DNA of 64,000 nt from Acetatifactor sp. (GTDB lineage Bacteria; Bacillota; Clostridia; Lachnospirales; Lachnospiraceae): the NCBI GenBank assembly GCA_029055435.1, contig JAIDDH010000091.1, positions 10,024-74,023 of the forward strand, written 5' to 3'. The position numbers and the translations under genes are program-made. The notes beneath the pieces were generated by a model that was not told the DNA's origin, did not search any database, and worked only from the letters and a program-made list of their open reading frames with translations. Shown here piece by piece: positions 1-64,000 of the stretch (position 1 is the first letter of the stretch; every line of letters starts with the position of its first letter).

Positions 1-396
1 GCACCCGCGTCAGCTTCCACTTTGGAGCAGCATTTTATTGACTTTGGCAGTCAGCCGGATGATTACGATAAAATCATCACGGGCGATCTGGGCAGTGTGG
101 GACAGAGAGTTCTGATCGATCTGATGCGGGAGAGGGGGTATGATATCTCTTCCCGGCACATGGATTGCGGCATGGAAATCTTCGACGCCCAGTCGCAGGA
201 CACACATGCGGGGGGCAGCGGCTGCGGATGCAGTGCGGCGACGTTGTCTGCCTATATTCTGAAACAGTTGGAGGAGGGCAATTGGCGCAAGGTGCTGTTT
301 ATGCCCACGGGGGCGCTGCTCTCAAAGACCAGCTACAATGAGGGCAAGAGTGTGCCCGGCATCGCCCACGCGCTGGTGCTGGAGAGCTGTCTGTAA
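1..396 (+). CDS. spoVAD: Stage V sporulation protein AD (SpoVAD), C-terminal part; the 5' end lies upstream of the window
   Basis: The frame is open from nt 1. The translation ...GDLGSVGQRVLIDLMRERGYDIS...HAGGSGCGCSA...FMPTGALLS matches the thiolase-like SpoVAD C-terminus. Stop at 394-396. Confidence 0.85.
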   Translation, partial: APASASTLEQHFIDFGSQPDDYDKIITGDLGSVGQRVLIDLMRERGYDISSRHMDCGMEIFDAQSQDTHAGGSGCGCSAATLSAYILKQLEEGNWRKVLFMPTGALLSKTSYNEGKSVPGIAHALVLESCL

Positions 397-504
397 GGAA
401 TGGAGTTGCAATCTGCTTTGGATGCTGTTACAATATTTTCGGGGCTGAGTGAGCATTGAGGCCCGTGAAGCGATTGAGGCGGCGTGCGAGGAGATTGAGG
501 CAGT

Positions 505-747
505 ATGCGGAGAATAGAATTTAAGATGGAACGTCCGGGACTTTTGGAGGTAGGGCAGGAGGTTTCCGTGACGGAGGGCCTGCTTCCCAGCAATTATTAT
601 TATACTATCGATCCGGCGCTGGCCATGTCTGCAAACATTCCCTTTCCGAAGCGGCTGACAAGCAGGAAGGGCGTGGTCACAGACATCGTGGAGAATGACA
701 GGGGATTTTATGTCACGGCGGAGTTTGACGAGCCGGATGTAGAATAA
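505..747 (+). CDS. Hypothetical small protein (80 aa; alternative start at ATG 526)
   Basis: ORF-track ORF with coding-like composition between spoVAD and ridA. I recognise no motif. Confidence 0.45.
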   Translation: MRRIEFKMERPGLLEVGQEVSVTEGLLPSNYYYTIDPALAMSANIPFPKRLTSRKGVVTDIVENDRGFYVTAEFDEPDVE

Positions 748-776
748 GATGAAAATACAATAGGAGGACAAGTGTT

Positions 777-1151
777 ATGTTAAAGAAAATTGCAACAGAA
801 AAGGCACCCGCGGCAATCGGCCCTTATTCTCAGGGGATTATTACAGGAAACCTGTTATTTGCATCAGGTCAGATTGCAATAAATCCTGCAAACGGAGCCA
901 TCGAGGCCGAGGGAATCGTGGAGCAGACCGAACAGGTGATGAAGAACATCGGTGCGCTTCTGGAGGCGGCTGGAACCGACTATACCAGAGTGGTAAAGAC
1001 GACCTGTTTTCTGGCGGATATGAATGATTTTGCGACTTTCAATGAGATTTATGCCAAATATTTCACAGAGAAGCCTGCGCGCAGCTGTGTAGCGGTAAAG
1101 ACGCTGCCCAAGAATGTATTGTGCGAAGTTGAGGTAATTGCCGAGGTATAG
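777..1151 (+). CDS. ridA: RidA family protein (YjgF/UK114 enamine/imine deaminase)
   Basis: 124 aa. The sequence KAPAAIGPYSQG...TTCFLADMNDF...PARSCVAV...EVEVIA is typical of RidA. AGGAGG RBS upstream. Confidence 0.85.
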   Translation: MLKKIATEKAPAAIGPYSQGIITGNLLFASGQIAINPANGAIEAEGIVEQTEQVMKNIGALLEAAGTDYTRVVKTTCFLADMNDFATFNEIYAKYFTEKPARSCVAVKTLPKNVLCEVEVIAEV

Positions 1152-1155
1152 GCAT

Positions 1156-1656
1156 ATGGAAAAAACTTGCGTTATTTTAATTGGCATGCCCGGAGCAGGC
1201 AAGAGTACCGTCGGTGTGGTTCTTGCAAAGCGTCTGGGCATGCGCTTTGTGGATTCGGATTTGGTGATACAGGATAAATATGGAAAGCTTTTGCATGAGC
1301 TGATTGAGGAGCATGGTGTAGAAGGTTTTTTGAATTTAGAGAATGCGGTGAATGCAGAGCTCTCGCTGCAAAACGCTGTTATTGCCACCGGCGGCAGCGC
1401 AGTTTACGGGCGGGATGCCATGGAACATTTTGATCAGATAGGCAGGATAGTGTATCTTGCGCTGCCTTATGAAGAGATTGAGGAGCGTCTGGGGGATCTG
1501 AATGCCAGAGGCGTGACGCTCAAGCCGGGGCAGAGCCTGCAGGATCTGTATGAGGAGCGGACGCCGCTTTACGAAAAATATGCGCATAGAACGATATTTT
1601 GCCACGGGAAAGCGCTGAGGGAGATCGTGGCAGAAATCAGCGAGGCGCTGTCATGA
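1156..1656 (+). CDS. aroK: Shikimate kinase
   Basis: Walker A GMPGAGKST, then RFVDSDLVIQ and GGSAV motifs; size about 166 aa. I moved the start to ATG 1156 (MEKTCVILIG), which is in frame with track ORF 1138..1656. Confidence 0.85.
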   Translation: MEKTCVILIGMPGAGKSTVGVVLAKRLGMRFVDSDLVIQDKYGKLLHELIEEHGVEGFLNLENAVNAELSLQNAVIATGGSAVYGRDAMEHFDQIGRIVYLALPYEEIEERLGDLNARGVTLKPGQSLQDLYEERTPLYEKYAHRTIFCHGKALREIVAEISEALS

Positions 1657-1802
1657 CCGCAAAGTGGTATTAATCACGCAAAAACGCATAAATTCACTGT
1701 TTCCGGTCAATACTCTGTAGCAGAGAGAGGCGATCGGAGAGCGGTTGCTGTCCGGATACAGCGGGACAGTGGGGACTCTCTTAATAAAAAGGAGTGTGTC
1801 GG

Positions 1803-2159
1803 ATGGATTATGTAAATGCGTTCTGGGTGGGCGGTCTGATCTGTGTGGCCGTGCAGATTCTGATGGAGAAGACCAAGATGATGCCGGGGCGGATCATGGT
1901 GCTGTTGGTGGTGACGGGCGCAGTCATCAGCCTGTTTGGCTGGTACGAGCCCTTTCAGAAATTTGCCGGTGCGGGGGCCAGCGTTCCCCTGCTTGGCTTT
2001 GGAAATGTGTTGATGAAGGGTGTGAAGGAAGCCATTGCGGAACAGGGCTTTCTGGGCCTGTTCGCAGGCGGTTTCAAAGCCGGTGCGGTGGGCACCAGCG
2101 CGGCTCTGATTTTTGGCTACCTGGCCAGTCTGATTTTTAAACCGAAGATGAAACAGTGA
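1803..2159 (+). CDS. spoVAE: Stage V sporulation protein AE (SpoVAEB-type membrane protein)
   Basis: MDYVNAFWVGGLICVAVQILM...FAGAGASVPLLGFGN...IFKPK resembles B. subtilis SpoVAEB. GGAG lies 8 nt upstream of ATG 1803. Confidence 0.85.
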   Translation: MDYVNAFWVGGLICVAVQILMEKTKMMPGRIMVLLVVTGAVISLFGWYEPFQKFAGAGASVPLLGFGNVLMKGVKEAIAEQGFLGLFAGGFKAGAVGTSAALIFGYLASLIFKPKMKQ

Positions 2160-2172
2160 CAACAGGTACAAC

Positions 2173-2204
2173 GGGTATGAAAAGCTTTACAGCTTCTCAT
2201 ACCC
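2173..2204. terminator. Strong hairpin between the convergent spoVAE and the 2187..2687 gene (possible bidirectional terminator)
   Basis: GGGTATGAAAAGCT-TTAC-AGCTTCTCATACCC pairs at 13 of 14 positions. The stop codon of the minus-strand gene lies in the loop. The tails are only moderately U-rich on both strands. Confidence 0.4.
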
Positions 2205-2687
2205 GATTCCTTTGTCGTTTAGATAATGGCAGAGAGCACTGTCCCAAATAAGATCAGCCTCCCGGCTCATGACGAAGGTGTGATAGGAGACGCTGGTGGT
2301 GAGGACAGCTTTGCTGCCGTCGTAGCGGATATTGAGCACGAAGGCCTTGACCTGACTGAAGTCCTCACTGCTGTTGTTTTCAGCGAGCAGACGGCGCATG
2401 GTCTCAGGCTTTAGCTGCAATACAAATTTAAAATGCAGGGGCGTGTATTTCCCTTTAATCAGGTCGAAGCACAGACCCTTTATTTTGTTCCACGGACAGA
2501 AATCATAGGGGATATGCTCCGGGTCACGCTCGTCGGGCGGGAAAAAATCAGCATTCATATGTCCGTCTATGGTGTAGCTGTTGGCGGTACGGATGACGGC
2601 CTCCTCCAGCAGAAAACCGTCAAAAGCATCGCTTGAGAGCAATTGACTCATAAAATTTTTCATGGAAACAATCTCTAATGCCTGCAT
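2187..2687 (-). CDS. Hypothetical protein (166 aa)
   Basis: I placed the start at ATG 2687 (MQALEIVSMKNF...), which has a GGAGG RBS. The upstream part of track ORF 2187..3050 runs through an A-rich non-coding tract and was rejected. Confidence 0.6.
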   Translation of the reverse strand: MQALEIVSMKNFMSQLLSSDAFDGFLLEEAVIRTANSYTIDGHMNADFFPPDERDPEHIPYDFCPWNKIKGLCFDLIKGKYTPLHFKFVLQLKPETMRRLLAENNSSEDFSQVKAFVLNIRYDGSKAVLTTSVSYHTFVMSREADLIWDSALCHYLNDKGIGYEKL

Positions 2688-2923
2688 AAAAACCTCCAAT
2701 ACTTTGCCGGGAAGCCCGGCGAAGCGTAAATTCAGTATAGCGCAAATCCGGTAAAAAGAAAATAACAAACAAATTAAAAACAAATAAAAAAACAAAAGAA
2801 AAAGCAAAGAAAAAGAAAAGGTTTTCAAAAATATGAAAATTATGACAGGAAAAGCTTTACAGGCGTGGCACCTCGTGCTATTATAAGTGGTATCAAAAAC
2901 TATGTCGAAGGGTTTGGAAAAAC

Positions 2924-3757
2924 ATGAGTTACAAAATTGTGTTGGATAGTTGTGGGGAAATCCCCCGGGAATATCAGAATGATGCGAGATTTGAGTCTGT
3001 ACCTCTGGGTCTGGAGGTGGGAGACTATTGTATATTGGATGATGAAACATTTAATCAGGCGGAATTTTTGCAGAAGGTGGCGGAGTATCCCAAATGTCCC
3101 AAGTCCTCCTGTCCTTCTCCCGACAGGTATCTGTCGGCCTACACTTGTGACGCGGAGCGCGTTTATGTGGTGACTTTGTCCGCGCAGCTCAGCGGCAGTC
3201 ATAACAGCGCCTGTCTTGCAAGGAATCTTTATCTGGAGAAGTTTGGGGAAAAGCAGATTCATGTGGTGGATTCTCAGTCCGCAAGCTGCGGGGAGACTCA
3301 GATTGCCCTGAAAATAATGGAGCTTGAGGCGCAGGGGTTTCCTTTTGAGGAGATCGTAGAGCAAATCGAGCGGTTCCGCGATGAGATGTTCACTTATTTT
3401 GTGCTGGATAATCTGGAAACACTGCGCAAGAACGGGCGTCTGTCCCGCGCTAAGGCAGTGGTGGCGTCCACTTTGAGTATCAAGCCCATTATGGCCGGCG
3501 ACTGCGGCACGATTGTGCAGAAAGGGCAGGGTATCGGCATCAGGAAGGCTCTTGGCAAAATGGCTGAGATGGTGGCGCAGGTGCCCGATGCTGAGAAGAG
3601 GCGGCTGATGATCACCCACTGCAACGCGCCGGAGCGGGCGGAGCTGATCAAAAAACTGGTCATGGCGAAGGCGGCCTTCCGGGAGTGCATCATCATGGAT
3701 ACCCGAGGTGTCAGCAGCATGTATGCCAATGACGGCGGCGTGATTGTGACGGCATAA
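2924..3757 (+). CDS. DegV family fatty-acid-binding protein
   Basis: 277 aa. MSYKIVLDSCGE...TSCPSP..., ...VVDSQSAS.G and ...LDNLETLRKNGRLS motifs are typical of the DegV/DUF194 family. Confidence 0.85.
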   Translation: MSYKIVLDSCGEIPREYQNDARFESVPLGLEVGDYCILDDETFNQAEFLQKVAEYPKCPKSSCPSPDRYLSAYTCDAERVYVVTLSAQLSGSHNSACLARNLYLEKFGEKQIHVVDSQSASCGETQIALKIMELEAQGFPFEEIVEQIERFRDEMFTYFVLDNLETLRKNGRLSRAKAVVASTLSIKPIMAGDCGTIVQKGQGIGIRKALGKMAEMVAQVPDAEKRRLMITHCNAPERAELIKKLVMAKAAFRECIIMDTRGVSSMYANDGGVIVTA

Positions 3758-3763
3758 TCTGTT

Positions 3764-4039
3764 CTATTTTATCCGGACAGATATCAAATAAAATGCCAAC
3801 CCAAGCTGAAGAATGAGAATTGCGGGGATGCCGTATGCGAAGTACCAGTGTCTGGTCTTGTGATGAAAGGTATGCATGCCCAACAGAGCTCCCAGGCTTC
3901 CGCCCAGCAGAGCCGATAAAAAGAGCGTTTTCTCCGGGATGCGCCAGGCATGCCTGACGGCGCGCCGCTTGTCGATGCCCATCAGAGCAAAAGCAATCAG
4001 ATTGATTAAGATAATATACAGAATTATGTAGTTGTTCAT
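3764..4039 (-). CDS. DUF1294 domain membrane protein
   Basis: 91 aa. ...FALMGIDKRRA..HAWRIPEKTLF..ALLGGSLGALLGMH.FHHKTRH... is the DUF1294 signature. Confidence 0.8.
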   Translation of the reverse strand: MNNYIILYIILINLIAFALMGIDKRRAVRHAWRIPEKTLFLSALLGGSLGALLGMHTFHHKTRHWYFAYGIPAILILQLGLAFYLISVRIK

Positions 4040-4077
4040 ACAGTGTCTCCTGAGTGAGCTTCAAATTGAATTATGAA

Positions 4078-4122
4078 AAATCATAAAAATCCCCCGTCAA
4101 ACGATTATCGGCCTGACGGGGG
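4078..4122 (-). terminator. Rho-independent terminator of argG
   Basis: On the minus strand, CCCCCGTCA-N14-TGACGGGGG is followed by ATTTTTATGATTTTT. It sits immediately downstream of the argG stop. Confidence 0.6.
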
Positions 4123-4142
4123 AAATGCTTTTGGTTATAGGA

Positions 4143-5363
4143 TTAAAGATTCTCGCCCTGTTCCTGCATCTTCATTGCACGCACCTTGCAGGAGAGGCCA
4201 AACAGATTGATGAAGCCCTCTGCATCGTGGTGATCGTACAGATCGCCGGTGGTGAAGGAAGCGATGCTCTCATTGTAGAGAGAGTAGGGAGAGGTGGTGC
4301 CGGCCTTGATGATATTGCCCTTGTAGAGCTTGAATTTTACCTCGCCGGTCACATATTTCTGGGTCTCCTCGATGAATGCCTGCTCTGCCTGACGCAGCGG
4401 TGTAAACCATTTGCCCTCGTAAACCAGACTTGCGAAACGGCTGCCCATCTCTTTCTTCAGAGCGTAGGTGTCACGGTCCAGAATCAGTTCCTCAAGCTGC
4501 TGATGAGCCTCCATGAGAATAGTGCCGCCGGGAGTCTCATAGACGCCGCGGGACTTCATGCCCACCACGCGGTTCTCCACGATATCGATAATGCCGATGC
4601 CGTGTTTGCCGCCAAGTTCATTCAAGGTAGAGATGATGTCGGAAACCTTCATCTTTTTGCCGTTCACGGAAACGGGCACACCCTTTTCGAAGGTCATGGT
4701 CACATACTCGCCCTCCTCGGGAGCTTTCTCGGGAGTGACGCCCAGAACCAGCAGATGCTCAAAATTGGGCTCGTTGGCAGGATCCTCCAGCTCCAGACCC
4801 TCATGGCTGATGTGCCAGATGTTGCGGTCGCGGCTGTAGGAAGAGTCTGCGGAGAAGGGGAGATTGATGCCATGTGCCTGGCAGTATGCAATCTCGGACT
4901 CGCGGGAGTCCATGGTCCACTTGTCGTTTCTCCATGCAGCGATAATCTTGATATCGGGAGCCAGAGCCTTGATGCCCAGCTCGAAGCGGATCTGGTCGTT
5001 ACCCTTACCGGTAGCGCCGTGGCAGATTGCGGTAGCGCCTTCTTTTCTGGCGATCTCAACCAGCTTCTTGGCGATCAGGGGACGAGCCATGGAAGTGCCC
5101 AGCAGGTATTTATTCTCATAGATTGCATTTGCCTGCACGCAGGGAACGATGTACTCGTCGCAGAATTCATCGATCACATTCTCAATGTACAATTTGGAAG
5201 CGCCGCAGAACTTTGCTCTCTCTTCCAGACCGTCCAGCTCCTCCGCCTGTCCGCAGTCGATACAGACGCAGATCACTTCGTAGTCAAAATTCTCCTTCAG
5301 CCAAGGGATGATGGCGGTGGTGTCCAGTCCGCCGGAGTAAGCCAATACAACCTTTTCTTTCAT
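4143..5363 (-). CDS. argG: Argininosuccinate synthase
   Basis: MKEKVVLAYSGGLDTT... (PP-loop), ...ATGKGNDQIRFE..., ...GRENRVVGMKSRGVYETPGGT-like motifs. Start at ATG 5363 with a GGAGG RBS. The 54 extra N-terminal codons of the track ORF were rejected. Confidence 0.95.
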   Translation of the reverse strand: MKEKVVLAYSGGLDTTAIIPWLKENFDYEVICVCIDCGQAEELDGLEERAKFCGASKLYIENVIDEFCDEYIVPCVQANAIYENKYLLGTSMARPLIAKKLVEIARKEGATAICHGATGKGNDQIRFELGIKALAPDIKIIAAWRNDKWTMDSRESEIAYCQAHGINLPFSADSSYSRDRNIWHISHEGLELEDPANEPNFEHLLVLGVTPEKAPEEGEYVTMTFEKGVPVSVNGKKMKVSDIISTLNELGGKHGIGIIDIVENRVVGMKSRGVYETPGGTILMEAHQQLEELILDRDTYALKKEMGSRFASLVYEGKWFTPLRQAEQAFIEETQKYVTGEVKFKLYKGNIIKAGTTSPYSLYNESIASFTTGDLYDHHDAEGFINLFGLSCKVRAMKMQEQGENL

Positions 5364-5468
5364 AATTATATGCCTCCGTTTTGTCATATCGTATTCCATA
5401 GGAATCTGATGCTTACTATACAACATTCCCGGCGGAAAAGCAAGATTTGCCGCAAAACTTGTTGTTGT

Positions 5469-5700
5469 CGGGGGATTGTTTGTTGCAGTTCGGATTTTCG
5501 GAAGTTTCCGTCCGGGCAGGGGCATAGTTGGTATTCAGACACGCTTCCACAAGAGCAATAAATTGCTCCGTGAAAAACGTAACAGACGCTAAGCTCGTGA
5601 CCTCGCTAAGCGCTGACGTTTTTCAAGGGTCTTCATACCAACTATGCCCCTGCCCGGACTGCTTTACGAAAAAGCCCAACTATAACAAACAATCCCCCTG
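5469..5700. repeat. Palindromic intergenic repeat, copy A (core 5511..5659 plus extended imperfect inverted flanks)
   Basis: The left arm TCCGGGCAGGGGCATAGTTGGTATTCAGAC is the reverse complement of the right arm GTCTTCATACCAACTATGCCCCTGCCCGGA (imperfect). There is an inner hairpin GAAAAACGT..ACGTTTTTC. The outer flanks GGGGGATTGTTTGTT / AACAAACAATCCCCC also pair. Nearly identical to copy B. Confidence 0.75.
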
Positions 5701-5772
5701 TTCAGGCAGTTATCAGACCGGGCGGTAGCAAGCAGACTGTATCGGGGCAGGGATAGATTTGTGATTGTGTTG

Positions 5773-6642
5773 CTATGATTGTGTGATATAGAGGTAGGCG
5801 TCCTCCAGGCTGGGGGTCTGGGGCTGGCAGGGGATGTCGGGTTTGTCTCTGGATATCAGTTTTAGGCCTATGCCGTCTTCCACATATTGTTTGCCGGAGA
5901 TGTGATATCGCTGTTCGAGCTGTCTTGCCTGTGTCTCATCCTTTGCTGTGCAGGTCCAGACATGTCCCTCGGCCATTTGTAAAAGCTGCTGTACTGTGCC
6001 GTGGTAGGGGAAGCGCCCTTTTTGCATGATGGCGAGGCGGCTGCAGGTGACGGCAAGGTCCTCTGTCACATGTGTGGAGAAAAGTACCGTGCGGTTCTCG
6101 GAAAAATCCACCAGCAGATTGCGGATTCGGATTCGTTCCTCCGGGTCGAGTCCGGTGGTGGGTTCGTCCACGATCAGAAATTCCGGTTCGTTTAAGAGCG
6201 CCTGAATCAATCCCACCCGACGTTTCATGCCTCCGGACAACTGGCGGATTTTTTTCTTCCGCTGATTTGTCAGACTGGTCCGCTCCAGATAGTAATCGAT
6301 ACGTTTGCGGCAGTCTGTTCGGGGAATGCCCTCCAGTCCGCCCAGGTATTCCAGACATTCCTGTACGGACAAATTGGGATATAGGCTGCACTCCTGTGGG
6401 AGATAACCGATTTTTTGCTGGATTTTCTCATAATTGCTCTCCTGACAGGGGATTCCGTTGATGGTGACGGTTCCTGCCGTGGGCCTGAGTATCGTGGTCA
6501 GGACACGCATCAGCGTAGTCTTTCCCGCGCCGTTTTCCCCCAACAGACCATAGATTCCCGTGGGGATTTCCAGATTGACCTGATCCACGGCTGTGACGCC
6601 GTTTTTAAATGTTACAGACAGATTCTTTAATTCTATGCTCAT
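5773..6642 (-). CDS. ABC transporter ATP-binding protein
   Basis: Walker A GENGAGKTT, signature LSGGMKRR, Walker B FLIVDEPTTGLD. I chose the start at ATG 6642 (MSIELKNLSV) because of its GGAGAA RBS. The track ORF allows a start up to 6666. Confidence 0.85.
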   Translation of the reverse strand: MSIELKNLSVTFKNGVTAVDQVNLEIPTGIYGLLGENGAGKTTLMRVLTTILRPTAGTVTINGIPCQESNYEKIQQKIGYLPQECSLYPNLSVQECLEYLGGLEGIPRTDCRKRIDYYLERTSLTNQRKKKIRQLSGGMKRRVGLIQALLNEPEFLIVDEPTTGLDPEERIRIRNLLVDFSENRTVLFSTHVTEDLAVTCSRLAIMQKGRFPYHGTVQQLLQMAEGHVWTCTAKDETQARQLEQRYHISGKQYVEDGIGLKLISRDKPDIPCQPQTPSLEDAYLYITQS

Positions 6643-6684
6643 AATGTTCTCCATGCCTTTCTGCAAGCTATGAATGCTTACTGA

Positions 6685-7368
6685 TTATAAATGTTTGTAT
6701 ATTTTGGGCTGCGGCTGGATGAGGGCCATGAGGAGCGCCAGCGCCAGTGCAAGCCCCTTGCCCCAGAGCCATCCCATATCCGCCGGATTGTGGGTATCGC
6801 GGAAGACAAATGCAAAGACATTCAGGTTTCCCAATATCCTTTCGCCGATGGTGGAATTGGCAAACAGCCATAATGTCACGGCAATTCCGATACCGGCCCA
6901 TGTGTTTTTGCACAGATTGGAAAAGGTGAAAGCCAATGTGCCCCAAAATAGGATAGATATCAGAACCGCTCCAAGAAACAGAAAAAATAATGTTGTTCCC
7001 GATACCGTGCCTGTGTTTCCCGGGTGCTGCAGGAAAAAGCAGGCATATCCCAGCGCGGATAATATCCACAGGTAGAGGCACTGTACGGCAATTCTGATAA
7101 GCAGTGTCCTTCGTCTGATTTTCTCGGGGCAGCGCCCGAATATCTCCCATCTTTTGCCGCTATGCTCTGCCTGCAGGGCATCCGCGCAGAAGACGATTGC
7201 GAGAATCGCCATGTATGCGTCCAGTGCAATCCCGATTTCGTCCACATCGGAGATGCCGCGGACGACACTGAAGAGAAAGATAAAGCAGAGAGAATAGATG
7301 ATTTTGTAAGTGGGAAGACATATTTTTGCTTCATATTTGAGAATCAATATACCCGCCTCCTTCGCCAT
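6685..7368 (-). CDS. Multi-pass membrane protein, probable accessory permease of the adjacent ABC-2 system
   Basis: Hydrophobic 227-aa ORF (MAKEAGILILKYEAKI...). It overlaps the end of the upstream permease gene by 25 nt. No specific family recognised. Confidence 0.55.
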   Translation of the reverse strand: MAKEAGILILKYEAKICLPTYKIIYSLCFIFLFSVVRGISDVDEIGIALDAYMAILAIVFCADALQAEHSGKRWEIFGRCPEKIRRRTLLIRIAVQCLYLWILSALGYACFFLQHPGNTGTVSGTTLFFLFLGAVLISILFWGTLAFTFSNLCKNTWAGIGIAVTLWLFANSTIGERILGNLNVFAFVFRDTHNPADMGWLWGKGLALALALLMALIQPQPKIYKHL

Positions 7369-8423
7369 ATCCGGATGGACACGCCTATGATACCCGCCGA
7401 CGCCGCAATCAGAAATAACTGGTTCCACAGGACAAGGGGCGGGGGAGCGGTGTCCAGAAATCTTCCCGGAAAGCGCACCATGATAGCCAGCGGTCTGCCG
7501 TAATATCCGTATCTTCCGTCCGGTCCGAGGCTTCCCATGTTGGAGTATACCTGATAGAGAAACAGCAGCGGCACGGCGGGATAGGGGCTCTTGAACAGCA
7601 GGGAGATTATGGTGTAAAAACAGACAATCATCAGAAGATTGGGCACGATATACAGGAGCGAGGCTGCCGGAAAATCCAGAAAGTTCACGGGAAGTCCGTT
7701 TTTATTCCCGACAAGGATGCCTGTAACTCCAAAGATGAGATTAAGAATACCCAATGCTGCAAGCATGGACAGAAAGCCGCCCATGACTTTGCCAAGGATA
7801 TAGGCGGAGGGTGATACCGGTTTTGTGTGCAGCAGCTCCCAGGTATCTCTCCCGGTGTCTCGGATATACAGAAATGCCAGCAGGACGACGGCAAAGAAGC
7901 CCATGAACAGTCCGCCGAAATCTGCAAATTTTCTGGCGAGATAGTAGGAGTAGGGATGCTCACTCATTTTCTCCGAGATATACGCGTTTACCTCCTCCGC
8001 GGAACCTCTGTGCAGCTCGTTCAGGTCCATCAGATAACGCGCACTACTATAACAAAAAGGGGAATGCTCCGCCAGCCAGTCCTCCAGCTCGGGTACCGAG
8101 GGCTCCATCTCCTCCAACTCCGCAAGCATTCTGTCTGTCTCCTCCTGGGAATAGCCGAATTCTTCTGTGAATAACAGACCGATTTGCCTATAGGTGTCGG
8201 CCATCTGCCGCTCTTTGCTAGAAGGGATATAGCCGTTCATGACATCTGCATCGCCCAGACTTTCCACAGGCAGTTCGGCAAATTCCGTGCCCGGCTGAAA
8301 ATAATGCAGATCAAGATAGGGAAACAGCATCTGACTGAGAAAGCATATTATTACAATCAGACCTGCCCACCACAAAGGGTTTCTGAGATAGTTTCTGAAT
8401 TCTCTTTTTGTGATCGTCCACAT
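7344..8423 (-). CDS. ABC-2 type transporter permease with a large extracytoplasmic loop
   Basis: 359 aa. MWTITKREFRNYLRNPLWW.. is a typical ABC-2 N-terminus, followed by a roughly 150-aa soluble loop and then 5 predicted TM segments. Confidence 0.7.
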   Translation of the reverse strand: MWTITKREFRNYLRNPLWWAGLIVIICFLSQMLFPYLDLHYFQPGTEFAELPVESLGDADVMNGYIPSSKERQMADTYRQIGLLFTEEFGYSQEETDRMLAELEEMEPSVPELEDWLAEHSPFCYSSARYLMDLNELHRGSAEEVNAYISEKMSEHPYSYYLARKFADFGGLFMGFFAVVLLAFLYIRDTGRDTWELLHTKPVSPSAYILGKVMGGFLSMLAALGILNLIFGVTGILVGNKNGLPVNFLDFPAASLLYIVPNLLMIVCFYTIISLLFKSPYPAVPLLFLYQVYSNMGSLGPDGRYGYYGRPLAIMVRFPGRFLDTAPPPLVLWNQLFLIAASAGIIGVSIRIWRRRRVY

Positions 8424-8494
8424 GTGTGCGTCCTCCTTTTCGGTTCTGCCAACATGATAAAAGACAAATCACAATAAAAAAACAACGATAAAAA

Positions 8495-9703
8495 TTAACA
8501 GGGAAAAACAGCGACTGCCTTTCCGCCTCCGCCGTTCTCATTCCCCAGCAGAAGCCGTCCGCCCAGCTTTTCACAATAGACGCGGCAGATATACAGACCC
8601 ATTCCGAAATGGGTCAGATCATCCTGCGGGTTGGCATGATAATAGGCCTTTGTCAGTATTTCTGCGCTTTCCGCAAAGCCCGGCCCGTCGTCCGCTACCT
8701 CCACATACAGTTCTCCGTCCCGCACGGAGAGCCGGACGCTCACCTTACTCTCGGCATAGCGCAGCGCGTTAGTCAGGAGATTTTCCAATACCTCCGTGAC
8801 CATTCCCACATCAATCCGCAGCAGTACATCCGCGGCTGCAGAGCCTTCTTCCGTACACAGTTCACATTCCCGACCTGCCGCCAGCACTTCCAGATTTTTC
8901 CGATACTGTTGTGCCAACTCGGAGAGCCGGATTTCCCGGAGCTGTATTTTTCTCTCCTCCAGAGCTGAGAGTTGATTCATGGAGCCGAGAAAATCCTCCA
9001 TTCGCCCAATCTGTACCATACCTTCCTTCAGCATATCGGTCATGGCATCCGCTGTCTCTGCGTCGGTCTGCCGGTCCGGGACAAGCTCCAGCAGCATTTC
9101 CTGATATCCTTTCAAAATTGTCAGAGGAGAACGGATATCGTGGGCAATGGATGCGCGCAGAGCCCGTTCCTGCTCCAGCGTCTTCCACATCCGGCTGTTG
9201 TTTTCCGCAAGCTGCCTGCGCATGACTTCAAATTGAGCGCAGACTTCACCCAATTCATCCCGGTTGGCATAATTTATGGTAAAATCCAGATTCTGACTGC
9301 CGATGGCGGCTGTCGCCCGGGTGAGCTCCGCCAGAGGAGCCGCCAACTTATTCTTATAAAAGAAAAATACCGCCACAATAATTCCCCCACACGCAAACAC
9401 TAACAAACTGTAAGTCTGCAGAAAATCACACACCTCAGAGAGCAGCCTGTCCGAGTCGCTCATCTCCATATTGACAGGGCGCGTAATAGAAGGTACATTT
9501 GGAGCTGCCTCTGAACCGCCACTGTTTTGGTATTCCTCTATCTGCTGCCAATACTCCTCCCCCATATACTTTTCCCAAATCTGCTCCTGCGTCCGCTGCG
9601 CTGTCCGCTCGATAAAATACGTCGGTATAAAACTCAACACCACCGCTACAAGCATATACAATACAATACTTTTCCTGACAGAAAGATTCCGTATCCTGTT
9701 CAT
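8495..9703 (-). CDS. Sensor histidine kinase (HisKA + HATPase_c)
   Basis: Two N-terminal TM segments, H-box SIAHDIRSPLT, N-box LLTNALRYA, G-boxes DDGPGF and GMGLYI. Confidence 0.85.
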   Translation of the reverse strand: MNRIRNLSVRKSIVLYMLVAVVLSFIPTYFIERTAQRTQEQIWEKYMGEEYWQQIEEYQNSGGSEAAPNVPSITRPVNMEMSDSDRLLSEVCDFLQTYSLLVFACGGIIVAVFFFYKNKLAAPLAELTRATAAIGSQNLDFTINYANRDELGEVCAQFEVMRRQLAENNSRMWKTLEQERALRASIAHDIRSPLTILKGYQEMLLELVPDRQTDAETADAMTDMLKEGMVQIGRMEDFLGSMNQLSALEERKIQLREIRLSELAQQYRKNLEVLAAGRECELCTEEGSAAADVLLRIDVGMVTEVLENLLTNALRYAESKVSVRLSVRDGELYVEVADDGPGFAESAEILTKAYYHANPQDDLTHFGMGLYICRVYCEKLGGRLLLGNENGGGGKAVAVFPC

Positions 9704-9773
9704 AAATCACCTATATTCCGTAGCATTGCCGCAATCAACCACCTTGCCGCCTATTATTGCCAATGATGTATTG

Positions 9774-9907
9774 CCGCAGCTTAAGTTTTGCTGGAGAGCA
9801 GCGCGGGCAGGGCATAGCTCTTATGAAGACCCTTGGGAGCGAGAGCGGGTCTGAATAAGAGCTATGCCCCTGTCCGTGCGGCCCTCCCCAGAGCCCTCAA
9901 GCTGCGA
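9774..9907. repeat. Palindromic intergenic repeat, copy C (short form, opposite orientation, core 9804..9876)
   Basis: CGGGCAGGGCATAGCTCTTATGAAGACCC...GGGTCTGAATAAGAGCTATGCCCCTGTCCG has the same arm sequence as copies A and B, but the central module is replaced by about 14 nt. The outer flanks CGCAGCTTAAG / CTCAAGCTGCG also pair. Confidence 0.65.
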
Positions 9908-9917
9908 CAAAACATCT

Positions 9918-10592
9918 CTACTTCCTCCACTGGTACCCCATCCCCCAGACGGTCTGGATGTATTCCGTCTGTGTGCAGGCGGCCAGTTTATTCCGAATCC
10001 GTCTCACCAGCTCCGTGATTCCCCGGCTGTCGCCCTCGGCATCATAACCGCACACCCGCTCATAAATTCGCTCTCTGTCAAACACCTGTCCCGGGTGCAT
10101 GGACAGGAATTCGATGATTTCGTATTCTGTTCTGGTGAAGTCCAGCACGGTATCGCCGAGTGATACTGTCCGCGCGGAGTAGTCGATCATCAGGCCGTCG
10201 CTGAAGCGGTAGGAGACATCTGTCCGCCTTCGTTCCTCCCGTTTCAGATGTGCGATGATACGCGCCTCCAGCTCCTTCAGGCTGAAGGGTTTGACGATAT
10301 AATCGTCTCCGCCGGAGAGCAGACCGTTGACCCGGTCCTGTTCCTCCGCCTTGGCCGTCAGAAAGAGAATCGGACAGGATATTTTGTCCCGAATCTGCCT
10401 GCACAGCTCCAGACCGTCCATCCCCGGCATATTGATATCCAGCAGGATCATATCCGGCTGCTTTTGTATCATAGATATGGCTGTGATTCCGTTTTCCGCC
10501 GTCATGATCTCATAGTTTTTGCCCGAAAGATAGCGGCTCAGCATTTTGAGCAGTGCGGCGTCATCGTCCACCAATAATATTTTATACTGCAT
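9918..10592 (-). CDS. OmpR-family response regulator
   Basis: MQYKILLVDDD..., receiver Asp in ILLDINMPGMDG, and a C-terminal winged helix ending ...VWGMGYQWRK. Confidence 0.9.
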   Translation of the reverse strand: MQYKILLVDDDAALLKMLSRYLSGKNYEIMTAENGITAISMIQKQPDMILLDINMPGMDGLELCRQIRDKISCPILFLTAKAEEQDRVNGLLSGGDDYIVKPFSLKELEARIIAHLKREERRRTDVSYRFSDGLMIDYSARTVSLGDTVLDFTRTEYEIIEFLSMHPGQVFDRERIYERVCGYDAEGDSRGITELVRRIRNKLAACTQTEYIQTVWGMGYQWRK

Positions 10593-10692
10593 AAAATTTA
10601 TACAAAATTGCTCCTTGTAATTTCCTTATATTTTAACATGTTTTTGTAAGAGTGCAAATAGCAGCTTTTGAGGCGGTCGGATGGGCAGGAAA

Positions 10693-12327
10693 TTACAGGC
10701 GGATGACCCTGTCCGCCATGGCGATGGTAGATTCCCTGTGGGCAATCATAATGGTGGTGCAGTTTTGGCTGACACGGCGAATCGCCTCGTTTACCAGCTT
10801 CTCGGATTCGCTGTCAAGGGCGGAGGTGGCCTCGTCCAGGAGCAGGATGGGAGCGTTCATCAGGACGGCGCGGGCGATGGCGATGCGCTGTCTCTCTCCG
10901 CCGGAGAGGGTGTTGCCTCGCTCGCCCACGATGGTGTCATAGCCCTCCGGCAGTTTCATGATAAAGTCATGAGCGTTTGCGATTCGGGCGGCCTGTATGA
11001 TTTCTTCCCGGGAGACTTCCCCTGATTCAGCGTTTCCTTTTCCCCAGGCGATGTTTTCCGCGATGCTGAGCTGATACAGATAGGGCTCCTGAGGGACATA
11101 GGCGATGGGACCGTCCACGCGGATTGTCCCGGAGGCAGGGCGGTAGAAGCCAAGCAGCAGTTTTGCCAGCGTGCTCTTGCCGCAGCCGGATTCTCCGGTG
11201 ATGGCCACGCAGATTCCCTTTTGCACCTCCAGGGATACGTCTGTCAGAATCGGTCTTCCATTAGCACCATTAGCATAAGAAAAGGAGACATGCTCCACAG
11301 ACACGGCGGGAGCGGACAAATCCTTATCATGTACATAAGCAGGTTCCAAATCGGCCTCTTCCTGCAATAAAAATTCTCTTAACCTTTCCACATTGGCAAT
11401 ACAGTGCATCATCTGAGGGAAATATTTCCCAATATCCAAAAACTGATAGCGGAAGGAGCCGTATAAAGTATAGACCGCCGCCAGTCCGCCGAGACTTACC
11501 AGTCCGCGGGAGACAAACCAGACGCCAAGACCGAGAAAGGCCAGAGCGCCGGCCAAATCAAAGAAATTATTAAGCCCTTCTGTGACTGCTGTATAGAGAT
11601 TGCTTTTTTGTTGTACCTGAAACAGACGGCCGTTTGCCTGTCTGTAGTCTGCAAGCAGTTCTGCCTTGGCGGGCAGCAGCTTTACAATCTCCATTCCGGA
11701 CAGAAGATTGGTCAGCTTTTCGGTCAGAGCTCCGACGCTTTGAGACAGGGCTTTTCCGGCCCGCTTCATGGGACCGGCCAGAAGGCTGTTGGCTAGAAAG
11801 GCCAGCATGCTGAGCGCCAGCAGACAAAAAGTGAGATGCGCACTGTAATAGAGCATGGGAATCAAAAACGCTATGGAGGACAGTATGGCCGTGGCGAGTC
11901 TCCGCAGTCTGGAGGAATAAATATCCCCTACCCGTTCCGTGTCAAAGATCAGTTTCGACATGAAATCCCCGCTGTGATGCTCCTCATAATAGGCATAGGG
12001 CAGGCGAAGGACTTTGGAGAAAACCAGTTTTCCAAGAGAGGCAACGCCTTTTGCACCTTCGGTATTGTAGCGGGCGATGGAGAATTTCCAAAGCATCTGA
12101 CACAGGACGAACAGCATGAAGCTGCCCAGAACTGCCAGATGTACTCCGGAAATTTGTCCTGTCTGCGCCGCTGTGATAATCTGCTTGACAATCAATGCAT
12201 TGGCGATTCTGGTCCCGGATTGTGCGAGGGCGGAGATCACGATGGCGCCCAGATATAGAGGAAGCCTTTTGCCCAGAAGTCCCAGAATCCATCTGAGAGA
12301 GCCGGTTTTAGCGGTATTTATGTCCAT
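10693..12327 (-). CDS. ABC exporter, fused permease/ATPase (type IV MDR-like half transporter)
   Basis: 544 aa. N-terminal 6-TM domain, Walker A GESGCGKST, signature LSGGERQR, Walker B ILLLDEATSALD. Confidence 0.9.
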   Translation of the reverse strand: MDINTAKTGSLRWILGLLGKRLPLYLGAIVISALAQSGTRIANALIVKQIITAAQTGQISGVHLAVLGSFMLFVLCQMLWKFSIARYNTEGAKGVASLGKLVFSKVLRLPYAYYEEHHSGDFMSKLIFDTERVGDIYSSRLRRLATAILSSIAFLIPMLYYSAHLTFCLLALSMLAFLANSLLAGPMKRAGKALSQSVGALTEKLTNLLSGMEIVKLLPAKAELLADYRQANGRLFQVQQKSNLYTAVTEGLNNFFDLAGALAFLGLGVWFVSRGLVSLGGLAAVYTLYGSFRYQFLDIGKYFPQMMHCIANVERLREFLLQEEADLEPAYVHDKDLSAPAVSVEHVSFSYANGANGRPILTDVSLEVQKGICVAITGESGCGKSTLAKLLLGFYRPASGTIRVDGPIAYVPQEPYLYQLSIAENIAWGKGNAESGEVSREEIIQAARIANAHDFIMKLPEGYDTIVGERGNTLSGGERQRIAIARAVLMNAPILLLDEATSALDSESEKLVNEAIRRVSQNCTTIMIAHRESTIAMADRVIRL

Positions 12328-12375
12328 CTCAATACTCCTTTCGGCGGTGTGATTTATGTTTTGATGTATATGAGG

Positions 12376-14160
12376 TCAGGCCTGCTCCGCCATACATTTC
12401 TGCAGTCTTGCATATGCGCCCTGAAGGCGGCTCAGTTCCTCATGAGTGCCCTGTTCGGCAATCTGTCCATGTTCTATCACATAGATGCAGTCTGCATTCT
12501 GAATGGTGGAGAGGCGGTGTGCCACCGTGATGATGGTTTTGCCTGAGGCGGTCCGTTCCAGAGCCTCCGTGAGCAATCTTTCATTCTCGTTATCAACAGA
12601 GGCGGTGGGCTCATCAAGAAGCAGAATGGGAGCGTCTTTCAGAATGGCTCTGGCGATGGCGAGTCTCTGTTTTTCACCGCCGGAGAGCCGCGCGCCCCTC
12701 TCGCCGATAATTGTGTCATACTGCTCCGGCAGCCGCATGATCATATCATGGATATTGGCGTCTTTACAGGCATCTATCACTTCCTGACGGGTTGCGCCCT
12801 CTCTGCCGTAAGCCACGTTCTGCCAGACGCTCACGGGAAAGAGCACTGTATTCTGGGATACATAGGAAAAGCATTTTCTGGCGGCCTCGAGATCCCATTC
12901 CTCAAAAGGTTTTCCGAACAGCAGATATTCTCCCTGATGTTTTTGATAAAGTCCGCACAAGAGCTTCAGGACGGTGCTCTTGCCCTCCCCGGAGCCGCCG
13001 GCAAAGGCCACATGCATACCTTGGCCTATAGAGAGTGAGATGTCTCTCAGCACAGGCTTGTCCGGCTCGTCCTTTTTTTGTTCGGTGTCTGCTTCACCAT
13101 CTCCATATGAAAAACAGATTCCCTGTAGGCATATGGCAGGCTCTGTGTTCTGCCCATGAAGCGCCTCCTGCGGCAGTTCAAAGGAGCCGCCGCTTTTCTC
13201 AGGAGCCCGGTCTAAAATATCCTGCAGGCGTTCCATGGAGACGCCCGCTTCCCGGATTTCATTCAGTGCGAAGATAATGTCGCCCACAGGATAGATGATT
13301 CTGCCCAGCATTACTGTAAAGCCCAGCAGTTCTCCTGTGCTGACACGGCCCTGTGAAAACTCATAGAGGGCAAATAGATAGCAGATTACCAGTGGAATCT
13401 GAGTGAGGATACTTTTCAGTGACCAGGCTAGTGAGGATATCTTGGTGGATGCCGCCTTGTTCGCCGCGATTTCATCCAGAACGGCATCCATTTTCTGTTT
13501 TTGGCGGTGATAAAGTCCAAAGCTCCGCCCCACTTCAATGCCCTGTATCATATCATAGGCCCAGGTGGTGCGCCGATCCATCTGGGAGCGCTGGACTTTG
13601 ACGATGGCCGTCAGCTTTTTGGACAGCCTGTCCGACACCAGCAGCATGACAGGATAGCTCGCAAACAGAACCACAATCAAAAACACATCCATATCGGCCA
13701 GATACGCCGTGACCAGAATTACCGTGATGCAGTCCATCAGCAGAATGGGCAGAGTCTCGGAAAAAAATCGCCCCATGGCGTCCATATCCGAAATCAGCCG
13801 GGACATGATACTGCCGGAGCCGTGTCCGTCAAAATAAGCGTAGGGAAGAGAGAGAAGTTTTGCTCCCAGTCTGTCTCTGATGGAGCGCTGCACCTTTGCG
13901 CTGTAGGTGCTGCCGCATGCGGATTGCAGACAGGCGGATACCGCTCCTCCCAGAGCCAATATGCATAATGGAATAAGGAATTCCTCAAAAGTTATGTTTT
14001 CTCCCGCCAGCACGGCGTCTGCGGCCAGAGTGATATAGGAGTTTCCGCGAATCAGTGCGGCATTCACTAGAAAGGCGCAGATCAGATAGACCAGCAGCCA
14101 TGGACTGTGCCGGAGAGCATCGCTCCACAGGGCAGATTTTTTTGTTTTGTGGGTTACCAT
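12376..14160 (-). CDS. ABC exporter, fused permease/ATPase (partner half transporter)
   Basis: Walker A GGSGEGKST, LSGGEKQR, ILLLDEPTASVD. Start at ATG 14160 (MVTHKTKK..), with GGAG 8 nt upstream. Only 3 nt separate it from the stop of the upstream gene. Confidence 0.9.
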   Translation of the reverse strand: MVTHKTKKSALWSDALRHSPWLLVYLICAFLVNAALIRGNSYITLAADAVLAGENITFEEFLIPLCILALGGAVSACLQSACGSTYSAKVQRSIRDRLGAKLLSLPYAYFDGHGSGSIMSRLISDMDAMGRFFSETLPILLMDCITVILVTAYLADMDVFLIVVLFASYPVMLLVSDRLSKKLTAIVKVQRSQMDRRTTWAYDMIQGIEVGRSFGLYHRQKQKMDAVLDEIAANKAASTKISSLAWSLKSILTQIPLVICYLFALYEFSQGRVSTGELLGFTVMLGRIIYPVGDIIFALNEIREAGVSMERLQDILDRAPEKSGGSFELPQEALHGQNTEPAICLQGICFSYGDGEADTEQKKDEPDKPVLRDISLSIGQGMHVAFAGGSGEGKSTVLKLLCGLYQKHQGEYLLFGKPFEEWDLEAARKCFSYVSQNTVLFPVSVWQNVAYGREGATRQEVIDACKDANIHDMIMRLPEQYDTIIGERGARLSGGEKQRLAIARAILKDAPILLLDEPTASVDNENERLLTEALERTASGKTIITVAHRLSTIQNADCIYVIEHGQIAEQGTHEELSRLQGAYARLQKCMAEQA

Positions 14161-15416
14161 GCAAATTCTCCTTTCTCCCGAATACATTCTTCGCTCGGCT
14201 GTGTTTTGCGCTGTATCTCGCCCAGATAGACGCAGGGGTGATATTGTTCGATGAGTTTCATGGCCAGTCCGGTCTCTCCCGCGGGCACCACTGCAAACAT
14301 ACCGATGCCCATGTGAAAGCGGAGGGGTATAAGCTGTCTGGAAATCATATCCTGGGCGGCGATAAATTGGAAGAGCGGCAGCATGGGTACCCGAGAACGG
14401 TCAAGACAAAAGCACAGGTCCTCCGGCAGCCAGCCTGTAAAACGATATGGATTATTCAGTGCATTGGTGAGCGGGTATGCCCCGTGCAGTAGGCCGGCCT
14501 CTCTGAGCGCATGAAGCGCTTTATAATACGCAGCGGTAGGTTTTATCAGTTCATCGGGGAAATAGTGTTCTTCGTCGATTTTGGCATAGCGCAGTCTGGG
14601 ATTCCGTTCCAGCATGACATGCACAAAAGGATAGGAGATTCCGTGGATGCCATCCGTGTGAATACCGATTACCGCATCGCCCTCCCGGATATCATTCCTG
14701 GTCATAAGTTCTTCCTGCCGCGCCACACCGGAGCAGAATCCATACAGTTCATACTCATGGGAGCGGAAATTGATAGGCTGACAGCCGACCTCCAGACCTG
14801 CAAATGCTGTGTCCTGACCTTCGCAGCAGTTTTTGAAGGCCTTTCCCATTCGCATGAGCAGTTCGCCGTCCATATTGCCGCAGATGATGCCCGCTTTAAA
14901 AAACAGAGGCTTTCCTCCGCATGCAGCGATGGCATTGATGGCGTTGGCCGCCATATCCGCGCAGATTTCCGCCTCACACCCGTGATCCTTTGCCAGCCGG
15001 AGCTTTGAGCCCGGAATCGAATGTATCAGGATATGCACAGGGTTTTGTTCCTGTGTCACATCTGTCTGGTACAGGACAGGTTTTGTATAGTAGTTGTCCA
15101 GAAAAAGAGGTGTGTCACTCACCAGTTCCTGCAGCCTGTCTTTTATTTCATAGAGCCGGTGCGTGTTAAAACCGGAATCCATATAACTGATGTCATGTTC
15201 TGTCAGATACCGACCGGTGAGCAGACTGTCCGTGGAGAGGCCCAAAGCCGTAGCCAAATCGTAGAGAAGCTCCACCGACGGAACGCTGGTGCCCAGTTCC
15301 CAGCGGGAGACTGCCTGATAGGACACATGCAGCATATCCGCGAGCTGCTTCTGCGTCAGTCCCATACGCTTTCTCTCCTGCACAATCATTTTTGCTAAAT
15401 TATCTCTGTCAAACAT
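14154..15416 (-). CDS. XRE-family HTH domain fused to an AIR-synthase-related (PurM-like, probably non-catalytic) domain
   Basis: Start at ATG 15416 with a GGAGG RBS. The N-terminus MFDRDNLAKMIVQERKRMGLTQKQLADMLHVSYQAVSRWELG is an HTH_3 domain. The remainder aligns by eye with the genuine PurM of this window (..AACGGKPLFF.., ..GDAVIGIHTDGIHGISY..), but the conserved Asp-containing motifs are substituted. Confidence 0.75.
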   Translation of the reverse strand: MFDRDNLAKMIVQERKRMGLTQKQLADMLHVSYQAVSRWELGTSVPSVELLYDLATALGLSTDSLLTGRYLTEHDISYMDSGFNTHRLYEIKDRLQELVSDTPLFLDNYYTKPVLYQTDVTQEQNPVHILIHSIPGSKLRLAKDHGCEAEICADMAANAINAIAACGGKPLFFKAGIICGNMDGELLMRMGKAFKNCCEGQDTAFAGLEVGCQPINFRSHEYELYGFCSGVARQEELMTRNDIREGDAVIGIHTDGIHGISYPFVHVMLERNPRLRYAKIDEEHYFPDELIKPTAAYYKALHALREAGLLHGAYPLTNALNNPYRFTGWLPEDLCFCLDRSRVPMLPLFQFIAAQDMISRQLIPLRFHMGIGMFAVVPAGETGLAMKLIEQYHPCVYLGEIQRKTQPSEECIREKGEFAW

Positions 15417-15447
15417 AAGTATTCTTCCTCCGTTTTCAGGGTAGCAT

Positions 15448-15477
15448 AAAAGAATTATTGCCACAATCAATTCTTTT
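15448..15477. promoter_or_regulatory. 9-bp perfect inverted repeat in the promoter region of the HTH-PurM-like operon (candidate operator)
   Basis: AAAAGAATT-N12-AATTCTTTT lies 32-61 nt upstream of the start codon and overlaps a TTGATT-N17-ATGCTA promoter-like sequence on the minus strand. Confidence 0.25.
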
Positions 15478-15509
15478 GATGAGATTTCGGGACCGCTCAA
15501 CTGCCAGTT

Positions 15510-15692
15510 GAGTCGGCGTTTTCCATATTTCCGCCCGGGCAGGGGATAGTTGGTATTCAGACACGCTTCCGCTCCGAGAAAAACGTAGCAGACGCTAAGC
15601 TCGATAGGACATCTCGCTAAGCGCTGACGTTTTTCAAGGGTCTTCATACTAACTATCCCCTGCTCGGGCTGGTATATGGAAAAGTCGAAGTT
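15510..15692. repeat. Palindromic intergenic repeat, copy B (core 15534..15669)
   Basis: CCCGGGCAGGGGATAGTTGGTATTCAGACACGCTTCC...GCTAAGCGCTGACGTTTTTCAAGGGTCTTCATACTAACTATCCCCTGCTCGGGC is near-identical to copy A, apart from a roughly 17-nt indel and point differences. Confidence 0.75.
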
Positions 15693-15715
15693 ACAGCCAT
15701 TTTCATAAAATTTTT

Positions 15716-15870
15716 GTTGAAAGGGCATTATGCTCATGTTAAAATAATTAATAAGGGAATGAAGTTCTCCCTTGGGAAACCTAAACCGCATTTTATGCTG
15801 ATGACTTCTGCGAAATTTGCGCAGAAATTATCAGCTTTTTTAATTTCTGCAATCAATAGGAGGAATTTAT
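15716..15870 (+). promoter_or_regulatory. Promoter (TTGAAA-N17-TAAAAT) and roughly 118-nt structured leader of the cation antiporter gene
   Basis: -35 at 15717-15722 and -10 at 15740-15745. The leader contains hairpin AAGGGA..TCCCTT and two mutually exclusive hairpins: 15806-15826 (TTCTGCG/CGCAGAA) and 15821-15850 (GCAGAAATTA/TAATTTCTGC). Confidence 0.35.
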
Positions 15871-17043
15871 ATGTTGACAAGTGTTGCACTAATTCTTTTA
15901 TTGGGATTGCTTTTAGGAAGTATATTTTCAAAAATGAGGCTGCCAAGTCTGTTAGGAATGATTATTGTCGGAATTATTTTAAGCCCTCATGCGCTTAATC
16001 TCATTGACAAATCAATTTTAAGCATTTCAGCAGATTTACGGCAGATTGCATTGGTAATTATTCTGACAAGAGCAGGTTTATCATTAAATGTTGCTGATTT
16101 GAAGAAATCCGGCAGACCGGCAATCCTTATGTGCTTCGTTCCTGCGTGCACAGAAATTGTAGGGACAATTATCTTAGCGCCGATATTATTAGGCATAACT
16201 GTACTGGAAGCCGCAATTATTGGAAGTGTAATCGCGGCGGTATCTCCCGCTGTTATAGTGCCGAGAATGATTAAACTGATTGATGAGGGATATGGTAAAA
16301 AACATAGTATTCCGCAGTTGCTATTGGCAGGTGCGTCAGTGGACGATGTTTTTGTGATTGTTGTATTTACTGCATTAATTTCTTTGGCTTCAACAGGTAC
16401 TATAGCTGTTATCAATTTTTTACAGATACCAGTTTCCATTCTAATGGGAATTGGCATAGGAGCGGCTATGGGAAGTGTATTGGTAATATTTTTCCAAAAA
16501 TATCATATGCGGGACTCTGTTAAAATTCTGATAATACTCAGCTTTTCGTTTTTACTTCTTGAATTGCAAAACCGTTTAGAAAGGATTATACCGATTTCCG
16601 GACTTTTAGCTATTATGAGTCTGGGAATTGTAATAAAACAGAAGTATTCTGTATTAGCCAAACGGTTATCAAGTAAATACAACAAATTATGGGTAGCGGC
16701 AGAAGTATTTCTTTTTGTGCTTGTAGGGGCAACCGTTGATTTGAAATATGCTGTGACCGCAGGTATATTTGCTGTTTTATTGGTGATAGGCGCTTTGGTT
16801 TTCAGAATGGTTGGCGTGGCATTGTCTTTGATAAAAACTGAACTTACAAGACAGGAAAAACTATTCTGTATGTTGGCATACACGCCTAAAGCCACCGTAC
16901 AGGCAGCTATTGGTGCGATACCTTTTACAATGGGATTGGCTTGTGGACAGACTGTATTGACAGTGGCGGTGCTGGCAATTCTCATTACTGCACCATTTGG
17001 TGCAATTTGCATCGATAACCTATATAAAAAGCTTTTAAGCTGA
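15871..17043 (+). CDS. Cation:proton antiporter (CPA family, Na+/H+ exchanger-like)
   Basis: 390 aa with about 11-12 TM segments. MLTSVALILLLGLLLGSIFSKMRLPSLLGMIIVGIILSP... is typical of the Na_H_Exchanger family. The gene is visibly AT-rich compared with its neighbours. Confidence 0.8.
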   Translation: MLTSVALILLLGLLLGSIFSKMRLPSLLGMIIVGIILSPHALNLIDKSILSISADLRQIALVIILTRAGLSLNVADLKKSGRPAILMCFVPACTEIVGTIILAPILLGITVLEAAIIGSVIAAVSPAVIVPRMIKLIDEGYGKKHSIPQLLLAGASVDDVFVIVVFTALISLASTGTIAVINFLQIPVSILMGIGIGAAMGSVLVIFFQKYHMRDSVKILIILSFSFLLLELQNRLERIIPISGLLAIMSLGIVIKQKYSVLAKRLSSKYNKLWVAAEVFLFVLVGATVDLKYAVTAGIFAVLLVIGALVFRMVGVALSLIKTELTRQEKLFCMLAYTPKATVQAAIGAIPFTMGLACGQTVLTVAVLAILITAPFGAICIDNLYKKLLS

Positions 17044-17158
17044 ATGTTACCTCCATGAAAAACTTGTAAATTGTCTGTGCGTGTGCTACCTTTATTATGT
17101 ATGTCCAGCATCGCTCGGATGTCCCGGAGGCGGGACAGGGCGGTTGATTTGATGAAAA

Positions 17159-17251
17159 TATGCAAAAATTAATGCATAAAATGCATAAAAACCGATTTTT
17201 ATTCAAAAATTTCAAAAAAGTAGTGGACATTTATGCAAAAAGTGTTATGAT
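17159..17251 (+). promoter_or_regulatory. argC promoter region with ATGCA-type ARG-box-like repeats (candidate ArgR/AhrC operator)
   Basis: TATGCA-AAAATTAA-TGCATA-AA-ATGCAT at 17159-17186. -35 TGGACA at 17224-17229 and -10 TATGAT at 17246-17251, with another TTATGCAAAAA in the spacer. Confidence 0.35.
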
Positions 17252-17304
17252 AACAAGAAAGGCTTGGGTGATGGGGCGTTATTCATCCATAGGAGGTATA
17301 AGAC

Positions 17305-18363
17305 ATGATTAAGGTAGGTATTATCGGTGCGACGGGTTATGCGGGTGGCGAGCTGGTTCGCATTCTGGCAAATCATAAGGATGCAAAGGTTGTCTGGTAC
17401 GGTTCCAGAAGTTACATAGATCAGAGATATCAGGATGTCTATCGGAATATGTTTCAGATTGTTGAGGATGTGTGCAAGGATGATAATTTGCAGGAGCTTG
17501 CGGCTCAGGTGGATGTGATTTTCACGGCTACGCCTCAGGGCTTTCTGGCAGGACTGCTCACCGAGGATATTCTGCAGAAGGTGAAGATTGTGGATCTGTC
17601 TGCGGATTATCGCATCAAGGATGTAAAGATTTATGAGAAATGGTACGGGATTGAGCACAAGTCGCCGCAGTTTATTCCGGAGGCAGTCTATGGTCTTTGT
17701 GAATTAAATCGCGGACAGATAACAAATAAGACCCGGCTGGTGGCCAATCCTGGCTGTTATACCACTTGTTCCATCCTGACGGCTTATCCTCTGGTGAAGG
17801 AAGGGCTGATCGATGTGACCACTCTGATTGTGGACGCGAAGTCGGGAACCTCCGGTGCGGGCAGAGGCGCAAAGCTGCCGAATCTGTTCTGCGAGGTCAA
17901 TGAAAATATGAAGGCTTACGGCGTGGCGAGCCATCGTCATACACCCGAGATCGAGGAGCAACTGGGCTATGCGGGAGATTGCCAGGTGACCATCAATTTC
18001 ACGCCGCATCTGGTGCCCATGAACCGCGGTATTCTGGTGACGGAATATGCGTCACTGAAGAGAAAGGCTGACGGTTCCCTGCCCACCAATGAGGAGATCC
18101 GGGCGGCCTATGATAAATATTATGCCAAGGAAAAGTTCGTGCGCGTGCTTGAGCCGGGCGTCTGCCCTGAGACCAAATGGGTGGAGGGCAGCAATTATGT
18201 GGACGTGAATTTTGTCATCGACGAGAGAACTGGACGCGTTATCATGATGGGAGCACTGGATAATCTGGTGAAGGGAGCTGCAGGACAGGCGGTGCAGAAT
18301 ATGAATCTGTTGTTCGGACTGCCGGAGGATGAGGGACTGGAGCTGGTTCCCTGCTTCCCTTAA
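17305..18363 (+). CDS. argC: N-acetyl-gamma-glutamyl-phosphate reductase
   Basis: MIKVGIIGATGYAGGELVRIL..., active-site region ..ANPGCYTTC.., 352 aa, AGGAGG RBS. Confidence 0.95.
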   Translation: MIKVGIIGATGYAGGELVRILANHKDAKVVWYGSRSYIDQRYQDVYRNMFQIVEDVCKDDNLQELAAQVDVIFTATPQGFLAGLLTEDILQKVKIVDLSADYRIKDVKIYEKWYGIEHKSPQFIPEAVYGLCELNRGQITNKTRLVANPGCYTTCSILTAYPLVKEGLIDVTTLIVDAKSGTSGAGRGAKLPNLFCEVNENMKAYGVASHRHTPEIEEQLGYAGDCQVTINFTPHLVPMNRGILVTEYASLKRKADGSLPTNEEIRAAYDKYYAKEKFVRVLEPGVCPETKWVEGSNYVDVNFVIDERTGRVIMMGALDNLVKGAAGQAVQNMNLLFGLPEDEGLELVPCFP

Positions 18364-18405
18364 ATGCAATAATATTTCCATTTGGAATTTAGTAGGAGAG
18401 CTGTT

Positions 18406-19089
18406 TTGAAGGTTGCAGTTTTTGATTTGGGTGGTACGTTAATGCAGTATGCAGGAATGCCTGATTCATGGGTGGATTTTTATGATCAGGGATTTGAGGC
18501 GATCATTCAAAAATTCAATTGTAATATCTCAAAAGAAACCGTTGAAAAATCACTTCAAATGTTAAAGGACTTCAATCCGAGAATTAATTACAGGGAGATT
18601 GAATATTCCGCAGAATTTATATTTACAAAAATATTAGAGGACTGGCATATCGATATTCCCATTCAAAGTTGTATAGAAACCTTTTGGGGAGGATTGAAGC
18701 TAAAGGCGGAAATATACCCGGATACAATTGATGTATTACAAAAGTTAAAGGAAAAAGGGTATGTTATAGCGGCATTTACTGATTTGCCCAATGCGATGCC
18801 TGATGAAATTTTTAGAAGAGATATTTCAGAACTGCTTGGTTATTTTGATTATTATGTTTCATCTTCTGTTGCAGGATATAGAAAGCCAAATAGTAAAGGA
18901 CTGCAAATGATTTCTGAAAAATTTGCCACGCCAATTACAGAATTGGTTTTTGTTGGAGATGAAGAAAAAGATAGGAAAACAGCATTTAATGCTAATTGCA
19001 AATTTGTTCGGATACAACGTGCAGATAAGAGTGAAGGAAGCATTAGTGATTTATATGAATTATTAACAAAACTAAGGATTAATACGTGA
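18406..19089 (+). CDS. HAD-superfamily hydrolase
   Basis: Probable TTG start at 18406 (MKVAVFDLGGTL, HAD motif I DxG/DxD-like) after AGGAG. Motif ..VGDEEKD.. lies near the C-terminus. Strongly AT-rich relative to the arg genes. Confidence 0.75.
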   Translation: MKVAVFDLGGTLMQYAGMPDSWVDFYDQGFEAIIQKFNCNISKETVEKSLQMLKDFNPRINYREIEYSAEFIFTKILEDWHIDIPIQSCIETFWGGLKLKAEIYPDTIDVLQKLKEKGYVIAAFTDLPNAMPDEIFRRDISELLGYFDYYVSSSVAGYRKPNSKGLQMISEKFATPITELVFVGDEEKDRKTAFNANCKFVRIQRADKSEGSISDLYELLTKLRINT

Positions 19090-19097
19090 GGAACGAT

Positions 19098-19568
19098 ATG
19101 AACAATGCAGAGAAGACATTTACCATACGAACCATGACAAAGGAAGATTATGACGGGCTGCGGGCGCTCTGGATGACCATTAAGGGCTTTGGCATCCGCA
19201 GTATCGACGATTCCAGAGAGGGTGTGGAACAGTTTTTAAATAGAAATCCCGAGACCAGCGTGGTGGCGGTGGCAGCGGATGGCTCCATCGTAGGCGGTAT
19301 TCTCTGCGGACATGACGGCAGGAGAGGATGTCTTTATCATGTGTGTGTGCGGGAGGATTACAGGAGACTTGGCATCGGCAAGGCCATGGTGGTATATTGT
19401 ATGAATGCTCTGAAGGCGGAGCGCATCAACAAGGTGAGCCTGATTGCGTTCACGAAAAACGATGTGGGAAATGCCTTCTGGAACTGTATCGGCTGGACCA
19501 AAAGAGAGGATTTGAATTATTATGACTTTACATTGAACGAGGACAATATCACGGCCTTTAATCAATGA
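19098..19568 (+). CDS. GNAT family N-acetyltransferase
   Basis: 156 aa. Acetyl-CoA-binding motif ..VREDYRRLGIGKAMV.. Start ATG 19098 after GAGGAA. The track ORF starts at GTG 19086. Confidence 0.8.
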   Translation: MNNAEKTFTIRTMTKEDYDGLRALWMTIKGFGIRSIDDSREGVEQFLNRNPETSVVAVAADGSIVGGILCGHDGRRGCLYHVCVREDYRRLGIGKAMVVYCMNALKAERINKVSLIAFTKNDVGNAFWNCIGWTKREDLNYYDFTLNEDNITAFNQ

Positions 19569-19633
19569 CGGTGAACCGACAGTAAAACGGTTGTAAAATA
19601 ATTTTGATATAACAGGATTGGAGTGTGCGGAAA

Positions 19634-20875
19634 ATGAGTGCGGAGACAAAAATCAAGCAGATCGAGGGCGGTGTGACCGCGGCGAAAGGGTTTCAGGCAG
19701 CGGGCGTGGAGGCCGGCGTCAAATATCAGAACAGAAAGGACATGGCGCTGATCTACAGCACGGTTCCCTGCAAGGTGGCGGGAACTTTTACCAGCAATGT
19801 AGTGAAAGCGGCCCCTGTGCTCTGGGATAAAAAAGTAGTGGAGCAGTCCGAGTTTGCCCAGGCAGTTGTGGTAAACTCCGGCATTGCCAATGCATGCACG
19901 GGAAAGCCGGGTATGGCGGCCTGCGAGGAGACCGCGGCCTGCGCCGGAAAACTTTTACAGATTCCCGCGGATGCGGTGCTGGTGGCGTCCACCGGGGTCA
20001 TCGGGATGCAGCTTCCCACAGACAGAATCTGCGCGGGGGTGGAACAGCTTGTGGCAAAGAAAGCGGATACTCTGGATGCAGGTCTGGATGCGGCGAAGGC
20101 CATTATGACCACGGACACGGTGCATAAGCAGATTGCTGTGGAGGTGGAAATCGGCGGAAAGACCGTGACAATCGGCGGTATGTGCAAGGGCTCCGGCATG
20201 ATTCATCCCAATATGTGTACCATGCTTGGCTTTGTGACTACGGATGCAAACATCTCGAAAGAGATGCTACAGAAAGCAGTCAGCGCTGATATAGTGGATA
20301 CATTTAATATGATTAGTGTGGACGGCGATACATCCACCAACGATACGCTGCTGGTGCTGGCAAACGGACTGGCAGGCAATGCGGAGATTGCCGGAGAAGG
20401 CGCGGATTATGATATTTTTTGTGAGGCATTGCATGTGATTACTTCTTATCTTGCAAAAAAGATGGCGGGGGACGGCGAAGGTGCCACAGCCCTGTTTGAG
20501 TGCCGCGTTGTGGGTGCGGACACCAAGGAAAATGCCCGGGTTTTGGCGAAGGCAGTCATCTGTTCTTCATTGACCAAGGCGGCTATCTTTGGACATGACG
20601 CCAATTTTGGACGGTTTCTTTGCGCGCTGGGATATTCCGGAGTACAGTTTGACCCGGAGCAGGTGGATTTGTATTTTATGAGTGAGAGCGGGAAACTGCC
20701 GATTTTCAGCGGAGGTATCGCCTGCGACTACAGCGAGGAGGAGGCCACGAAGATTCTCTCCGACCCGGAGGTGACCGTGCTGGCGGATATGCACATGGGA
20801 GATGCCGAGGCCACTGCATGGGGCTGTGACTTAAGCTATGACTATGTGAAAATCAATGCGGACTACCGCAGTTAG
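19634..20875 (+). CDS. argJ: Bifunctional ornithine acetyltransferase / N-acetylglutamate synthase
   Basis: ..GGVTAAKGFQAAG.., ..KGSGMIHPNMCTMLGF.. (autoproteolytic TML site), ..DLSYDYVKINADYRS C-terminus. Confidence 0.95.
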   Translation: MSAETKIKQIEGGVTAAKGFQAAGVEAGVKYQNRKDMALIYSTVPCKVAGTFTSNVVKAAPVLWDKKVVEQSEFAQAVVVNSGIANACTGKPGMAACEETAACAGKLLQIPADAVLVASTGVIGMQLPTDRICAGVEQLVAKKADTLDAGLDAAKAIMTTDTVHKQIAVEVEIGGKTVTIGGMCKGSGMIHPNMCTMLGFVTTDANISKEMLQKAVSADIVDTFNMISVDGDTSTNDTLLVLANGLAGNAEIAGEGADYDIFCEALHVITSYLAKKMAGDGEGATALFECRVVGADTKENARVLAKAVICSSLTKAAIFGHDANFGRFLCALGYSGVQFDPEQVDLYFMSESGKLPIFSGGIACDYSEEEATKILSDPEVTVLADMHMGDAEATAWGCDLSYDYVKINADYRS

Positions 20876-20890
20876 GCGGAATAGGAATCA

Positions 20891-21817
20891 ATGGAGGAAG
20901 AAGCACAAATGGAAAAGGATATGCAGGCAGTCTTAAAGAAAGCGGAGGTGCTCATCGAGGCCCTTCCTTACATACAGCAGTTTAACCGTAAGATTATCGT
21001 GGTGAAATATGGCGGCAGTGCCATGAGCAACGAGGAGCTGCAGAAAAATGTCATCAAGGACGTGACTCTCTTAAAGCTGGTAGGGTTTAAGCCCATCATC
21101 GTACACGGCGGCGGCAAGGAAATCAGCCGCTGGGTTGGGAAGGTCGGCAAGGAGGCCAAGTTTGTGAATGGTCTTAGAGTCACGGATGAAGAGACCATGG
21201 AGATTGCCGAGATGGTGCTGGGCAAGGTGAACAAGAGTCTGGTGTCCATGGTGCAGGAGCTGGGCGTGAAGGCTGTGGGAATCAGCGGCAAGGACGGCGG
21301 ACTGCTGACGGTGGAGAAGAAATACGCAGGAGGAGAGGACATCGGTTTTGTGGGTGATATCACGGAGGTGAATCCTAAGGTGCTTTATGACCTTCTGGAG
21401 AAGGATTTTCTGCCCATCGTTGCGCCCATCGGTCTGGACAATCAGTTTCAGACTTATAATATCAATGCGGACGATGCAGCCTGTGCCATCGCCAAGGCTG
21501 TGGGCGCGGACAAGCTGGTATTCCTCACGGATATCGAGGGACTTTACAGGGATGTGGAGGACAAGTCCTCCTTTATCTCAAGACTCACCGCCAGCCAGGC
21601 GGATGAGCTGATTGAGGGCGGTTACATCGGCGGCGGTATGCTGCCCAAGCTTGCAAACTGCACCTCAGCCATCAGAAACGGAGTCAACCGCGTACATATT
21701 CTGGACGGCCGGATTCCTCACTGCCTGCTTCTGGAGATTTTTACCAACGAGGGCGTGGGCACCGCTATTATCGCGGATGAGGACAAAGAGAGCTTAAACG
21801 GAGCAAAGAAAGCATAA
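20891..21817 (+). CDS. argB: Acetylglutamate kinase
   Basis: ..[29 protein letters not shown].., ..IVHGGG.., ..NINADDAA... The start is uncertain: 20891, 20909 or 20921. Confidence 0.9.
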
Positions 21818-21853
21818 GGAGCATAAGGTCTGGAAAAAGGAAGGAATAAAATC

Positions 21854-23041
21854 ATGGATATGAAAGAATATATTGAGCAGGCGGAACAAGACCTGCTGCA
21901 CACCTATAATCGCTATCAGATTGTGTTGGACAAGGGCGAGGGCGTGTATCTCTATGATATTGAAGGTAAAAAATATCTGGATTTTGTGGCGGGTATAGCT
22001 GTGTTTGCTCTGGGGTATCATTATCCTGGATATGACGAGGCGCTGAAAGCACAGATTGATAAGCTGCTGCACACTTCCAATTATTATTATAATGTACCGG
22101 CTATTGAGGCGGCGAGAAAGGTGAAGAAGCTCTCCGGTATGGACCGGGTGTTCTTTACCAATTCCGGAGCGGAGGCGCTGGAGGGGGCTATCAAGGCCGC
22201 AAAAAAATATGCATGGCTGAAGGATGGTGCGCACGACCATGAGTTGGTCGCCATGAACCATTCCTTCCACGGCAGAACCATGGGAGCTCTGGCGGTCACC
22301 GGTAATCCCAAATACAGGGAGCCCTTTGAGCCTCTGATCGGCACTGTCAAATTTGCTGAGCTCAATGATTTTGACAGTGTGCTGAGCTGTGTGACGGATA
22401 AAACCTGCGGTATCATTCTGGAGCCCGTGCAGGGCGAGGGTGGTCTGCAGCCTGCCACAGAGGAGTTCCTGCAGAAGCTGCGTGCGCTTTGTGACGAGCG
22501 GGATATTCTGCTGATCTTTGACGAGGTGCAGTGTGGCATGGGAAGAACCGGTTATCCTTACGCATGGCAGCGCTATGGCATCAAACCGGATATCATGACC
22601 AGCGCAAAGGCTCTGGGCTGCGGCGTGCCCGTGGGTGCGTTTATGATGACGGAGCGTGTGGCGCAGAACTCTCTCACCAGCGGCGATCACGGCACGACCT
22701 ACGGAGGCAATCCTCTGGCGGCCGCAGCGGTGGCAAAGGTGCTGGAGATTTATGAGCGGGATGGAATCGTGGAGCATGTGCAGACGGTTGCCCCTTATCT
22801 GGAAAAGCGGCTGAAAGAGCTTGCGGAGAAATACGACTGCATCACCGGGCACAGAGGTGTGGGACTGATGCAGGGGCTTGTGTTTGACCGGCCCGTGGGC
22901 GAGATTATCACCAGGGCAGTGGAGAAGGGCCTGCTTCTCATCAATGCCGGGCCGAACATCATCCGTTTCGTTCCTCCGTTAATTATCACAGAGCAGAATA
23001 TTGACGATATGATCGGGATTTTGGACACTTGTATCGAGTAG
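21854..23041 (+). CDS. argD: Acetylornithine aminotransferase (class III PLP aminotransferase)
   Basis: ..FTNSGAEALEGAIK.., ..LIFDEVQCGMGRTG.., PLP-Lys region ..DIMTSAKALG.., 395 aa. Confidence 0.9.
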   Translation: MDMKEYIEQAEQDLLHTYNRYQIVLDKGEGVYLYDIEGKKYLDFVAGIAVFALGYHYPGYDEALKAQIDKLLHTSNYYYNVPAIEAARKVKKLSGMDRVFFTNSGAEALEGAIKAAKKYAWLKDGAHDHELVAMNHSFHGRTMGALAVTGNPKYREPFEPLIGTVKFAELNDFDSVLSCVTDKTCGIILEPVQGEGGLQPATEEFLQKLRALCDERDILLIFDEVQCGMGRTGYPYAWQRYGIKPDIMTSAKALGCGVPVGAFMMTERVAQNSLTSGDHGTTYGGNPLAAAAVAKVLEIYERDGIVEHVQTVAPYLEKRLKELAEKYDCITGHRGVGLMQGLVFDRPVGEIITRAVEKGLLLINAGPNIIRFVPPLIITEQNIDDMIGILDTCIE

Positions 23042-23051
23042 GAGCATCTAT

Positions 23052-24461
23052 ATGCATTTAAAAAACAGAATTATCATGGTGGCAGCGGTGGCTCTGGGCG
23101 TGGCGGCTGTGCTGGCCGGCGGAACCGGACAGGTGCGCCCTCTGGAGGATGCGGATAAGAGGACTGGTATCTTTGGAAGCAGCGATAAGGAGACCATCTA
23201 TTTTTGGTATACGGACGAGACCATGACCAGCTTTATCAACAGTGCGGCGGTATCCTTCGGCGAGCGGGAGGGAGTGCGGGTGATTCCCGTGCTGACCTAT
23301 GAGGGAGCGTATCTGGAGGCCATCAATCAGGCTTCTCTGCAGGAAGGACAGATGCCGGATGTGTATCTGATTGGAAATGATTCTCTGGAGAAAGCTTATC
23401 TGGCCGGACTTGCCAGTGAGACCAAAGACGCCGGAGCCGTGTGCAACACGGATAATTTCCCGGAGACGGCGCTGACAGCGGTGAGCTTTCACGGGAAGAA
23501 TATCGCCTATCCCCTGTATTTTGAGACAAGTGCTCTGATTTATAATGAGAGCTATATGGCGGAGTGGGCCCTGCAGCAGGCGCGCAGGAAGCTGGCTGAG
23601 GCCGAGGACAATGAGGCCGGAGAGAACAGCTCCGGCGCTGCGGAGGGTGACGCCGGTCTGACGGAAGAGGAGGCGGCTCTGGCGCAGCAATATCTGGAAA
23701 ACGGGATTCCTGCCACAGTGGACGATATTTTGAATATTGCCGACACCTTTGATTTGCCCGAGGGTGTGGACGGTATCATGAAATGGGATGTGTCGGATAT
23801 CTTTTATAATTACTGGATTGTGGGAAGATATCTTGTGGTGGGCGGCGCTGCCGGAGACGATGAGAGTGCTATCGATATCGACAATCCTGAGACGGTGCAG
23901 TGTCTGGAGGTTTACAAGGCGCTGAATCAGTTCTTTTCCATGGAGTCGGACACGATTACTTACGATTCTGTGCTGCAGGATTTTATTGATGGCAAGATTC
24001 TCTTTACCGTGGCTACCACAGACGCCATCCGACGTCTTGACGAGGCCAGGGAAGACGGAAGCTTTGTCTATGAATATGGCGTGGCTACTATGCCGGAAGT
24101 CAGCGAAGAACTGGAGAGCGCGTCCCTGTCTATGACAGGCGCGGTTGCGGTGAACGGTTATTCGGAGCACAAGGAGCTGGCAAACGGCTTTGCGGCCTAT
24201 CTGGTATACGATTGCGCGGAGGAGCTCTACGAGAAAACGGGAAAGCTTCCCGCCAGAAACGGGACGGACGAAGATAATGGGCCGGCTCAGATATTCAAAC
24301 TGGAATATGCGGACAGCGTGTCCCTGCCCAAGCTCATGGAGACGGGCAATTTCTGGCTGCAGATGGAGGTGTTGTTTTCCAAAGTCTGGAACGGCGCGGA
24401 GGTTGAGCCACTGGTCTCGGAGCTGGCGGAGCAGATTGCCGCTCAGGTGGCGAATTTATAG
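23052..24461 (+). CDS. Extracellular solute-binding-protein-like protein (family 1 SBP fold), membrane-anchored, orphan
   Basis: N-terminal TM/signal anchor IIMVAAVALGVAAVLAG, then MalE-like features (..IYFWYTDE.., ..GKNIAYPLYFETSALIYN..). No cognate permease genes are adjacent. Confidence 0.65.
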   Translation: MHLKNRIIMVAAVALGVAAVLAGGTGQVRPLEDADKRTGIFGSSDKETIYFWYTDETMTSFINSAAVSFGEREGVRVIPVLTYEGAYLEAINQASLQEGQMPDVYLIGNDSLEKAYLAGLASETKDAGAVCNTDNFPETALTAVSFHGKNIAYPLYFETSALIYNESYMAEWALQQARRKLAEAEDNEAGENSSGAAEGDAGLTEEEAALAQQYLENGIPATVDDILNIADTFDLPEGVDGIMKWDVSDIFYNYWIVGRYLVVGGAAGDDESAIDIDNPETVQCLEVYKALNQFFSMESDTITYDSVLQDFIDGKILFTVATTDAIRRLDEAREDGSFVYEYGVATMPEVSEELESASLSMTGAVAVNGYSEHKELANGFAAYLVYDCAEELYEKTGKLPARNGTDEDNGPAQIFKLEYADSVSLPKLMETGNFWLQMEVLFSKVWNGAEVEPLVSELAEQIAAQVANL

Positions 24462-24565
24462 TATAAGATTCATAGTATAACGAAACCAACCATAGGGCAA
24501 GATACTAACACGGGAAAATCCTTACAGGCCGGGCCTGTGAGAGACAGAAGGGAGTATCTGGAGAT

Positions 24566-24997
24566 ATGGTTGGTTTTTTGATTGCATTGATATCGGGAGC
24601 TTTGATGAGTGTGCAGGGAGTGTTCAACACGCAGGTCACGAAGGCCTCGGCGATATGGAGCGCCAGCGCCTTTGTACAGTTTACGGCGTTGTTAGTCTGT
24701 CTGGGGGCATGGCTCTGCACTGAGCGGGGGTCTCTTTTGCAGGTGTTTTCAGTGCAGCCCAAATATATGCTTTTAGGGGGCGCAATTGGAGCTTTCATCA
24801 CTTACACAGTCATCCGTAGCATGGATATGTTGGGGCCCGCCAAGGCGGTGATGCTGATTGTGGTGGCCCAGCTTGCGGTGGCCTATGCCATTGAGCTTCT
24901 GGGATGGTTCGGCGTGGAGAAGCAGCCATGGGAGTGGAGAAAGGCTATCGGCATGGCAGTGGCCATCGTGGGAATTATCGTCTTTAAATGGAAATAA
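24566..24997 (+). CDS. DMT-superfamily small membrane transporter (YdcZ/DUF606-like)
   Basis: 143 aa with 5 TM segments: MVGFLIALISGALMSVQGVFN... and ...KAIGMAVAIVGIIVFKW. Confidence 0.7.
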   Translation: MVGFLIALISGALMSVQGVFNTQVTKASAIWSASAFVQFTALLVCLGAWLCTERGSLLQVFSVQPKYMLLGGAIGAFITYTVIRSMDMLGPAKAVMLIVVAQLAVAYAIELLGWFGVEKQPWEWRKAIGMAVAIVGIIVFKWK

Positions 24998-25148
24998 AAG
25001 GGAAAAAACAGTAATAGTTAAAATTTCTTTAATTTTTGGAATCCGGCTTGTAAATGGCAAATAATTCCCTTACAATAAGTATTGTCAGCAAACACAATGC
25101 ACTGATATAGCAAGGACAGTTTTCTCCCGTCGAGAGAGGAGAGAAAAC

Positions 25149-25826
25149 ATGAGTGCAGAAAAAACTAAAAACAAAATTAAAAATAATATCAAAAGCAGTA
25201 TTTACCAGGGCCTCTGCGGGGCAGCAGGCCTTGTGCTGTGTGTGGTTTTGGCGGGATGTCACAAAGCCGACAGAGCAATTACCCTGCCTGTGGGAGAATT
25301 AATTGAGACGGCAGAGCAGGGGGCTGCGGCGGAGCTTATGCCGGGATCCGGGAATTTGCCGGAGTATGCGTCCGGGTCGGAAACTCAGGCCTCGTCGGAG
25401 GCATCCATGATCTATGTCTATGTCTGCGGCGCGGTGAAGGAACCGGGAGTTGTGCTGCTTCCAGAGGGGAGCCGCGGTCAGGATGCGCTGGAGGCCGCAG
25501 GCGGTTTTGCTGAAGATGCGGCGAAGGAGGCTGTGAATCTGGCGGAAGTTCTGACGGATGGCATGAAGCTGTATTTTCCCACGCCGGAAGAGGCCTTGGA
25601 AGCCGAAATCGAATCGCAGGAGCGGGACGCCGGGCTGATAGACATCAATACCGCGGGAGTGGAGCTTCTGTGTACGCTGCCCGGCATCGGGGAGGCCAGA
25701 GCGAAGGCTATTGTGGCTTATCGGGAGGAGCACGGAGCTTTTGGCAGCGCGGAGGAGATCATGCAGGTGTCCGGGATTAAAGACAGCGCCTACAATAAAA
25801 TCAAGGCGCTGATTACTGTGAAATAA
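25149..25826 (+). CDS. comEA: ComEA family DNA-binding competence protein (SLBB + helix-hairpin-helix)
   Basis: Signal anchor; ..IYVYVCGAVKEPGVVLLPEGSR.. (SLBB); C-terminal ..DINTAGVELLCTLPGIGEARAKAIVAYREEHGAFGSAEEIMQVSGI.. (HhH). Confidence 0.85.
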   Translation: MSAEKTKNKIKNNIKSSIYQGLCGAAGLVLCVVLAGCHKADRAITLPVGELIETAEQGAAAELMPGSGNLPEYASGSETQASSEASMIYVYVCGAVKEPGVVLLPEGSRGQDALEAAGGFAEDAAKEAVNLAEVLTDGMKLYFPTPEEALEAEIESQERDAGLIDINTAGVELLCTLPGIGEARAKAIVAYREEHGAFGSAEEIMQVSGIKDSAYNKIKALITVK

Positions 25827-25877
25827 GACATATATTGTGTGAAATAAAATGAGATGAGAGAAGAGTGAGGAAGGGAA

Positions 25878-26573
25878 ATGGCGGAGAAGAGAGTGCTGGT
25901 GGTAGACGATGAGAAGCTGATCGTGAAGGGAATCCGATTCAGTCTGGAGCAGGATGATCTGCAGGTGGACTGTGCATACGATGGTGAGGAAGCTGTGGAG
26001 TACGCGAGAAACAATCGATATGATATTATTTTGCTGGATGTCATGCTGCCTAAGCTCACCGGTTTTGAGGTGTGTCAGCAGATACGGGAATTCTCCAATG
26101 TGCCCATCATCATGCTCACGGCCAAGGGCGACGACATGGATAAGATACTGGGATTGGAGTACGGCGCTGACGATTATATCACAAAGCCTTTTAATATTCT
26201 TGAGGTGAAAGCCCGTATCAAGGCCATTATGCGTCGTGTGGAGCCCAAGACCGGTTCCAGGGAGGCGCAGCGTTTTGTAGAGAGCGGCGATATGAAGCTG
26301 GACTGCGAGGGCAGAAGAGTTTATATCGAGGGACGGGAGATCAGTCTCACTGCCAAGGAATTTGAGGTGCTGGAGCTTCTGATGTTTAATCCCAATAAAG
26401 TATATGGCCGAGAGGCGCTTCTGAAGCTGGTGTGGGGGGCAGATTACCCCGGGGATGTACGCACAGTGGATGTACATATCAGAAGACTGCGCGAGAAGAT
26501 TGAGGAAAACCCCAGTGAGCCCAAGTATGTTCACACAAAGTGGGGAGTCGGTTATTATTTTTTGAATGATTAG
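25878..26573 (+). CDS. OmpR-family response regulator
   Basis: ..RVLVVDDE.., ..IILLDVMLPKLTGF.., winged-helix C-terminus ..TKWGVGYYF. Confidence 0.9.
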   Translation: MAEKRVLVVDDEKLIVKGIRFSLEQDDLQVDCAYDGEEAVEYARNNRYDIILLDVMLPKLTGFEVCQQIREFSNVPIIMLTAKGDDMDKILGLEYGADDYITKPFNILEVKARIKAIMRRVEPKTGSREAQRFVESGDMKLDCEGRRVYIEGREISLTAKEFEVLELLMFNPNKVYGREALLKLVWGADYPGDVRTVDVHIRRLREKIEENPSEPKYVHTKWGVGYYFLND

Positions 26574-26584
26574 TAGGGCCGGGG

Positions 26585-28075
26585 ATGAAGACGATACGGA
26601 AATTAGTGGAAATGATACGGCAGAAGATGCCCTTGAAGAGTCTGCGTCTGCGGATATTTGCCATTGTGCTGGTGGTGGGGCTTGTGCCCGGCCTCATCGT
26701 GGGCATGGGCATTGTACAAAATTATGAGGACCGTGCGGTGGAGCACCGCATATCCACGGTGCAGAATCAGCTCAAAATCGTGGCAAATCATCTGATCAGC
26801 AATGATTATATGGCGAATTACCGCTCGGAGGAACAGGTATACAGAAATTCCAGAGCTGTGGTGGATGCGGAGCTTGAGATGCTGTCCAATCTGTACGAGG
26901 GTCGTGTGATGATTATCAACAGCAATTTTAAGGTCGTGAAGGACACTTACGGTATCAGCCAGGGCAAAATCATGATCTCAGAGGAGGTTATCAAGTGTTT
27001 CCGGGGGGAAAGTCTCTCCAATTATGACCCGGAGCACGGTTATATAGAGATGACCACGCCCATCATGGACACCACGGCGAACTCCGGCGAGGAGGTGGTG
27101 AGCGGGGTTATGCTCACCAGCATCTCCAACGGAAGCATTGTGGCCATGATGGAGATGTTAAACCGTCGCGTGATGATTATTGAGACGCTTCTGGCTCTGG
27201 CAATTGTAGTCCTGGCCATCGTCCTGGCGGTGGTGATGACGAGGCCCTTCAACCGCATCACACAGGCCATTATGGACGTGAATTCCGGTTACAGTGACGA
27301 GAGTATCTCTGTGCCGGATTACGCGGAGACTGTGCATATCGTGGATGCCTTTAATCAGCTTCTGGCGCGCATGAGGGCGCTGGATCAGTCCAGACAGGAG
27401 TTTGTGGCCAATGTGTCCCATGAGCTCAAGACGCCTATGACTTCCATCAAAGTGCTGGCGGATTCTCTGCTGGTGGAGCAGGAGGTCCCGGCACAGCTCT
27501 ACCGGGAGTTCATGGAGGACATCGTGTCTGAGATTGACAGGGAAAACCGGATTATCACGGATTTGCTGGCGCTGGTGAAGATGGACAAAAAGGTGCAGGA
27601 TTTGAATATCACCTCCTTAAATATCAACGATTTGGTGGAACTGATTTTAAAGCGGCTGCGTCCCATTGCCCGAAAGAAGGATGTGGAGGTGGTCTTTGAG
27701 AGCATGCGTCCTGTGGTGGCGGAGGTGGACGAGGTCAAGATGACGCTGATCATGACCAATCTCGTAGAAAATTCCATCAAATACAATAAGGAGCATGGAT
27801 GGGTCAAGGTGGAACTGGATGCGGATCATCAGTTTTTCACCTTCAAGGTCAGCGATTCGGGGATCGGTATTCCGGAGGATGCGCTGGCTCACATCTGTGA
27901 ACGCTTTTACAGGGTGGATAAATCTCATTCCCGGGAAATCGGAGGCACAGGGCTGGGACTTGCCATCACCAAGAGCGCGGTGCTTCTGCACAGGGGGACT
28001 CTCACCATCAACAGTGTGGAGGGAGAGGGTTCCAGTTTTGTGGTGAAGATTCCGCTCATCTACATTGTGTCATAG
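26585..28075 (+). CDS. Sensor histidine kinase with extracytoplasmic sensor domain
   Basis: Two TM segments flank a roughly 150-aa loop. HAMP-like linker, H-box FVANVSHELKTPMT, N-box NLVENSIKYN, G-boxes DSGIGI and GTGLGLAI. Confidence 0.9.
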   Translation: MKTIRKLVEMIRQKMPLKSLRLRIFAIVLVVGLVPGLIVGMGIVQNYEDRAVEHRISTVQNQLKIVANHLISNDYMANYRSEEQVYRNSRAVVDAELEMLSNLYEGRVMIINSNFKVVKDTYGISQGKIMISEEVIKCFRGESLSNYDPEHGYIEMTTPIMDTTANSGEEVVSGVMLTSISNGSIVAMMEMLNRRVMIIETLLALAIVVLAIVLAVVMTRPFNRITQAIMDVNSGYSDESISVPDYAETVHIVDAFNQLLARMRALDQSRQEFVANVSHELKTPMTSIKVLADSLLVEQEVPAQLYREFMEDIVSEIDRENRIITDLLALVKMDKKVQDLNITSLNINDLVELILKRLRPIARKKDVEVVFESMRPVVAEVDEVKMTLIMTNLVENSIKYNKEHGWVKVELDADHQFFTFKVSDSGIGIPEDALAHICERFYRVDKSHSREIGGTGLGLAITKSAVLLHRGTLTINSVEGEGSSFVVKIPLIYIVS

Positions 28076-28105
28076 TGTTACGGCGAGGGAAAGGAATCAA
28101 ATACT

Positions 28106-29020
28106 ATGAAGAAACTGTTTGGAGTGCTTGGGTGCATTCTGTTTCTGGCAGGGCTTACGGCCTGCAGTGACGGAGAGCCTCAGGGCGCCGATATCTATCA
28201 GATTTATACAGTCAGTAATTCCGAGACCAAGGTGGAGGTTCATCCTCACAAAATGTTCGCCGTCGAAGAGGAGGCCATGCTGAATGAACTGGTGGGATGC
28301 CTTTCGACTTCGCCGGACAAGCTGGAGTACAAGGCGCCGCTTGCCATGGGCTTTGAGATACTCTCGCTGGATGTCTCTGACGGGAAACTGTCCATCGATG
28401 TGGACAGCGCTTATCTGAATCTTCCCGCGACCACGGAGGTGCTGGTACGCGCGGCTATTGTGAGGACGCTGACGCAGCTTCCAAATGTGCGTTATGTGGG
28501 AATCACAGTGGAGGGAAATCAGCTCTTTGACAATGCCGGAGATGTGGTGGGGCTCATGAGTGCCGATCTGTTCATTGACAATGATGGCAATGAGATCAAT
28601 ACCTATGAGCTGACCCGGGTGCGGCTGTATTTTGCCAACGCGGAGGGGGATAAGCTGATCGGGGCATACAGGGAGAAATATTACTCCACCAATATACCAA
28701 AGGAGCGCTTCGTGGTGGAGGAGCTGATCGCGGGCCCAAGCGGAAAGGTGGAGGGACTATATCCTTCTATCAACCCAGAGGTCAAGATTGTCAGCGTCAC
28801 GACGCAGGACGGAGTCTGTTATGTCAATCTGGATTCCAGTTTTCTCACCGTGGTAAACAATGTGTCCACAGAGCTGTCCATTTACTCCATCGTCAATTCT
28901 CTGGTGGAGCTGAGTAATGTCAACAGAGTGCAGATACTGGTAAACGGCGAGGTGCCTGCCAGCTTTGGAAGCTCGGCTTTCGAGCGTAATCTGGACTATG
29001 TCACCACGCTGGAGCAATAG
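28106..29020 (+). CDS. GerMN-domain lipoprotein (germination protein M-like)
   Basis: Lipobox LAGLTAC. Two GerMN-like repeats (..LSIDVDSAYLNL..VLVRAAIVRTLTQLPNV..; ..CYVNLDSSFL..SIVNSLVEL.NVNRVQILVNGE). Confidence 0.8.
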   Translation: MKKLFGVLGCILFLAGLTACSDGEPQGADIYQIYTVSNSETKVEVHPHKMFAVEEEAMLNELVGCLSTSPDKLEYKAPLAMGFEILSLDVSDGKLSIDVDSAYLNLPATTEVLVRAAIVRTLTQLPNVRYVGITVEGNQLFDNAGDVVGLMSADLFIDNDGNEINTYELTRVRLYFANAEGDKLIGAYREKYYSTNIPKERFVVEELIAGPSGKVEGLYPSINPEVKIVSVTTQDGVCYVNLDSSFLTVVNNVSTELSIYSIVNSLVELSNVNRVQILVNGEVPASFGSSAFERNLDYVTTLEQ

Positions 29021-29069
29021 CTTTCTGATAAATTCAGTTAAAAAATAAAAATAAGACAGGAGATATGTT

Positions 29070-31445
29070 ATGCGCAGACCTTTATTTGTCTGCTCCTTCT
29101 GTCTGGTGTTTCTCATGGCTGTCAGATATGCCTGTCTGCCCGCTTCTGCGGGGGGCGGGCCGCCTGACGGCACAGACATCATATTGACCGGGCAGGTCTG
29201 TCAGAAGGACGACAATTCATTTGTCATCAAGATTCAGGAAAGTATTATTCAGGAAAGCAATATTCTAAATTTAACAATTCAAAATGACGCCGCGGTTCTG
29301 CGGCAGGGTAATCCATCAGAAAATTCATTAGAAAATTTAACAGAAGATATAACAGAAAATTTGACGCAGTCCATGGCAGGGAGCAGATTATTGTGTGAAT
29401 ATGAGGCCTCGGAGGAACTGATACTGGACGCTTCGGTGGCGTTGCAGGGGAAATTTTACGCCTTTTCTCCGGCCACAAATCCGGGAGAATTCGATTATGC
29501 CCGCTATTATCACTCTATGGGATATGAGGGGAGATTGAAGCAGGTGAAGTTCATCGGGACGGCCGCGCAGAAGCCCGGGATTCGGGAGGGACTTTATCGG
29601 CTACGCTGTTTCTGGGAGGAGAGGCTTTATCAGATTTTCCCGGAGAAAGAAGCCTCCGTCATGGCGGCTGTTTTGCTGGGGGACAAGGCCGGGGTGGACG
29701 CGGATTTGAAGGCTCTCTATCAAAAAAACGGTATCATCCATATTTTGAGCATCTCGGGGCTGCATATTACTCTGATTGGCATGGGGCTGTATAAAATACT
29801 GCGGAGAGCAGGTGTGTCGGTGTGGTGCGCCGCGGCAGGAGGAGCCATATTCCTGATTTTATATGGTGTCATGACCGGGCTGGGAGTGTCCGCCTGCCGC
29901 GCCATCGGTATGTATCTGCTGCGTATGCTGGCACAGTTGCTGGGCAGAACTTACGATATGCTCACGGCCATCGGCGTGACGGCGGTGTGCATGGTATGCC
30001 TGCATCCCGCATGGCTGGAGCACATGGGCTTTTTGTTGTCCTATGGCTCTGTTCTGGGAGTGGGAATACTTTTGCCCGCACTGGCTGAATCGGGGGAGGA
30101 GGCTCCCAGAGTCAAGCGTTATATAGAAGAAAAATGGAAGCGGCGGCTGGTGAGTCTGTACGGCAGGCTGTGGCGGGGCCTGCGGCAGAGTCTGCTGGCC
30201 GGAATTTCCATCACGCTTACGACGCTTCCCATACAACTGTGGTTTGCTTACGAGATACCGGTCTATTCCATACTGTTGAATGTACTGGTACTGCCTTTTA
30301 TGAGTGTGGTGATGGCAACAGGTTTGTTTGCCATGCTGATTCCGGGGATGGGATTTGTGGGGACTGTAGATGTGCTGATTCTCGCAGGATATGAAAAGCT
30401 CTGTGCATGGTTTGGAAGACTGCCCCATCCGATGTGGAATCCGGGGCGGCCCGAGGTCTGGCAGATAGCGGTTTATTACCTGTTGTGGGCCGCGGTGGTG
30501 TGCTGTGCGGAGCTGAGCAGACAGCGCGGGAGGAAATCCGTGCAGAAATGTATGCAGTTTGTGCTGCTTGGTGCGGCGGTTCTGGTGTTGGGACTTTCGG
30601 GAAGATGCGGCGACAGAGTCACGTTTCTGGATGTGGGGCAGGGGGATTGTATCTGCGTGCAGCTTTCCTCCGGGGAGGTGTATTTATTTGACTGCGGGAG
30701 CAGCAGCCGCAGCCGTATAGGGGAGCGGGTGCTGATACCTTTCCTGAAGTATTATGGCATCGGAAAAATTGACGCGGTCTTTGTCTCCCACGGGGATCAG
30801 GATCACATGAACGGCATTGTAGAACTCCTGAATTTAAGGGAACAGGAACATATCGAGGTGGGCGGACTGGTGCTGCCCGGCATCGACAGAAGTCTGTGGA
30901 ATGAAGAATTCGGAGAGCTTCTGGAGGCGGCAAAAGGAACTGCCGGACAGCGGGAAATCCCGGTGAGTGTCATACGGGCGGGAGAGAGCTGGACGGGCGG
31001 ACGGCAGGGGGAGGATTGTTTCCTGTGTCTGCACCCTTCGGCGGAAGGGGATGGCGGGGGAGGCAATGAGGGCTCTGCGTGTTATTACATAGAGCTGCAG
31101 GAGGGGGAGCGCAGAATCTCTTTGATGCTCACGGGAGATGTGGAAGGAGAGGGAGAGCGGGAACTGCTCCGGGAACTGCAAAATCAGGGTATCCGGGATG
31201 TTACGCTGTTGAAGGCAGCCCATCACGGCTCCCGTAATTCCACGAAGGAGGAGCTTCTGGAGCAGCTTTCGCCTGCCCTTGCCGTGATTTCCTGCGGCAG
31301 AAGCAATCGCTACGGACATCCTCACCCGGAGCTGCTGCAGCGGCTTTTAGAGTGCGATACGCAAATCCTGCAGACGCCGCAGTCCGGGGCAGTCACGCTG
31401 CTTTTGCAGTCTGACGAAGTCATGCTGACCGTGCAGTCCCCCTGA
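29070..31445 (+). CDS. comEC: DNA internalization-related competence protein ComEC/Rec2
   Basis: 791 aa. Polytopic competence domain (..GIIHILSISGLHI..) and C-terminal metallo-beta-lactamase domain (..VSHGDQDHMNG.., ..AAHHGS..). Confidence 0.9.
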   Translation: MRRPLFVCSFCLVFLMAVRYACLPASAGGGPPDGTDIILTGQVCQKDDNSFVIKIQESIIQESNILNLTIQNDAAVLRQGNPSENSLENLTEDITENLTQSMAGSRLLCEYEASEELILDASVALQGKFYAFSPATNPGEFDYARYYHSMGYEGRLKQVKFIGTAAQKPGIREGLYRLRCFWEERLYQIFPEKEASVMAAVLLGDKAGVDADLKALYQKNGIIHILSISGLHITLIGMGLYKILRRAGVSVWCAAAGGAIFLILYGVMTGLGVSACRAIGMYLLRMLAQLLGRTYDMLTAIGVTAVCMVCLHPAWLEHMGFLLSYGSVLGVGILLPALAESGEEAPRVKRYIEEKWKRRLVSLYGRLWRGLRQSLLAGISITLTTLPIQLWFAYEIPVYSILLNVLVLPFMSVVMATGLFAMLIPGMGFVGTVDVLILAGYEKLCAWFGRLPHPMWNPGRPEVWQIAVYYLLWAAVVCCAELSRQRGRKSVQKCMQFVLLGAAVLVLGLSGRCGDRVTFLDVGQGDCICVQLSSGEVYLFDCGSSSRSRIGERVLIPFLKYYGIGKIDAVFVSHGDQDHMNGIVELLNLREQEHIEVGGLVLPGIDRSLWNEEFGELLEAAKGTAGQREIPVSVIRAGESWTGGRQGEDCFLCLHPSAEGDGGGGNEGSACYYIELQEGERRISLMLTGDVEGEGERELLRELQNQGIRDVTLLKAAHHGSRNSTKEELLEQLSPALAVISCGRSNRYGHPHPELLQRLLECDTQILQTPQSGAVTLLLQSDEVMLTVQSP

Positions 31446-31539
31446 CATATTACTTTTGACGAGTACAGTATATGCAAAGGAATTGCAATTGTCCGCTTAA
31501 CCATTTAAAATAGAAACATATGTGGAGGGAGATCGTCAA

Positions 31540-32232
31540 ATGAAGATTTTGTTGGTAGAAGATGATATTGAAATCAGCGATATGTTAAAAAACTTTCTGA
31601 TGACAGAAAATTATGAAGTAACGACAGCTTTTGACGGAGAAAGCGCCTGTCAGGAATTTTTTGCGGATGATTACAGTCTGGTATTGCTTGACCTGATGAT
31701 ACCGAAAAAAAGCGGAATGGAAGTTATGAAAGAAATCCGGGAAAAGAATACTGTGCCTATTATTATCCTATCCGCCAAAGATACGGATTCTGATAAAACA
31801 TTAGGCTTGGGTCTGGGGGCAGATGATTATATTACGAAGCCATTTTCGGTTACGGAAGTATTGGCAAGAATAAAAGCCAACATCAGGAGAAATACACAGT
31901 ATGCGGTACAATCCGCCAAAGAGGAAAGTGTTCTTAAATGCGGCAGCCTTGTCGTGAATACAAACGACTATTCTGTATTAAAAAATGGGACAAGGATTGA
32001 ATTAACGGCGAAAGAATTTGAGATTTTAAAGCTTCTGATGAAAAACCCCCAAAAAGTCTATACCAAAGAGCAGCTATATTCCCAAGTCTGGAATGACGCT
32101 TATTTTGGAGATGAGAATGCTGTAAATGTCCATATCAGCAGACTGCGCAACAAAATAGAGGATAATCCCCGCAATCCGCAGATTGTAGTTACCGTCTGGG
32201 GTATAGGGTACAAGTTGGGGGACGTGGAATGA
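31540..32232 (+). CDS. OmpR-family response regulator (AT-rich island)
   Basis: MKILLVEDDIEI.., ..LVLLDLMIPKKSGM.., ..VWGIGYKL. ATG 31540 follows GGAGGGAG. Confidence 0.9.
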   Translation: MKILLVEDDIEISDMLKNFLMTENYEVTTAFDGESACQEFFADDYSLVLLDLMIPKKSGMEVMKEIREKNTVPIIILSAKDTDSDKTLGLGLGADDYITKPFSVTEVLARIKANIRRNTQYAVQSAKEESVLKCGSLVVNTNDYSVLKNGTRIELTAKEFEILKLLMKNPQKVYTKEQLYSQVWNDAYFGDENAVNVHISRLRNKIEDNPRNPQIVVTVWGIGYKLGDVE

Positions 32233-33167
32233 GCGATGGAGCAATACTATTTATTTTGATATGTGTCATAATCATATTACTGTTTATCGTTTTATATCAG
32301 CAGTTTATCTACACGAAAGGCATACAGGCTAAGTTAAAAAAGATCACCAGGGAACTGTCTGATATTGTAGAAAGTGACAGCGATCAAAAGGTTATGGTAT
32401 TTACGGACAACAAGACGCTTATGGATTTAAGCGGACAGATCAACCGATTACTGCAGGATAGACAGAAGATAAAGAGCGATTTCAGGAAACAGGAGATTTC
32501 GTCTAAAAAAATGCTTTCTAACATATCGCATGATATAAAAACGCCTTTGACAGTCATCTTAGGATATCTTGAAATAATGCGCCTGAACAATGCAGATGAC
32601 GAAACATTACAGAAAGTGGAAGCAAAGGCGGGACAGGTTATGGAGCTTATCAATCAGTTTTTTACACTGGCGAAACTGGAAGCCGGTGATATGAATATAG
32701 AAATCAGCAGAATCAATATCAGCGAGTCGTGCAGGGAGAGCATATTGGGTTTTTATGATATCCTGTGCGGAAAAGATTTTATCGTAGATATATCCATTCC
32801 GGAAAACGATATTTTCGTGCAGGGGGAAAAGGCGGCTATTGACAGGATTCTGTCCAATTTAATATCCAATGCGGTGCGTTATGGAAGCGACGGAAAATAC
32901 ATAGGCCTTACATTGCGGGAAAACGAAGATTATGTGTATATTGACGTAACGGATAAAGGAAAAGGAATCGAGAAAGAGTTTGCCCTAAATGTCTTTGAAC
33001 GGTTATATACAATGGAGGATTCCCGAAACCGCAGGATACAGGGAAATGGATTAGGGCTTACAATTGCCAAAAATCTTGCCAATCAGTTAGGGGGAGATAT
33101 TCTCTTAGACAGCGAGCCGAATGTAAAAACAACATTCACGGTAAAATTGAGGAAATTTAAATACTGA
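32229..33167 (+). CDS. Intramembrane-sensing-type histidine kinase (single N-terminal TM, no sensor loop)
   Basis: 312 aa. H-box LSNISHDIKTPLT, N-box LISNAVRYG, G-boxes DKGKGI and GNGLGLTI. ATGA overlap with the response regulator gene. Confidence 0.85.
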   Translation: MSDGAILFILICVIIILLFIVLYQQFIYTKGIQAKLKKITRELSDIVESDSDQKVMVFTDNKTLMDLSGQINRLLQDRQKIKSDFRKQEISSKKMLSNISHDIKTPLTVILGYLEIMRLNNADDETLQKVEAKAGQVMELINQFFTLAKLEAGDMNIEISRINISESCRESILGFYDILCGKDFIVDISIPENDIFVQGEKAAIDRILSNLISNAVRYGSDGKYIGLTLRENEDYVYIDVTDKGKGIEKEFALNVFERLYTMEDSRNRRIQGNGLGLTIAKNLANQLGGDILLDSEPNVKTTFTVKLRKFKY

Positions 33168-33286
33168 AATCAGCACTAAAATTTATCACGAAAGAAATTT
33201 GTAAGAATTAGTCAAGAGTTTTGAAAACCTTGACTGCTACAATAGATTTCAAGAGCGGAACATGCTCTCGAAAGGAGGCAGTCAAT

Positions 33287-34204
33287 ATGCCATACATTTT
33301 ACAGACAAATCATCTCACAAAAACGATTGACGGCAAGGAATTGATCAAAGGCGTAAATATCCATGTGAAAAAGGGGGAAATATACGGATTTTTGGGGCCG
33401 AACGGGGCGGGCAAAACCACGGTGATGAAAATGATTACGAACCTTTGGAAACCGACGGAAGGTACGGTTGAACTTTTTGGGGAAACTCTTACGCCGACTT
33501 CCTATGAGGTTTTAAAAAGAATGGGGAGTATCATTGAATTTCCCACATTTTATGACCATTTAAGCGGAAAAGAAAACCTGCGGCTTCATTGTGAGTACAT
33601 GGGGTACTACAATCCCGGAAGTGTGGAAAACGCTCTTGAAATGCTGGAACTGACCGAAGCGGCGGAAAAGTCTGTCAAACAGTATTCGTTAGGCATGAGA
33701 CAGCGGTTAGGCATTGCCCGCGCAATCTTGTGCAAGCCGGAACTGCTGGTACTTGATGAACCGACTAACGGACTTGACCCTGCCGGAATGAAGAAACTTC
33801 GGGATTTATTCAAAATGCTCTGTACAGAATACGGTATTACCATCCTTATATCCAGCCATATCCTTTCTGAAGTGGAAAGCATTGCTGATACAATCGGCAT
33901 CATCAATCATGGAAATATGATGAAGGAAATATCCATGAAAGAAATATCCGAGATGAATACGGCGTATATTGAACTTTCTACCCCCGATACCAGGAGGGCC
34001 GCATATGTACTGGCGGATAAATTGGAATTGAATAATTTCAAGATAATGGATGAACATAATATCCGCATCTATGACAGCCGGATTGCCACAAGCGACATAT
34101 CAAAGGCATTGTCGCTGAACGATGTGGAAATCAGTGCTATCGGTACAAAAGCGGAAAGTCTTGAGGATTATTTCTTAAAACTGACAGAGGAGGAGAGCAG
34201 ATAA
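33287..34204 (+). CDS. ABC transporter ATP-binding protein (BcrA-like, with C-terminal accessory domain)
   Basis: Walker A GPNGAGKTT, signature YSLGMRQR, Walker B LLVLDEPTNGLD, about 305 aa. ATG 33287 follows AGGAGG. Confidence 0.85.
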   Translation: MPYILQTNHLTKTIDGKELIKGVNIHVKKGEIYGFLGPNGAGKTTVMKMITNLWKPTEGTVELFGETLTPTSYEVLKRMGSIIEFPTFYDHLSGKENLRLHCEYMGYYNPGSVENALEMLELTEAAEKSVKQYSLGMRQRLGIARAILCKPELLVLDEPTNGLDPAGMKKLRDLFKMLCTEYGITILISSHILSEVESIADTIGIINHGNMMKEISMKEISEMNTAYIELSTPDTRRAAYVLADKLELNNFKIMDEHNIRIYDSRIATSDISKALSLNDVEISAIGTKAESLEDYFLKLTEEESR

Positions 34205-34893
34205 TGTTGAAGTTAATCAGACTTGAATGGAAAAAAAATAATATTATAAAATATGTGCGGAATGCCTTTGTCATGGCGGTTATCCTTTTGATATTTATTC
34301 TGGCGGTTGCAGGAGAGCTTGAAGCCGATGAGACAAAGCTTGCATATGGAAATAGTATGTTAAAGTCAGGGGTTGAATTATTCACAAATATGTGCGCTAT
34401 TGTTTTTACAAGCACCATGTTAGCCTCATTTATCGTCAGCGCCTACAAAAATAAAACGATGAATTTAATGTTCTCCTACCCGATCAGCCGAAAGAAAATA
34501 CTATTATCACAGATGTTGTCCGTTTGGATTTTTAATTTTGCCGTATTGGTCTTAACTAAAGTGCTGCTTTATTCTATACTTGTAATGACGAAAGAATATA
34601 TGCTTATAACGGCTGCAAATATTGCGTTGGGAAGCGCCATGTTTTATATTGAAATACTTGTGAATTCGGCGGTAATGGTAAGCATAAGTTTTATCGGGCT
34701 GCCGATCGGATTAAGAATGAAGTCCTCCAAAGCGACAATCATTGCCGGAGTTATCATCGTGTGTTTTACACAGGGGAATATCGGGGAGTATACATTGCTT
34801 GACAATATGCCTTTTCATATAACCTTGTTGATAATATCCGCGGTCGCTGTCTTTCTTACACTCTATAAATTAGAAACAAGGGATGTCTTATAA
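34204..34893 (+). CDS. ABC-2 type permease (BcrB / lantibiotic-immunity-like)
   Basis: 229 aa with 6 TM segments. TAATG overlap with the ATPase gene. Family assigned from context and topology only. Confidence 0.6.
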   Translation: MLKLIRLEWKKNNIIKYVRNAFVMAVILLIFILAVAGELEADETKLAYGNSMLKSGVELFTNMCAIVFTSTMLASFIVSAYKNKTMNLMFSYPISRKKILLSQMLSVWIFNFAVLVLTKVLLYSILVMTKEYMLITAANIALGSAMFYIEILVNSAVMVSISFIGLPIGLRMKSSKATIIAGVIIVCFTQGNIGEYTLLDNMPFHITLLIISAVAVFLTLYKLETRDVL

Positions 34894-34899
34894 AATTTT

Positions 34900-35895
34900 T
34901 CAGTATTCCTCTGCCTTGTCCTTCAGCACGGACAGAATCAATACTTCTACACTCATGCGGTCGTTCATGCGGCCGCTTTTTACTGCTTCCTCGGCTTCCA
35001 CGCACTGTTCCACGGCATTGCGCAGCACGGCGGTCTTGAAGCGGCCCGCCTGGGTGATATATTTGCCTGCGATGAATGGGGGGACTCCGATTTTGGGCGC
35101 AATGGCCTTGCTGTCATAGCCCCGGCTGCGCAGCTCTTTTACCTGCAGCAATGTGTTGCACTGGCGGGCGATGAGAAAGAGGATGCGCATAGGCGGCTCC
35201 TTCAGTGCCAGCAGATCATAGTAGAGCTGCAGTGCCTGACGGGTATTGCCCGCGGCGATGGCATTGATCATGTCAAAAATATGATTGCTTATGCGATTGG
35301 TGCAGATTGCCTCCACATCCTCGGCGGTGACCACCTCCCGGTCCATGCAGTAGCAAATCAGCTTTTCCAGCTCTGTCTGGATATTGTCCATGTCCGTCCC
35401 GGTCTTTTGCAGAAAAAGCTGCACGGTGTTCTCCGTGATTTTCTTGCCCTCTTTCCCAAGGATACCGGCAATCCAGCGTTTCAGGGTCTGTTCATCCTGC
35501 ACGGAAAATTCCGCAGCATGCCCCAGAGACTGCACAGCCTTAAAGAGCTTGCTGCGCTTGTCCACCTCGCTCTCTGTAAAGACAAAAAAGCAGCTCTCAC
35601 AGGGGGAGCCTAAGTATTCGGCAAGCTTTTCGCCGCCGGATTTAAAGAGTCCGCTGTCGGAGATAAAGATTACCCGGCGCTGCGCCAGAAAGGGCATGGT
35701 CTCTGCGAGGTCGATGATCTCACCCACAGGAACATCTTTTCCGGTATAGAAATGTGTATTCATTTGGTCGTCTGCGGCACACAGGGCGCTGCGGAGGCGG
35801 TCGGTATACTGTCTCTTCAGATAGCGCTCCTCCCCATACAGGAGATAAGCCTGTTTGAAAGTATGCTCTTTGATATCGTTTTGAATATGCTGCAT
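34900..35895 (-). CDS. holA: DNA polymerase III subunit delta
   Basis: 331 aa. ..AYLLYGEERYLK.., and a C-terminal domain ..LALKEPPMRILFLIARQ.. typical of HolA. Confidence 0.85.
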   Translation of the reverse strand: MQHIQNDIKEHTFKQAYLLYGEERYLKRQYTDRLRSALCAADDQMNTHFYTGKDVPVGEIIDLAETMPFLAQRRVIFISDSGLFKSGGEKLAEYLGSPCESCFFVFTESEVDKRSKLFKAVQSLGHAAEFSVQDEQTLKRWIAGILGKEGKKITENTVQLFLQKTGTDMDNIQTELEKLICYCMDREVVTAEDVEAICTNRISNHIFDMINAIAAGNTRQALQLYYDLLALKEPPMRILFLIARQCNTLLQVKELRSRGYDSKAIAPKIGVPPFIAGKYITQAGRFKTAVLRNAVEQCVEAEEAVKSGRMNDRMSVEVLILSVLKDKAEEY

Positions 35896-36026
35896 GAAAA
35901 TCCTCGCTTTTTATTTCATATACCTTATTATACTCCGTAAAAAGTTTTTTTGCACTATTGAGATTGCAGGGCGCTTATGATACTATTAACATGGTTATAG
36001 TTTACAAGACGAAGGAGAATGAAGAG

Positions 36027-36461
36027 ATGGCTAAGGACAAAGGTTTTATCAGCGAATTCAAGAAATTTATCCTGCGCGGCAATGTGATGGACATGGCAGT
36101 GGGTGTCATTGTCGGCGGTGCGTTTACCTCGATTGTGACTTCCCTGAATCAGGATATTCTGACGCCGGTTCTTGGAATTTTCGGTGGTATAGATTTCAGT
36201 AGTCTGAAAGTGGCGCTGGGCAGCGGAGAGAATGCGCCTGTGCTCTGCTATGGTAATTTTATAACCGCAGTCATCAATTTCCTGATTACGGCGTTTGTGA
36301 TTTTTTGTCTGGTGAGAGGCATCAATGCACTCAATGACCGGTTCAGTCATAAGCCTGCACCTGCGGCTCCCACCACGAAAAAGTGCCCTTTTTGCAAGAG
36401 CGAGATTGCCATAGACGCCACCAGATGTCCTCACTGTACCTCTGAGCTGGACGGGCAGTAG
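36027..36461 (+). CDS. mscL: Large-conductance mechanosensitive channel with C-terminal zinc-ribbon tail
   Basis: MAKDKGFISEFKKFILRGNVMDMAVGVIVGGAF..INFLITAFVIF.. is the MscL core. The tail is KKCPFCKSEIAIDATRCPHCTSEL (CxxC-N12-CxxC). Confidence 0.85.
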   Translation: MAKDKGFISEFKKFILRGNVMDMAVGVIVGGAFTSIVTSLNQDILTPVLGIFGGIDFSSLKVALGSGENAPVLCYGNFITAVINFLITAFVIFCLVRGINALNDRFSHKPAPAAPTTKKCPFCKSEIAIDATRCPHCTSELDGQ

Positions 36462-36527
36462 GTCAGCAGGGCAGACGATAACAAGATAAGCAACGGCAAG
36501 ACAGATGACAATAAGACAGGTAACAAT

Positions 36528-37583
36528 ATGATAAAATTACGAAAAAACAGAAGATATGCGGCGGTTCTGTGCGGTCTGCTGGCGGCGGCTCTGCTCGCCG
36601 GGTGCGGCAGTACCGGGGGAAAGACTGCGGAGGCCATGCAGCTTTTGCAGAATCTCCAGTATCAGGAGGCTCTTGCCGTATTTCAGACGGCGGAGGAGGA
36701 AGGCGAGAATTCCCGGCTGATAGACAGGGGGCGGGGCATTGCCTACATGGGACTGACGGATTATGAGAATGCCATCGCCAGTTTTGAGGCGGCTCTGGCC
36801 GGAAGCGACGGTTTTGTGCAGCCGGTGGATTTTGATCTGAATTATTATCTGGCAGCAGCTTTCATCAAAAACGGACAGCCCGCAGAGGCGGAGGAGGTCT
36901 ATAACGCCATTTTGGCGCTGCGCCCCGAGGAGAAGGACGCCCATTTCCTGCGCGGCAACGTGCGTCTGGAGCAGGGCAATTATGAGGGCGCCAAGGAAGA
37001 TTTTGACCGGGTGGTGTCTCTGGACGCCAACAATTATGATCGTATGATTCAGATATATCAGGCGCTGCAGCATTACGGCTACAAGGATGTGGGGCGCGAA
37101 TATCTGGAAAATGCAATGCAGGTCGCCGAGAACAAGATGAATAGCTACGACAGCGGGCGCATGTACTATTATCTGGGAGAATACCAGAAGGCCTGTGTCG
37201 CTCTGGAGAAGGCCAGAGAGAAGGGGGATGCGGAAAGCTATCTCTATCTGGGCAGGGCTTATGAGGCCACCGGAGATTATAACTATGCGGCCAGTGTCTA
37301 CAATTCGTGGATTGCCAAGGATACGGGAAACGCCGCCATCTATAATCAGTTGGGACTGTGCGAGATGGCCATGGGCGATTATCAGCAGGCGTTGGAGGCC
37401 TTTCAGGCCGGGATGCAGGTGGAGGGCAACACGCTGATGCAGACCCTTGCCTTTAATGAGATTGTGGCCTACGAATATTTGGAGGAGTATCAGAAGGCTT
37501 TTGCACTGGTGGAAAATTATCTGAGAAGCTATCCTGACGACGAGCAGGCCAAAAGAGAACGGCAGTTTCTCTCCACCAGATAA
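36528..37583 (+). CDS. Tetratricopeptide-repeat lipoprotein
   Basis: Lipobox LLAGCGS and multiple TPR-like units (..YQEALAVFQ.., ..YENAIASFE.., ..YEGAKEDFDRV.., ..YQKACVALEKA..). Confidence 0.75.
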   Translation: MIKLRKNRRYAAVLCGLLAAALLAGCGSTGGKTAEAMQLLQNLQYQEALAVFQTAEEEGENSRLIDRGRGIAYMGLTDYENAIASFEAALAGSDGFVQPVDFDLNYYLAAAFIKNGQPAEAEEVYNAILALRPEEKDAHFLRGNVRLEQGNYEGAKEDFDRVVSLDANNYDRMIQIYQALQHYGYKDVGREYLENAMQVAENKMNSYDSGRMYYYLGEYQKACVALEKAREKGDAESYLYLGRAYEATGDYNYAASVYNSWIAKDTGNAAIYNQLGLCEMAMGDYQQALEAFQAGMQVEGNTLMQTLAFNEIVAYEYLEEYQKAFALVENYLRSYPDDEQAKRERQFLSTR

Positions 37584-37609
37584 ACACTCAAGATAGAATA
37601 CGGAAATCG

Positions 37610-37650
37610 ATGCCCGGAACGCGCGATATCATGCGGTTCCGGGCATTTTG
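37610..37650 (+). terminator. Rho-independent terminator after the TPR gene
   Basis: ATGCCCGGAAC-N15-GTTCCGGGCAT followed by TTTT. Confidence 0.75.
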
Positions 37651-37718
37651 CTCGTCTAGTACTGACTGAGTCAGTCAATACCAAATATGCCATATGTGAC
37701 ATGTGTGTCGTAGGAAAA

Positions 37719-37734
37719 CCACAATATATTGTAG
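37719..37734. promoter_or_regulatory. NrdR box upstream of nrdD
   Basis: CCACAATATATTGTAG contains the perfect palindrome ACAATATATTGT. It matches the NrdR-box consensus acaCwAtATaTwGtgt and sits about 20 nt upstream of the -35. Confidence 0.6.
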
Positions 37735-37752
37735 TTTGCTGCTTTCAGGCCA

Positions 37753-37781
37753 TTGACTTTGCTGTCGCAAAATGCTATAGT
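37753..37781 (+). promoter_or_regulatory. Sigma-A type promoter of nrdD
   Basis: TTGACT-N17-TATAGT, 41 nt upstream of the nrdD ATG. Confidence 0.55.
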
Positions 37782-37821
37782 AGTATAAATTGCACTTCAG
37801 ATAATTTTAGGAGGGACAGGG

Positions 37822-40212
37822 ATGTTTCAGGTAATCAAGAGAGACGGCGGAAAGACGGATTTTTCGCTGACCAAGATCAATGATGTCATCATGAAGGCGT
37901 TCACGGCTACGCAGATGAATTACAATAATGATATTGTAGATTTGCTGGCACTGAGGGTGACAGCAGATTTTCAGGATAAGGTAAAGGACGATGCCATCCA
38001 TGTGGAAGATATTCAGGACAGTGTGGAGCGTGTGCTGGGACAGGCGGGCTATGAGGAGGCTGCAAAGGCCTACATTCTCTACCGCAAGCAGAGAGAGAAA
38101 ATGCGCACCATGAAGTCCACCATTCTGGACTATAAAGATGTAGTGAACAGCTATGTGAAAGTGGAGGACTGGCGTGTAAAGGAGAATTCCACTGTCACTT
38201 ACTCCGTGGGCGGCCTGATTCTCTCCAATTCCGGCGCTGTGACTGCAAACTACTGGCTCTCTGAGATTTACGATCAGGAGATTGCGGAGGCACACCGCAA
38301 TGCGGACATCCATATTCATGATCTGTCCATGCTCACCGGCTACTGTGCGGGCTGGTCCCTGAAACAGCTGATTAAGGAAGGTCTGGGGGGAATCACAGGC
38401 AAGATTACTTCTGCGCCGGCCAAACATCTGGGTGTGCTCTGCAATCAGATGGTGAATTTCCTGGGCATCATGCAGAATGAGTGGGCGGGAGCTCAGGCTT
38501 TTTCCTCCTTTGATACATATCTGGCTCCCTTTGTGAAAGCGGACAATCTGAGCTATGAAGAAGTAAAGAAGTGCATTGAGGCGTTTATCTACGGCGTGAA
38601 TACACCCAGCCGCTGGGGCACACAGGCCCCCTTCTCCAATATCACTCTGGACTGGACGGTGCCCGATGATCTGGCGGAGCTTCCTGCTATCGTGGGCGGC
38701 GAGGAGATGGACTTTAAATATAAGGACTGCAAGAAAGAGATGGACATGGTGAACAAGGCTTTTATCCAGACCATGATCGAGGGGGATTCCAACGGGCGCG
38801 GTTTCCAGTACCCCATTCCCACTTATTCCATCACAAGGGATTTCGATTGGTCTGATACGGAGAATAACCGCCTTTTGTTCGAGATGACGGCAAAATACGG
38901 CACGCCGTATTTCTCAAACTATATCAATTCTGATATGCAGCCCTCGGACGTGCGCAGCATGTGCTGCAGACTGCGTCTGGATTTGAGAGAGTTGCGCAAG
39001 AAAACCGGAGGATTCTTCGGCTCGGGCGAGAGTACGGGCAGCGTGGGCGTGGTGACCATCAATATGCCCCGCATCGCCTATCTGTCCGCCAACCGGGATG
39101 AATTTTATGCCAGACTGAATCATATGATGGATATCGCAGCCCGCAGCCTGAAGGTGAAGAGGGATGTGATCACGAAGCTTCTGGATGAAGGTCTGTATCC
39201 TTATACTAAGCGGTATCTGGGCACTTTTGACAATCATTTCTCCACCATCGGCCTCATCGGTATGAGCGAGGTGGGCCTGAATGCCAATTGGCTGAGGGCG
39301 GATATGAGCAGTGAGAAGACTCAGGAGTTCACAAAAGAGGTGCTGAATCACATGCGCAATCGTCTCTCCGACTATCAGGAGCAGTACGGCGACCTGTATA
39401 ATCTGGAGGCGACTCCTGCGGAGAGCACCACTTACCGTCTGGCAAAGCATGACAAGAAACGCTGGCCGGCCATCAAGACCGCAGGAAAGCAGGGGGACAC
39501 CCCCTACTACACCAATTCCTCACATCTGCCGGTGGATTATACCACAGATATTTTTGATGCGCTGGATGTGCAGGATGAGCTGCAGACACTGTATACCTCA
39601 GGAACTGTGTTCCATGCATTCCTGGGGGAGAAGCTTCCCGACTGGAAAGCTGCGGCGGCACTGGTGCGAAAAATTGCGGAAAACTACAAGCTTCCGTATT
39701 ATACGTTGTCCCCTACTTATTCCATCTGCCGTGAGCACGGTTATCTGGCGGGCGAGGTGAAGGAATGCCCTCACTGCGGCGCAAAGACAGAGGTTTACAG
39801 CCGTATTACCGGTTATTACAGACCGGTGCAGAACTGGAACGACGGGAAGCTGCAGGAATACGCTAACCGCACCGAGTATGATGTCGAGAATTCTGTGCTC
39901 AAGCGCCCGGTGACCAGCGTGGTCAAACTCTCCAATTTTGCGGAGGATGTGCAGATTTCCGTGGAGGAGCCCAAGAATGTAAAATATCTGTTCACCACCA
40001 AAACCTGCCCCAATTGTCAGCTGGCGAAGGAGTATCTGGAGGATGTACCTTATGCGCTGATTGACGCGGAGGAGAACATCGAGCTGGCAAACCGCTACGG
40101 CGTGATGCAGGCGCCCACTTTAGTGGTGGTGAACGGGGATAAATATAAAAAGTATGTCAATGCTTCCAACATTAAGAAATATGTTGACCAGATGCAGGAA
40201 GTTCTGGTGTAG
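37822..40212 (+). CDS. nrdD: Anaerobic ribonucleoside-triphosphate reductase (class III) with C-terminal thioredoxin-fold (glutaredoxin/NrdH-like) domain
   Basis: N-terminal ATP-cone (MFQVIKRDGGKTDF..), Zn site CREHGY..CPHCG, glycyl-radical motif SRITGYYRPV. A roughly 100-aa extension follows with KYLFTTKTCPNCQLAKEYL...APTLVV. Confidence 0.95.
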   Translation: MFQVIKRDGGKTDFSLTKINDVIMKAFTATQMNYNNDIVDLLALRVTADFQDKVKDDAIHVEDIQDSVERVLGQAGYEEAAKAYILYRKQREKMRTMKSTILDYKDVVNSYVKVEDWRVKENSTVTYSVGGLILSNSGAVTANYWLSEIYDQEIAEAHRNADIHIHDLSMLTGYCAGWSLKQLIKEGLGGITGKITSAPAKHLGVLCNQMVNFLGIMQNEWAGAQAFSSFDTYLAPFVKADNLSYEEVKKCIEAFIYGVNTPSRWGTQAPFSNITLDWTVPDDLAELPAIVGGEEMDFKYKDCKKEMDMVNKAFIQTMIEGDSNGRGFQYPIPTYSITRDFDWSDTENNRLLFEMTAKYGTPYFSNYINSDMQPSDVRSMCCRLRLDLRELRKKTGGFFGSGESTGSVGVVTINMPRIAYLSANRDEFYARLNHMMDIAARSLKVKRDVITKLLDEGLYPYTKRYLGTFDNHFSTIGLIGMSEVGLNANWLRADMSSEKTQEFTKEVLNHMRNRLSDYQEQYGDLYNLEATPAESTTYRLAKHDKKRWPAIKTAGKQGDTPYYTNSSHLPVDYTTDIFDALDVQDELQTLYTSGTVFHAFLGEKLPDWKAAAALVRKIAENYKLPYYTLSPTYSICREHGYLAGEVKECPHCGAKTEVYSRITGYYRPVQNWNDGKLQEYANRTEYDVENSVLKRPVTSVVKLSNFAEDVQISVEEPKNVKYLFTTKTCPNCQLAKEYLEDVPYALIDAEENIELANRYGVMQAPTLVVVNGDKYKKYVNASNIKKYVDQMQEVLV

Positions 40213-40235
40213 AAAGAGCTATTAGGGAGATTCGC

Positions 40236-41171
40236 ATGATTAATAAACTGATTTCAAAGATTCAGAGTACCAACGCCCCCATTGTGGTGGGATTGGATCC
40301 CATGATGAAATATGTGCCCGAGCACATTCAGAAGAAGGCTTTTGAGGAGCTTGGAGAGACCTTGGAGGGCGCAGCGGAGGCTATCTGGCAGTACAATAAA
40401 GGCATTGTGGACGCTATTTATGATCTGGTGCCCGCAGTAAAGCCACAGATTGCCATGTATGAGCAGTTTGGCATACCGGGCATGATCGCCTTTCAGAAGA
40501 CGGTGGATTACTGCAAAGAGAAGGATCTGGTGGTGATCGGCGATGTGAAGCGCGGTGATATCGGTTCTACCTCTGAGGCTTACGCGGTGGGACATCTGGG
40601 CAGAGTGACCGTGGGCAGCAAGAGCTATTGCGGCTTCGGCGAGGACTTTGCCACGGTGAATCCCTATCTGGGCAGTGACGGAATCGCGCCCTTCATAAAG
40701 GTATGCAAAGAGGAGAAAAAGGGGATTTTCGTGCTGGTGAAGACTTCCAATCCATCCAGCGGAGAATTTCAGGATCAGTTGATAGAGGGCAGACATCTCT
40801 ATGAGCTGGTGGGCGAAAAGGTGTCCCGGTGGGGCGCAGAGTGCATGCCCGAGGAAGGCAGTTACAGTTATGTGGGAGCAGTGGTGGGCGCAACCTACCC
40901 CGAACAAGGGAAACTTTTGCGCAAGATCATGCCAAGAACCTTTATTCTGGTGCCCGGTTATGGCGCACAGGGCGGAAAGGGTGCAGACCTGGTACATTTC
41001 TTTAACGAGGATGGACTGGGAGCCATCATCAATTCCTCCAGAGGGATCATCGCGGCATGGCAGCAGGAGAAGTATGCACGCTGCGGAGAAGAAGGGTATG
41101 CGGATGCTGCCCGCATGGCGGTGCTGGATATGAGAGAAGATATCGCTCAGGCCCTTCAGGCGAGGGGGTAA
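40236..41171 (+). CDS. pyrF: Orotidine 5'-phosphate decarboxylase (long, type 2)
   Basis: 311 aa. ..PIVVGLDP.., ..VIGDVKRGDIGST.., ..FILVPGYGAQGG.. Confidence 0.9.
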   Translation: MINKLISKIQSTNAPIVVGLDPMMKYVPEHIQKKAFEELGETLEGAAEAIWQYNKGIVDAIYDLVPAVKPQIAMYEQFGIPGMIAFQKTVDYCKEKDLVVIGDVKRGDIGSTSEAYAVGHLGRVTVGSKSYCGFGEDFATVNPYLGSDGIAPFIKVCKEEKKGIFVLVKTSNPSSGEFQDQLIEGRHLYELVGEKVSRWGAECMPEEGSYSYVGAVVGATYPEQGKLLRKIMPRTFILVPGYGAQGGKGADLVHFFNEDGLGAIINSSRGIIAAWQQEKYARCGEEGYADAARMAVLDMREDIAQALQARG

Positions 41172-41174
41172 AAG

Positions 41175-41723
41175 ATGTTGCCGCAGATATTTTGGGAAAT
41201 CGATCACAATATTTTGCTGGCCCTGCAGGCTGCGCGCATCCCGCTTTTGGACGCTGTACTCAGCTTTATTACCTCGCTGGGAGACAAGGGCTTTATATGG
41301 ATTGTGCTGACCGTGCTGCTTTTGTGCAGAAAGGACACGCGGAAGGTGGGAATTCTCTGCGCGCTGGCGCTGCTTGGTTCCCTTCTTGTGAATAATATAA
41401 TCTTAAAAAATCTGGTGAGCCGCATGCGGCCCTTTGACCGTTATGATGATTTGATACCGCTGGTCGCGCGGCCTGTGGATTTTTCCTTTCCCTCGGGACA
41501 CACGGGCAGCTCCTTTGCCGCCGCAGGCGTGATGTATGCGAAGCTTCCCCGCAGGTTTGGCGTTTTGGCCATAGTTTTTGCGGCACTGATAGCCTTTTCC
41601 AGACTCTATGTGGGCGTCCATTATCCCAGCGATGTGCTGGCGGGCCTGGCGACGGGGCTTATGATTGCTGTGTTCGTATGTCTGGCAGAGCAGAAATTGT
41701 ATAGACACAAGCGGGAAACCTGA
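41175..41723 (+). CDS. PAP2-family phosphatase (undecaprenyl-diphosphatase/BcrC-like)
   Basis: Acid-phosphatase motifs KNLVSRMRP, PSGH, and SRLYVGVHYPSD. 182 aa, multi-TM. Confidence 0.8.
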   Translation: MLPQIFWEIDHNILLALQAARIPLLDAVLSFITSLGDKGFIWIVLTVLLLCRKDTRKVGILCALALLGSLLVNNIILKNLVSRMRPFDRYDDLIPLVARPVDFSFPSGHTGSSFAAAGVMYAKLPRRFGVLAIVFAALIAFSRLYVGVHYPSDVLAGLATGLMIAVFVCLAEQKLYRHKRET

Positions 41724-41724
41724 A

Positions 41725-42567
41725 TTATTTGTGCTGATTTCTCCATCCTCGGGGAGAAATTCCGTAGATAGTCTTAAATGCACGTGAGAAATGAAGCTGA
41801 TTTTCATATCCGACAGCAGAGCCGATCTCTGCGATGGATAGGGAAGTCAGCTTTAACAATTCCGCGGCTTTCACCATCCGGTAATTCATCAGAAATTCCT
41901 GGGGTGAACGGCCGATGGAGCTGCGGAAGATTTTGCCGAAATAACTGCGGTTGATTCCGCAGACGGCGGCAATGTCCTCGATGGTTATATTATTCTGAAA
42001 GTTCTGCTCGATGTAGTTGATTGCTTCCTTGATATAGTAATCACTCATCCTGCCGCTCGGCGTCAGTCTGGTGGACTTGCACGACTGAAGCAGGTAATCC
42101 CAGAAGAGATAGAGATGCCCGATGAGATGGAAAGGGGATTCCTTTGTGTGATGGATGATATACAGCATTTCATTCATCATCTGTTCGCGGATATCTTTGG
42201 AATGCGGGTGATACACTGGGGTGTCCGGAGACAGCTCTGTCAGATCCAGAGCCTCTTTTACGCGCAGTCCGTCAAATTCAATCCACAAATATTCCCAGGG
42301 AAGGGCCGTGTCGGCATAATAGGTGTTGATCTGTCCGGGAAAAATTAGAAAGCCCTGCCCGCTCTTGATGGAATAGGTCCTGGTCTCCCCTTTGGCATTA
42401 TCTGCCATGAGCGTACCTGTGCCGGAGAGCACATAGTGAAACAGATAGTGATTTCTGACGGCAGGGCCGAAGGAATGTCCGGGGTCGCATTTCTCATAGC
42501 CATATTGATACATGCTCAGATCAATAAAATTTTCATTGGGAAATATATTAAAGAAAATATTGCTCAT
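41725..42567 (-). CDS. AraC-family transcriptional regulator (cupin sensor + HTH)
   Basis: 280 aa. N-terminal cupin-like domain and C-terminal ..IEDIAAVCGINRSYFGKIFR...AELL..T.LSI.EI...VGYENQLHFSRAFK. Divergent from the sugar ABC / alpha-galactosidase genes. Confidence 0.85.
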   Translation of the reverse strand: MSNIFFNIFPNENFIDLSMYQYGYEKCDPGHSFGPAVRNHYLFHYVLSGTGTLMADNAKGETRTYSIKSGQGFLIFPGQINTYYADTALPWEYLWIEFDGLRVKEALDLTELSPDTPVYHPHSKDIREQMMNEMLYIIHHTKESPFHLIGHLYLFWDYLLQSCKSTRLTPSGRMSDYYIKEAINYIEQNFQNNITIEDIAAVCGINRSYFGKIFRSSIGRSPQEFLMNYRMVKAAELLKLTSLSIAEIGSAVGYENQLHFSRAFKTIYGISPRGWRNQHK

Positions 42568-42740
42568 CGTATGCTCCTCGCGGTAAATATACCAAAATGC
42601 GTTATCATATGATATTATAGCACAGAAAATAGCATTGTGGTATAAAAATGAAAAGCAGGGCTATTTATTGCTAGCAAATTGGTATGTTAGAATAATTATA
42701 TCAACAGCAGGACTAAATTTCACTGAGAGGAGAGGAAAAT

Positions 42741-44030
42741 ATGAGGACAGCCGGAAGGTTATCGGTAACATTGGGGATTGCCATGGGAATGCTATGTCTC
42801 GCAGGCTGCGGACAGAGAGCGGCGGATGGTAAGATCGAGGTAGAACTGGTGTCTTACAAGCCCGAAGCGGTGGCCGCTTTTGAGCAGATAGAGGAGCGCT
42901 TTAATGCAACTCATGATGACATTCATCTGACCATTGATTCCCCCAACGAGGCAATGACAATTTTAAAGACAAGATTTATCAGAGAGGATTATCCCGATAT
43001 TGTTGGAATCGGCGGAGATATCAATTACTCCGGTTTCCTGGATGCGGACTTGTTCATGGACATCTCGGATCTGGAGGAGATTGGAACGGTGAAGCAATCT
43101 TATCTGGACATGGATAAGGAGCTGGAGTTTGTACCGCTGGAGGGAACCTATGCATTGCCCTATGCGGCGAATGCAGCGGGCATCCTGTACAATAAGGATA
43201 TGTTTGAGGAGCATGGATGGGAAATTCCGGAGACATGGAGTGAGTTTGTGGCTCTGTGTGAAGAGATTGAGGCAGAGGGTATTCAGCCACTCTATTTTGG
43301 CTATAAGGATACATGGACCTGTCTGGCTCCGTGGAATGCGCTGGCGGTGGGATTGTCCGATTCTGACACCTGTAATTAGGTGAATATGGGGAATACTACG
43401 TTTGCAGCATCCTACCGCGAGGTGGCCGAAAAGATAAGAGTACTGCTGGACTATGCGGAGCCGAATCCGTATGCTTATGGCTATAATGACGCCTGTACCG
43501 CTTTTGCAAGAGGGCAGTCGGCCATGTATCCCATTGGCAGTTACGCGATACCTCAGATCAAGTCGGTGAATCCCGATATGAATATCGATGCTTTCCCTTT
43601 CCCGGCCAATGAGGCGGAGGAGGATAACATCCTGAATTCCGGTATTGATCTGCAGTTCTGTGTGATGAAAAACTGTGATAAAAAAGAAGCCGTATACGAG
43701 GTGCTGCGCTTCCTGTATGAGGATGAGACCATTCAGATTTATCTCGATGATCAGGGTGGCGTTGCGTGCAAGGAGGGAGACTTTGATATTCCCGCAGAGC
43801 TGGAAGGCATGAGAGCCTATATTGAGGCCGACCGAATGGCGGACTTCCAGGATCATCACTATCCTAGTGAGATGAGCGTGGACGCTATGATACAGACCTA
43901 TTTGCTGGATGACAGCGCAAATTCCCTGGATACCTTTTTGACGCGGTTTGATACGGAATGGAAGCGTTATAACAGGGATTTGATCAGAAAGGTGCAGCAA
44001 TATCAGCAGGAGAGGGAGGGCGTACGATGA
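42741..44030 (+). pseudogene. Sugar ABC transporter substrate-binding lipoprotein interrupted by one in-frame TAG (43377..43379)
   Basis: Track ORFs 42741..43379 and 43380..44030 are in the same frame and abut directly (..DSDTCN-TAG-VNMGNTTF..). The N-terminus has the lipobox LCLAGCG. The combined length of about 429 aa is normal for family-1 SBPs. Confidence 0.75.
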
Positions 44031-44902
44031 AAAAGAAAATGTCAAATCGAGATAAGACGTTCTGGGCGGTTGTCATTCCGGTGTTGGTTCTGTTCTTTAC
44101 CTTTAACACTCTGCCCATGATAAAGGGTATCGTTTACAGCTTTACGAATTACAGAGGCTACGGAAGCTATGACTATGTGGGCTTAAGAAACTATATCGAC
44201 CTCTTTACAGACGCCAGAGTGGGGAAGAGCTATCTGTTTACATTCAAGTATGCGCTGGCAGGAACTGTGCTGGTCAATGTGCTGAGTCTGGTTATGGCGC
44301 TGGGCTTAAACAGCAGAATTCGATTTAAGAGCGCGCTCAGAGGAATTTACTTTGTGCCGAATATTCTGGGCGGACTGGTTATCGGTTACATTTTCAGTTT
44401 TATTTTCACATATATTCTCCCCGCAGTGGGCAATACATTTCATATCGGATTTCTGCAGAACAGTATCCTGGCCAGCGAGAAATATGCGTGGGTCGGCGTG
44501 CTGGTCGTGGGCGTATGGCAGGCGGTGGCAATGAATACCATCATCTATATCTCGGGTCTGCAGACAGTTCCCCAGGATGTGTATGAGGCCAGCATGTTGG
44601 ACGGAGCGGGAAAATGGAGAGAGTTCTGGTCAGTGACCTTCCCGCTGGTGATGCCCTTTGTGACTATCAATCTGGTGTTGAGCACGAAGAATTTCCTGAT
44701 GGTATTCGATCAGATCATGTCCCTGACAAAAGGAGGGCCGGCGCAGAGTACGGAATCCATTTCCTACCTCATCTACCGCAACGGAATGGACGGAGGACAG
44801 TTTGGTTTCCAGAGTGCAAATGCAGTGCTTTTCTTCGTTGTGATCGTGGCAATTTCCATTTTCCAGATGACCGTTATGAATAAGAAGGAGGAACAGTTAT
44901 GA
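44027..44902 (+). CDS. Carbohydrate ABC transporter permease (MalF-like)
   Basis: 291 aa, 6 TM, EAA-loop region ..YEASMLDGAGKWREFWSVTFP.. ATGA overlap with the SBP gene. Confidence 0.9.
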   Translation: MKKKMSNRDKTFWAVVIPVLVLFFTFNTLPMIKGIVYSFTNYRGYGSYDYVGLRNYIDLFTDARVGKSYLFTFKYALAGTVLVNVLSLVMALGLNSRIRFKSALRGIYFVPNILGGLVIGYIFSFIFTYILPAVGNTFHIGFLQNSILASEKYAWVGVLVVGVWQAVAMNTIIYISGLQTVPQDVYEASMLDGAGKWREFWSVTFPLVMPFVTINLVLSTKNFLMVFDQIMSLTKGGPAQSTESISYLIYRNGMDGGQFGFQSANAVLFFVVIVAISIFQMTVMNKKEEQL

Positions 44903-45741
44903 TAGAGAGAGCGCGTAAGACAAATTGGGTGCTGACGGTCGTGCTGATCTTAGGAACCGTCACCGTGTTTTTTCCGCTGTATATGGCGTTTATCATTGCG
45001 TTTAAGCAGCCCAGCGAGATGACCAACGATGTGGCAGGAGCGCTGGCGCCGCCCGCCAGATGGAGTATAGACAACTTCAGGCAGGCCATGGAGGTCACGG
45101 ACTTCTGGCGTTCTCTGGGGAACAGCCTTCTGATTACGCTGACCACCATTGTGCTGGCTGTTTTGATTCACTCCATTGCCGGCTATGTGATCGGCAGAGG
45201 CATGGCACATAAAAAGAGCTTTCGTTTTATCTACTTGTATATTGTCAGCGGTATGTTTGTTCCCTTTTCCATATTGATGATGCCTCTGGTGAAGCAGACG
45301 GCGCAGATGGGACTTGGAAATCGTGCTGGCGTTATTCTGTTATATCTGGTATTCTATATGCCGATGAATGTATTGCTCTATACGGGTTATCTGAAAAATA
45401 TCCCGGTGGCGCTGGAGGAGGCTGCCGATATTGACGGGGCCAGCACATGGAAGACTTATTGGAAAATCGTTTTTCCCATGATGATGCCCATGCATGCCAC
45501 TGTGGCTATTCTCACAGCACTGGGCACATGGAATGATGTCATGACACCTCTGGTGATCATGTCCGGAACAGGACAGAACACACTGCCTCTGGCACAGCTC
45601 AATTTCCAGACGCAGTTCGGCACCAATTATAACCTGGCTTTTGCATCGTATATCCTGGCATTGATTCCCATTCTGCTATTTTATATCATCTGCCAGAAAC
45701 AGATATTAAGCGGTGTTGCCAATGGAGCGGTAAAAGGGTAG
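44899..45741 (+). CDS. Carbohydrate ABC transporter permease (MalG-like)
   Basis: 280 aa. EAA loop ..LEEAADIDGASTWKTYWKIVFP.. Overlaps the upstream permease gene by 4 nt. Confidence 0.9.
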   Translation: MIERARKTNWVLTVVLILGTVTVFFPLYMAFIIAFKQPSEMTNDVAGALAPPARWSIDNFRQAMEVTDFWRSLGNSLLITLTTIVLAVLIHSIAGYVIGRGMAHKKSFRFIYLYIVSGMFVPFSILMMPLVKQTAQMGLGNRAGVILLYLVFYMPMNVLLYTGYLKNIPVALEEAADIDGASTWKTYWKIVFPMMMPMHATVAILTALGTWNDVMTPLVIMSGTGQNTLPLAQLNFQTQFGTNYNLAFASYILALIPILLFYIICQKQILSGVANGAVKG

Positions 45742-45788
45742 TATTAAAGTGGCGGCATTAATCATATCGAAAGGTTAGGAAGAAAAAT

Positions 45789-48002
45789 ATGGCTATTTCA
45801 GTGGAAAACGGCGTGTTCTATTTGGAGACCGCGCATACGCTTTATCAGATGAAGGTAGATTCCTTTGGGATTTTGAATCATTTGTGGTATGGGGCAAAGA
45901 CTGATTGCTGCATGGATTATCTTCTGGATTATCCCGATGTGGGATTTGCGGGCAATCTGTACGAGGCGGGGAACCGGAGAACTTATTCGTTGAACACACT
46001 GCCGCTGGAATATGCGGCGGGCGGCGCGGGAGATTACCGCGTCCCCGCCGTCTCTGTGACTCATGCGGACGGAAGCAGTGCGCTGGATCTTCGGTTCCGG
46101 GAATATCAGATCAGGAAGGGAAAGTATGGAATACCGGGCCTTCCCGCGGTGTACGCGGATGAGGACGAAGCTGAGACTCTGGAGATCATATTGCAGGACG
46201 CCTTGTCGGCGGTGGAGATAAGTCTGCTGTATGGAGTGCTTCCCCGGGCGGATGTGATCACCAGAGCTGTGCTTGTGAGGAATAACGGAGATTCCGGCAT
46301 CACGATCAACCGGGCCCACAGCCTGTGTATGGATATTCCCTACGGAGAGTGGGAATGGGTACACTTTCACGGCAGACATGTCATGGAGCGGCAGATGGAG
46401 AGGGCATCTCTGATTCATGGCATTCAGGAGAGCAGCAGTACCAGAGGAACCTCCAGTCATCAGCAGAATCCCGCCGTGCTTTTGTGCGAGAAGGATTGTA
46501 CGGAGACAAATGGCTTCTGCATGGGCGCTGTTTTTATGTACAGCGGCGGATTTCTGACACAGATTGAGAGGGATCAGTTGGATCAGGTGCGCGTCGTAAT
46601 GGGGCTGAACCCCGACACCTTCGCGTGGAAATTGGATTCGGGGGAATGCTTCTATGCGCCGGAGGTGATTTTGTCCTGCTCTGAGCACGGCATGGGAGAG
46701 CTGTCGCGTCGTTTTCATCATGTCATCCGCCATCATGTGTGCAGAGGAGAATATAAGCTCTCTGAGAGGCCGGTTCTCATCAATAACTGGGAGGCGACTT
46801 ATTTTGCCTTCGATGAAGAAAAGATTGAGCGGATCGCAGAGCAGGCCGCTGAACTTGGCATCGACATGATGGTGCTGGACGACGGGTGGTTTGGAAAGCG
46901 GGATGATGACATATCGGGGTTGGGCGACTGGTTTGTAAATGAGACAAAGCTGCCGGGAGGCCTCGGCGGACTGATCGGGCGGATCAATGGAATGGGCATG
47001 AAATTCGGCCTGTGGTTTGAGCCGGAGATGGTCTCCGAGGACAGTGAACTGTACCGTGAGCACCCGGACTGGGCGCTCCGTATTCCGGGAAGAAATCCCG
47101 TCAGGGGCAGATATCAGCTTGTCCTTGATATGTCCAGGGCGGAGGTCGTGGAGTATCTGTATCAGGTGATGAGCCGGATATTGAGAGAAAATCATATAGA
47201 ATATGTGAAATGGGATATGAACAGAAGTATCTGCGACTGGTATACGGCAGAGCTCCCGGCAGACCGTCAGGCGGAGGTGCCGCACCGATATGTTCTGGGA
47301 CTGTATGAACTGCTGGAGAGACTTACCGAGGAATTCCCTCATGTGCTGTTTGAGGGATGCAGTGGGGGCGGCGGAAGGTTTGACGCGGGAATGCTGTATT
47401 ACTGCCCGCAGATATGGTGCAGTGACAATACGGATGCCCATGACAGAACCCTGATTCAATACGGTACAAGCTTTTTCTATCCTGCTTCCACAATGGGGTC
47501 TCATGTGTCGGCGGTTCCAAACCATCAGACCGGACGTGTCACCACCCTTCAGACCCGGGGGACGGTCGCTATGGCCGGAAGTTTTGGGTATGAGCTGGAT
47601 TTGAACAGGCTGAGCGCGGAGGAGAAAGCCGAGGTCGCCTGTCAGGTGAAGGCCTACAAAGCGCATCAGGAACTCATTCACAACGGGCTTTATTACCGAT
47701 TGAGCAATCCATGGGAGGATAATATGTCCGCATGGGCGTTCGTTTCACAGGAACAGACGAAGGTATTGGTTCAGGGCGTGGTATTCCGGGCGGCGGCAAA
47801 TGTCCTGCGCCTGCGCCTCAGACTGGCCGGCCTGAAGGCGGATGCAGTATACAGGTCATCGCAGGATGGGCAGACCTACACGGGGCGGGCGCTGATGTCG
47901 GGCGGGATTCTGCTGCCGAAGCTCAAGGGGGATGATGCAGCCTTTGAGATATGTCTGGAAGAAAAAAGTTTTGCAAATGCGAAAGTTAATTTTGCAATTT
48001 GA
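45789..48002 (+). CDS. Alpha-galactosidase, glycoside hydrolase family 36
   Basis: 737 aa. ..NNWEATYFAFDE.., ..MVLDDGWFGKRDDD..GLGDW.., ..KWDMNR.., ..FEGCSGGGGRFD.. are GH36 catalytic-domain signatures. Confidence 0.9.
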   Translation: MAISVENGVFYLETAHTLYQMKVDSFGILNHLWYGAKTDCCMDYLLDYPDVGFAGNLYEAGNRRTYSLNTLPLEYAAGGAGDYRVPAVSVTHADGSSALDLRFREYQIRKGKYGIPGLPAVYADEDEAETLEIILQDALSAVEISLLYGVLPRADVITRAVLVRNNGDSGITINRAHSLCMDIPYGEWEWVHFHGRHVMERQMERASLIHGIQESSSTRGTSSHQQNPAVLLCEKDCTETNGFCMGAVFMYSGGFLTQIERDQLDQVRVVMGLNPDTFAWKLDSGECFYAPEVILSCSEHGMGELSRRFHHVIRHHVCRGEYKLSERPVLINNWEATYFAFDEEKIERIAEQAAELGIDMMVLDDGWFGKRDDDISGLGDWFVNETKLPGGLGGLIGRINGMGMKFGLWFEPEMVSEDSELYREHPDWALRIPGRNPVRGRYQLVLDMSRAEVVEYLYQVMSRILRENHIEYVKWDMNRSICDWYTAELPADRQAEVPHRYVLGLYELLERLTEEFPHVLFEGCSGGGGRFDAGMLYYCPQIWCSDNTDAHDRTLIQYGTSFFYPASTMGSHVSAVPNHQTGRVTTLQTRGTVAMAGSFGYELDLNRLSAEEKAEVACQVKAYKAHQELIHNGLYYRLSNPWEDNMSAWAFVSQEQTKVLVQGVVFRAAANVLRLRLRLAGLKADAVYRSSQDGQTYTGRALMSGGILLPKLKGDDAAFEICLEEKSFANAKVNFAI

Positions 48003-48081
48003 TTGACTATTTTTGAGCGTGTGATACAATTAATGTAATCAGTTTTATTGATGCCCGCTTCAGCGGGCAGGAGGTATGGGT

Positions 48082-48300
48082 ATGGCAGTATCATATAATG
48101 GCTTATGGAAATTATTAATTGATAAGAATATGAAAAAAATGGATTTAATTGAAGAAGTAGGAATCAGCAGTAGTACATTGGCTAAAATGAGCAAGGGGGA
48201 GACTGTATCACTGACGATATTGGAAAAAATATGCGATAAGTTAGACTGCGATTTTGGAGACATCATCAATTACGAGAAGAATAAGGCTGAGAACCAATAG
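48082..48300 (+). CDS. Small XRE-family helix-turn-helix regulator (72 aa)
   Basis: MAVSYNGLWKLLIDKNMKKMDLIEEVGISSSTLAKMSKGETVSLTILEKICDKLDC. AGGAGG lies 7 nt before ATG 48082. The track ORF starts at 48076. First gene of the AT-rich island. Confidence 0.8.
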   Translation: MAVSYNGLWKLLIDKNMKKMDLIEEVGISSSTLAKMSKGETVSLTILEKICDKLDCDFGDIINYEKNKAENQ

Positions 48301-48363
48301 TTGTAAGTCCGGATTGATTTATCGGGAAAAAGAAATTGATGAGGTTGATGGAGGTGTTCTGCA

Positions 48364-49644
48364 ATGCGATTACAGGAGCTGGCATTAATAAATTTTCAGA
48401 TATTTACAGAGGAAAAACTTGATTTAGACGGTAAAAGTACAATTATTTTCGGAATAAACGGTACCGGAAAATCAACAATATTGTCTGCAATCATTTATTT
48501 GAACCGGGTATGGATTAACCGTCTGAATCCATCACAGGGTAAGGCTTTTATGTCATTTTCTGATGACTTGATTACAGTAGACCAATCGGAGTTATTTATT
48601 CAGGGTAAGATAGAAATTGACGAGATGATTTATCCGCTGCTGAGGTGGCATGGACGAGCAAAAAAGAATCAGCGAAAAGGTATGATATCTTATCACAGCG
48701 GTTATTATGCTAAATTTACAGAAAATTTTGAACAGCTGTTTTTACAGGATGAAACGGCAAACATGCCGATTTTTGCATATTATGGCACGAACCGCTCCGT
48801 GTTGGATATTCCTGACAGAATCCGTACAAAACATGATTTTGATAAACTATCTGCTCTGGAAAGAGCAATGGAAAACAAATTGGACTTCCGTACATTTTTT
48901 GAATGGTATCGTGACCGGGAAGCGAATGAAGTAATTGAGGCGAGGGAGAGTGATGCCTTAATATACCATGATCCGTTGTTAAAATGTGTTCGCACTGCAA
49001 TAGAAGCAATGATGGGAAGTGTTACCAATTTAAGAATCAGGAGAAATCCTGTAAGAATGGTGGTAGACAAGTCCGGGAAAGAAATACGGGTCGATTTATT
49101 ATCAGACGGAGAAAAGTGTACACTCGCTATGTTTGGGGATTTGGCAAGAAGACTGGCGCTTGCCAACCCAAGTCTGGAAAATCCTTTGGAAGGCAGAGGT
49201 ATTGTATTAATTGATGAAATTGAACTGCATATGCACCCATCATGGCAAAGAAAAGTGTTAGGAATTTTAAGAGATACTTTTCCGAATATTCAATTCATTA
49301 TTACCACGCACTCTCCACAAATTTTGGGTGAAGCGGATAATAGTTATAATATTTTTGTGTTATCAGAAGGGGAAGACGGCGGATGTGAGGTCAAATCCAT
49401 AGAACGAATGGATGGTTACGACAGCAATATGATTCTTGAAAAATATATGAATACAGATTCCAAGAATGCAGCTGTAAAAGAGATGATAAGTGATATTAAT
49501 CGTCTGATCGGGCAAAAGAAATACGCTGAAGCGGAAAATTTGTTACAACGTCTGGAAGGAATTTCGGGAACTATGGATGAAGAGTGTATTCTGGCCAGGG
49601 GATTTTTAAAGAGGAGTAAGATACTGGATGAGAAGAATAAGTAG
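48364..49644 (+). CDS. ABC/SMC-type AAA ATPase, PtuA-like (Septu-like defence ATPase candidate)
   Basis: 426 aa. Walker A GINGTGKST, signature-like LSDGEK, Walker B IVLIDEIELHMHP, H-loop ITTHSP. No Toprim or other nuclease domain is evident. AT-rich. Confidence 0.75.
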   Translation: MRLQELALINFQIFTEEKLDLDGKSTIIFGINGTGKSTILSAIIYLNRVWINRLNPSQGKAFMSFSDDLITVDQSELFIQGKIEIDEMIYPLLRWHGRAKKNQRKGMISYHSGYYAKFTENFEQLFLQDETANMPIFAYYGTNRSVLDIPDRIRTKHDFDKLSALERAMENKLDFRTFFEWYRDREANEVIEARESDALIYHDPLLKCVRTAIEAMMGSVTNLRIRRNPVRMVVDKSGKEIRVDLLSDGEKCTLAMFGDLARRLALANPSLENPLEGRGIVLIDEIELHMHPSWQRKVLGILRDTFPNIQFIITTHSPQILGEADNSYNIFVLSEGEDGGCEVKSIERMDGYDSNMILEKYMNTDSKNAAVKEMISDINRLIGQKKYAEAENLLQRLEGISGTMDEECILARGFLKRSKILDEKNK

Positions 49645-50248
49645 AGAAGAAGAACCGGATTTTTGGATGGAATACAAACGATTACATCCGAAAGAACGAT
49701 ATAGCGATTTGAAAAACTCCACAGCGGGAAATGAAGTCAGGCATAATCTGCGCAGATTTCTGCTCCAGTCTCAATATGGGCTCTGTGCATACTGTTGTCG
49801 GAAAATCGGAATGGAAAATTCTTTAAATGAGCATATCAGACCCCAGTCGGTTTTTCATGATGAATCAATGAATTATGACAATATAATTGTCTCCTGCCGG
49901 ACGGAAGATGTAAATGCTACATGTGGCGTTAAAAAAGAAAATGAGTATGATGAAAATTTATTTGTATCGCCATTAGAGCAAGACTGCGAAAGTCAATTTA
50001 TCTTCTATCCAAACGGACAGATAGAGGGATTGGGAGAGCGTGGAGAATATACATGCCGCATTTTAAATTTGAATGCTTATGAATTGCAGAATGCAAGGAA
50101 GGCACAGTATAAAATATGCGAAAGCTATCATGATGCCGAGATGATACATAAGTACTTTCTTGTACCGTCCGAAGACGGAATGCTGGAAGCGTTTGCTGAC
50201 ATGATTCAATATTTTTATGAGCGCGGTGATTTTGATATTGTAACCTGA
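49628..50248 (+). CDS. HNH-like nuclease-fold protein, TIGR02646/PtuB-like
   Basis: 206 aa. Core ..YGLCAYCCRKIGMENSLNEHIRPQS...NIIVSC....C.. The start overlaps the ATPase gene by 17 nt (ATGAGAAGAATAAGTAG). Confidence 0.7.
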   Translation: MRRISREEEPDFWMEYKRLHPKERYSDLKNSTAGNEVRHNLRRFLLQSQYGLCAYCCRKIGMENSLNEHIRPQSVFHDESMNYDNIIVSCRTEDVNATCGVKKENEYDENLFVSPLEQDCESQFIFYPNGQIEGLGERGEYTCRILNLNAYELQNARKAQYKICESYHDAEMIHKYFLVPSEDGMLEAFADMIQYFYERGDFDIVT

Positions 50249-50302
50249 TAAGTTTCTTACATAAAAGGCAGAGTAGTAAAGCTATCCTTTTTTAGAAAAG
50301 AA

Positions 50303-50331
50303 TTGATAACCTGTCTGGTTTATGGTAATAT
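50303..50331 (+). promoter_or_regulatory. Sigma-A type promoter of pyrE
   Basis: TTGATA-N17-TAATAT, about 64 nt upstream of the pyrE ATG 50395. Confidence 0.4.
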
Positions 50332-50394
50332 ATAGAAAGTATCGGGGGTTCCTGAGAAGTGAATCTCTGGGAAAAAGGAGGTTTTAAGGCGGAT

Positions 50395-51069
50395 ATGGAG
50401 AGCTATAAGCAGGAATTCATTGAGTTCATGGTGGACAGTCAGGTCTTGAAGTTCGGCGAGTTCACTTTGAAGAGCGGCCGGAAATCTCCCTTTTTTATGA
50501 ATGCGGGAGCTTATGTGACGGGATCGCAGTTGAAGCGTCTGGGAGAGTATTATGCGAAAGCGATTCATGACGCTTACGGGGACGATTTCGACGTGTTGTT
50601 CGGGCCGGCTTATAAGGGGATTCCCTTAAGTGTGGCAACAACCATCGCCTACAGTGAGCTCTACGGCAGAGAGATCCGCTACTGCTCCAACCGCAAGGAG
50701 GCCAAGGATCACGGCGATGTGGGAATCCTTCTGGGCAGTAAGCTGCAGGACGGCGACCGGGTGGTGATTATAGAGGATGTGACTACTTCCGGTAAATCCA
50801 TTCAGGAGACATTTCCCATTCTCAAGGCGCAGGGTGATGTGGAGATCAAGGGTCTGATGGTGTCCCTGAACCGTATGGAGAAGGGACTTGGCGGTGAGAA
50901 GAGCGCGCTGGCGGAAATCCGGGAGACCTATGGGTTTGAGGCAAATGCCATTGTGACCATGGCAGAGGTGATTGAACATTTGTATAACAAGCCGTACAAA
51001 GGGCAGATTTATATTGATGATGCGGTGAAGGCCGCTCTGGATGAGTATTATGCAGTATACGGCGCATAG
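50395..51069 (+). CDS. pyrE: Orotate phosphoribosyltransferase
   Basis: MESYKQEFIEFMVDSQVLKFGEFTLKSGRKSPFF.., PRPP motif ..VVIIEDVTTSGKS.. The track ORF starts at GTG 50359. Confidence 0.9.
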   Translation: MESYKQEFIEFMVDSQVLKFGEFTLKSGRKSPFFMNAGAYVTGSQLKRLGEYYAKAIHDAYGDDFDVLFGPAYKGIPLSVATTIAYSELYGREIRYCSNRKEAKDHGDVGILLGSKLQDGDRVVIIEDVTTSGKSIQETFPILKAQGDVEIKGLMVSLNRMEKGLGGEKSALAEIRETYGFEANAIVTMAEVIEHLYNKPYKGQIYIDDAVKAALDEYYAVYGA

Positions 51070-51139
51070 GATACGGCACATAAAAGAGATATGACCGGCA
51101 CAATCCGGCACAAATAGAAAAGCAACGGGAGGAATGAGT

Positions 51140-51292
51140 ATGGAAGAAAAAGTGTATAGGATCATGGGTGGAACCGGAGCCTGGAATATTGTGCTTGGCA
51201 TTGTGGTGCTGGTGGTGGGAGTGGCGTCAGGTGTGCTGCTGATCATCGGAGGAGCAAAGCTTCTGGCGGGCAGGAGTAAAGTTTTATTTTGA
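51140..51292 (+). CDS. Small hydrophobic protein (50 aa), not in the ORF track
   Basis: My own translation is MEEKVYRIMGGTGAWNIVLGIVVLVVGVASGVLLIIGGAKLLAGRSKVLF. GGGAGG lies 8 nt upstream of ATG 51140, with a TGA stop at 51290-51292. Confidence 0.45.
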   Translation: MEEKVYRIMGGTGAWNIVLGIVVLVVGVASGVLLIIGGAKLLAGRSKVLF

Positions 51293-51368
51293 TGTGAGTG
51301 TATGACAGGGGCATTCCGCGGTGTGGCGACATCGGGAGTGCCCTTAAATTATGGAGGATTAGAACGGC

Positions 51369-51680
51369 GTGAAACGGAAAAACTATATCTTTACCAACAG
51401 AAAGCATTCGCCCCGGGCCATCATGTCCACGGTGTTGGGGCTGATCAGCAATGTCTCCATGGGAATCGTGCTGTATATGGCTTATCTGAGCGGCGGGAAT
51501 GTGCCCATGAGCTATGGGATGACAGGGCTTCTGGCGGCTCTTTATTCCACGGTGGGACTGATTCTGGGGATGCTGACCTTGCGGGAGAAGGATATGTTTA
51601 AATTGTTTCCTGTGTTGGGGACATTGTTGAATCTTGTGGCGCTGGGAATTTTGATATTTCTGGTGCAGCTGAGTTTATAG
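51369..51680 (+). CDS. Small membrane protein (103 aa, 3 TM)
   Basis: Track ORF with a GTG start. Hydrophobic segments ..VLGLISNVSMGIVLYMAYL.., ..LLAALYSTVGLILGML.., ..LLNLVALGILIFLV.. No family recognised with confidence. Confidence 0.5.
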   Translation: MKRKNYIFTNRKHSPRAIMSTVLGLISNVSMGIVLYMAYLSGGNVPMSYGMTGLLAALYSTVGLILGMLTLREKDMFKLFPVLGTLLNLVALGILIFLVQLSL

Positions 51681-51691
51681 GAGGCAGATTG

Positions 51692-53857
51692 ATGCAGGAG
51701 GAGAGAGAAATTTTGTGTGAGCGCCATGAGCTTGTCATGGAGCGGATACGGGAGATGAAACAGGAAATTGCGAAGGAGAAGAGCTGTGGGGAGGCGTTTG
51801 CCTCCTATTTTGACGAGGTGGCGGATTTCCTGATATGTCTGGAGGATGAGAGGAAGTTTCTGATTGGAGGAGGACTGAAGACGGCTTCTCTGGAGGAACT
51901 GCAGGCGCGTAATCAGGCATTGTATGCGGACATACTGCCCGCAAATTACGAGGGGAGCTACGCCAATCCCGACTGTGCTGTGGAGAGACTCGGAGAGAAA
52001 TTCGGAGTCATGCTTTCTTTTTTGTACTGTGAGATGCGCAGTCTGATACCTTTTGTCTATGAAGGACGGCTGGAGGAGATTGTCATTCGACTGGAGCTGT
52101 TTGTGGAGGTCTATACCGCGTTTGTCTATGCATGGCAGGAGACGGATGGACGTGGCGGAGCGCCCGGGACAGACGATGCGGGGCTGGCGGAAAATGTGCG
52201 GCAGATTCTGTACTGGTTTGTCAGCGATTACACGGAGACGGCGGTGGAGGAACATCTGAGGGAATGGCTGACGTCGGAGGATAATTTTGCCATAGACATT
52301 ATCATGAATGCAGATCTCTCGGATGTGCGGTATCTGTATGCCTACGGGGAATATGTGAGTGAGAACGAGCTGGAGCTTGCGCGGTTTATGGCAAAGCTGC
52401 CGGAGGAACAGATCAATATCATGGCGGATACCTACACGGAGGGGTACCGCAAGGGATTTGAGGTGGCAGGAAAGGATCTGTCCAAAAAGAGGACGGTGGA
52501 GATTCGCTATCGCTTAGGGTTTGAGCGCATGATGCGCCGGGCGGTGGAAAACTTTGAAAAGATGGGGCTAAAGGCGGTGTGCTATCGAGCGCCCGAAAGC
52601 ATTCTTTATAATCCGTCGATTTTTAAGGCCGGATATTACGGGGGAGAGGCCAACAGGCAGTATGATTTTGACCACAAGGACGACAAGGCGCTGTTTTTTG
52701 ACAGGAATTATCGGAATCACAAGCTGGAGGTGACCCGCACTGCCTTTGAGAAATATAAGAAGGAGGCGGCAGTACACGCAGGCCCCGCCGTGCTGGAGAC
52801 CTTCGGGGAGCGGGATTTTGAACCGCGCAACAAAAAGTATGCGCCCCGCATGAGCGAGGAGCAGAACAGTCTTTGGGTGGAATACCGCACCCGGGCCGGA
52901 GAACTGCAGCGGCAGTATATCCCCGAGGAGGAGCGCAGCTTCACCATCATCGCTTTTCCCGTGCCTGAGATACAGGAGCGCTTTGACGCCGCACTTTTAC
53001 AAAGGCTGGGCATGGAGAGCGCTGCGGAGTGCTATCGGGCCTTCTTTGAGGAGATTATCCGGGTCAACACCCTGGATTATCAGATGTACCGGGATATTCA
53101 GCAGTGCATCATCGATGTGCTGGACACTGCGGACTACTGTGAGATAACGGGCATGAAGGGGAATCGCACGAAGCTGCGGGTGAATCTGTGGAAACTTGAA
53201 AATCCTGAAAAGGAGACGATTTTTGAAAATTGTGTGGCGGATGTGAACATTCCCGTGGGTGAGGTGTTCACCTCCCCGGTGCTCGCGGGCACGGAGGGGC
53301 TGCTCCATGTGAGCCGCGTATATCTGAACGGATTGGAATACCGGAATCTTGAACTGGAATTTGAAGATGGCAAAATCAAGCGCTATAACTGCTCCAATTT
53401 TGCCACTGAGAAGGAGAATCAGGAGTTCGTCCGGGAAAATGTGCTGTTTCGGCACAAGACGCTGCCTCTGGGAGAGTTTGCCATCGGCACCAACACCACC
53501 GCCTATGTGGTGGCGGAGAAATACGGCGTGCAGGATAAGTTCCCTATTCTCATCGCGGAGAAGACGGGTCCTCATTTTGCGGTGGGGGACACCTGCTATT
53601 CCCACGCGGAGGAGGTGCGGGTGTACAATCCTGACGGAAAGGAGATCGTGGCCAAGGACAATGAGGTGGCAAGACTGCGGGATGAGGCTCCCGACAAGGC
53701 ATATTTTAACTGCCACACGGATGTCACGATTCCTTATGATGAGCTGGGAGAGCTGGCGGCGGTGCGAAAGGACGGCAGCAGGGTACTCATAATCAAAGAA
53801 GGGCGGTTTGTGCTGCCCGGCACGGAGGAATTAAACAGAGCTTTTGAAGAAGCATAA
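51692..53857 (+). CDS. M29-family (aminopeptidase T/PepS-like) metallopeptidase, long form with roughly 380-aa N-terminal extension
   Basis: The C-terminal half carries M29-like motifs ..VNIPVGEVFTSP.., ..LGEFAIGTN.., ..EKTGPHFAVGD.., ..CHTDVTIP.. AGGAGG lies 7 nt upstream of ATG 51692. Confidence 0.65.
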   Translation: MQEEREILCERHELVMERIREMKQEIAKEKSCGEAFASYFDEVADFLICLEDERKFLIGGGLKTASLEELQARNQALYADILPANYEGSYANPDCAVERLGEKFGVMLSFLYCEMRSLIPFVYEGRLEEIVIRLELFVEVYTAFVYAWQETDGRGGAPGTDDAGLAENVRQILYWFVSDYTETAVEEHLREWLTSEDNFAIDIIMNADLSDVRYLYAYGEYVSENELELARFMAKLPEEQINIMADTYTEGYRKGFEVAGKDLSKKRTVEIRYRLGFERMMRRAVENFEKMGLKAVCYRAPESILYNPSIFKAGYYGGEANRQYDFDHKDDKALFFDRNYRNHKLEVTRTAFEKYKKEAAVHAGPAVLETFGERDFEPRNKKYAPRMSEEQNSLWVEYRTRAGELQRQYIPEEERSFTIIAFPVPEIQERFDAALLQRLGMESAAECYRAFFEEIIRVNTLDYQMYRDIQQCIIDVLDTADYCEITGMKGNRTKLRVNLWKLENPEKETIFENCVADVNIPVGEVFTSPVLAGTEGLLHVSRVYLNGLEYRNLELEFEDGKIKRYNCSNFATEKENQEFVRENVLFRHKTLPLGEFAIGTNTTAYVVAEKYGVQDKFPILIAEKTGPHFAVGDTCYSHAEEVRVYNPDGKEIVAKDNEVARLRDEAPDKAYFNCHTDVTIPYDELGELAAVRKDGSRVLIIKEGRFVLPGTEELNRAFEEA

Positions 53858-53899
53858 AAAGCAATTTTTTCAGGTTACGGAAGGGGAAGGGCGAATAGA

Positions 53900-54388
53900 A
53901 TGAGACGCAGAGACAGAGAAATCGTGGATTTTGAGGAGTTAGTGGCGGTGATGCGGCGCTGCGATGTGTGCAGGCTTGCGCTGAACGCTCAGGAGGTGCC
54001 GTATATTCTGCCGCTGAATTTTGGCATGGAGGCGGAAGACGGGCAGGTCGTGCTCTATTTTCACGGAGCCGGAGAGGGAACCAAGCATGAGCTGATCGCC
54101 CGGGACAATCGGGCCAGCTTCGAGATGGACTGCGGACATACATTGATTTTGGACGATGAGAAAGGAACCTGCTCCATGGTCTATGAGAGTGTAGTGGGAC
54201 GGGGCCTGGTTGAGACAGTGAGCGATAAGGAAAAGCTGCGGGCGCTGCGGCTGATTATGGCGCACTACAGACAGGAGGATTTTCCGATTCCCCAGGAGAT
54301 GATCGCCGGAACTTGTGTGCTCAGGCTCGTTGTGAGCGAGATGAGCGGGAAGAGACGGGGGAAGCGGCCCGGAGAGAGGGAGGCATAG
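53900..54388 (+). CDS. Pyridoxamine 5'-phosphate oxidase family (FMN-binding split-barrel, NimA-like) protein
   Basis: 162 aa. MRRRDREI.D.EEL..V...CDVCRLAL......PYILPLNFG........LYFHGA.EG.K.. Confidence 0.8.
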   Translation: MRRRDREIVDFEELVAVMRRCDVCRLALNAQEVPYILPLNFGMEAEDGQVVLYFHGAGEGTKHELIARDNRASFEMDCGHTLILDDEKGTCSMVYESVVGRGLVETVSDKEKLRALRLIMAHYRQEDFPIPQEMIAGTCVLRLVVSEMSGKRRGKRPGEREA

Positions 54389-54429
54389 AGGGGAAATTTT
54401 TAATTTTTTCATAAATTTCCAGATAAATC

Positions 54430-54458
54430 TTGCATACAACATGCATATCGAGTAAACT
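54430..54458 (+). promoter_or_regulatory. Candidate promoter of the pur operon
   Basis: TTGCAT-N17-TAAACT. The spacer contains the inverted repeat TGCAT-ACAAC-ATGCA. A short hairpin GTGGT..ACCAC plus TTTT follows in the leader. Confidence 0.35.
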
Positions 54459-54524
54459 AGATATGGTGGTATAGATACCACTTTTATCGGATTTGACACA
54501 AGAAAAGAAGACGAGGAGGATATC

Positions 54525-55061
54525 ATGGCAGAGACAGCGGTGAAGCCTTTGGTCGGCATTGTGATGGGAAGTGATTCCGACATGCCGGTCATGGCCAAGG
54601 CAGCAGAGATTTTGGAGGAGCTTGGCATCTCGTATGAGATGACGATTATCAGCGCTCACAGGGAGCCGGATGTATTTTTTGCCTACGCAAAGAGTGCGGA
54701 GGAGAAGGGCTTTAAGGTGATTATTGCGGGGGCCGGCATGGCGGCGCATCTGCCCGGCATGTGTGCGGCGATCTTTCCCATGCCCGTCATCGGCATTCCC
54801 ATGCACACCACATCTCTGGGAGGCCGTGATTCCCTTTATTCCATCGTGCAGATGCCCTCGGGCATTCCCGTGGCCACTGTGGCTATCAACGGAGGCGCTA
54901 ACGCAGGACTTTTGGCGGCCAAGATTCTGGCCACCTCGGATGAGGCGCTTTTGCAGAAGCTGAAGGATTACAGCGCGAAGCTGAAAAGTCAGGTGGAGGC
55001 GAAGGACGCCAGACTGAAGGAAGTCGGCTATAAGGCATACATGGCGGAGCAGAAAAAATAG
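54525..55061 (+). CDS. purE: 5-(carboxyamino)imidazole ribonucleotide mutase
   Basis: ..VGIVMGSDSD..M..A...L...GI..E...ISAHR.P......A......G..VIIAGAG.AAHLPGM.AA....PVIG.P.. Confidence 0.95.
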   Translation: MAETAVKPLVGIVMGSDSDMPVMAKAAEILEELGISYEMTIISAHREPDVFFAYAKSAEEKGFKVIIAGAGMAAHLPGMCAAIFPMPVIGIPMHTTSLGGRDSLYSIVQMPSGIPVATVAINGGANAGLLAAKILATSDEALLQKLKDYSAKLKSQVEAKDARLKEVGYKAYMAEQKK

Positions 55062-55113
55062 AAAAAGCGGGCTTTGACAGGTACTGGGATTAGATTGCGG
55101 AGGTAGAAAAACG

Positions 55114-56139
55114 ATGGATTATAAGAAGGCAGGAGTAGATATCGAGGCCGGTTACCGGTCGGTGGAGCTGATGAAAAAGCATGTGCGCGAGACCATGCGC
55201 CCCGAGGTGCTGGGGGGACTGGGAGGTTTTTCGGGCGCTTTTTCCCTGAAAGCGATAAAGGATATGGAAAATCCCGTGCTCCTCTCCGGAACGGACGGCG
55301 TGGGCACCAAGATTAAGCTGGCATTTCTGATGGATAAGCACGACACGGTGGGAATTGACTGTGTGGCCATGTGCGTGAACGATGTGGCGTGCGCGGGGGG
55401 AGAGCCCCTGTTTTTCCTGGATTATATAGCATGCGGCAAGAACTATCCCGAGAAGATAGCCGCTATTGTGAAGGGTGTGGCCGAGGGTTGCAAGCAGGCC
55501 GGGGCCGCGTTGATCGGCGGAGAGACGGCGGAGCATCCCGGACTGATGCCCGAGGAGGAGTACGATCTGGCCGGTTTTGCGGTGGGAGTTGCGGATGAGA
55601 AGGATATCATCGACGGCTCGACGATCGCGGCGGGGGATACCCTGATCGGTATCGCATCCTCCGGCGTGCATTCCAACGGATTTTCTCTGGTGCGCAAGGT
55701 GTTTGAGATGACGAAGGAGAGCCTTGACACCTATTATGACGAGCTGGGGACGACTCTGGGCGAGGCGCTGATTACGCCCACCAGAATCTATGTGAAGGCT
55801 ATGAAGTCCATCAGGGACGCCGGCGTGCGGGTGAAGGGCTGCAGCCATATCACAGGGGGCGGATTCCAGGAAAATATTCCCAGAATGCTTCCCGATGGCG
55901 TGCGTGCCGTGGTGAAAAAGGACAGCTATGAGGTTCCCGCCATCTTCCGCCTGCTGCAAAAGAAGGGCGGCATTGCGGACGAGATGATGTACAATACATA
56001 TAATATGGGTCTTGGCATGGTGCTGGCAGTGGATCCGGCGGATGTGGATAAGACCATGGAGGCCGTCAGAGCGGCAGGGGATATTCCCTATATCGTAGGC
56101 AGCTGTGAGGCGGGCGAGAAGGGAGTCACTCTATGTTGA
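55114..56139 (+). CDS. purM: Phosphoribosylformylglycinamidine cyclo-ligase (AIR synthetase)
   Basis: [13 protein letters not shown].., ..[11 protein letters not shown].., ..[12 protein letters not shown].., ..GGETAE.., ..[11 protein letters not shown].. Confidence 0.95.
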
Positions 56140-56759
56140 GAGTCGTGGTGTTAGTCTCCGGCGGCGGAACCAATCTGCAGGCAATCATCGATGCGGTAGC
56201 CGCGGGCAGTGTGACCAATACAGAGCTTGTGGGTGTCATTAGCAACAACAAGACAGTGAAGAGTCTGGAGCGGGCGCGCAGCGCGGGGATTCCCGCCGTC
56301 AGCGTCTCCCCGAAGGACTATGCGGACAGAGATCTTTTTAATGAGGCATTGTTGGCAAAAGTGGATGAACTGCAGCCGGATCTAGTGGTGCTGGCAGGTT
56401 TCCTGGTGGCGATTCCGCCCGCCATGGTGGAGCGGTATTCCGGTAGGATCATCAATATCCATCCCTCGCTGATACCATCTTTCTGCGGCGTGGGCTATTA
56501 CGGCCTGAAGGTGCATGAGCGGGCGCTGGAGCGGGGCGTGAAGGTCACCGGAGCCACGGTACATTTCGTGACGGAGGGCATGGACGAGGGCCCCATCATC
56601 GCCCAGAAACCTGTACTGGTGGAGGAGGGCGACACGCCGGAGGTATTGCAGCGCAGGGTGATGGAGCAGGCGGAGTGGATTCTTCTGCCCCAGGCCATAG
56701 ACGATATCGCCAACGGGCGCATCCGGATAGAGAACGGCAAAGTCGTGCAGGCGCAGTAA
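56133..56759 (+). CDS. purN: Phosphoribosylglycinamide formyltransferase
   Basis: ..[16 protein letters not shown].., ..[12 protein letters not shown].., ..[15 protein letters not shown].. Overlaps purM by 7 nt. Confidence 0.9.
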
Positions 56760-56790
56760 ACAAATACAGAGATAGAATTGAGGGATAAAT

Positions 56791-58065
56791 ATGAAGGTAT
56801 TAATCGTGGGCAGCGGCGGACGTGAGCATGCGATAGCCGCCAGCGTGGCAAAGAGCGCAAAGGTCGATAAAATCTATTGTGCGCCGGGCAATGCAGGCAT
56901 CGGACAGATTGCGGAGTGTGTGGCCATCGGGGCTATGGAATTTGATAAACTGGTGGCTTTCGCCAAGGAGAAGAATATAGATTTTGTCATTGTGGGCATG
57001 GACGATCCGCTGGTGGGCGGCCTTGTGGATGAGATGGAGGCCGCGGGCATCCGTACCTTCGGGCCCCGCAAAAATGCGGCGATTCTGGAGGGCAGCAAGG
57101 CTTTCTCCAAGGATTTGATGAAAAAATACAATATTCCGACTGCTACTTATGAGAATTTTGACGATCCGGAGGCGGCTGTGGCCTATCTGAAGGAGAAGGC
57201 GGATTATCCCATCGTGCTGAAAGCAGACGGGCTGGCTCTGGGCAAGGGCGTGCTGATCTGCAATACCATGGAGGAGGCGCTGGCAGGCGTGGATTCTATC
57301 ATGCGGGATAAGAAATTCGGCAGCGCGGGAAACCGCATGGTCATCGAAGAGTTTATGACCGGAAGGGAGGTCAGCGTGCTGTCCTTTGTGGACGGCAGAA
57401 CCATTCGCATCATGACTTCCGCTCAGGATCACAAACGGGCCCAGGATGGAGATCAGGGACTGAATACCGGCGGTATGGGTACTTTCTCCCCCAGCCCTTT
57501 CTACACGGAGGAAGTGGACGAATTTTGTAAAAAATATATTTATCAGGTCACGGTGGATGCCATGGCGGCAGAGGGGAGACCTTTCAAGGGCGTGATCTTC
57601 TTCGGACTGATGCTGACACCAAACGGCCCGAAGGTATTGGAGTACAATGCCAGATTCGGCGATCCTGAGGCGCAGGTGGTGCTGCCCCGCATGAAGAACG
57701 ATATCATCGAGGTGATGGAGGCCTGTGTGGATGGTACACTGGACAAAATAGATCTGCAGTTCGAGGACAATGCCGCCGTGTGCGTGGTGCTTGCCAGCGA
57801 AGGCTATCCGGTGTCTTATGAAAAAGGTTTTGTCATTCACGGACTGGAGAAGTTCGAGAATGCGGAAGGATATTATTGTTTTCATGCGGGCACTAAGCAG
57901 ACGCAGGAGGGCATTGTCACCAACGGTGGACGCGTGCTCGGCGTCACGGCCAAGGGGAGCGATTTGAAGGAGGCAAGGGCGAACGCCTACGCGGCCACGG
58001 AGTGGGTGCGTTTTGAAAATAAATATATGCGGCACGACATCGGGAAAGCGATAGACGAAGCATAA
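56791..58065 (+). CDS. purD: Phosphoribosylamine--glycine ligase
   Basis: MKVLIVGSGGREHAIA.., ATP-grasp ..PIVLKADGLALGKGV.., ..VLEYNARFGDPE.., 424 aa. Confidence 0.95.
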   Translation: MKVLIVGSGGREHAIAASVAKSAKVDKIYCAPGNAGIGQIAECVAIGAMEFDKLVAFAKEKNIDFVIVGMDDPLVGGLVDEMEAAGIRTFGPRKNAAILEGSKAFSKDLMKKYNIPTATYENFDDPEAAVAYLKEKADYPIVLKADGLALGKGVLICNTMEEALAGVDSIMRDKKFGSAGNRMVIEEFMTGREVSVLSFVDGRTIRIMTSAQDHKRAQDGDQGLNTGGMGTFSPSPFYTEEVDEFCKKYIYQVTVDAMAAEGRPFKGVIFFGLMLTPNGPKVLEYNARFGDPEAQVVLPRMKNDIIEVMEACVDGTLDKIDLQFEDNAAVCVVLASEGYPVSYEKGFVIHGLEKFENAEGYYCFHAGTKQTQEGIVTNGGRVLGVTAKGSDLKEARANAYAATEWVRFENKYMRHDIGKAIDEA

Positions 58066-58097
58066 TCGGGCGGAATTTGTGGGAAAAGAGGGATAGT

Positions 58098-58544
58098 ATG
58101 GATTTTAGTCTGTTTGATTACTATCATGTGCCATGTAAATGTGCGGAGTGCGGCGGCGTCATGGTGTTTAAGGGTGTGGGCGAGTATCACTGCGAGGATT
58201 GCGGAGCGGTGGACTATGACGATTACGGAAAGGTCAGGCTTTATCTGGAGGATCACAAGGGAGCCAATGCGGTGGAGGTAGAGAGTGAGACTGGCGTATC
58301 CCAGAAGTCCATCCGGCAGATGTTGCGTGAGTCCAGACTTCAGGTGGCGGAGAACTCTAGAACTTTCTTGAACTGTGAGATATGTAAGAAGACGATTCGC
58401 AGCGGAAGGTGGTGTCCCGAGTGCGAATTGAATGTACATCGCAATGCGGAGGAGCATATGCGCCGGGCAAAGAATCTTCAGGGATTTGGTTTCAATCAGT
58501 CCGGAGAAAGCGGACAGAGGCGTTTTATGCGTGAAAACGACTGA
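58098..58544 (+). CDS. Zinc-ribbon / HTH / zinc-ribbon protein (TIGR03826, YvyF-like architecture)
   Basis: CKCAECGG..N14..CEDCG, a central HTH-like ..ETGVSQKSIRQMLRESRL.., and a second ribbon CEICKK..N8..CPEC. ATG 58098 follows GAGGGA. Confidence 0.55.
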   Translation: MDFSLFDYYHVPCKCAECGGVMVFKGVGEYHCEDCGAVDYDDYGKVRLYLEDHKGANAVEVESETGVSQKSIRQMLRESRLQVAENSRTFLNCEICKKTIRSGRWCPECELNVHRNAEEHMRRAKNLQGFGFNQSGESGQRRFMREND

Positions 58545-58569
58545 TAAGGATTACAGAGAGGAAAAACTT

Positions 58570-60189
58570 ATGAAAAAGAGTAACAGATTATACCAGTGGC
58601 TGCAGGTGATGGCGGGAACCTTATTGTTGTTTGCCGCTCTGGCGGTGGGATTGTCGGCAGATGCGTTTTCTATCGTCAGCCATGCGGAAAGCGCAGGAAA
58701 GGTGACTGCAAGCAGCGCTAACATCCGAAAGGAGCCCAGTACTTCCAGCGAGACGCTGGCCAGTACCTCACAGGGCGCAGCTTTGAATGTCAAAGGGCAA
58801 ACTACGGGAAGTGACGGCTATACATGGTATCAGGTGAGCGACGGCTCCGTGACGGGATATATCCGGTCAGATCTGATGGAGATTACAGATGGAAGCACGC
58901 CTTCCACCATTGTAACGCCCACTTCGCCCTCCACTACATCGACGCCTACCACATCGACGCCGGATGAGCCTTTGGTGGATGTCACGGATGTGGAGCCGGT
59001 GAGCGGCAGCGTGTCGGGCGGTTCTCAGGTGCGAGTGCGTCAGAACGCCTCCACTACCAGCCGGATTGTCAGCACTGCGCGCAGCGGTCTTGCTGTGACT
59101 GTAACAGGGACGGCCACCGGAACGGACGGCGAGCAGTGGCGCAGAGTCAGCTTTATCTCCGGCAGTTCCGAGGTGACTGGTTTCATCCGCGCGGATTATG
59201 TGACTGTGAGCGGTGATCTGGTGCCTGTGGGTGCAGGGGGGACAGAGCAGCCCGAGGGCGGGCAGGAGCCGTCCGTTGAACCTGAGCCCGAGGAGGTCAA
59301 AGATTGGGACACCTATTATGAGGGTGAAAAATGGCATCTGCTGGACAATACGACCGGAAATACATGGGATATTGCTCAGATTTTTTCCATTAATGTGGAG
59401 AATGCAAACACACTGAAGGCAATGTTGAATAAAAACAGGACACAGCAGATTATTATCATTATTCTGGTTATTTTATTGATGGTGATGGCAATCGGTATCA
59501 GTTTCCTGATTTTCAAGCTGAAAGATATGACAGATTCCGCATACTTTAACGAGGTGGAGCGGGAGACCGTCCGCAGGAGAACGGCGGACCGGCCGGCGGA
59601 GAGGACTGCCGGAAGGACGCAGGGCGGCCAGAGAGTCATGCAGACGATGGGCGAGAGACGTCCCTCAGGCCAGGGCCAGGCAGGGCAGAGACCAGCCGGC
59701 TCTCAGGCGGCAAGACCCGGCGGCAGCACACAGCGTCCTGCGGGTCAGAGACCGACAGAACAAAGAGCTGCGGGAACTCAGACTGCAAGACCCGGCGGCA
59801 GCATGCAGCGTCCGGCAGGTCAGAGACCAGCCGGTTCTCAGACCGGAAGACCCGGTGACAGCACACAGCGTCCTGTGAGTCAGAGGCCAGCCGGCTCTCA
59901 GACCGGAAGACCTGACGACAGCGCGCAGCGCCCCGTGGGTCAGAGACCGGCAGAGCAGAGATCGACCGATCAAAGACCTGCAGGAGCTCAGCCTGCCCAG
60001 CGCCCCGCAAACCGTCAGTCTGACTACGCATCGGATTATGATTATAATTCCGATTATGAGCAGGAGGCTCCGGTACAGGAGGCGGCGCCTGCGCAGCCTC
60101 AAAAGAAGACCGGATGGAAGGCCAAGAACTTTATCAACGATGATGAGTTTGAATTCCAGTTTTTAGACTGGGAGGATGACCAGAAATAA
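58570..60189 (+). CDS. Membrane-anchored protein with two SH3b domains and an Arg/Pro/Gln-rich repetitive cytoplasmic tail
   Basis: Start at ATG 58570 (MKKSNRLYQW.., signal peptide). Two SH3b-like units (..ANIRKEPSTSS..GYTWYQV..GYIRSDL.. and ..VRVRQNASTTS..WRRVSF..GFIRADYV..). TM segment IIIIILVILLMVMAIGISFLIF, then 20-aa repeats. Confidence 0.75.
   Translation: MKKSNRLYQWLQVMAGTLLLFAALAVGLSADAFSIVSHAESAGKVTASSANIRKEPSTSSETLASTSQGAALNVKGQTTGSDGYTWYQVSDGSVTGYIRSDLMEITDGSTPSTIVTPTSPSTTSTPTTSTPDEPLVDVTDVEPVSGSVSGGSQVRVRQNASTTSRIVSTARSGLAVTVTGTATGTDGEQWRRVSFISGSSEVTGFIRADYVTVSGDLVPVGAGGTEQPEGGQEPSVEPEPEEVKDWDTYYEGEKWHLLDNTTGNTWDIAQIFSINVENANTLKAMLNKNRTQQIIIIILVILLMVMAIGISFLIFKLKDMTDSAYFNEVERETVRRRTADRPAERTAGRTQGGQRVMQTMGERRPSGQGQAGQRPAGSQAARPGGSTQRPAGQRPTEQRAAGTQTARPGGSMQRPAGQRPAGSQTGRPGDSTQRPVSQRPAGSQTGRPDDSAQRPVGQRPAEQRSTDQRPAGAQPAQRPANRQSDYASDYDYNSDYEQEAPVQEAAPAQPQKKTGWKAKNFINDDEFEFQFLDWEDDQK
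59686..59960 (+). repeat. Coding tandem repeat, about 4.5 units of 60 bp (one unit expanded to 75 bp)
   Basis: Units start at 59686, 59746, 59821, 59881 and 59941. The consensus CAGAGACCAGCCGGCTCTCAGACCGGAAGACCCGG.GACAGCACACAGCGTCCTG.GGGT encodes QRPAGSQTGRPGDSTQRPVG-like 20-mers. Confidence 0.85.
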
Positions 60190-60265
60190 AAAGTCACAAA
60201 TGGGAAATCAATAATAATATAAGTTTTTGTTGTCCAGAATATGTAAAAAAAGGAGAGACAAGACT

Positions 60266-61066
60266 ATGGGATTTCTGGAAGGTAAAACAGCGATTATTAC
60301 TGGGGCGGGGCGGGCCGTTTTGAGTGACGGCAGATGCGGTTCCATCGGATATGGAATTGCCACCGCCTATGCGAAAGAGGGAGCGAATCTGGTAATCACC
60401 GGACGCAATGTGAAAAAGCTGGAGGATGCGAAGGAAGAGCTGGAGCGTCTGTACGGCATCAAGGTGTTGACGATACAAGCGGATGTAAATGCCGGGGCGG
60501 ACAATGAGGCGGTGGTGGCCAATGTGGTGAAGCAGACGGTAGATACCTTCGGCGGAATTGATGTCCTGATCAATAATGCTCAGGCGTCTGCATCGGGAGT
60601 GCCGCTTGCGGAGCACACCACGGAGCAGTTTGATCTGGCGCTGTATTCAGGGTTGTTTGCTGCATTTTATTATATGAAGGCATGTTATCCGTATCTGGCG
60701 AAGTCCAAGGGGGCAGTTATCAATTTTGCCTCCGGGGCGGGTCTGTTCGGCAATTACGGACAGAGCGCTTATGCGGCGGCAAAGGAGGGAATCCGCGGAT
60801 TGTCCCGTGTTGCGGCTACAGAGTGGGCGAAGGATGGAATCAATGTGAATATTGTCTGTCCGCTGGCGTGGACGGCGCAGCTTGAACAGTTTGAGAAAGC
60901 TTATCCGGATGCCTTTAAGGAGAATGTCAAAATGCCTCCTGCCGGGCATTACGGCGATGCGGAGCTGGAGATCGGGCGCGTGTGCGTTCAGCTTGCATCC
61001 CCGGATTTCAAGTATATGACGGGCGAGACCATCACGCTGGAGGGCGGAATGGGACAGAGACCGTAA
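60266..61066 (+). CDS. SDR-family oxidoreductase
   Basis: MGFLEGKTAIITGAGRA.. (TGxxxGxG variant), ..NNAQ.., catalytic YxxxK in ..SAYAAAKEG.. ATG 60266 lies 8 nt after AGGAGAG. Confidence 0.85.
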   Translation: MGFLEGKTAIITGAGRAVLSDGRCGSIGYGIATAYAKEGANLVITGRNVKKLEDAKEELERLYGIKVLTIQADVNAGADNEAVVANVVKQTVDTFGGIDVLINNAQASASGVPLAEHTTEQFDLALYSGLFAAFYYMKACYPYLAKSKGAVINFASGAGLFGNYGQSAYAAAKEGIRGLSRVAATEWAKDGINVNIVCPLAWTAQLEQFEKAYPDAFKENVKMPPAGHYGDAELEIGRVCVQLASPDFKYMTGETITLEGGMGQRP

Positions 61067-61088
61067 ATGCGTACAGGAGGGTGTACGG

Positions 61089-63269
61089 ATGATAAAAATC
61101 CGCTGTGTGGTGGAGAGAATCACATATCAGAATCCTGAAAACGGCTATTCGGTGCTCAAGGTGCGTGTCAAGGGATATGATGATCTGGTGCCCCTGGTGG
61201 GGAATCTGGTGGATGTGAATGTAGGTTCCGTGCTCCTGGTGGACGGTAATTGGAAAGTGGACGCCAAGTACGGGCGTCAGTTTGTGGCGGAGTCATGGGA
61301 GGAGACCATGCCCGCCACAATTTATGGTATCGAGAAATATCTCGGCTCCGGTCTGATCAAAGGAGTGGGCCCCAAGTTCGCAAAACGGATCGTGCAGTGT
61401 TTCGGGACAGATACTCTGGAAGTGATTGAGATGGATGTGGGGCGGCTTCTGGAGGTTGAGGGCATCGGCCGGAAGCGGGTGGACAGGATCGCGGAGAGCT
61501 GGGAGCGGCAGAAGGAGATCAAAAATGTCATGCTCTTTCTTCAGGATCACGGCGTCAACACATCCTTTGCCGCAAAAATATATAAGCAGTATGGAAACGA
61601 GAGCATAGAGATAGTCAAAAAGAATCCTTTCCGCCTGGCTGACGATATCTGGGGAATCGGTTTTAGGACCGCGGATCAGATCGCGCAGAAACTGGGAGTG
61701 GAAAAGGAGGCTTTTGTGCGCCTTCGCAGCGGTATTATGTACACTCTGAGCAATCTGGCGGACGAGGGCCATGTCTATGGGGAGAAGGAGCAGTTGATCA
61801 GCCGGGCGGCAGAGCTTTTGGAGGCGGACGAGGCGCCCGTGGTCATGACTCTGGATCAGATGCTGAAAGATAAGGATTTGATTCAGGAGGCGGATGCAAT
61901 TTATCTTCCGCCCTTTTATTATGCGGAAATCGGCGTTGCCAATAAACTGCGGCGGCTTCAGGAGGAACCGGCCGCAGACCGGCTGTGGAGCAGACTGACA
62001 GAGGCGAGACGCCAGACGGGGAATGAGAATCTCTCCGTAGATATTGCCGGAATCCAGCAGTCGGTTGGAATGACCTACGACGAGGTGCAGGCCAATGCCA
62101 TCAGGCAGGCCGCGGTTTCAAAGGTGATGGTGCTGACCGGCGGGCCCGGAACCGGAAAGACGACTACGACGCAGGGAATCATCGCCGCATTTCGAGCCTA
62201 CGGGTTAAAAATCCTTCTGGCGGCCCCCACAGGGAGGGCGGCACAGAGGATGACGGAGGCTGCGGGGGTGGAGGCAAAGACCATCCATAGACTGCTGGAG
62301 TTTAATCCGTCAGAAGGGTATCAGAAAAATGAGGAGCAGCCGCTGGAGGGAGATGTGCTGATTGTGGACGAGTGTTCCATGATTGACATCGTCCTCATGA
62401 ATGCCCTGCTGAAAGCCGTTCCGCCGCAGATGCGCCTGATTCTGGTGGGGGATATAGACCAGCTTCCCTCTGTGGGCGCGGGAAATGTGCTGCGGGATAT
62501 TATTGACTCCGGGTGTTTTCCGGTGATCCGCCTGACCCGCATTTTCAGGCAGGCCCAGAGCAGCCGCATCATTATGAACGCGCACAGGATCAATGAGGGA
62601 AACATGCCAGATATCTCAAACGGCAAGACCGCGGACTTTTTCTTCCTGCAGCGGGAGGAGCCGGAGCAGGTATTATCGGAGATTGTGCGACTTGTGAGAG
62701 ATAAGCTTCCCGGATATTACCGCGTGCCGTCGGCGCAGATTCAGGTGCTGACGCCGATGCAGAGAGGAATTGTGGGAGCCACCAATCTGAATCTGGCTTT
62801 GCAGGAGGCTCTGAATCCCCGGGGCGAGGGGCTGCGCAGAAGCGGCTCTGTGTTCAGGCCAAACGACAAGGTGATGCAGATTAAAAATAATTATGACAAA
62901 GAGGTGTTCAACGGCGATATCGGAGTGGTGGAGAAAGTGGATATGGAGGAACGGACTCTCACCGTTCAGTTTGACAAGCGCCCGGTGGAGTATGATATAA
63001 TGGAGCTTGATGAGTTGACACATGCATATGCCACAACCATCCATAAGTCTCAGGGATCCGAGTATCCCATTGTGGTCATGCCCATTTTGATGAATCACTA
63101 TGTGATGTTGCAGAGAAATCTGATCTATACCGGCATCACGAGGGCAAAGAAAATCTTTGTGATGGTGGGGACGAGGAACGCGCTGGCCTATGCGGTGCGC
63201 AATGTCACGGTGCATAAGAGGAACACCATGCTGAAGGAGCGGCTGGTCTCAGGGCTGAGCATTATATGA
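61089..63269 (+). CDS. recD2: ATP-dependent RecD-like DNA helicase (RecD2/YrrC type, SF1B)
   Basis: 726 aa. N-terminal OB/HhH modules, Walker A LTGGPGTGKTT, Walker B LIVDECSM, ..LVGDIDQLPSVG.., C-terminal ..ATTIHKSQGSE.. and ..YTGITRAK.. Confidence 0.9.
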   Translation: MIKIRCVVERITYQNPENGYSVLKVRVKGYDDLVPLVGNLVDVNVGSVLLVDGNWKVDAKYGRQFVAESWEETMPATIYGIEKYLGSGLIKGVGPKFAKRIVQCFGTDTLEVIEMDVGRLLEVEGIGRKRVDRIAESWERQKEIKNVMLFLQDHGVNTSFAAKIYKQYGNESIEIVKKNPFRLADDIWGIGFRTADQIAQKLGVEKEAFVRLRSGIMYTLSNLADEGHVYGEKEQLISRAAELLEADEAPVVMTLDQMLKDKDLIQEADAIYLPPFYYAEIGVANKLRRLQEEPAADRLWSRLTEARRQTGNENLSVDIAGIQQSVGMTYDEVQANAIRQAAVSKVMVLTGGPGTGKTTTTQGIIAAFRAYGLKILLAAPTGRAAQRMTEAAGVEAKTIHRLLEFNPSEGYQKNEEQPLEGDVLIVDECSMIDIVLMNALLKAVPPQMRLILVGDIDQLPSVGAGNVLRDIIDSGCFPVIRLTRIFRQAQSSRIIMNAHRINEGNMPDISNGKTADFFFLQREEPEQVLSEIVRLVRDKLPGYYRVPSAQIQVLTPMQRGIVGATNLNLALQEALNPRGEGLRRSGSVFRPNDKVMQIKNNYDKEVFNGDIGVVEKVDMEERTLTVQFDKRPVEYDIMELDELTHAYATTIHKSQGSEYPIVVMPILMNHYVMLQRNLIYTGITRAKKIFVMVGTRNALAYAVRNVTVHKRNTMLKERLVSGLSII

Positions 63270-63299
63270 TGCGGATTTCGGGGAAAGGGTATCTGATTT

Positions 63300-64000
63300 A
63301 TGCTGAAGCAGATTAAATATTTTCAGGCAGTGGTCCGCTGCGGGAGTTTTACGGAAGCGGCAGATGAGTGTTACATATCCCAGTCGGCCATTTCACAGCA
63401 GATTCAGGCTCTTGAACAGACGCTTGGAATTAAGCTGTTAGACCGCAGAAACCGAAAATTTTCGGTTACGCCTGCCGGCGAGTATTTTTACAGGAAAAGT
63501 CTGCTCTGGGTGGATGATTTTGAGAAGATGTGCAGGGAGACAGTCCGGATTGCCCATCGGGACGAGCCTCAGCTTCACATAGGCTATTTGAAATGCTATA
63601 GCGGCGGCGAGTTTCAGCAGGCGGTGGCGGAATTTGCGGAAAAACATCCGGATATTGCGATTCATATTATCAACGGCAATCACGAGGAGCTGTATGATGA
63701 ATTGCGTCTCGGAAGAGTTGACCTGGTATTGAGCGATCAGAGGAGGGCTTTTTCTGACGAGTATGTGAATTTTGTTCTGACTGCCAGCGAGTGCTGTGTT
63801 GAAGTTTCAGGGCGCAGCCCCATTGCAGAGCTGGAAAGTGTAAATGTTCAGGATCTGACAGATATTCCGTGTATTCTGGTCGCCTCACAGAGCCAGCGTG
63901 AGAATGAGAGGAGTTATTATCACGATGTGGTGGGAATCCGCGGAGATTTTCTGTTTGCGGAGAATCTGGAGGAGGCGAGACTGTTGGTCGCCGGAGGAAA
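63300..64000 (+). CDS. LysR-family transcriptional regulator (3' end beyond the window)
   Basis: My own translation from ATG 63300 is MLKQIKYFQAVVRCGSFTEAADECYISQSAISQQIQALEQTLGIKLLDRRNRKFSVTPAGEYF.. The frame stays open to nt 64000. Confidence 0.85.
   Translation, partial: MLKQIKYFQAVVRCGSFTEAADECYISQSAISQQIQALEQTLGIKLLDRRNRKFSVTPAGEYFYRKSLLWVDDFEKMCRETVRIAHRDEPQLHIGYLKCYSGGEFQQAVAEFAEKHPDIAIHIINGNHEELYDELRLGRVDLVLSDQRRAFSDEYVNFVLTASECCVEVSGRSPIAELESVNVQDLTDIPCILVASQSQRENERSYYHDVVGIRGDFLFAENLEEARLLVAGG

Follow-up and report, generated by a model that had tools for sequence, protein, structure and literature searches.

A new family of MITE-like foldback repeats, probably mobile, in intergenic spacers of gut Lachnospiraceae

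A stretch of 64,000 nucleotides of Acetatifactor sp. DNA (the window) contains three homologous rods of 150-230 nt, all non-coding and located between genes (copies A, B and C, with C in the opposite orientation). We consider it likely that they are small (~150-230 bp), non-coding and non-autonomous mobile elements that can be classed as MITEs or foldback elements, residing in gut Lachnospiraceae of Acetatifactor-like lineages. As MITE-like repeats they are a new family of a known type; a full-text literature search on MITEs in Lachnospiraceae found no described small repeat family for this clade. Set against the MITE feature list of PMC10969869 (section 2.1), the elements are non-coding and shorter than 500 bp (150-230 bp), they have terminal inverted repeats - which span nearly the whole element rather than the usual 4-30 bp - and they occur as many dispersed intergenic copies with presence/absence polymorphism. 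Of the options raised by an earlier note on this DNA, the MITE-like one is supported by high copy number with varied flanks, by presence or absence at orthologous sites and by one insertion that has both inverted repeats and a 14-bp duplication.

The copies and their neighbouring genes

All sequences quoted in the earlier note were found in place, and its description of the copies largely holds (Table 1). The terminal arms are reverse-complementary in copy A (94% for 5510-5540/5629-5659) and in copy B (84% for 15519-15562/15640-15683), and the outer flanks are again inverted repeats (86% complementary for 5470-5498/5670-5698 in copy A). Inverted-repeat comparison confirmed that copy C has the arms of A and B in reversed orientation, and its central module is indeed missing, the 57-nt inner hairpin being gone and the junction loop retained. 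The 'near-identical core' ascribed to A and B, however, proved slightly generous: single blocks are 94-97% identical, but since indels break them up, overall identity is only ~81% over 175 nt. The P2 of copy A has a bulge of 2 nt and, on the minus strand, a conserved U.U mismatch, and the 16-nt insertion is strain-specific, being absent from other strains and from L221 by sequence comparison. Arm pattern (6 observed versus 0.48 expected) and fold energy of copy A exceed chance, and a covariance-model search of the window found no fourth copy. The solo arm noticed earlier is real and lies within an 88-nt stretch that is absent from strains L126 and L221. Judged by eye rather than by computed identity, it looks like the 5' arm of the L002 type and, by analogy with a 119-nt deletion allele of copy B (see below), may be the leftover of a second, mostly deleted copy beside A.

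Table 1. Features of the repeat family in the window. The strand of each copy is the one that carries GGAGC-GNRA-GCG.
Feature	Position	Strand	Description	Covariance-model match
Copy A	5470..5698	(-)	full-length foldback element, 229 nt	5499-5669, 162 bits
Copy B	15511..15692 (5' bound approximate)	(-)	inverted repeat	15522-15679, 169 bits
Copy C	9765..9912	(+)	short form without P2	9791-9890, 84 bits
Solo arm	5743..5762	(+)	CGGGGCAGGGATAGATTTGT; probable remnant of 5' arm	
P2 inner hairpin module of copy A	5572..5622	(-)	GAAAAACG...CGTTTTTC	
P2 inner hairpin module of copy B	15578..15635	(-)		
16-nt hairpin insertion within copy A mini-hairpin	5550..5565	(-)		

Copy A is located between the stop of an ABC ATPase gene (5773) and the start of argG (5363), copy C between a response-regulator stop (9918) and a histidine-kinase start (9703), antisense to that operon, and copy B in a divergent spacer, with an XRE-family regulator gene on one side (minus strand, starting at 15416) and, on the plus strand of the other side, a fluoride riboswitch and its Na+/H+ exchanger gene. 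The copies are strictly intergenic, as previously noted: two open reading frames that run into them (4143-5525 via A and 14154-15791 via B) are over-extended, with real starts at 5363 and 15416, each preceded by a ribosome-binding site. Such over-extended neighbours are the only open reading frames inside these 150-230 bp elements, in agreement with the view that they have no coding capacity. GC content does fall beside copy B (from 0.49 to 0.425), and this junction corresponds to the fluoride riboswitch and the exchanger gene, both of which are missing in related strains. The elements lie in either orientation relative to genes, with C, L161, L149 and L081a running antisense to the genes next to them, as expected of a selfish insert. 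We found no promoter or terminator consensus inside the elements.

Spread, insertion and decay

That the copies belong to a repeat family is supported by further ones outside the window, and duplication of neighbouring genes does not account for their similarity. In four gut metagenomes, core depth is 50-100x, in the narrower figure ~90-100x, that of single-copy flanks, with dozens of different flanking sequences; on these depth ratios, from which copies per genome were inferred rather than directly counted, the element is probably scattered in dozens of copies per genome in some gut Lachnospiraceae. Covariance-model searches identified diverged copies in at least 10 other Lachnospiraceae assemblies and 20 copies in 1.1 Mb of related loci. 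Carriers are L002 (with two), L081 (with three), L117, L149, L160, L161, L206, L218-L220, L221 and L227. Plasmid and phage collections gave no match to the element, nor did the 1.1 Mb of related loci contain a longer element or a transposase or other autonomous partner sharing its termini.

Comparison with relatives reveals empty sites at orthologous positions. A sister species (L223-L226) keeps the order argC / XRE-ABC-ABC-RR-HK-permeases-ABC / argG, yet lacks A, B and C altogether: where copy C would sit, only 1 nt separates the response-regulator stop from the kinase ATG, and in L223 the orthologous spacer of copy B has no element. The C site is also empty in L227. The nearest empty sites for A, B and C are in a species only 71% identical in the kinase. 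The L117 copy sits between genes that abut in the window, and the L149 site is filled where its L148 and L138 equivalents are empty. The one clean pair is L160 (filled) and L174 (empty), which differ by a 225-nt insert with terminal inverted repeats (AGACAATTGCGAAAC.../...TTTCGCAATCGGC); in L160 it is flanked by a perfect direct repeat of 14 bp (TAGGTAAGTTCTCT), of which L174 has just one copy. Both at L160 and at L149, the termini AGRCRATTGCGAAAC and its complement lie at the exact insert ends. The elements are insertions in intergenic spacers. As for the target-site duplications to be expected around young MITE copies, L160 provides one of 14 bp and is the sole readable case, none being recognisable at A, B, C or other copies. 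The 14-bp duplication suggests staggered cuts by a putative enzyme supplied in trans, which would duplicate the target as new copies insert into intergenic spacers.

Once inserted, copies decay by slippage deletion, with solo arms as the probable leftovers. An allele of copy B has lost 119 nt between TGGTAT direct repeats, and some copies are without the P2 of copy B (joint 15575->15630). Moreover, P2 at one locus can be present, absent or of another type among strains with a 100% identical response regulator, and strain L129 carries P2 at the copy C locus, unlike the C of the window. Copies thus appear to swap modules among themselves.

Fold and strand asymmetry

Almost the entire element is a single long imperfect palindrome, which folds into a hairpin of ~200 bases. 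For copy A, the folding energies of the two strands are -126 and -133 kcal/mol, with respective z-scores of -12 and -14 versus shuffles. Across the family, 96% of cells are paired (versus 35-48% in slid controls), compensatory changes occur at 44 of the 51 pairs and double-change cells number 187 versus 45 +/- 6 in shuffles; covariation among copies is therefore strong, albeit with pairing somewhat inflated by an alignment fitted to the model. Read on the GGAGCG strand, the layout is closing stem, AGAC-CC, optional P2, GG-A, GC-GNRA-GC mini-hairpin, GUCU and closing stem. The closing-stem sequence varies among subfamilies, and conservation is higher at the centre than at the termini, whereas most MITEs show the opposite. 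The mini-hairpin has two base pairs and sits within a three-way junction; its stem covaries from GC/GC to GU/AC, its loops are GAGA, GGAA, GAAA, GGGA or GCGA, and GC-G-N-R-A-GC with a two-pair stem is the only motif retained throughout the family. The fold is strand-asymmetric (G.U versus A.C pairs, 34:12), and the GGAGCG strand is the more stable one in 18 of 20 copies (16 of 20 with DNA parameters). We envisage that selection keeps one strand foldable and that the mobilising machinery would most likely recognise either this strand in folded, single-stranded form or the palindrome centre. Effects on neighbouring genes - long double-stranded RNA in read-through transcripts, displaced promoters or ribosome-binding sites - would then be by-products.

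A structured-RNA family, another option of the earlier note, fares well as far as structure goes (covariation, strand asymmetry). To our minds, a cis-acting structured RNA under host selection, copied throughout the genome because it is useful, is nonetheless an unlikely scenario; it might be a small RNA, or an element that RNase III cuts and that serves the processing or stability of mRNA. It would account for covariation across genera, for the GNRA loop statistics and the G.U excess, for the greater stability of one strand as RNA and for the occurrence of the core sequence in metatranscriptome contigs. Moreover, an arm of copy C differs between the window and orthologous L221 by a compensatory change, which could mean that the structure is selected for host function rather than mobility. 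Against this stand the four antisense copies listed above, neighbouring genes that share no functional class, close relatives with identical gene order and without copies, as well as deletion alleles and module loss that are tolerated. Nor is there a promoter or terminator consensus or an Rfam family, and the metatranscriptome contigs never bridge element and flank, their depth being compatible with DNA carry-over. At gathering thresholds, Rfam 15 identified only the fluoride riboswitch in the 64-kb window and nothing on the elements, and relaxed cut-offs (E up to 10 or 1) yielded no more than chance-level matches for copies A, L218, L129 and L126; no known leader RNA or other curated family was matched.

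Kinship with known repeats and with 23S rRNA

BOX elements are built of modules, complementary ones on the outside and optional ones within, and they form stable stem-loops whichever way they face their neighbouring genes. The new element shares these traits and is likewise small, non-coding, intergenic and found in a Firmicute; it is, however, set apart from BOX by description in its size, its host clade, its centre (a three-way junction with a GC-GNRA-GC mini-hairpin) and a 14-bp target duplication, seen once. BOX, RUP and SPRITE are small non-coding intergenic repeats of pneumococcus, a Firmicute (Croucher et al. 2011, PMC3049150).

Closer in shape are ERIC/IRU of Enterobacteriaceae and Correia of Neisseria, whose shared features with our element are the palindrome, the conserved centre, long and short forms, the intergenic location and either orientation. 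ERIC and Correia are imperfect palindromes of 100-150+ bp, best conserved at the centre, with long and short forms due to internal indels; they lie between genes, with which they may be co-transcribed whatever their orientation, they duplicate TA, and, as for the new element, no dedicated transposase is known for them. Both are treated in the review by Delihas 2011 (PMC3184786). In contrast, the new element duplicates 14 bp (in one case), has hosts of another phylum and a strand-asymmetric fold with GNRA loops and G.U excess. Compensatory changes are also known from bcr1 of the Bacillus cereus group. bcr1 and QMITE2 resemble our element as MITEs of ~150-200 bp with transcripts predicted to form very stable rods, but the inverted repeat of the new element covers nearly its whole length, its termini vary more than its centre and its target duplication is longer (in QMITE2 of Coxiella, direct repeats measure 7-9 bp and terminal inverted repeats 23-29 bp; PMC10969869).

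Despite being a high-copy extragenic palindrome too, the element does not support the REP/BIME reading of the earlier note, from which size, terminal tags and duplication all differ: its units are 150-230 bp, no GTAG or CGTC tag is common to the copy ends compared, and no RAYT (Y1) gene is found among Pfam families of the genes at window ~1-20 kb (L125, L130, L131). REP units, by comparison, are 20-40 bp with GTAG or CGTC tags and linked to a Y1 transposase gene, and they are not known to duplicate their target, nor are Y1 transposases of the IS200/IS605 family. REPs and REPINs are high-copy extragenic palindromes mobilised by RAYT, whose hairpin is thought to be recognised single-stranded (PMC3733652). 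An element that depends on single-stranded DNA hairpins and is moved in this manner, like IS200/IS605-type elements or by another HUH enzyme, with the folded GGAGCG strand as substrate and the GCGNNAGC mini-hairpin plus junction as recognition site, strikes us as unlikely. Such mobility would fit a strand asymmetry that is independent of gene orientation and upheld by DNA parameters, a centre more conserved than the ends, and the invariant GCG-NN-AGC, which is the exceptionally stable DNA mini-hairpin of priming sites in single-stranded-DNA phages and plasmids (PMC13037366). The 14-bp duplication at L160, however, would not be expected of a Y1 transposase, the elements are 5-10x the length of a REP unit, no Y1/HUH gene was seen in the window neighbourhood inspected and loop position 3 is a purine in 5/5 loop types, as in RNA GNRA loops, while DNA mini-hairpins accept any base.

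The mini-hairpin has further counterparts. GCGNNAGC occurs at the complementary-strand origins of phages G4, St-1 and alpha3, with a related CCGAAGG form in RSF1010 ssiA (PMC13037366), and 23S rRNA has a GC-GAAA-GC mini-hairpin beside helix 25. The GC-G-N-R-A-GC motif of the element with its two-pair stem matches these, but each of them serves as one functional site of a replicon or rRNA, whereas the motif of the element is carried about by a dispersed repeat. In several members, at least 20 nt flanking the mini-hairpin are identical to 23S rRNA. The possibility that the three-way junction (optional hairpin, mini-hairpin and GUCUGAAUA) is the functional heart of a transposable element recognised by structure, and mimics or derives from 23S rRNA, is one we hold improbable; the binder might be a ribosomal or assembly protein, or a new mobilising enzyme that makes the 14-bp staggered cuts. 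If true, it would define a bacterial repeat class by its hairpin tip rather than its ends.

Less probable still is a junction that is simply an rRNA-derived or rRNA-mimicking module, from or like the 23S multiloop beside helix 25, by which the element binds a ribosomal protein or assembly factor, or that marks it as an escaped helix-25 intervening sequence. The pattern GGAGCG-RR-AGCG-N-GTCTGAATA does occur in >120 stretches from many phyla, of which the one tested with Rfam is 23S rRNA, and the junctions of L117 (25/27 nt) and L081a (24/26) match 23S rRNA of Lactobacillus johnsonii, a reference other than the element's host, with z-scores of 7-12 versus shuffles. Local order is common to both as well (hairpin, GGA, GC-GNRA-GC mini-hairpin, G, GUCU...GAAUA), and rod-like intervening sequences are known to occur at helix 25 (PMC2801512). 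Nonetheless, GUCU pairs with GGGC across the GAAUA loop in 23S rRNA and with AGAC of the opposite arm in the element, the diverged member L160 is without most of the match, no copy was found within an rRNA gene and a genome with ~100 decoy sites would pay a high price. A 23S intervening sequence proper (helix 25 or 45) is rejected, as A, B and C occupy spacers with protein-coding genes on either side, the window contains no rRNA gene, inspected copies elsewhere adjoin protein-coding genes and similarity is confined to 22-27 nt of the region 3' of helix 25.

Lachnospiraceae rank among the dominant commensals of the gut, and MITE-like elements of this kind matter for how their genomes are read. 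They break short-read assemblies, as contigs end inside them, and mislead gene callers, which extend open reading frames through them by 54-125 codons. Since copies differ among strains with identical flanking proteins, they are usable as strain markers. The conserved junction and its 23S likeness give a concrete starting point in the search for the enzyme or protein by which the element is recognised. Copies are also located within operons and in promoter regions, one of them between a response regulator and its kinase and another 14 nt upstream of the argC start codon, so that expression may differ between strains.

Three foldback copies and their gene neighbourhood

The three palindromes described in the earlier note are present at the positions it gave. 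Within copy A, a repeat search found inner arms (5510-5540/5629-5659) that are 94% and outer arms (5470-5498/5670-5698) that are 86% complementary, while the arms of copy B (15519-15562/15640-15683) are 84% complementary; A and C were paired in inverted orientation by the same search, and a 19-nt arm pattern occurs six times against 0.48 expected. The fold predicted for copy A has an energy of -126 (plus strand) or -133 kcal/mol (minus strand), with z-scores of -12 and -14, respectively. The cores of A and B had been called near-identical, which holds for their shared blocks (94-97% identical) but not for the indels between them, and copy C does have the arms and junction of A and B with the inner hairpin missing. 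The solo arm-like fragment (5743-5762) resembles the 5' arm of the type seen in the related locus L002, a likeness judged by reading rather than by a computed identity. No copy beyond these was found in the 64-kb window by covariance-model search.

Coordinates of the element copies and neighbouring genes (strand of a copy is that carrying GGAGCG)
Feature	Position	Strand	Match
argG	4143-5363	-	
Copy A	5470-5698	-	
ABC ATPase	5773-6666	-	
Two permeases	6685-8423	-	
Histidine kinase	8495-9703	-	
Copy C	9765-9912	+	
Response regulator	9918-10592	-	
Two ABC exporters	10693-14187	-	
XRE-family regulator	14154-15416	-	
Copy B	about 15511-15692	-	
Fluoride riboswitch	15746-15817	+	Rfam RF01734, 51 bits
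Na+/H+ exchanger family gene	15871-17043	+	PF00999

All genes between 4.1 and 15.4 kb lie on the minus strand, with copy A upstream of argG, copy C within the response-regulator/kinase operon and copy B in a divergent spacer; argC, argJ and argB come after the riboswitch and exchanger gene. ORFs 14154-15791 (-) and 4143-5525 (-) traverse copies B and A, respectively, so the element gives rise to over-extended gene calls, and the public assembly has the XRE gene at 545 aa versus 420 aa. By ArgG (89-97% identity), the nearest relatives are gut-derived MAGs of uncultured Lachnospiraceae and of Acetatifactor.

Several features of this neighbourhood stand apart from the element. The AT-rich riboswitch-exchanger unit (GC about 0.42) is missing from the orthologous argC-XRE spacer in two related loci (L221, L223) and therefore looks like a strain-specific acquisition beside copy B. 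The XRE regulator combines an N-terminal HTH_3 domain with AIR-synthase-related matches (AIRS, 22.6 bits; AIRS_C, 21 bits) that both fall just below cut-off, an unusual fusion. The motif TTG(C/T)GGCAA(T/A) recurs in promoter-proximal sequence immediately downstream of each of A, B and C (5430-5450, 15440-15470 and 9700-9765), with four GGCAA repeats separating C from the kinase start and one further occurrence at 61547-61577 (repeat D15). This motif does not belong to the element and may bind a regulator. Elsewhere in the window, four tandem copies of a 60-75-nt unit (59671-59948, +; 76-84% identical) lie in an ORF of 585 aa (58432-60189) and would thus yield a repetitive protein segment.

Insertion, copy number and turnover

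Comparison with related loci from other assemblies and metagenomes (L-numbers, with a and b for copies within one) shows filled and empty sites. A sister species (L223-L226), whose kinase is 71% identical to that of the window, keeps the order argB-argJ-argC / XRE-ABC-ABC-RR-HK-permeases-ABC / argG and is devoid of A, B and C: a single nucleotide separates the response-regulator stop from the kinase ATG, and the remaining two spacers are element-free. The C site is also empty in L227, the L117 copy separates genes that directly adjoin each other in the window, and a site filled in L149 is empty in L148 and L138. The cleanest case is L160 versus L174 (flanks about 92% identical), where a 225-nt insert with termini AGACAATTGCGAAAC.../...TTTCGCAATCGGC, the same as those of L149, starts 14 nt upstream of the argC start codon and is bordered by a perfect 14-bp direct repeat (TAGGTAAGTTCTCT) that is single in L174. 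At A, B, C and the other copies examined no target-site duplication is recognisable, nor did a search of 1.1 Mb of sequence find an autonomous partner with the same termini.

Since L223-L226 hold the same cluster between argC and argG without the element, a composite transposon or island, in which A and B would bound a mobile 10-kb ABC/two-component cluster, is rejected. So are duplication of flanking genes as the source of similarity, the flanks being unrelated, and a plasmid, phage or viral origin, searches of such sequences having given no similarity.

Contigs (Logan) from four gut metagenomes, aligned to copy A, put the depth of the core at 50-100 times that of single-copy flanks (for example, 15 to 1486 and 86 to 7878), with the peak over TTTTTCAAGGGTCTTCATA and dozens of contigs entering differing flanks. 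The core/flank ratio is about 90-100 in all four metagenomes, from which we infer, as an upper bound, that most copies lie in one genome. Contigs end inside the element, which explains its rarity in MAG collections: two arm patterns run against species representatives matched L002 alone. In metagenomes, a first pattern scan gave zero matches, and a second gave three true copies plus five chance matches in coding sequence. Pattern scans and a covariance model of the element (R1), run over 1.12 Mb of related loci, recovered two adjacent full copies in L002, three in L081, and further ones in L117 (from a roe-deer MAG), L149, L160, L161, L206 and L227, in L218-L220, three contigs from one metagenome, and as the orthologues of A, B and C in L221/L222.

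Adjacent inverted pairs are frequent (L002, 6425-6580/6619-6776; L081, 6292-6464/6730-6901), and at 5470-5762 of the window a copy sits beside the presumed remnant of another; new insertions may thus favour certain hot spots, or sites where a copy is already present. In L221 (about 3790-3960) a seemingly unrelated second palindrome of about 170 nt (GGGAGGGATTGCAG...CTGCAATCCCTCCC) directly adjoins the copy B orthologue, so that this spacer seems to accumulate differing palindromic inserts. The same locus has, relative to the window, a sigma-70 family gene and an adjoining gene (11242-12607) inserted between its kinase and permease genes.

Copies also change once in place. Copy C differs among strains whose response-regulator protein is 100% identical, and in L129 a 57-nt P2, the optional inner hairpin, is inserted there exactly between CGCTCC and CAAGGG and is of the L002 type, unlike that of A and B. 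Copy A carries in its mini-hairpin a 16-nt hairpin insertion absent from other strains and from L221. In one strain, B has lost 119 nt between TGGTAT direct repeats and a solo arm is left; by analogy with this allele, the fragment beside copy A may be explained as a deletion remnant. In copy C, the two arms have changed in concert between the window and L221 (GGG-CATAG/CTATGCCCC to GGGATATAG/CTATATCCC), and window B has two A.C mismatches at positions perfectly paired in L221. The concerted changes could reflect either selection for pairing or conversion of one copy by another.

A conserved fold and its likeness to 23S rRNA

Read from the outside inward on the GGAGCG strand, a long closing stem leads over a tandem mismatch to AGAC-CC-U and P2 (UGAAAAACG...), which has a 2-nt YU bulge and a U.U mismatch, and then to C-GG-A, the mini-hairpin GC-GNRA-GC and G-N-GUCU. 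Confined to the window subfamily and L117, the tandem G.A/A.G mismatch (UGAA/UGAA) was rejected as a hallmark of the family or a kink-turn, diverged members pairing normally there and a 3-nt bulge being absent. In 20 copies aligned to the model, 96% of cells are paired versus 35-48% with slid partners, 44 of 51 pairs show compensatory changes, and both sides have changed in 187 cells against 45 +/- 6 in shuffles, figures to be read with an alignment that was fitted to the model and includes some orthologous rows. In L117, L149, L160 and L206 the arms have next to no sequence in common with the window arms and are still complementary. Best conserved is the centre, with (R)GAGC-GNRA-GCG in every copy, loops of GAGA, GGAA, GAAA, GGGA or GCGA, and a mini-hairpin stem that covaries from GC/GC to GU/AC in L161 and L220.

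This conservation favours one strand. Across the 20 copies, with the same caveat on the alignment, G.U pairs outnumber A.C mismatches on the GGAGCG strand (34 versus 12), as do purine-purine over pyrimidine-pyrimidine mismatches (19 versus 8). RNA parameters predict this strand to be the stabler in 18 of the copies (mean difference 6.8 kcal/mol) and DNA parameters in 16; the strand test was ambiguous with the first four copies and became clear only at 20. An integron attC site was considered and dropped: attC sites have their conserved boxes at the stem base, whereas the conserved part here is the tip. By eye, the GTTRRRY box is absent from the quoted element sequences, and the genes called around A, B and C include no integrase or cassette array.

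The junction GGAGCG-RR-AGCG-N-GTCTGAATA (for example, window 9835-9856, +; L042 759-780) has the same sequence as a widely conserved segment of 23S rRNA immediately 3' to helix 25. A loop pattern matched more than 120 stretches across many phyla. The sole one checked against Rfam (L042) belongs to 23S rRNA, and the others include many short contigs with the high coverage usual for rRNA operons; in the collection scan this pattern was swamped by 23S rRNA. L117 and L081a are identical at 25 of 27 and 24 of 26 positions to the 23S rRNA of Lactobacillus johnsonii, which is not the host's own (z-scores 7-12 versus shuffles). Element and rRNA have in common the local order hairpin, GGA, mini-hairpin, G and GUCU-GAAUA; GUCU pairs with different partners in element and rRNA, and most of the match is missing from L160. 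Rod-like intervening sequences are known to occur at helix 25 (PMC2801512), and the motif GCGNNAGC forms a very stable DNA mini-hairpin at single-stranded-DNA replication origins (PMC13037366).

Host RNA or mobile repeat

A structured RNA was among the readings offered in the earlier note. Metatranscriptome contigs do contain the core at multi-copy depth, with neither strand information nor a junction with flanks, and four raw RNA-seq runs under the same species label, probably of host tissue, gave zero reads. Orientation to neighbouring genes is mixed, being sense for A, B, L002a, L002b, L117 and L227 and antisense for C, L161, L149 and L081a. Together with the lack of consensus sites for an intrinsic terminator or built-in promoter in the element, and of any Rfam match to a known RNA family, this argues against a dedicated host RNA.

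The alternative put forward at the time, a MITE- or REP/BIME-like palindrome, stands in its first part, and membership of REP/BIME does not. The element is mobile and built as a foldback, one insertion produced a staggered-cut duplication, and the fold of one strand is conserved. We therefore regard A, B and C as probable members of a family of MITE-like foldback repeats of Lachnospiraceae. This family is new, and comes nearest in behaviour to BOX, ERIC/Correia, bcr1 and QMITE elements. Its copies would be mobilised by an enzyme acting in trans, and what such an enzyme recognises may be the folded centre of the element.
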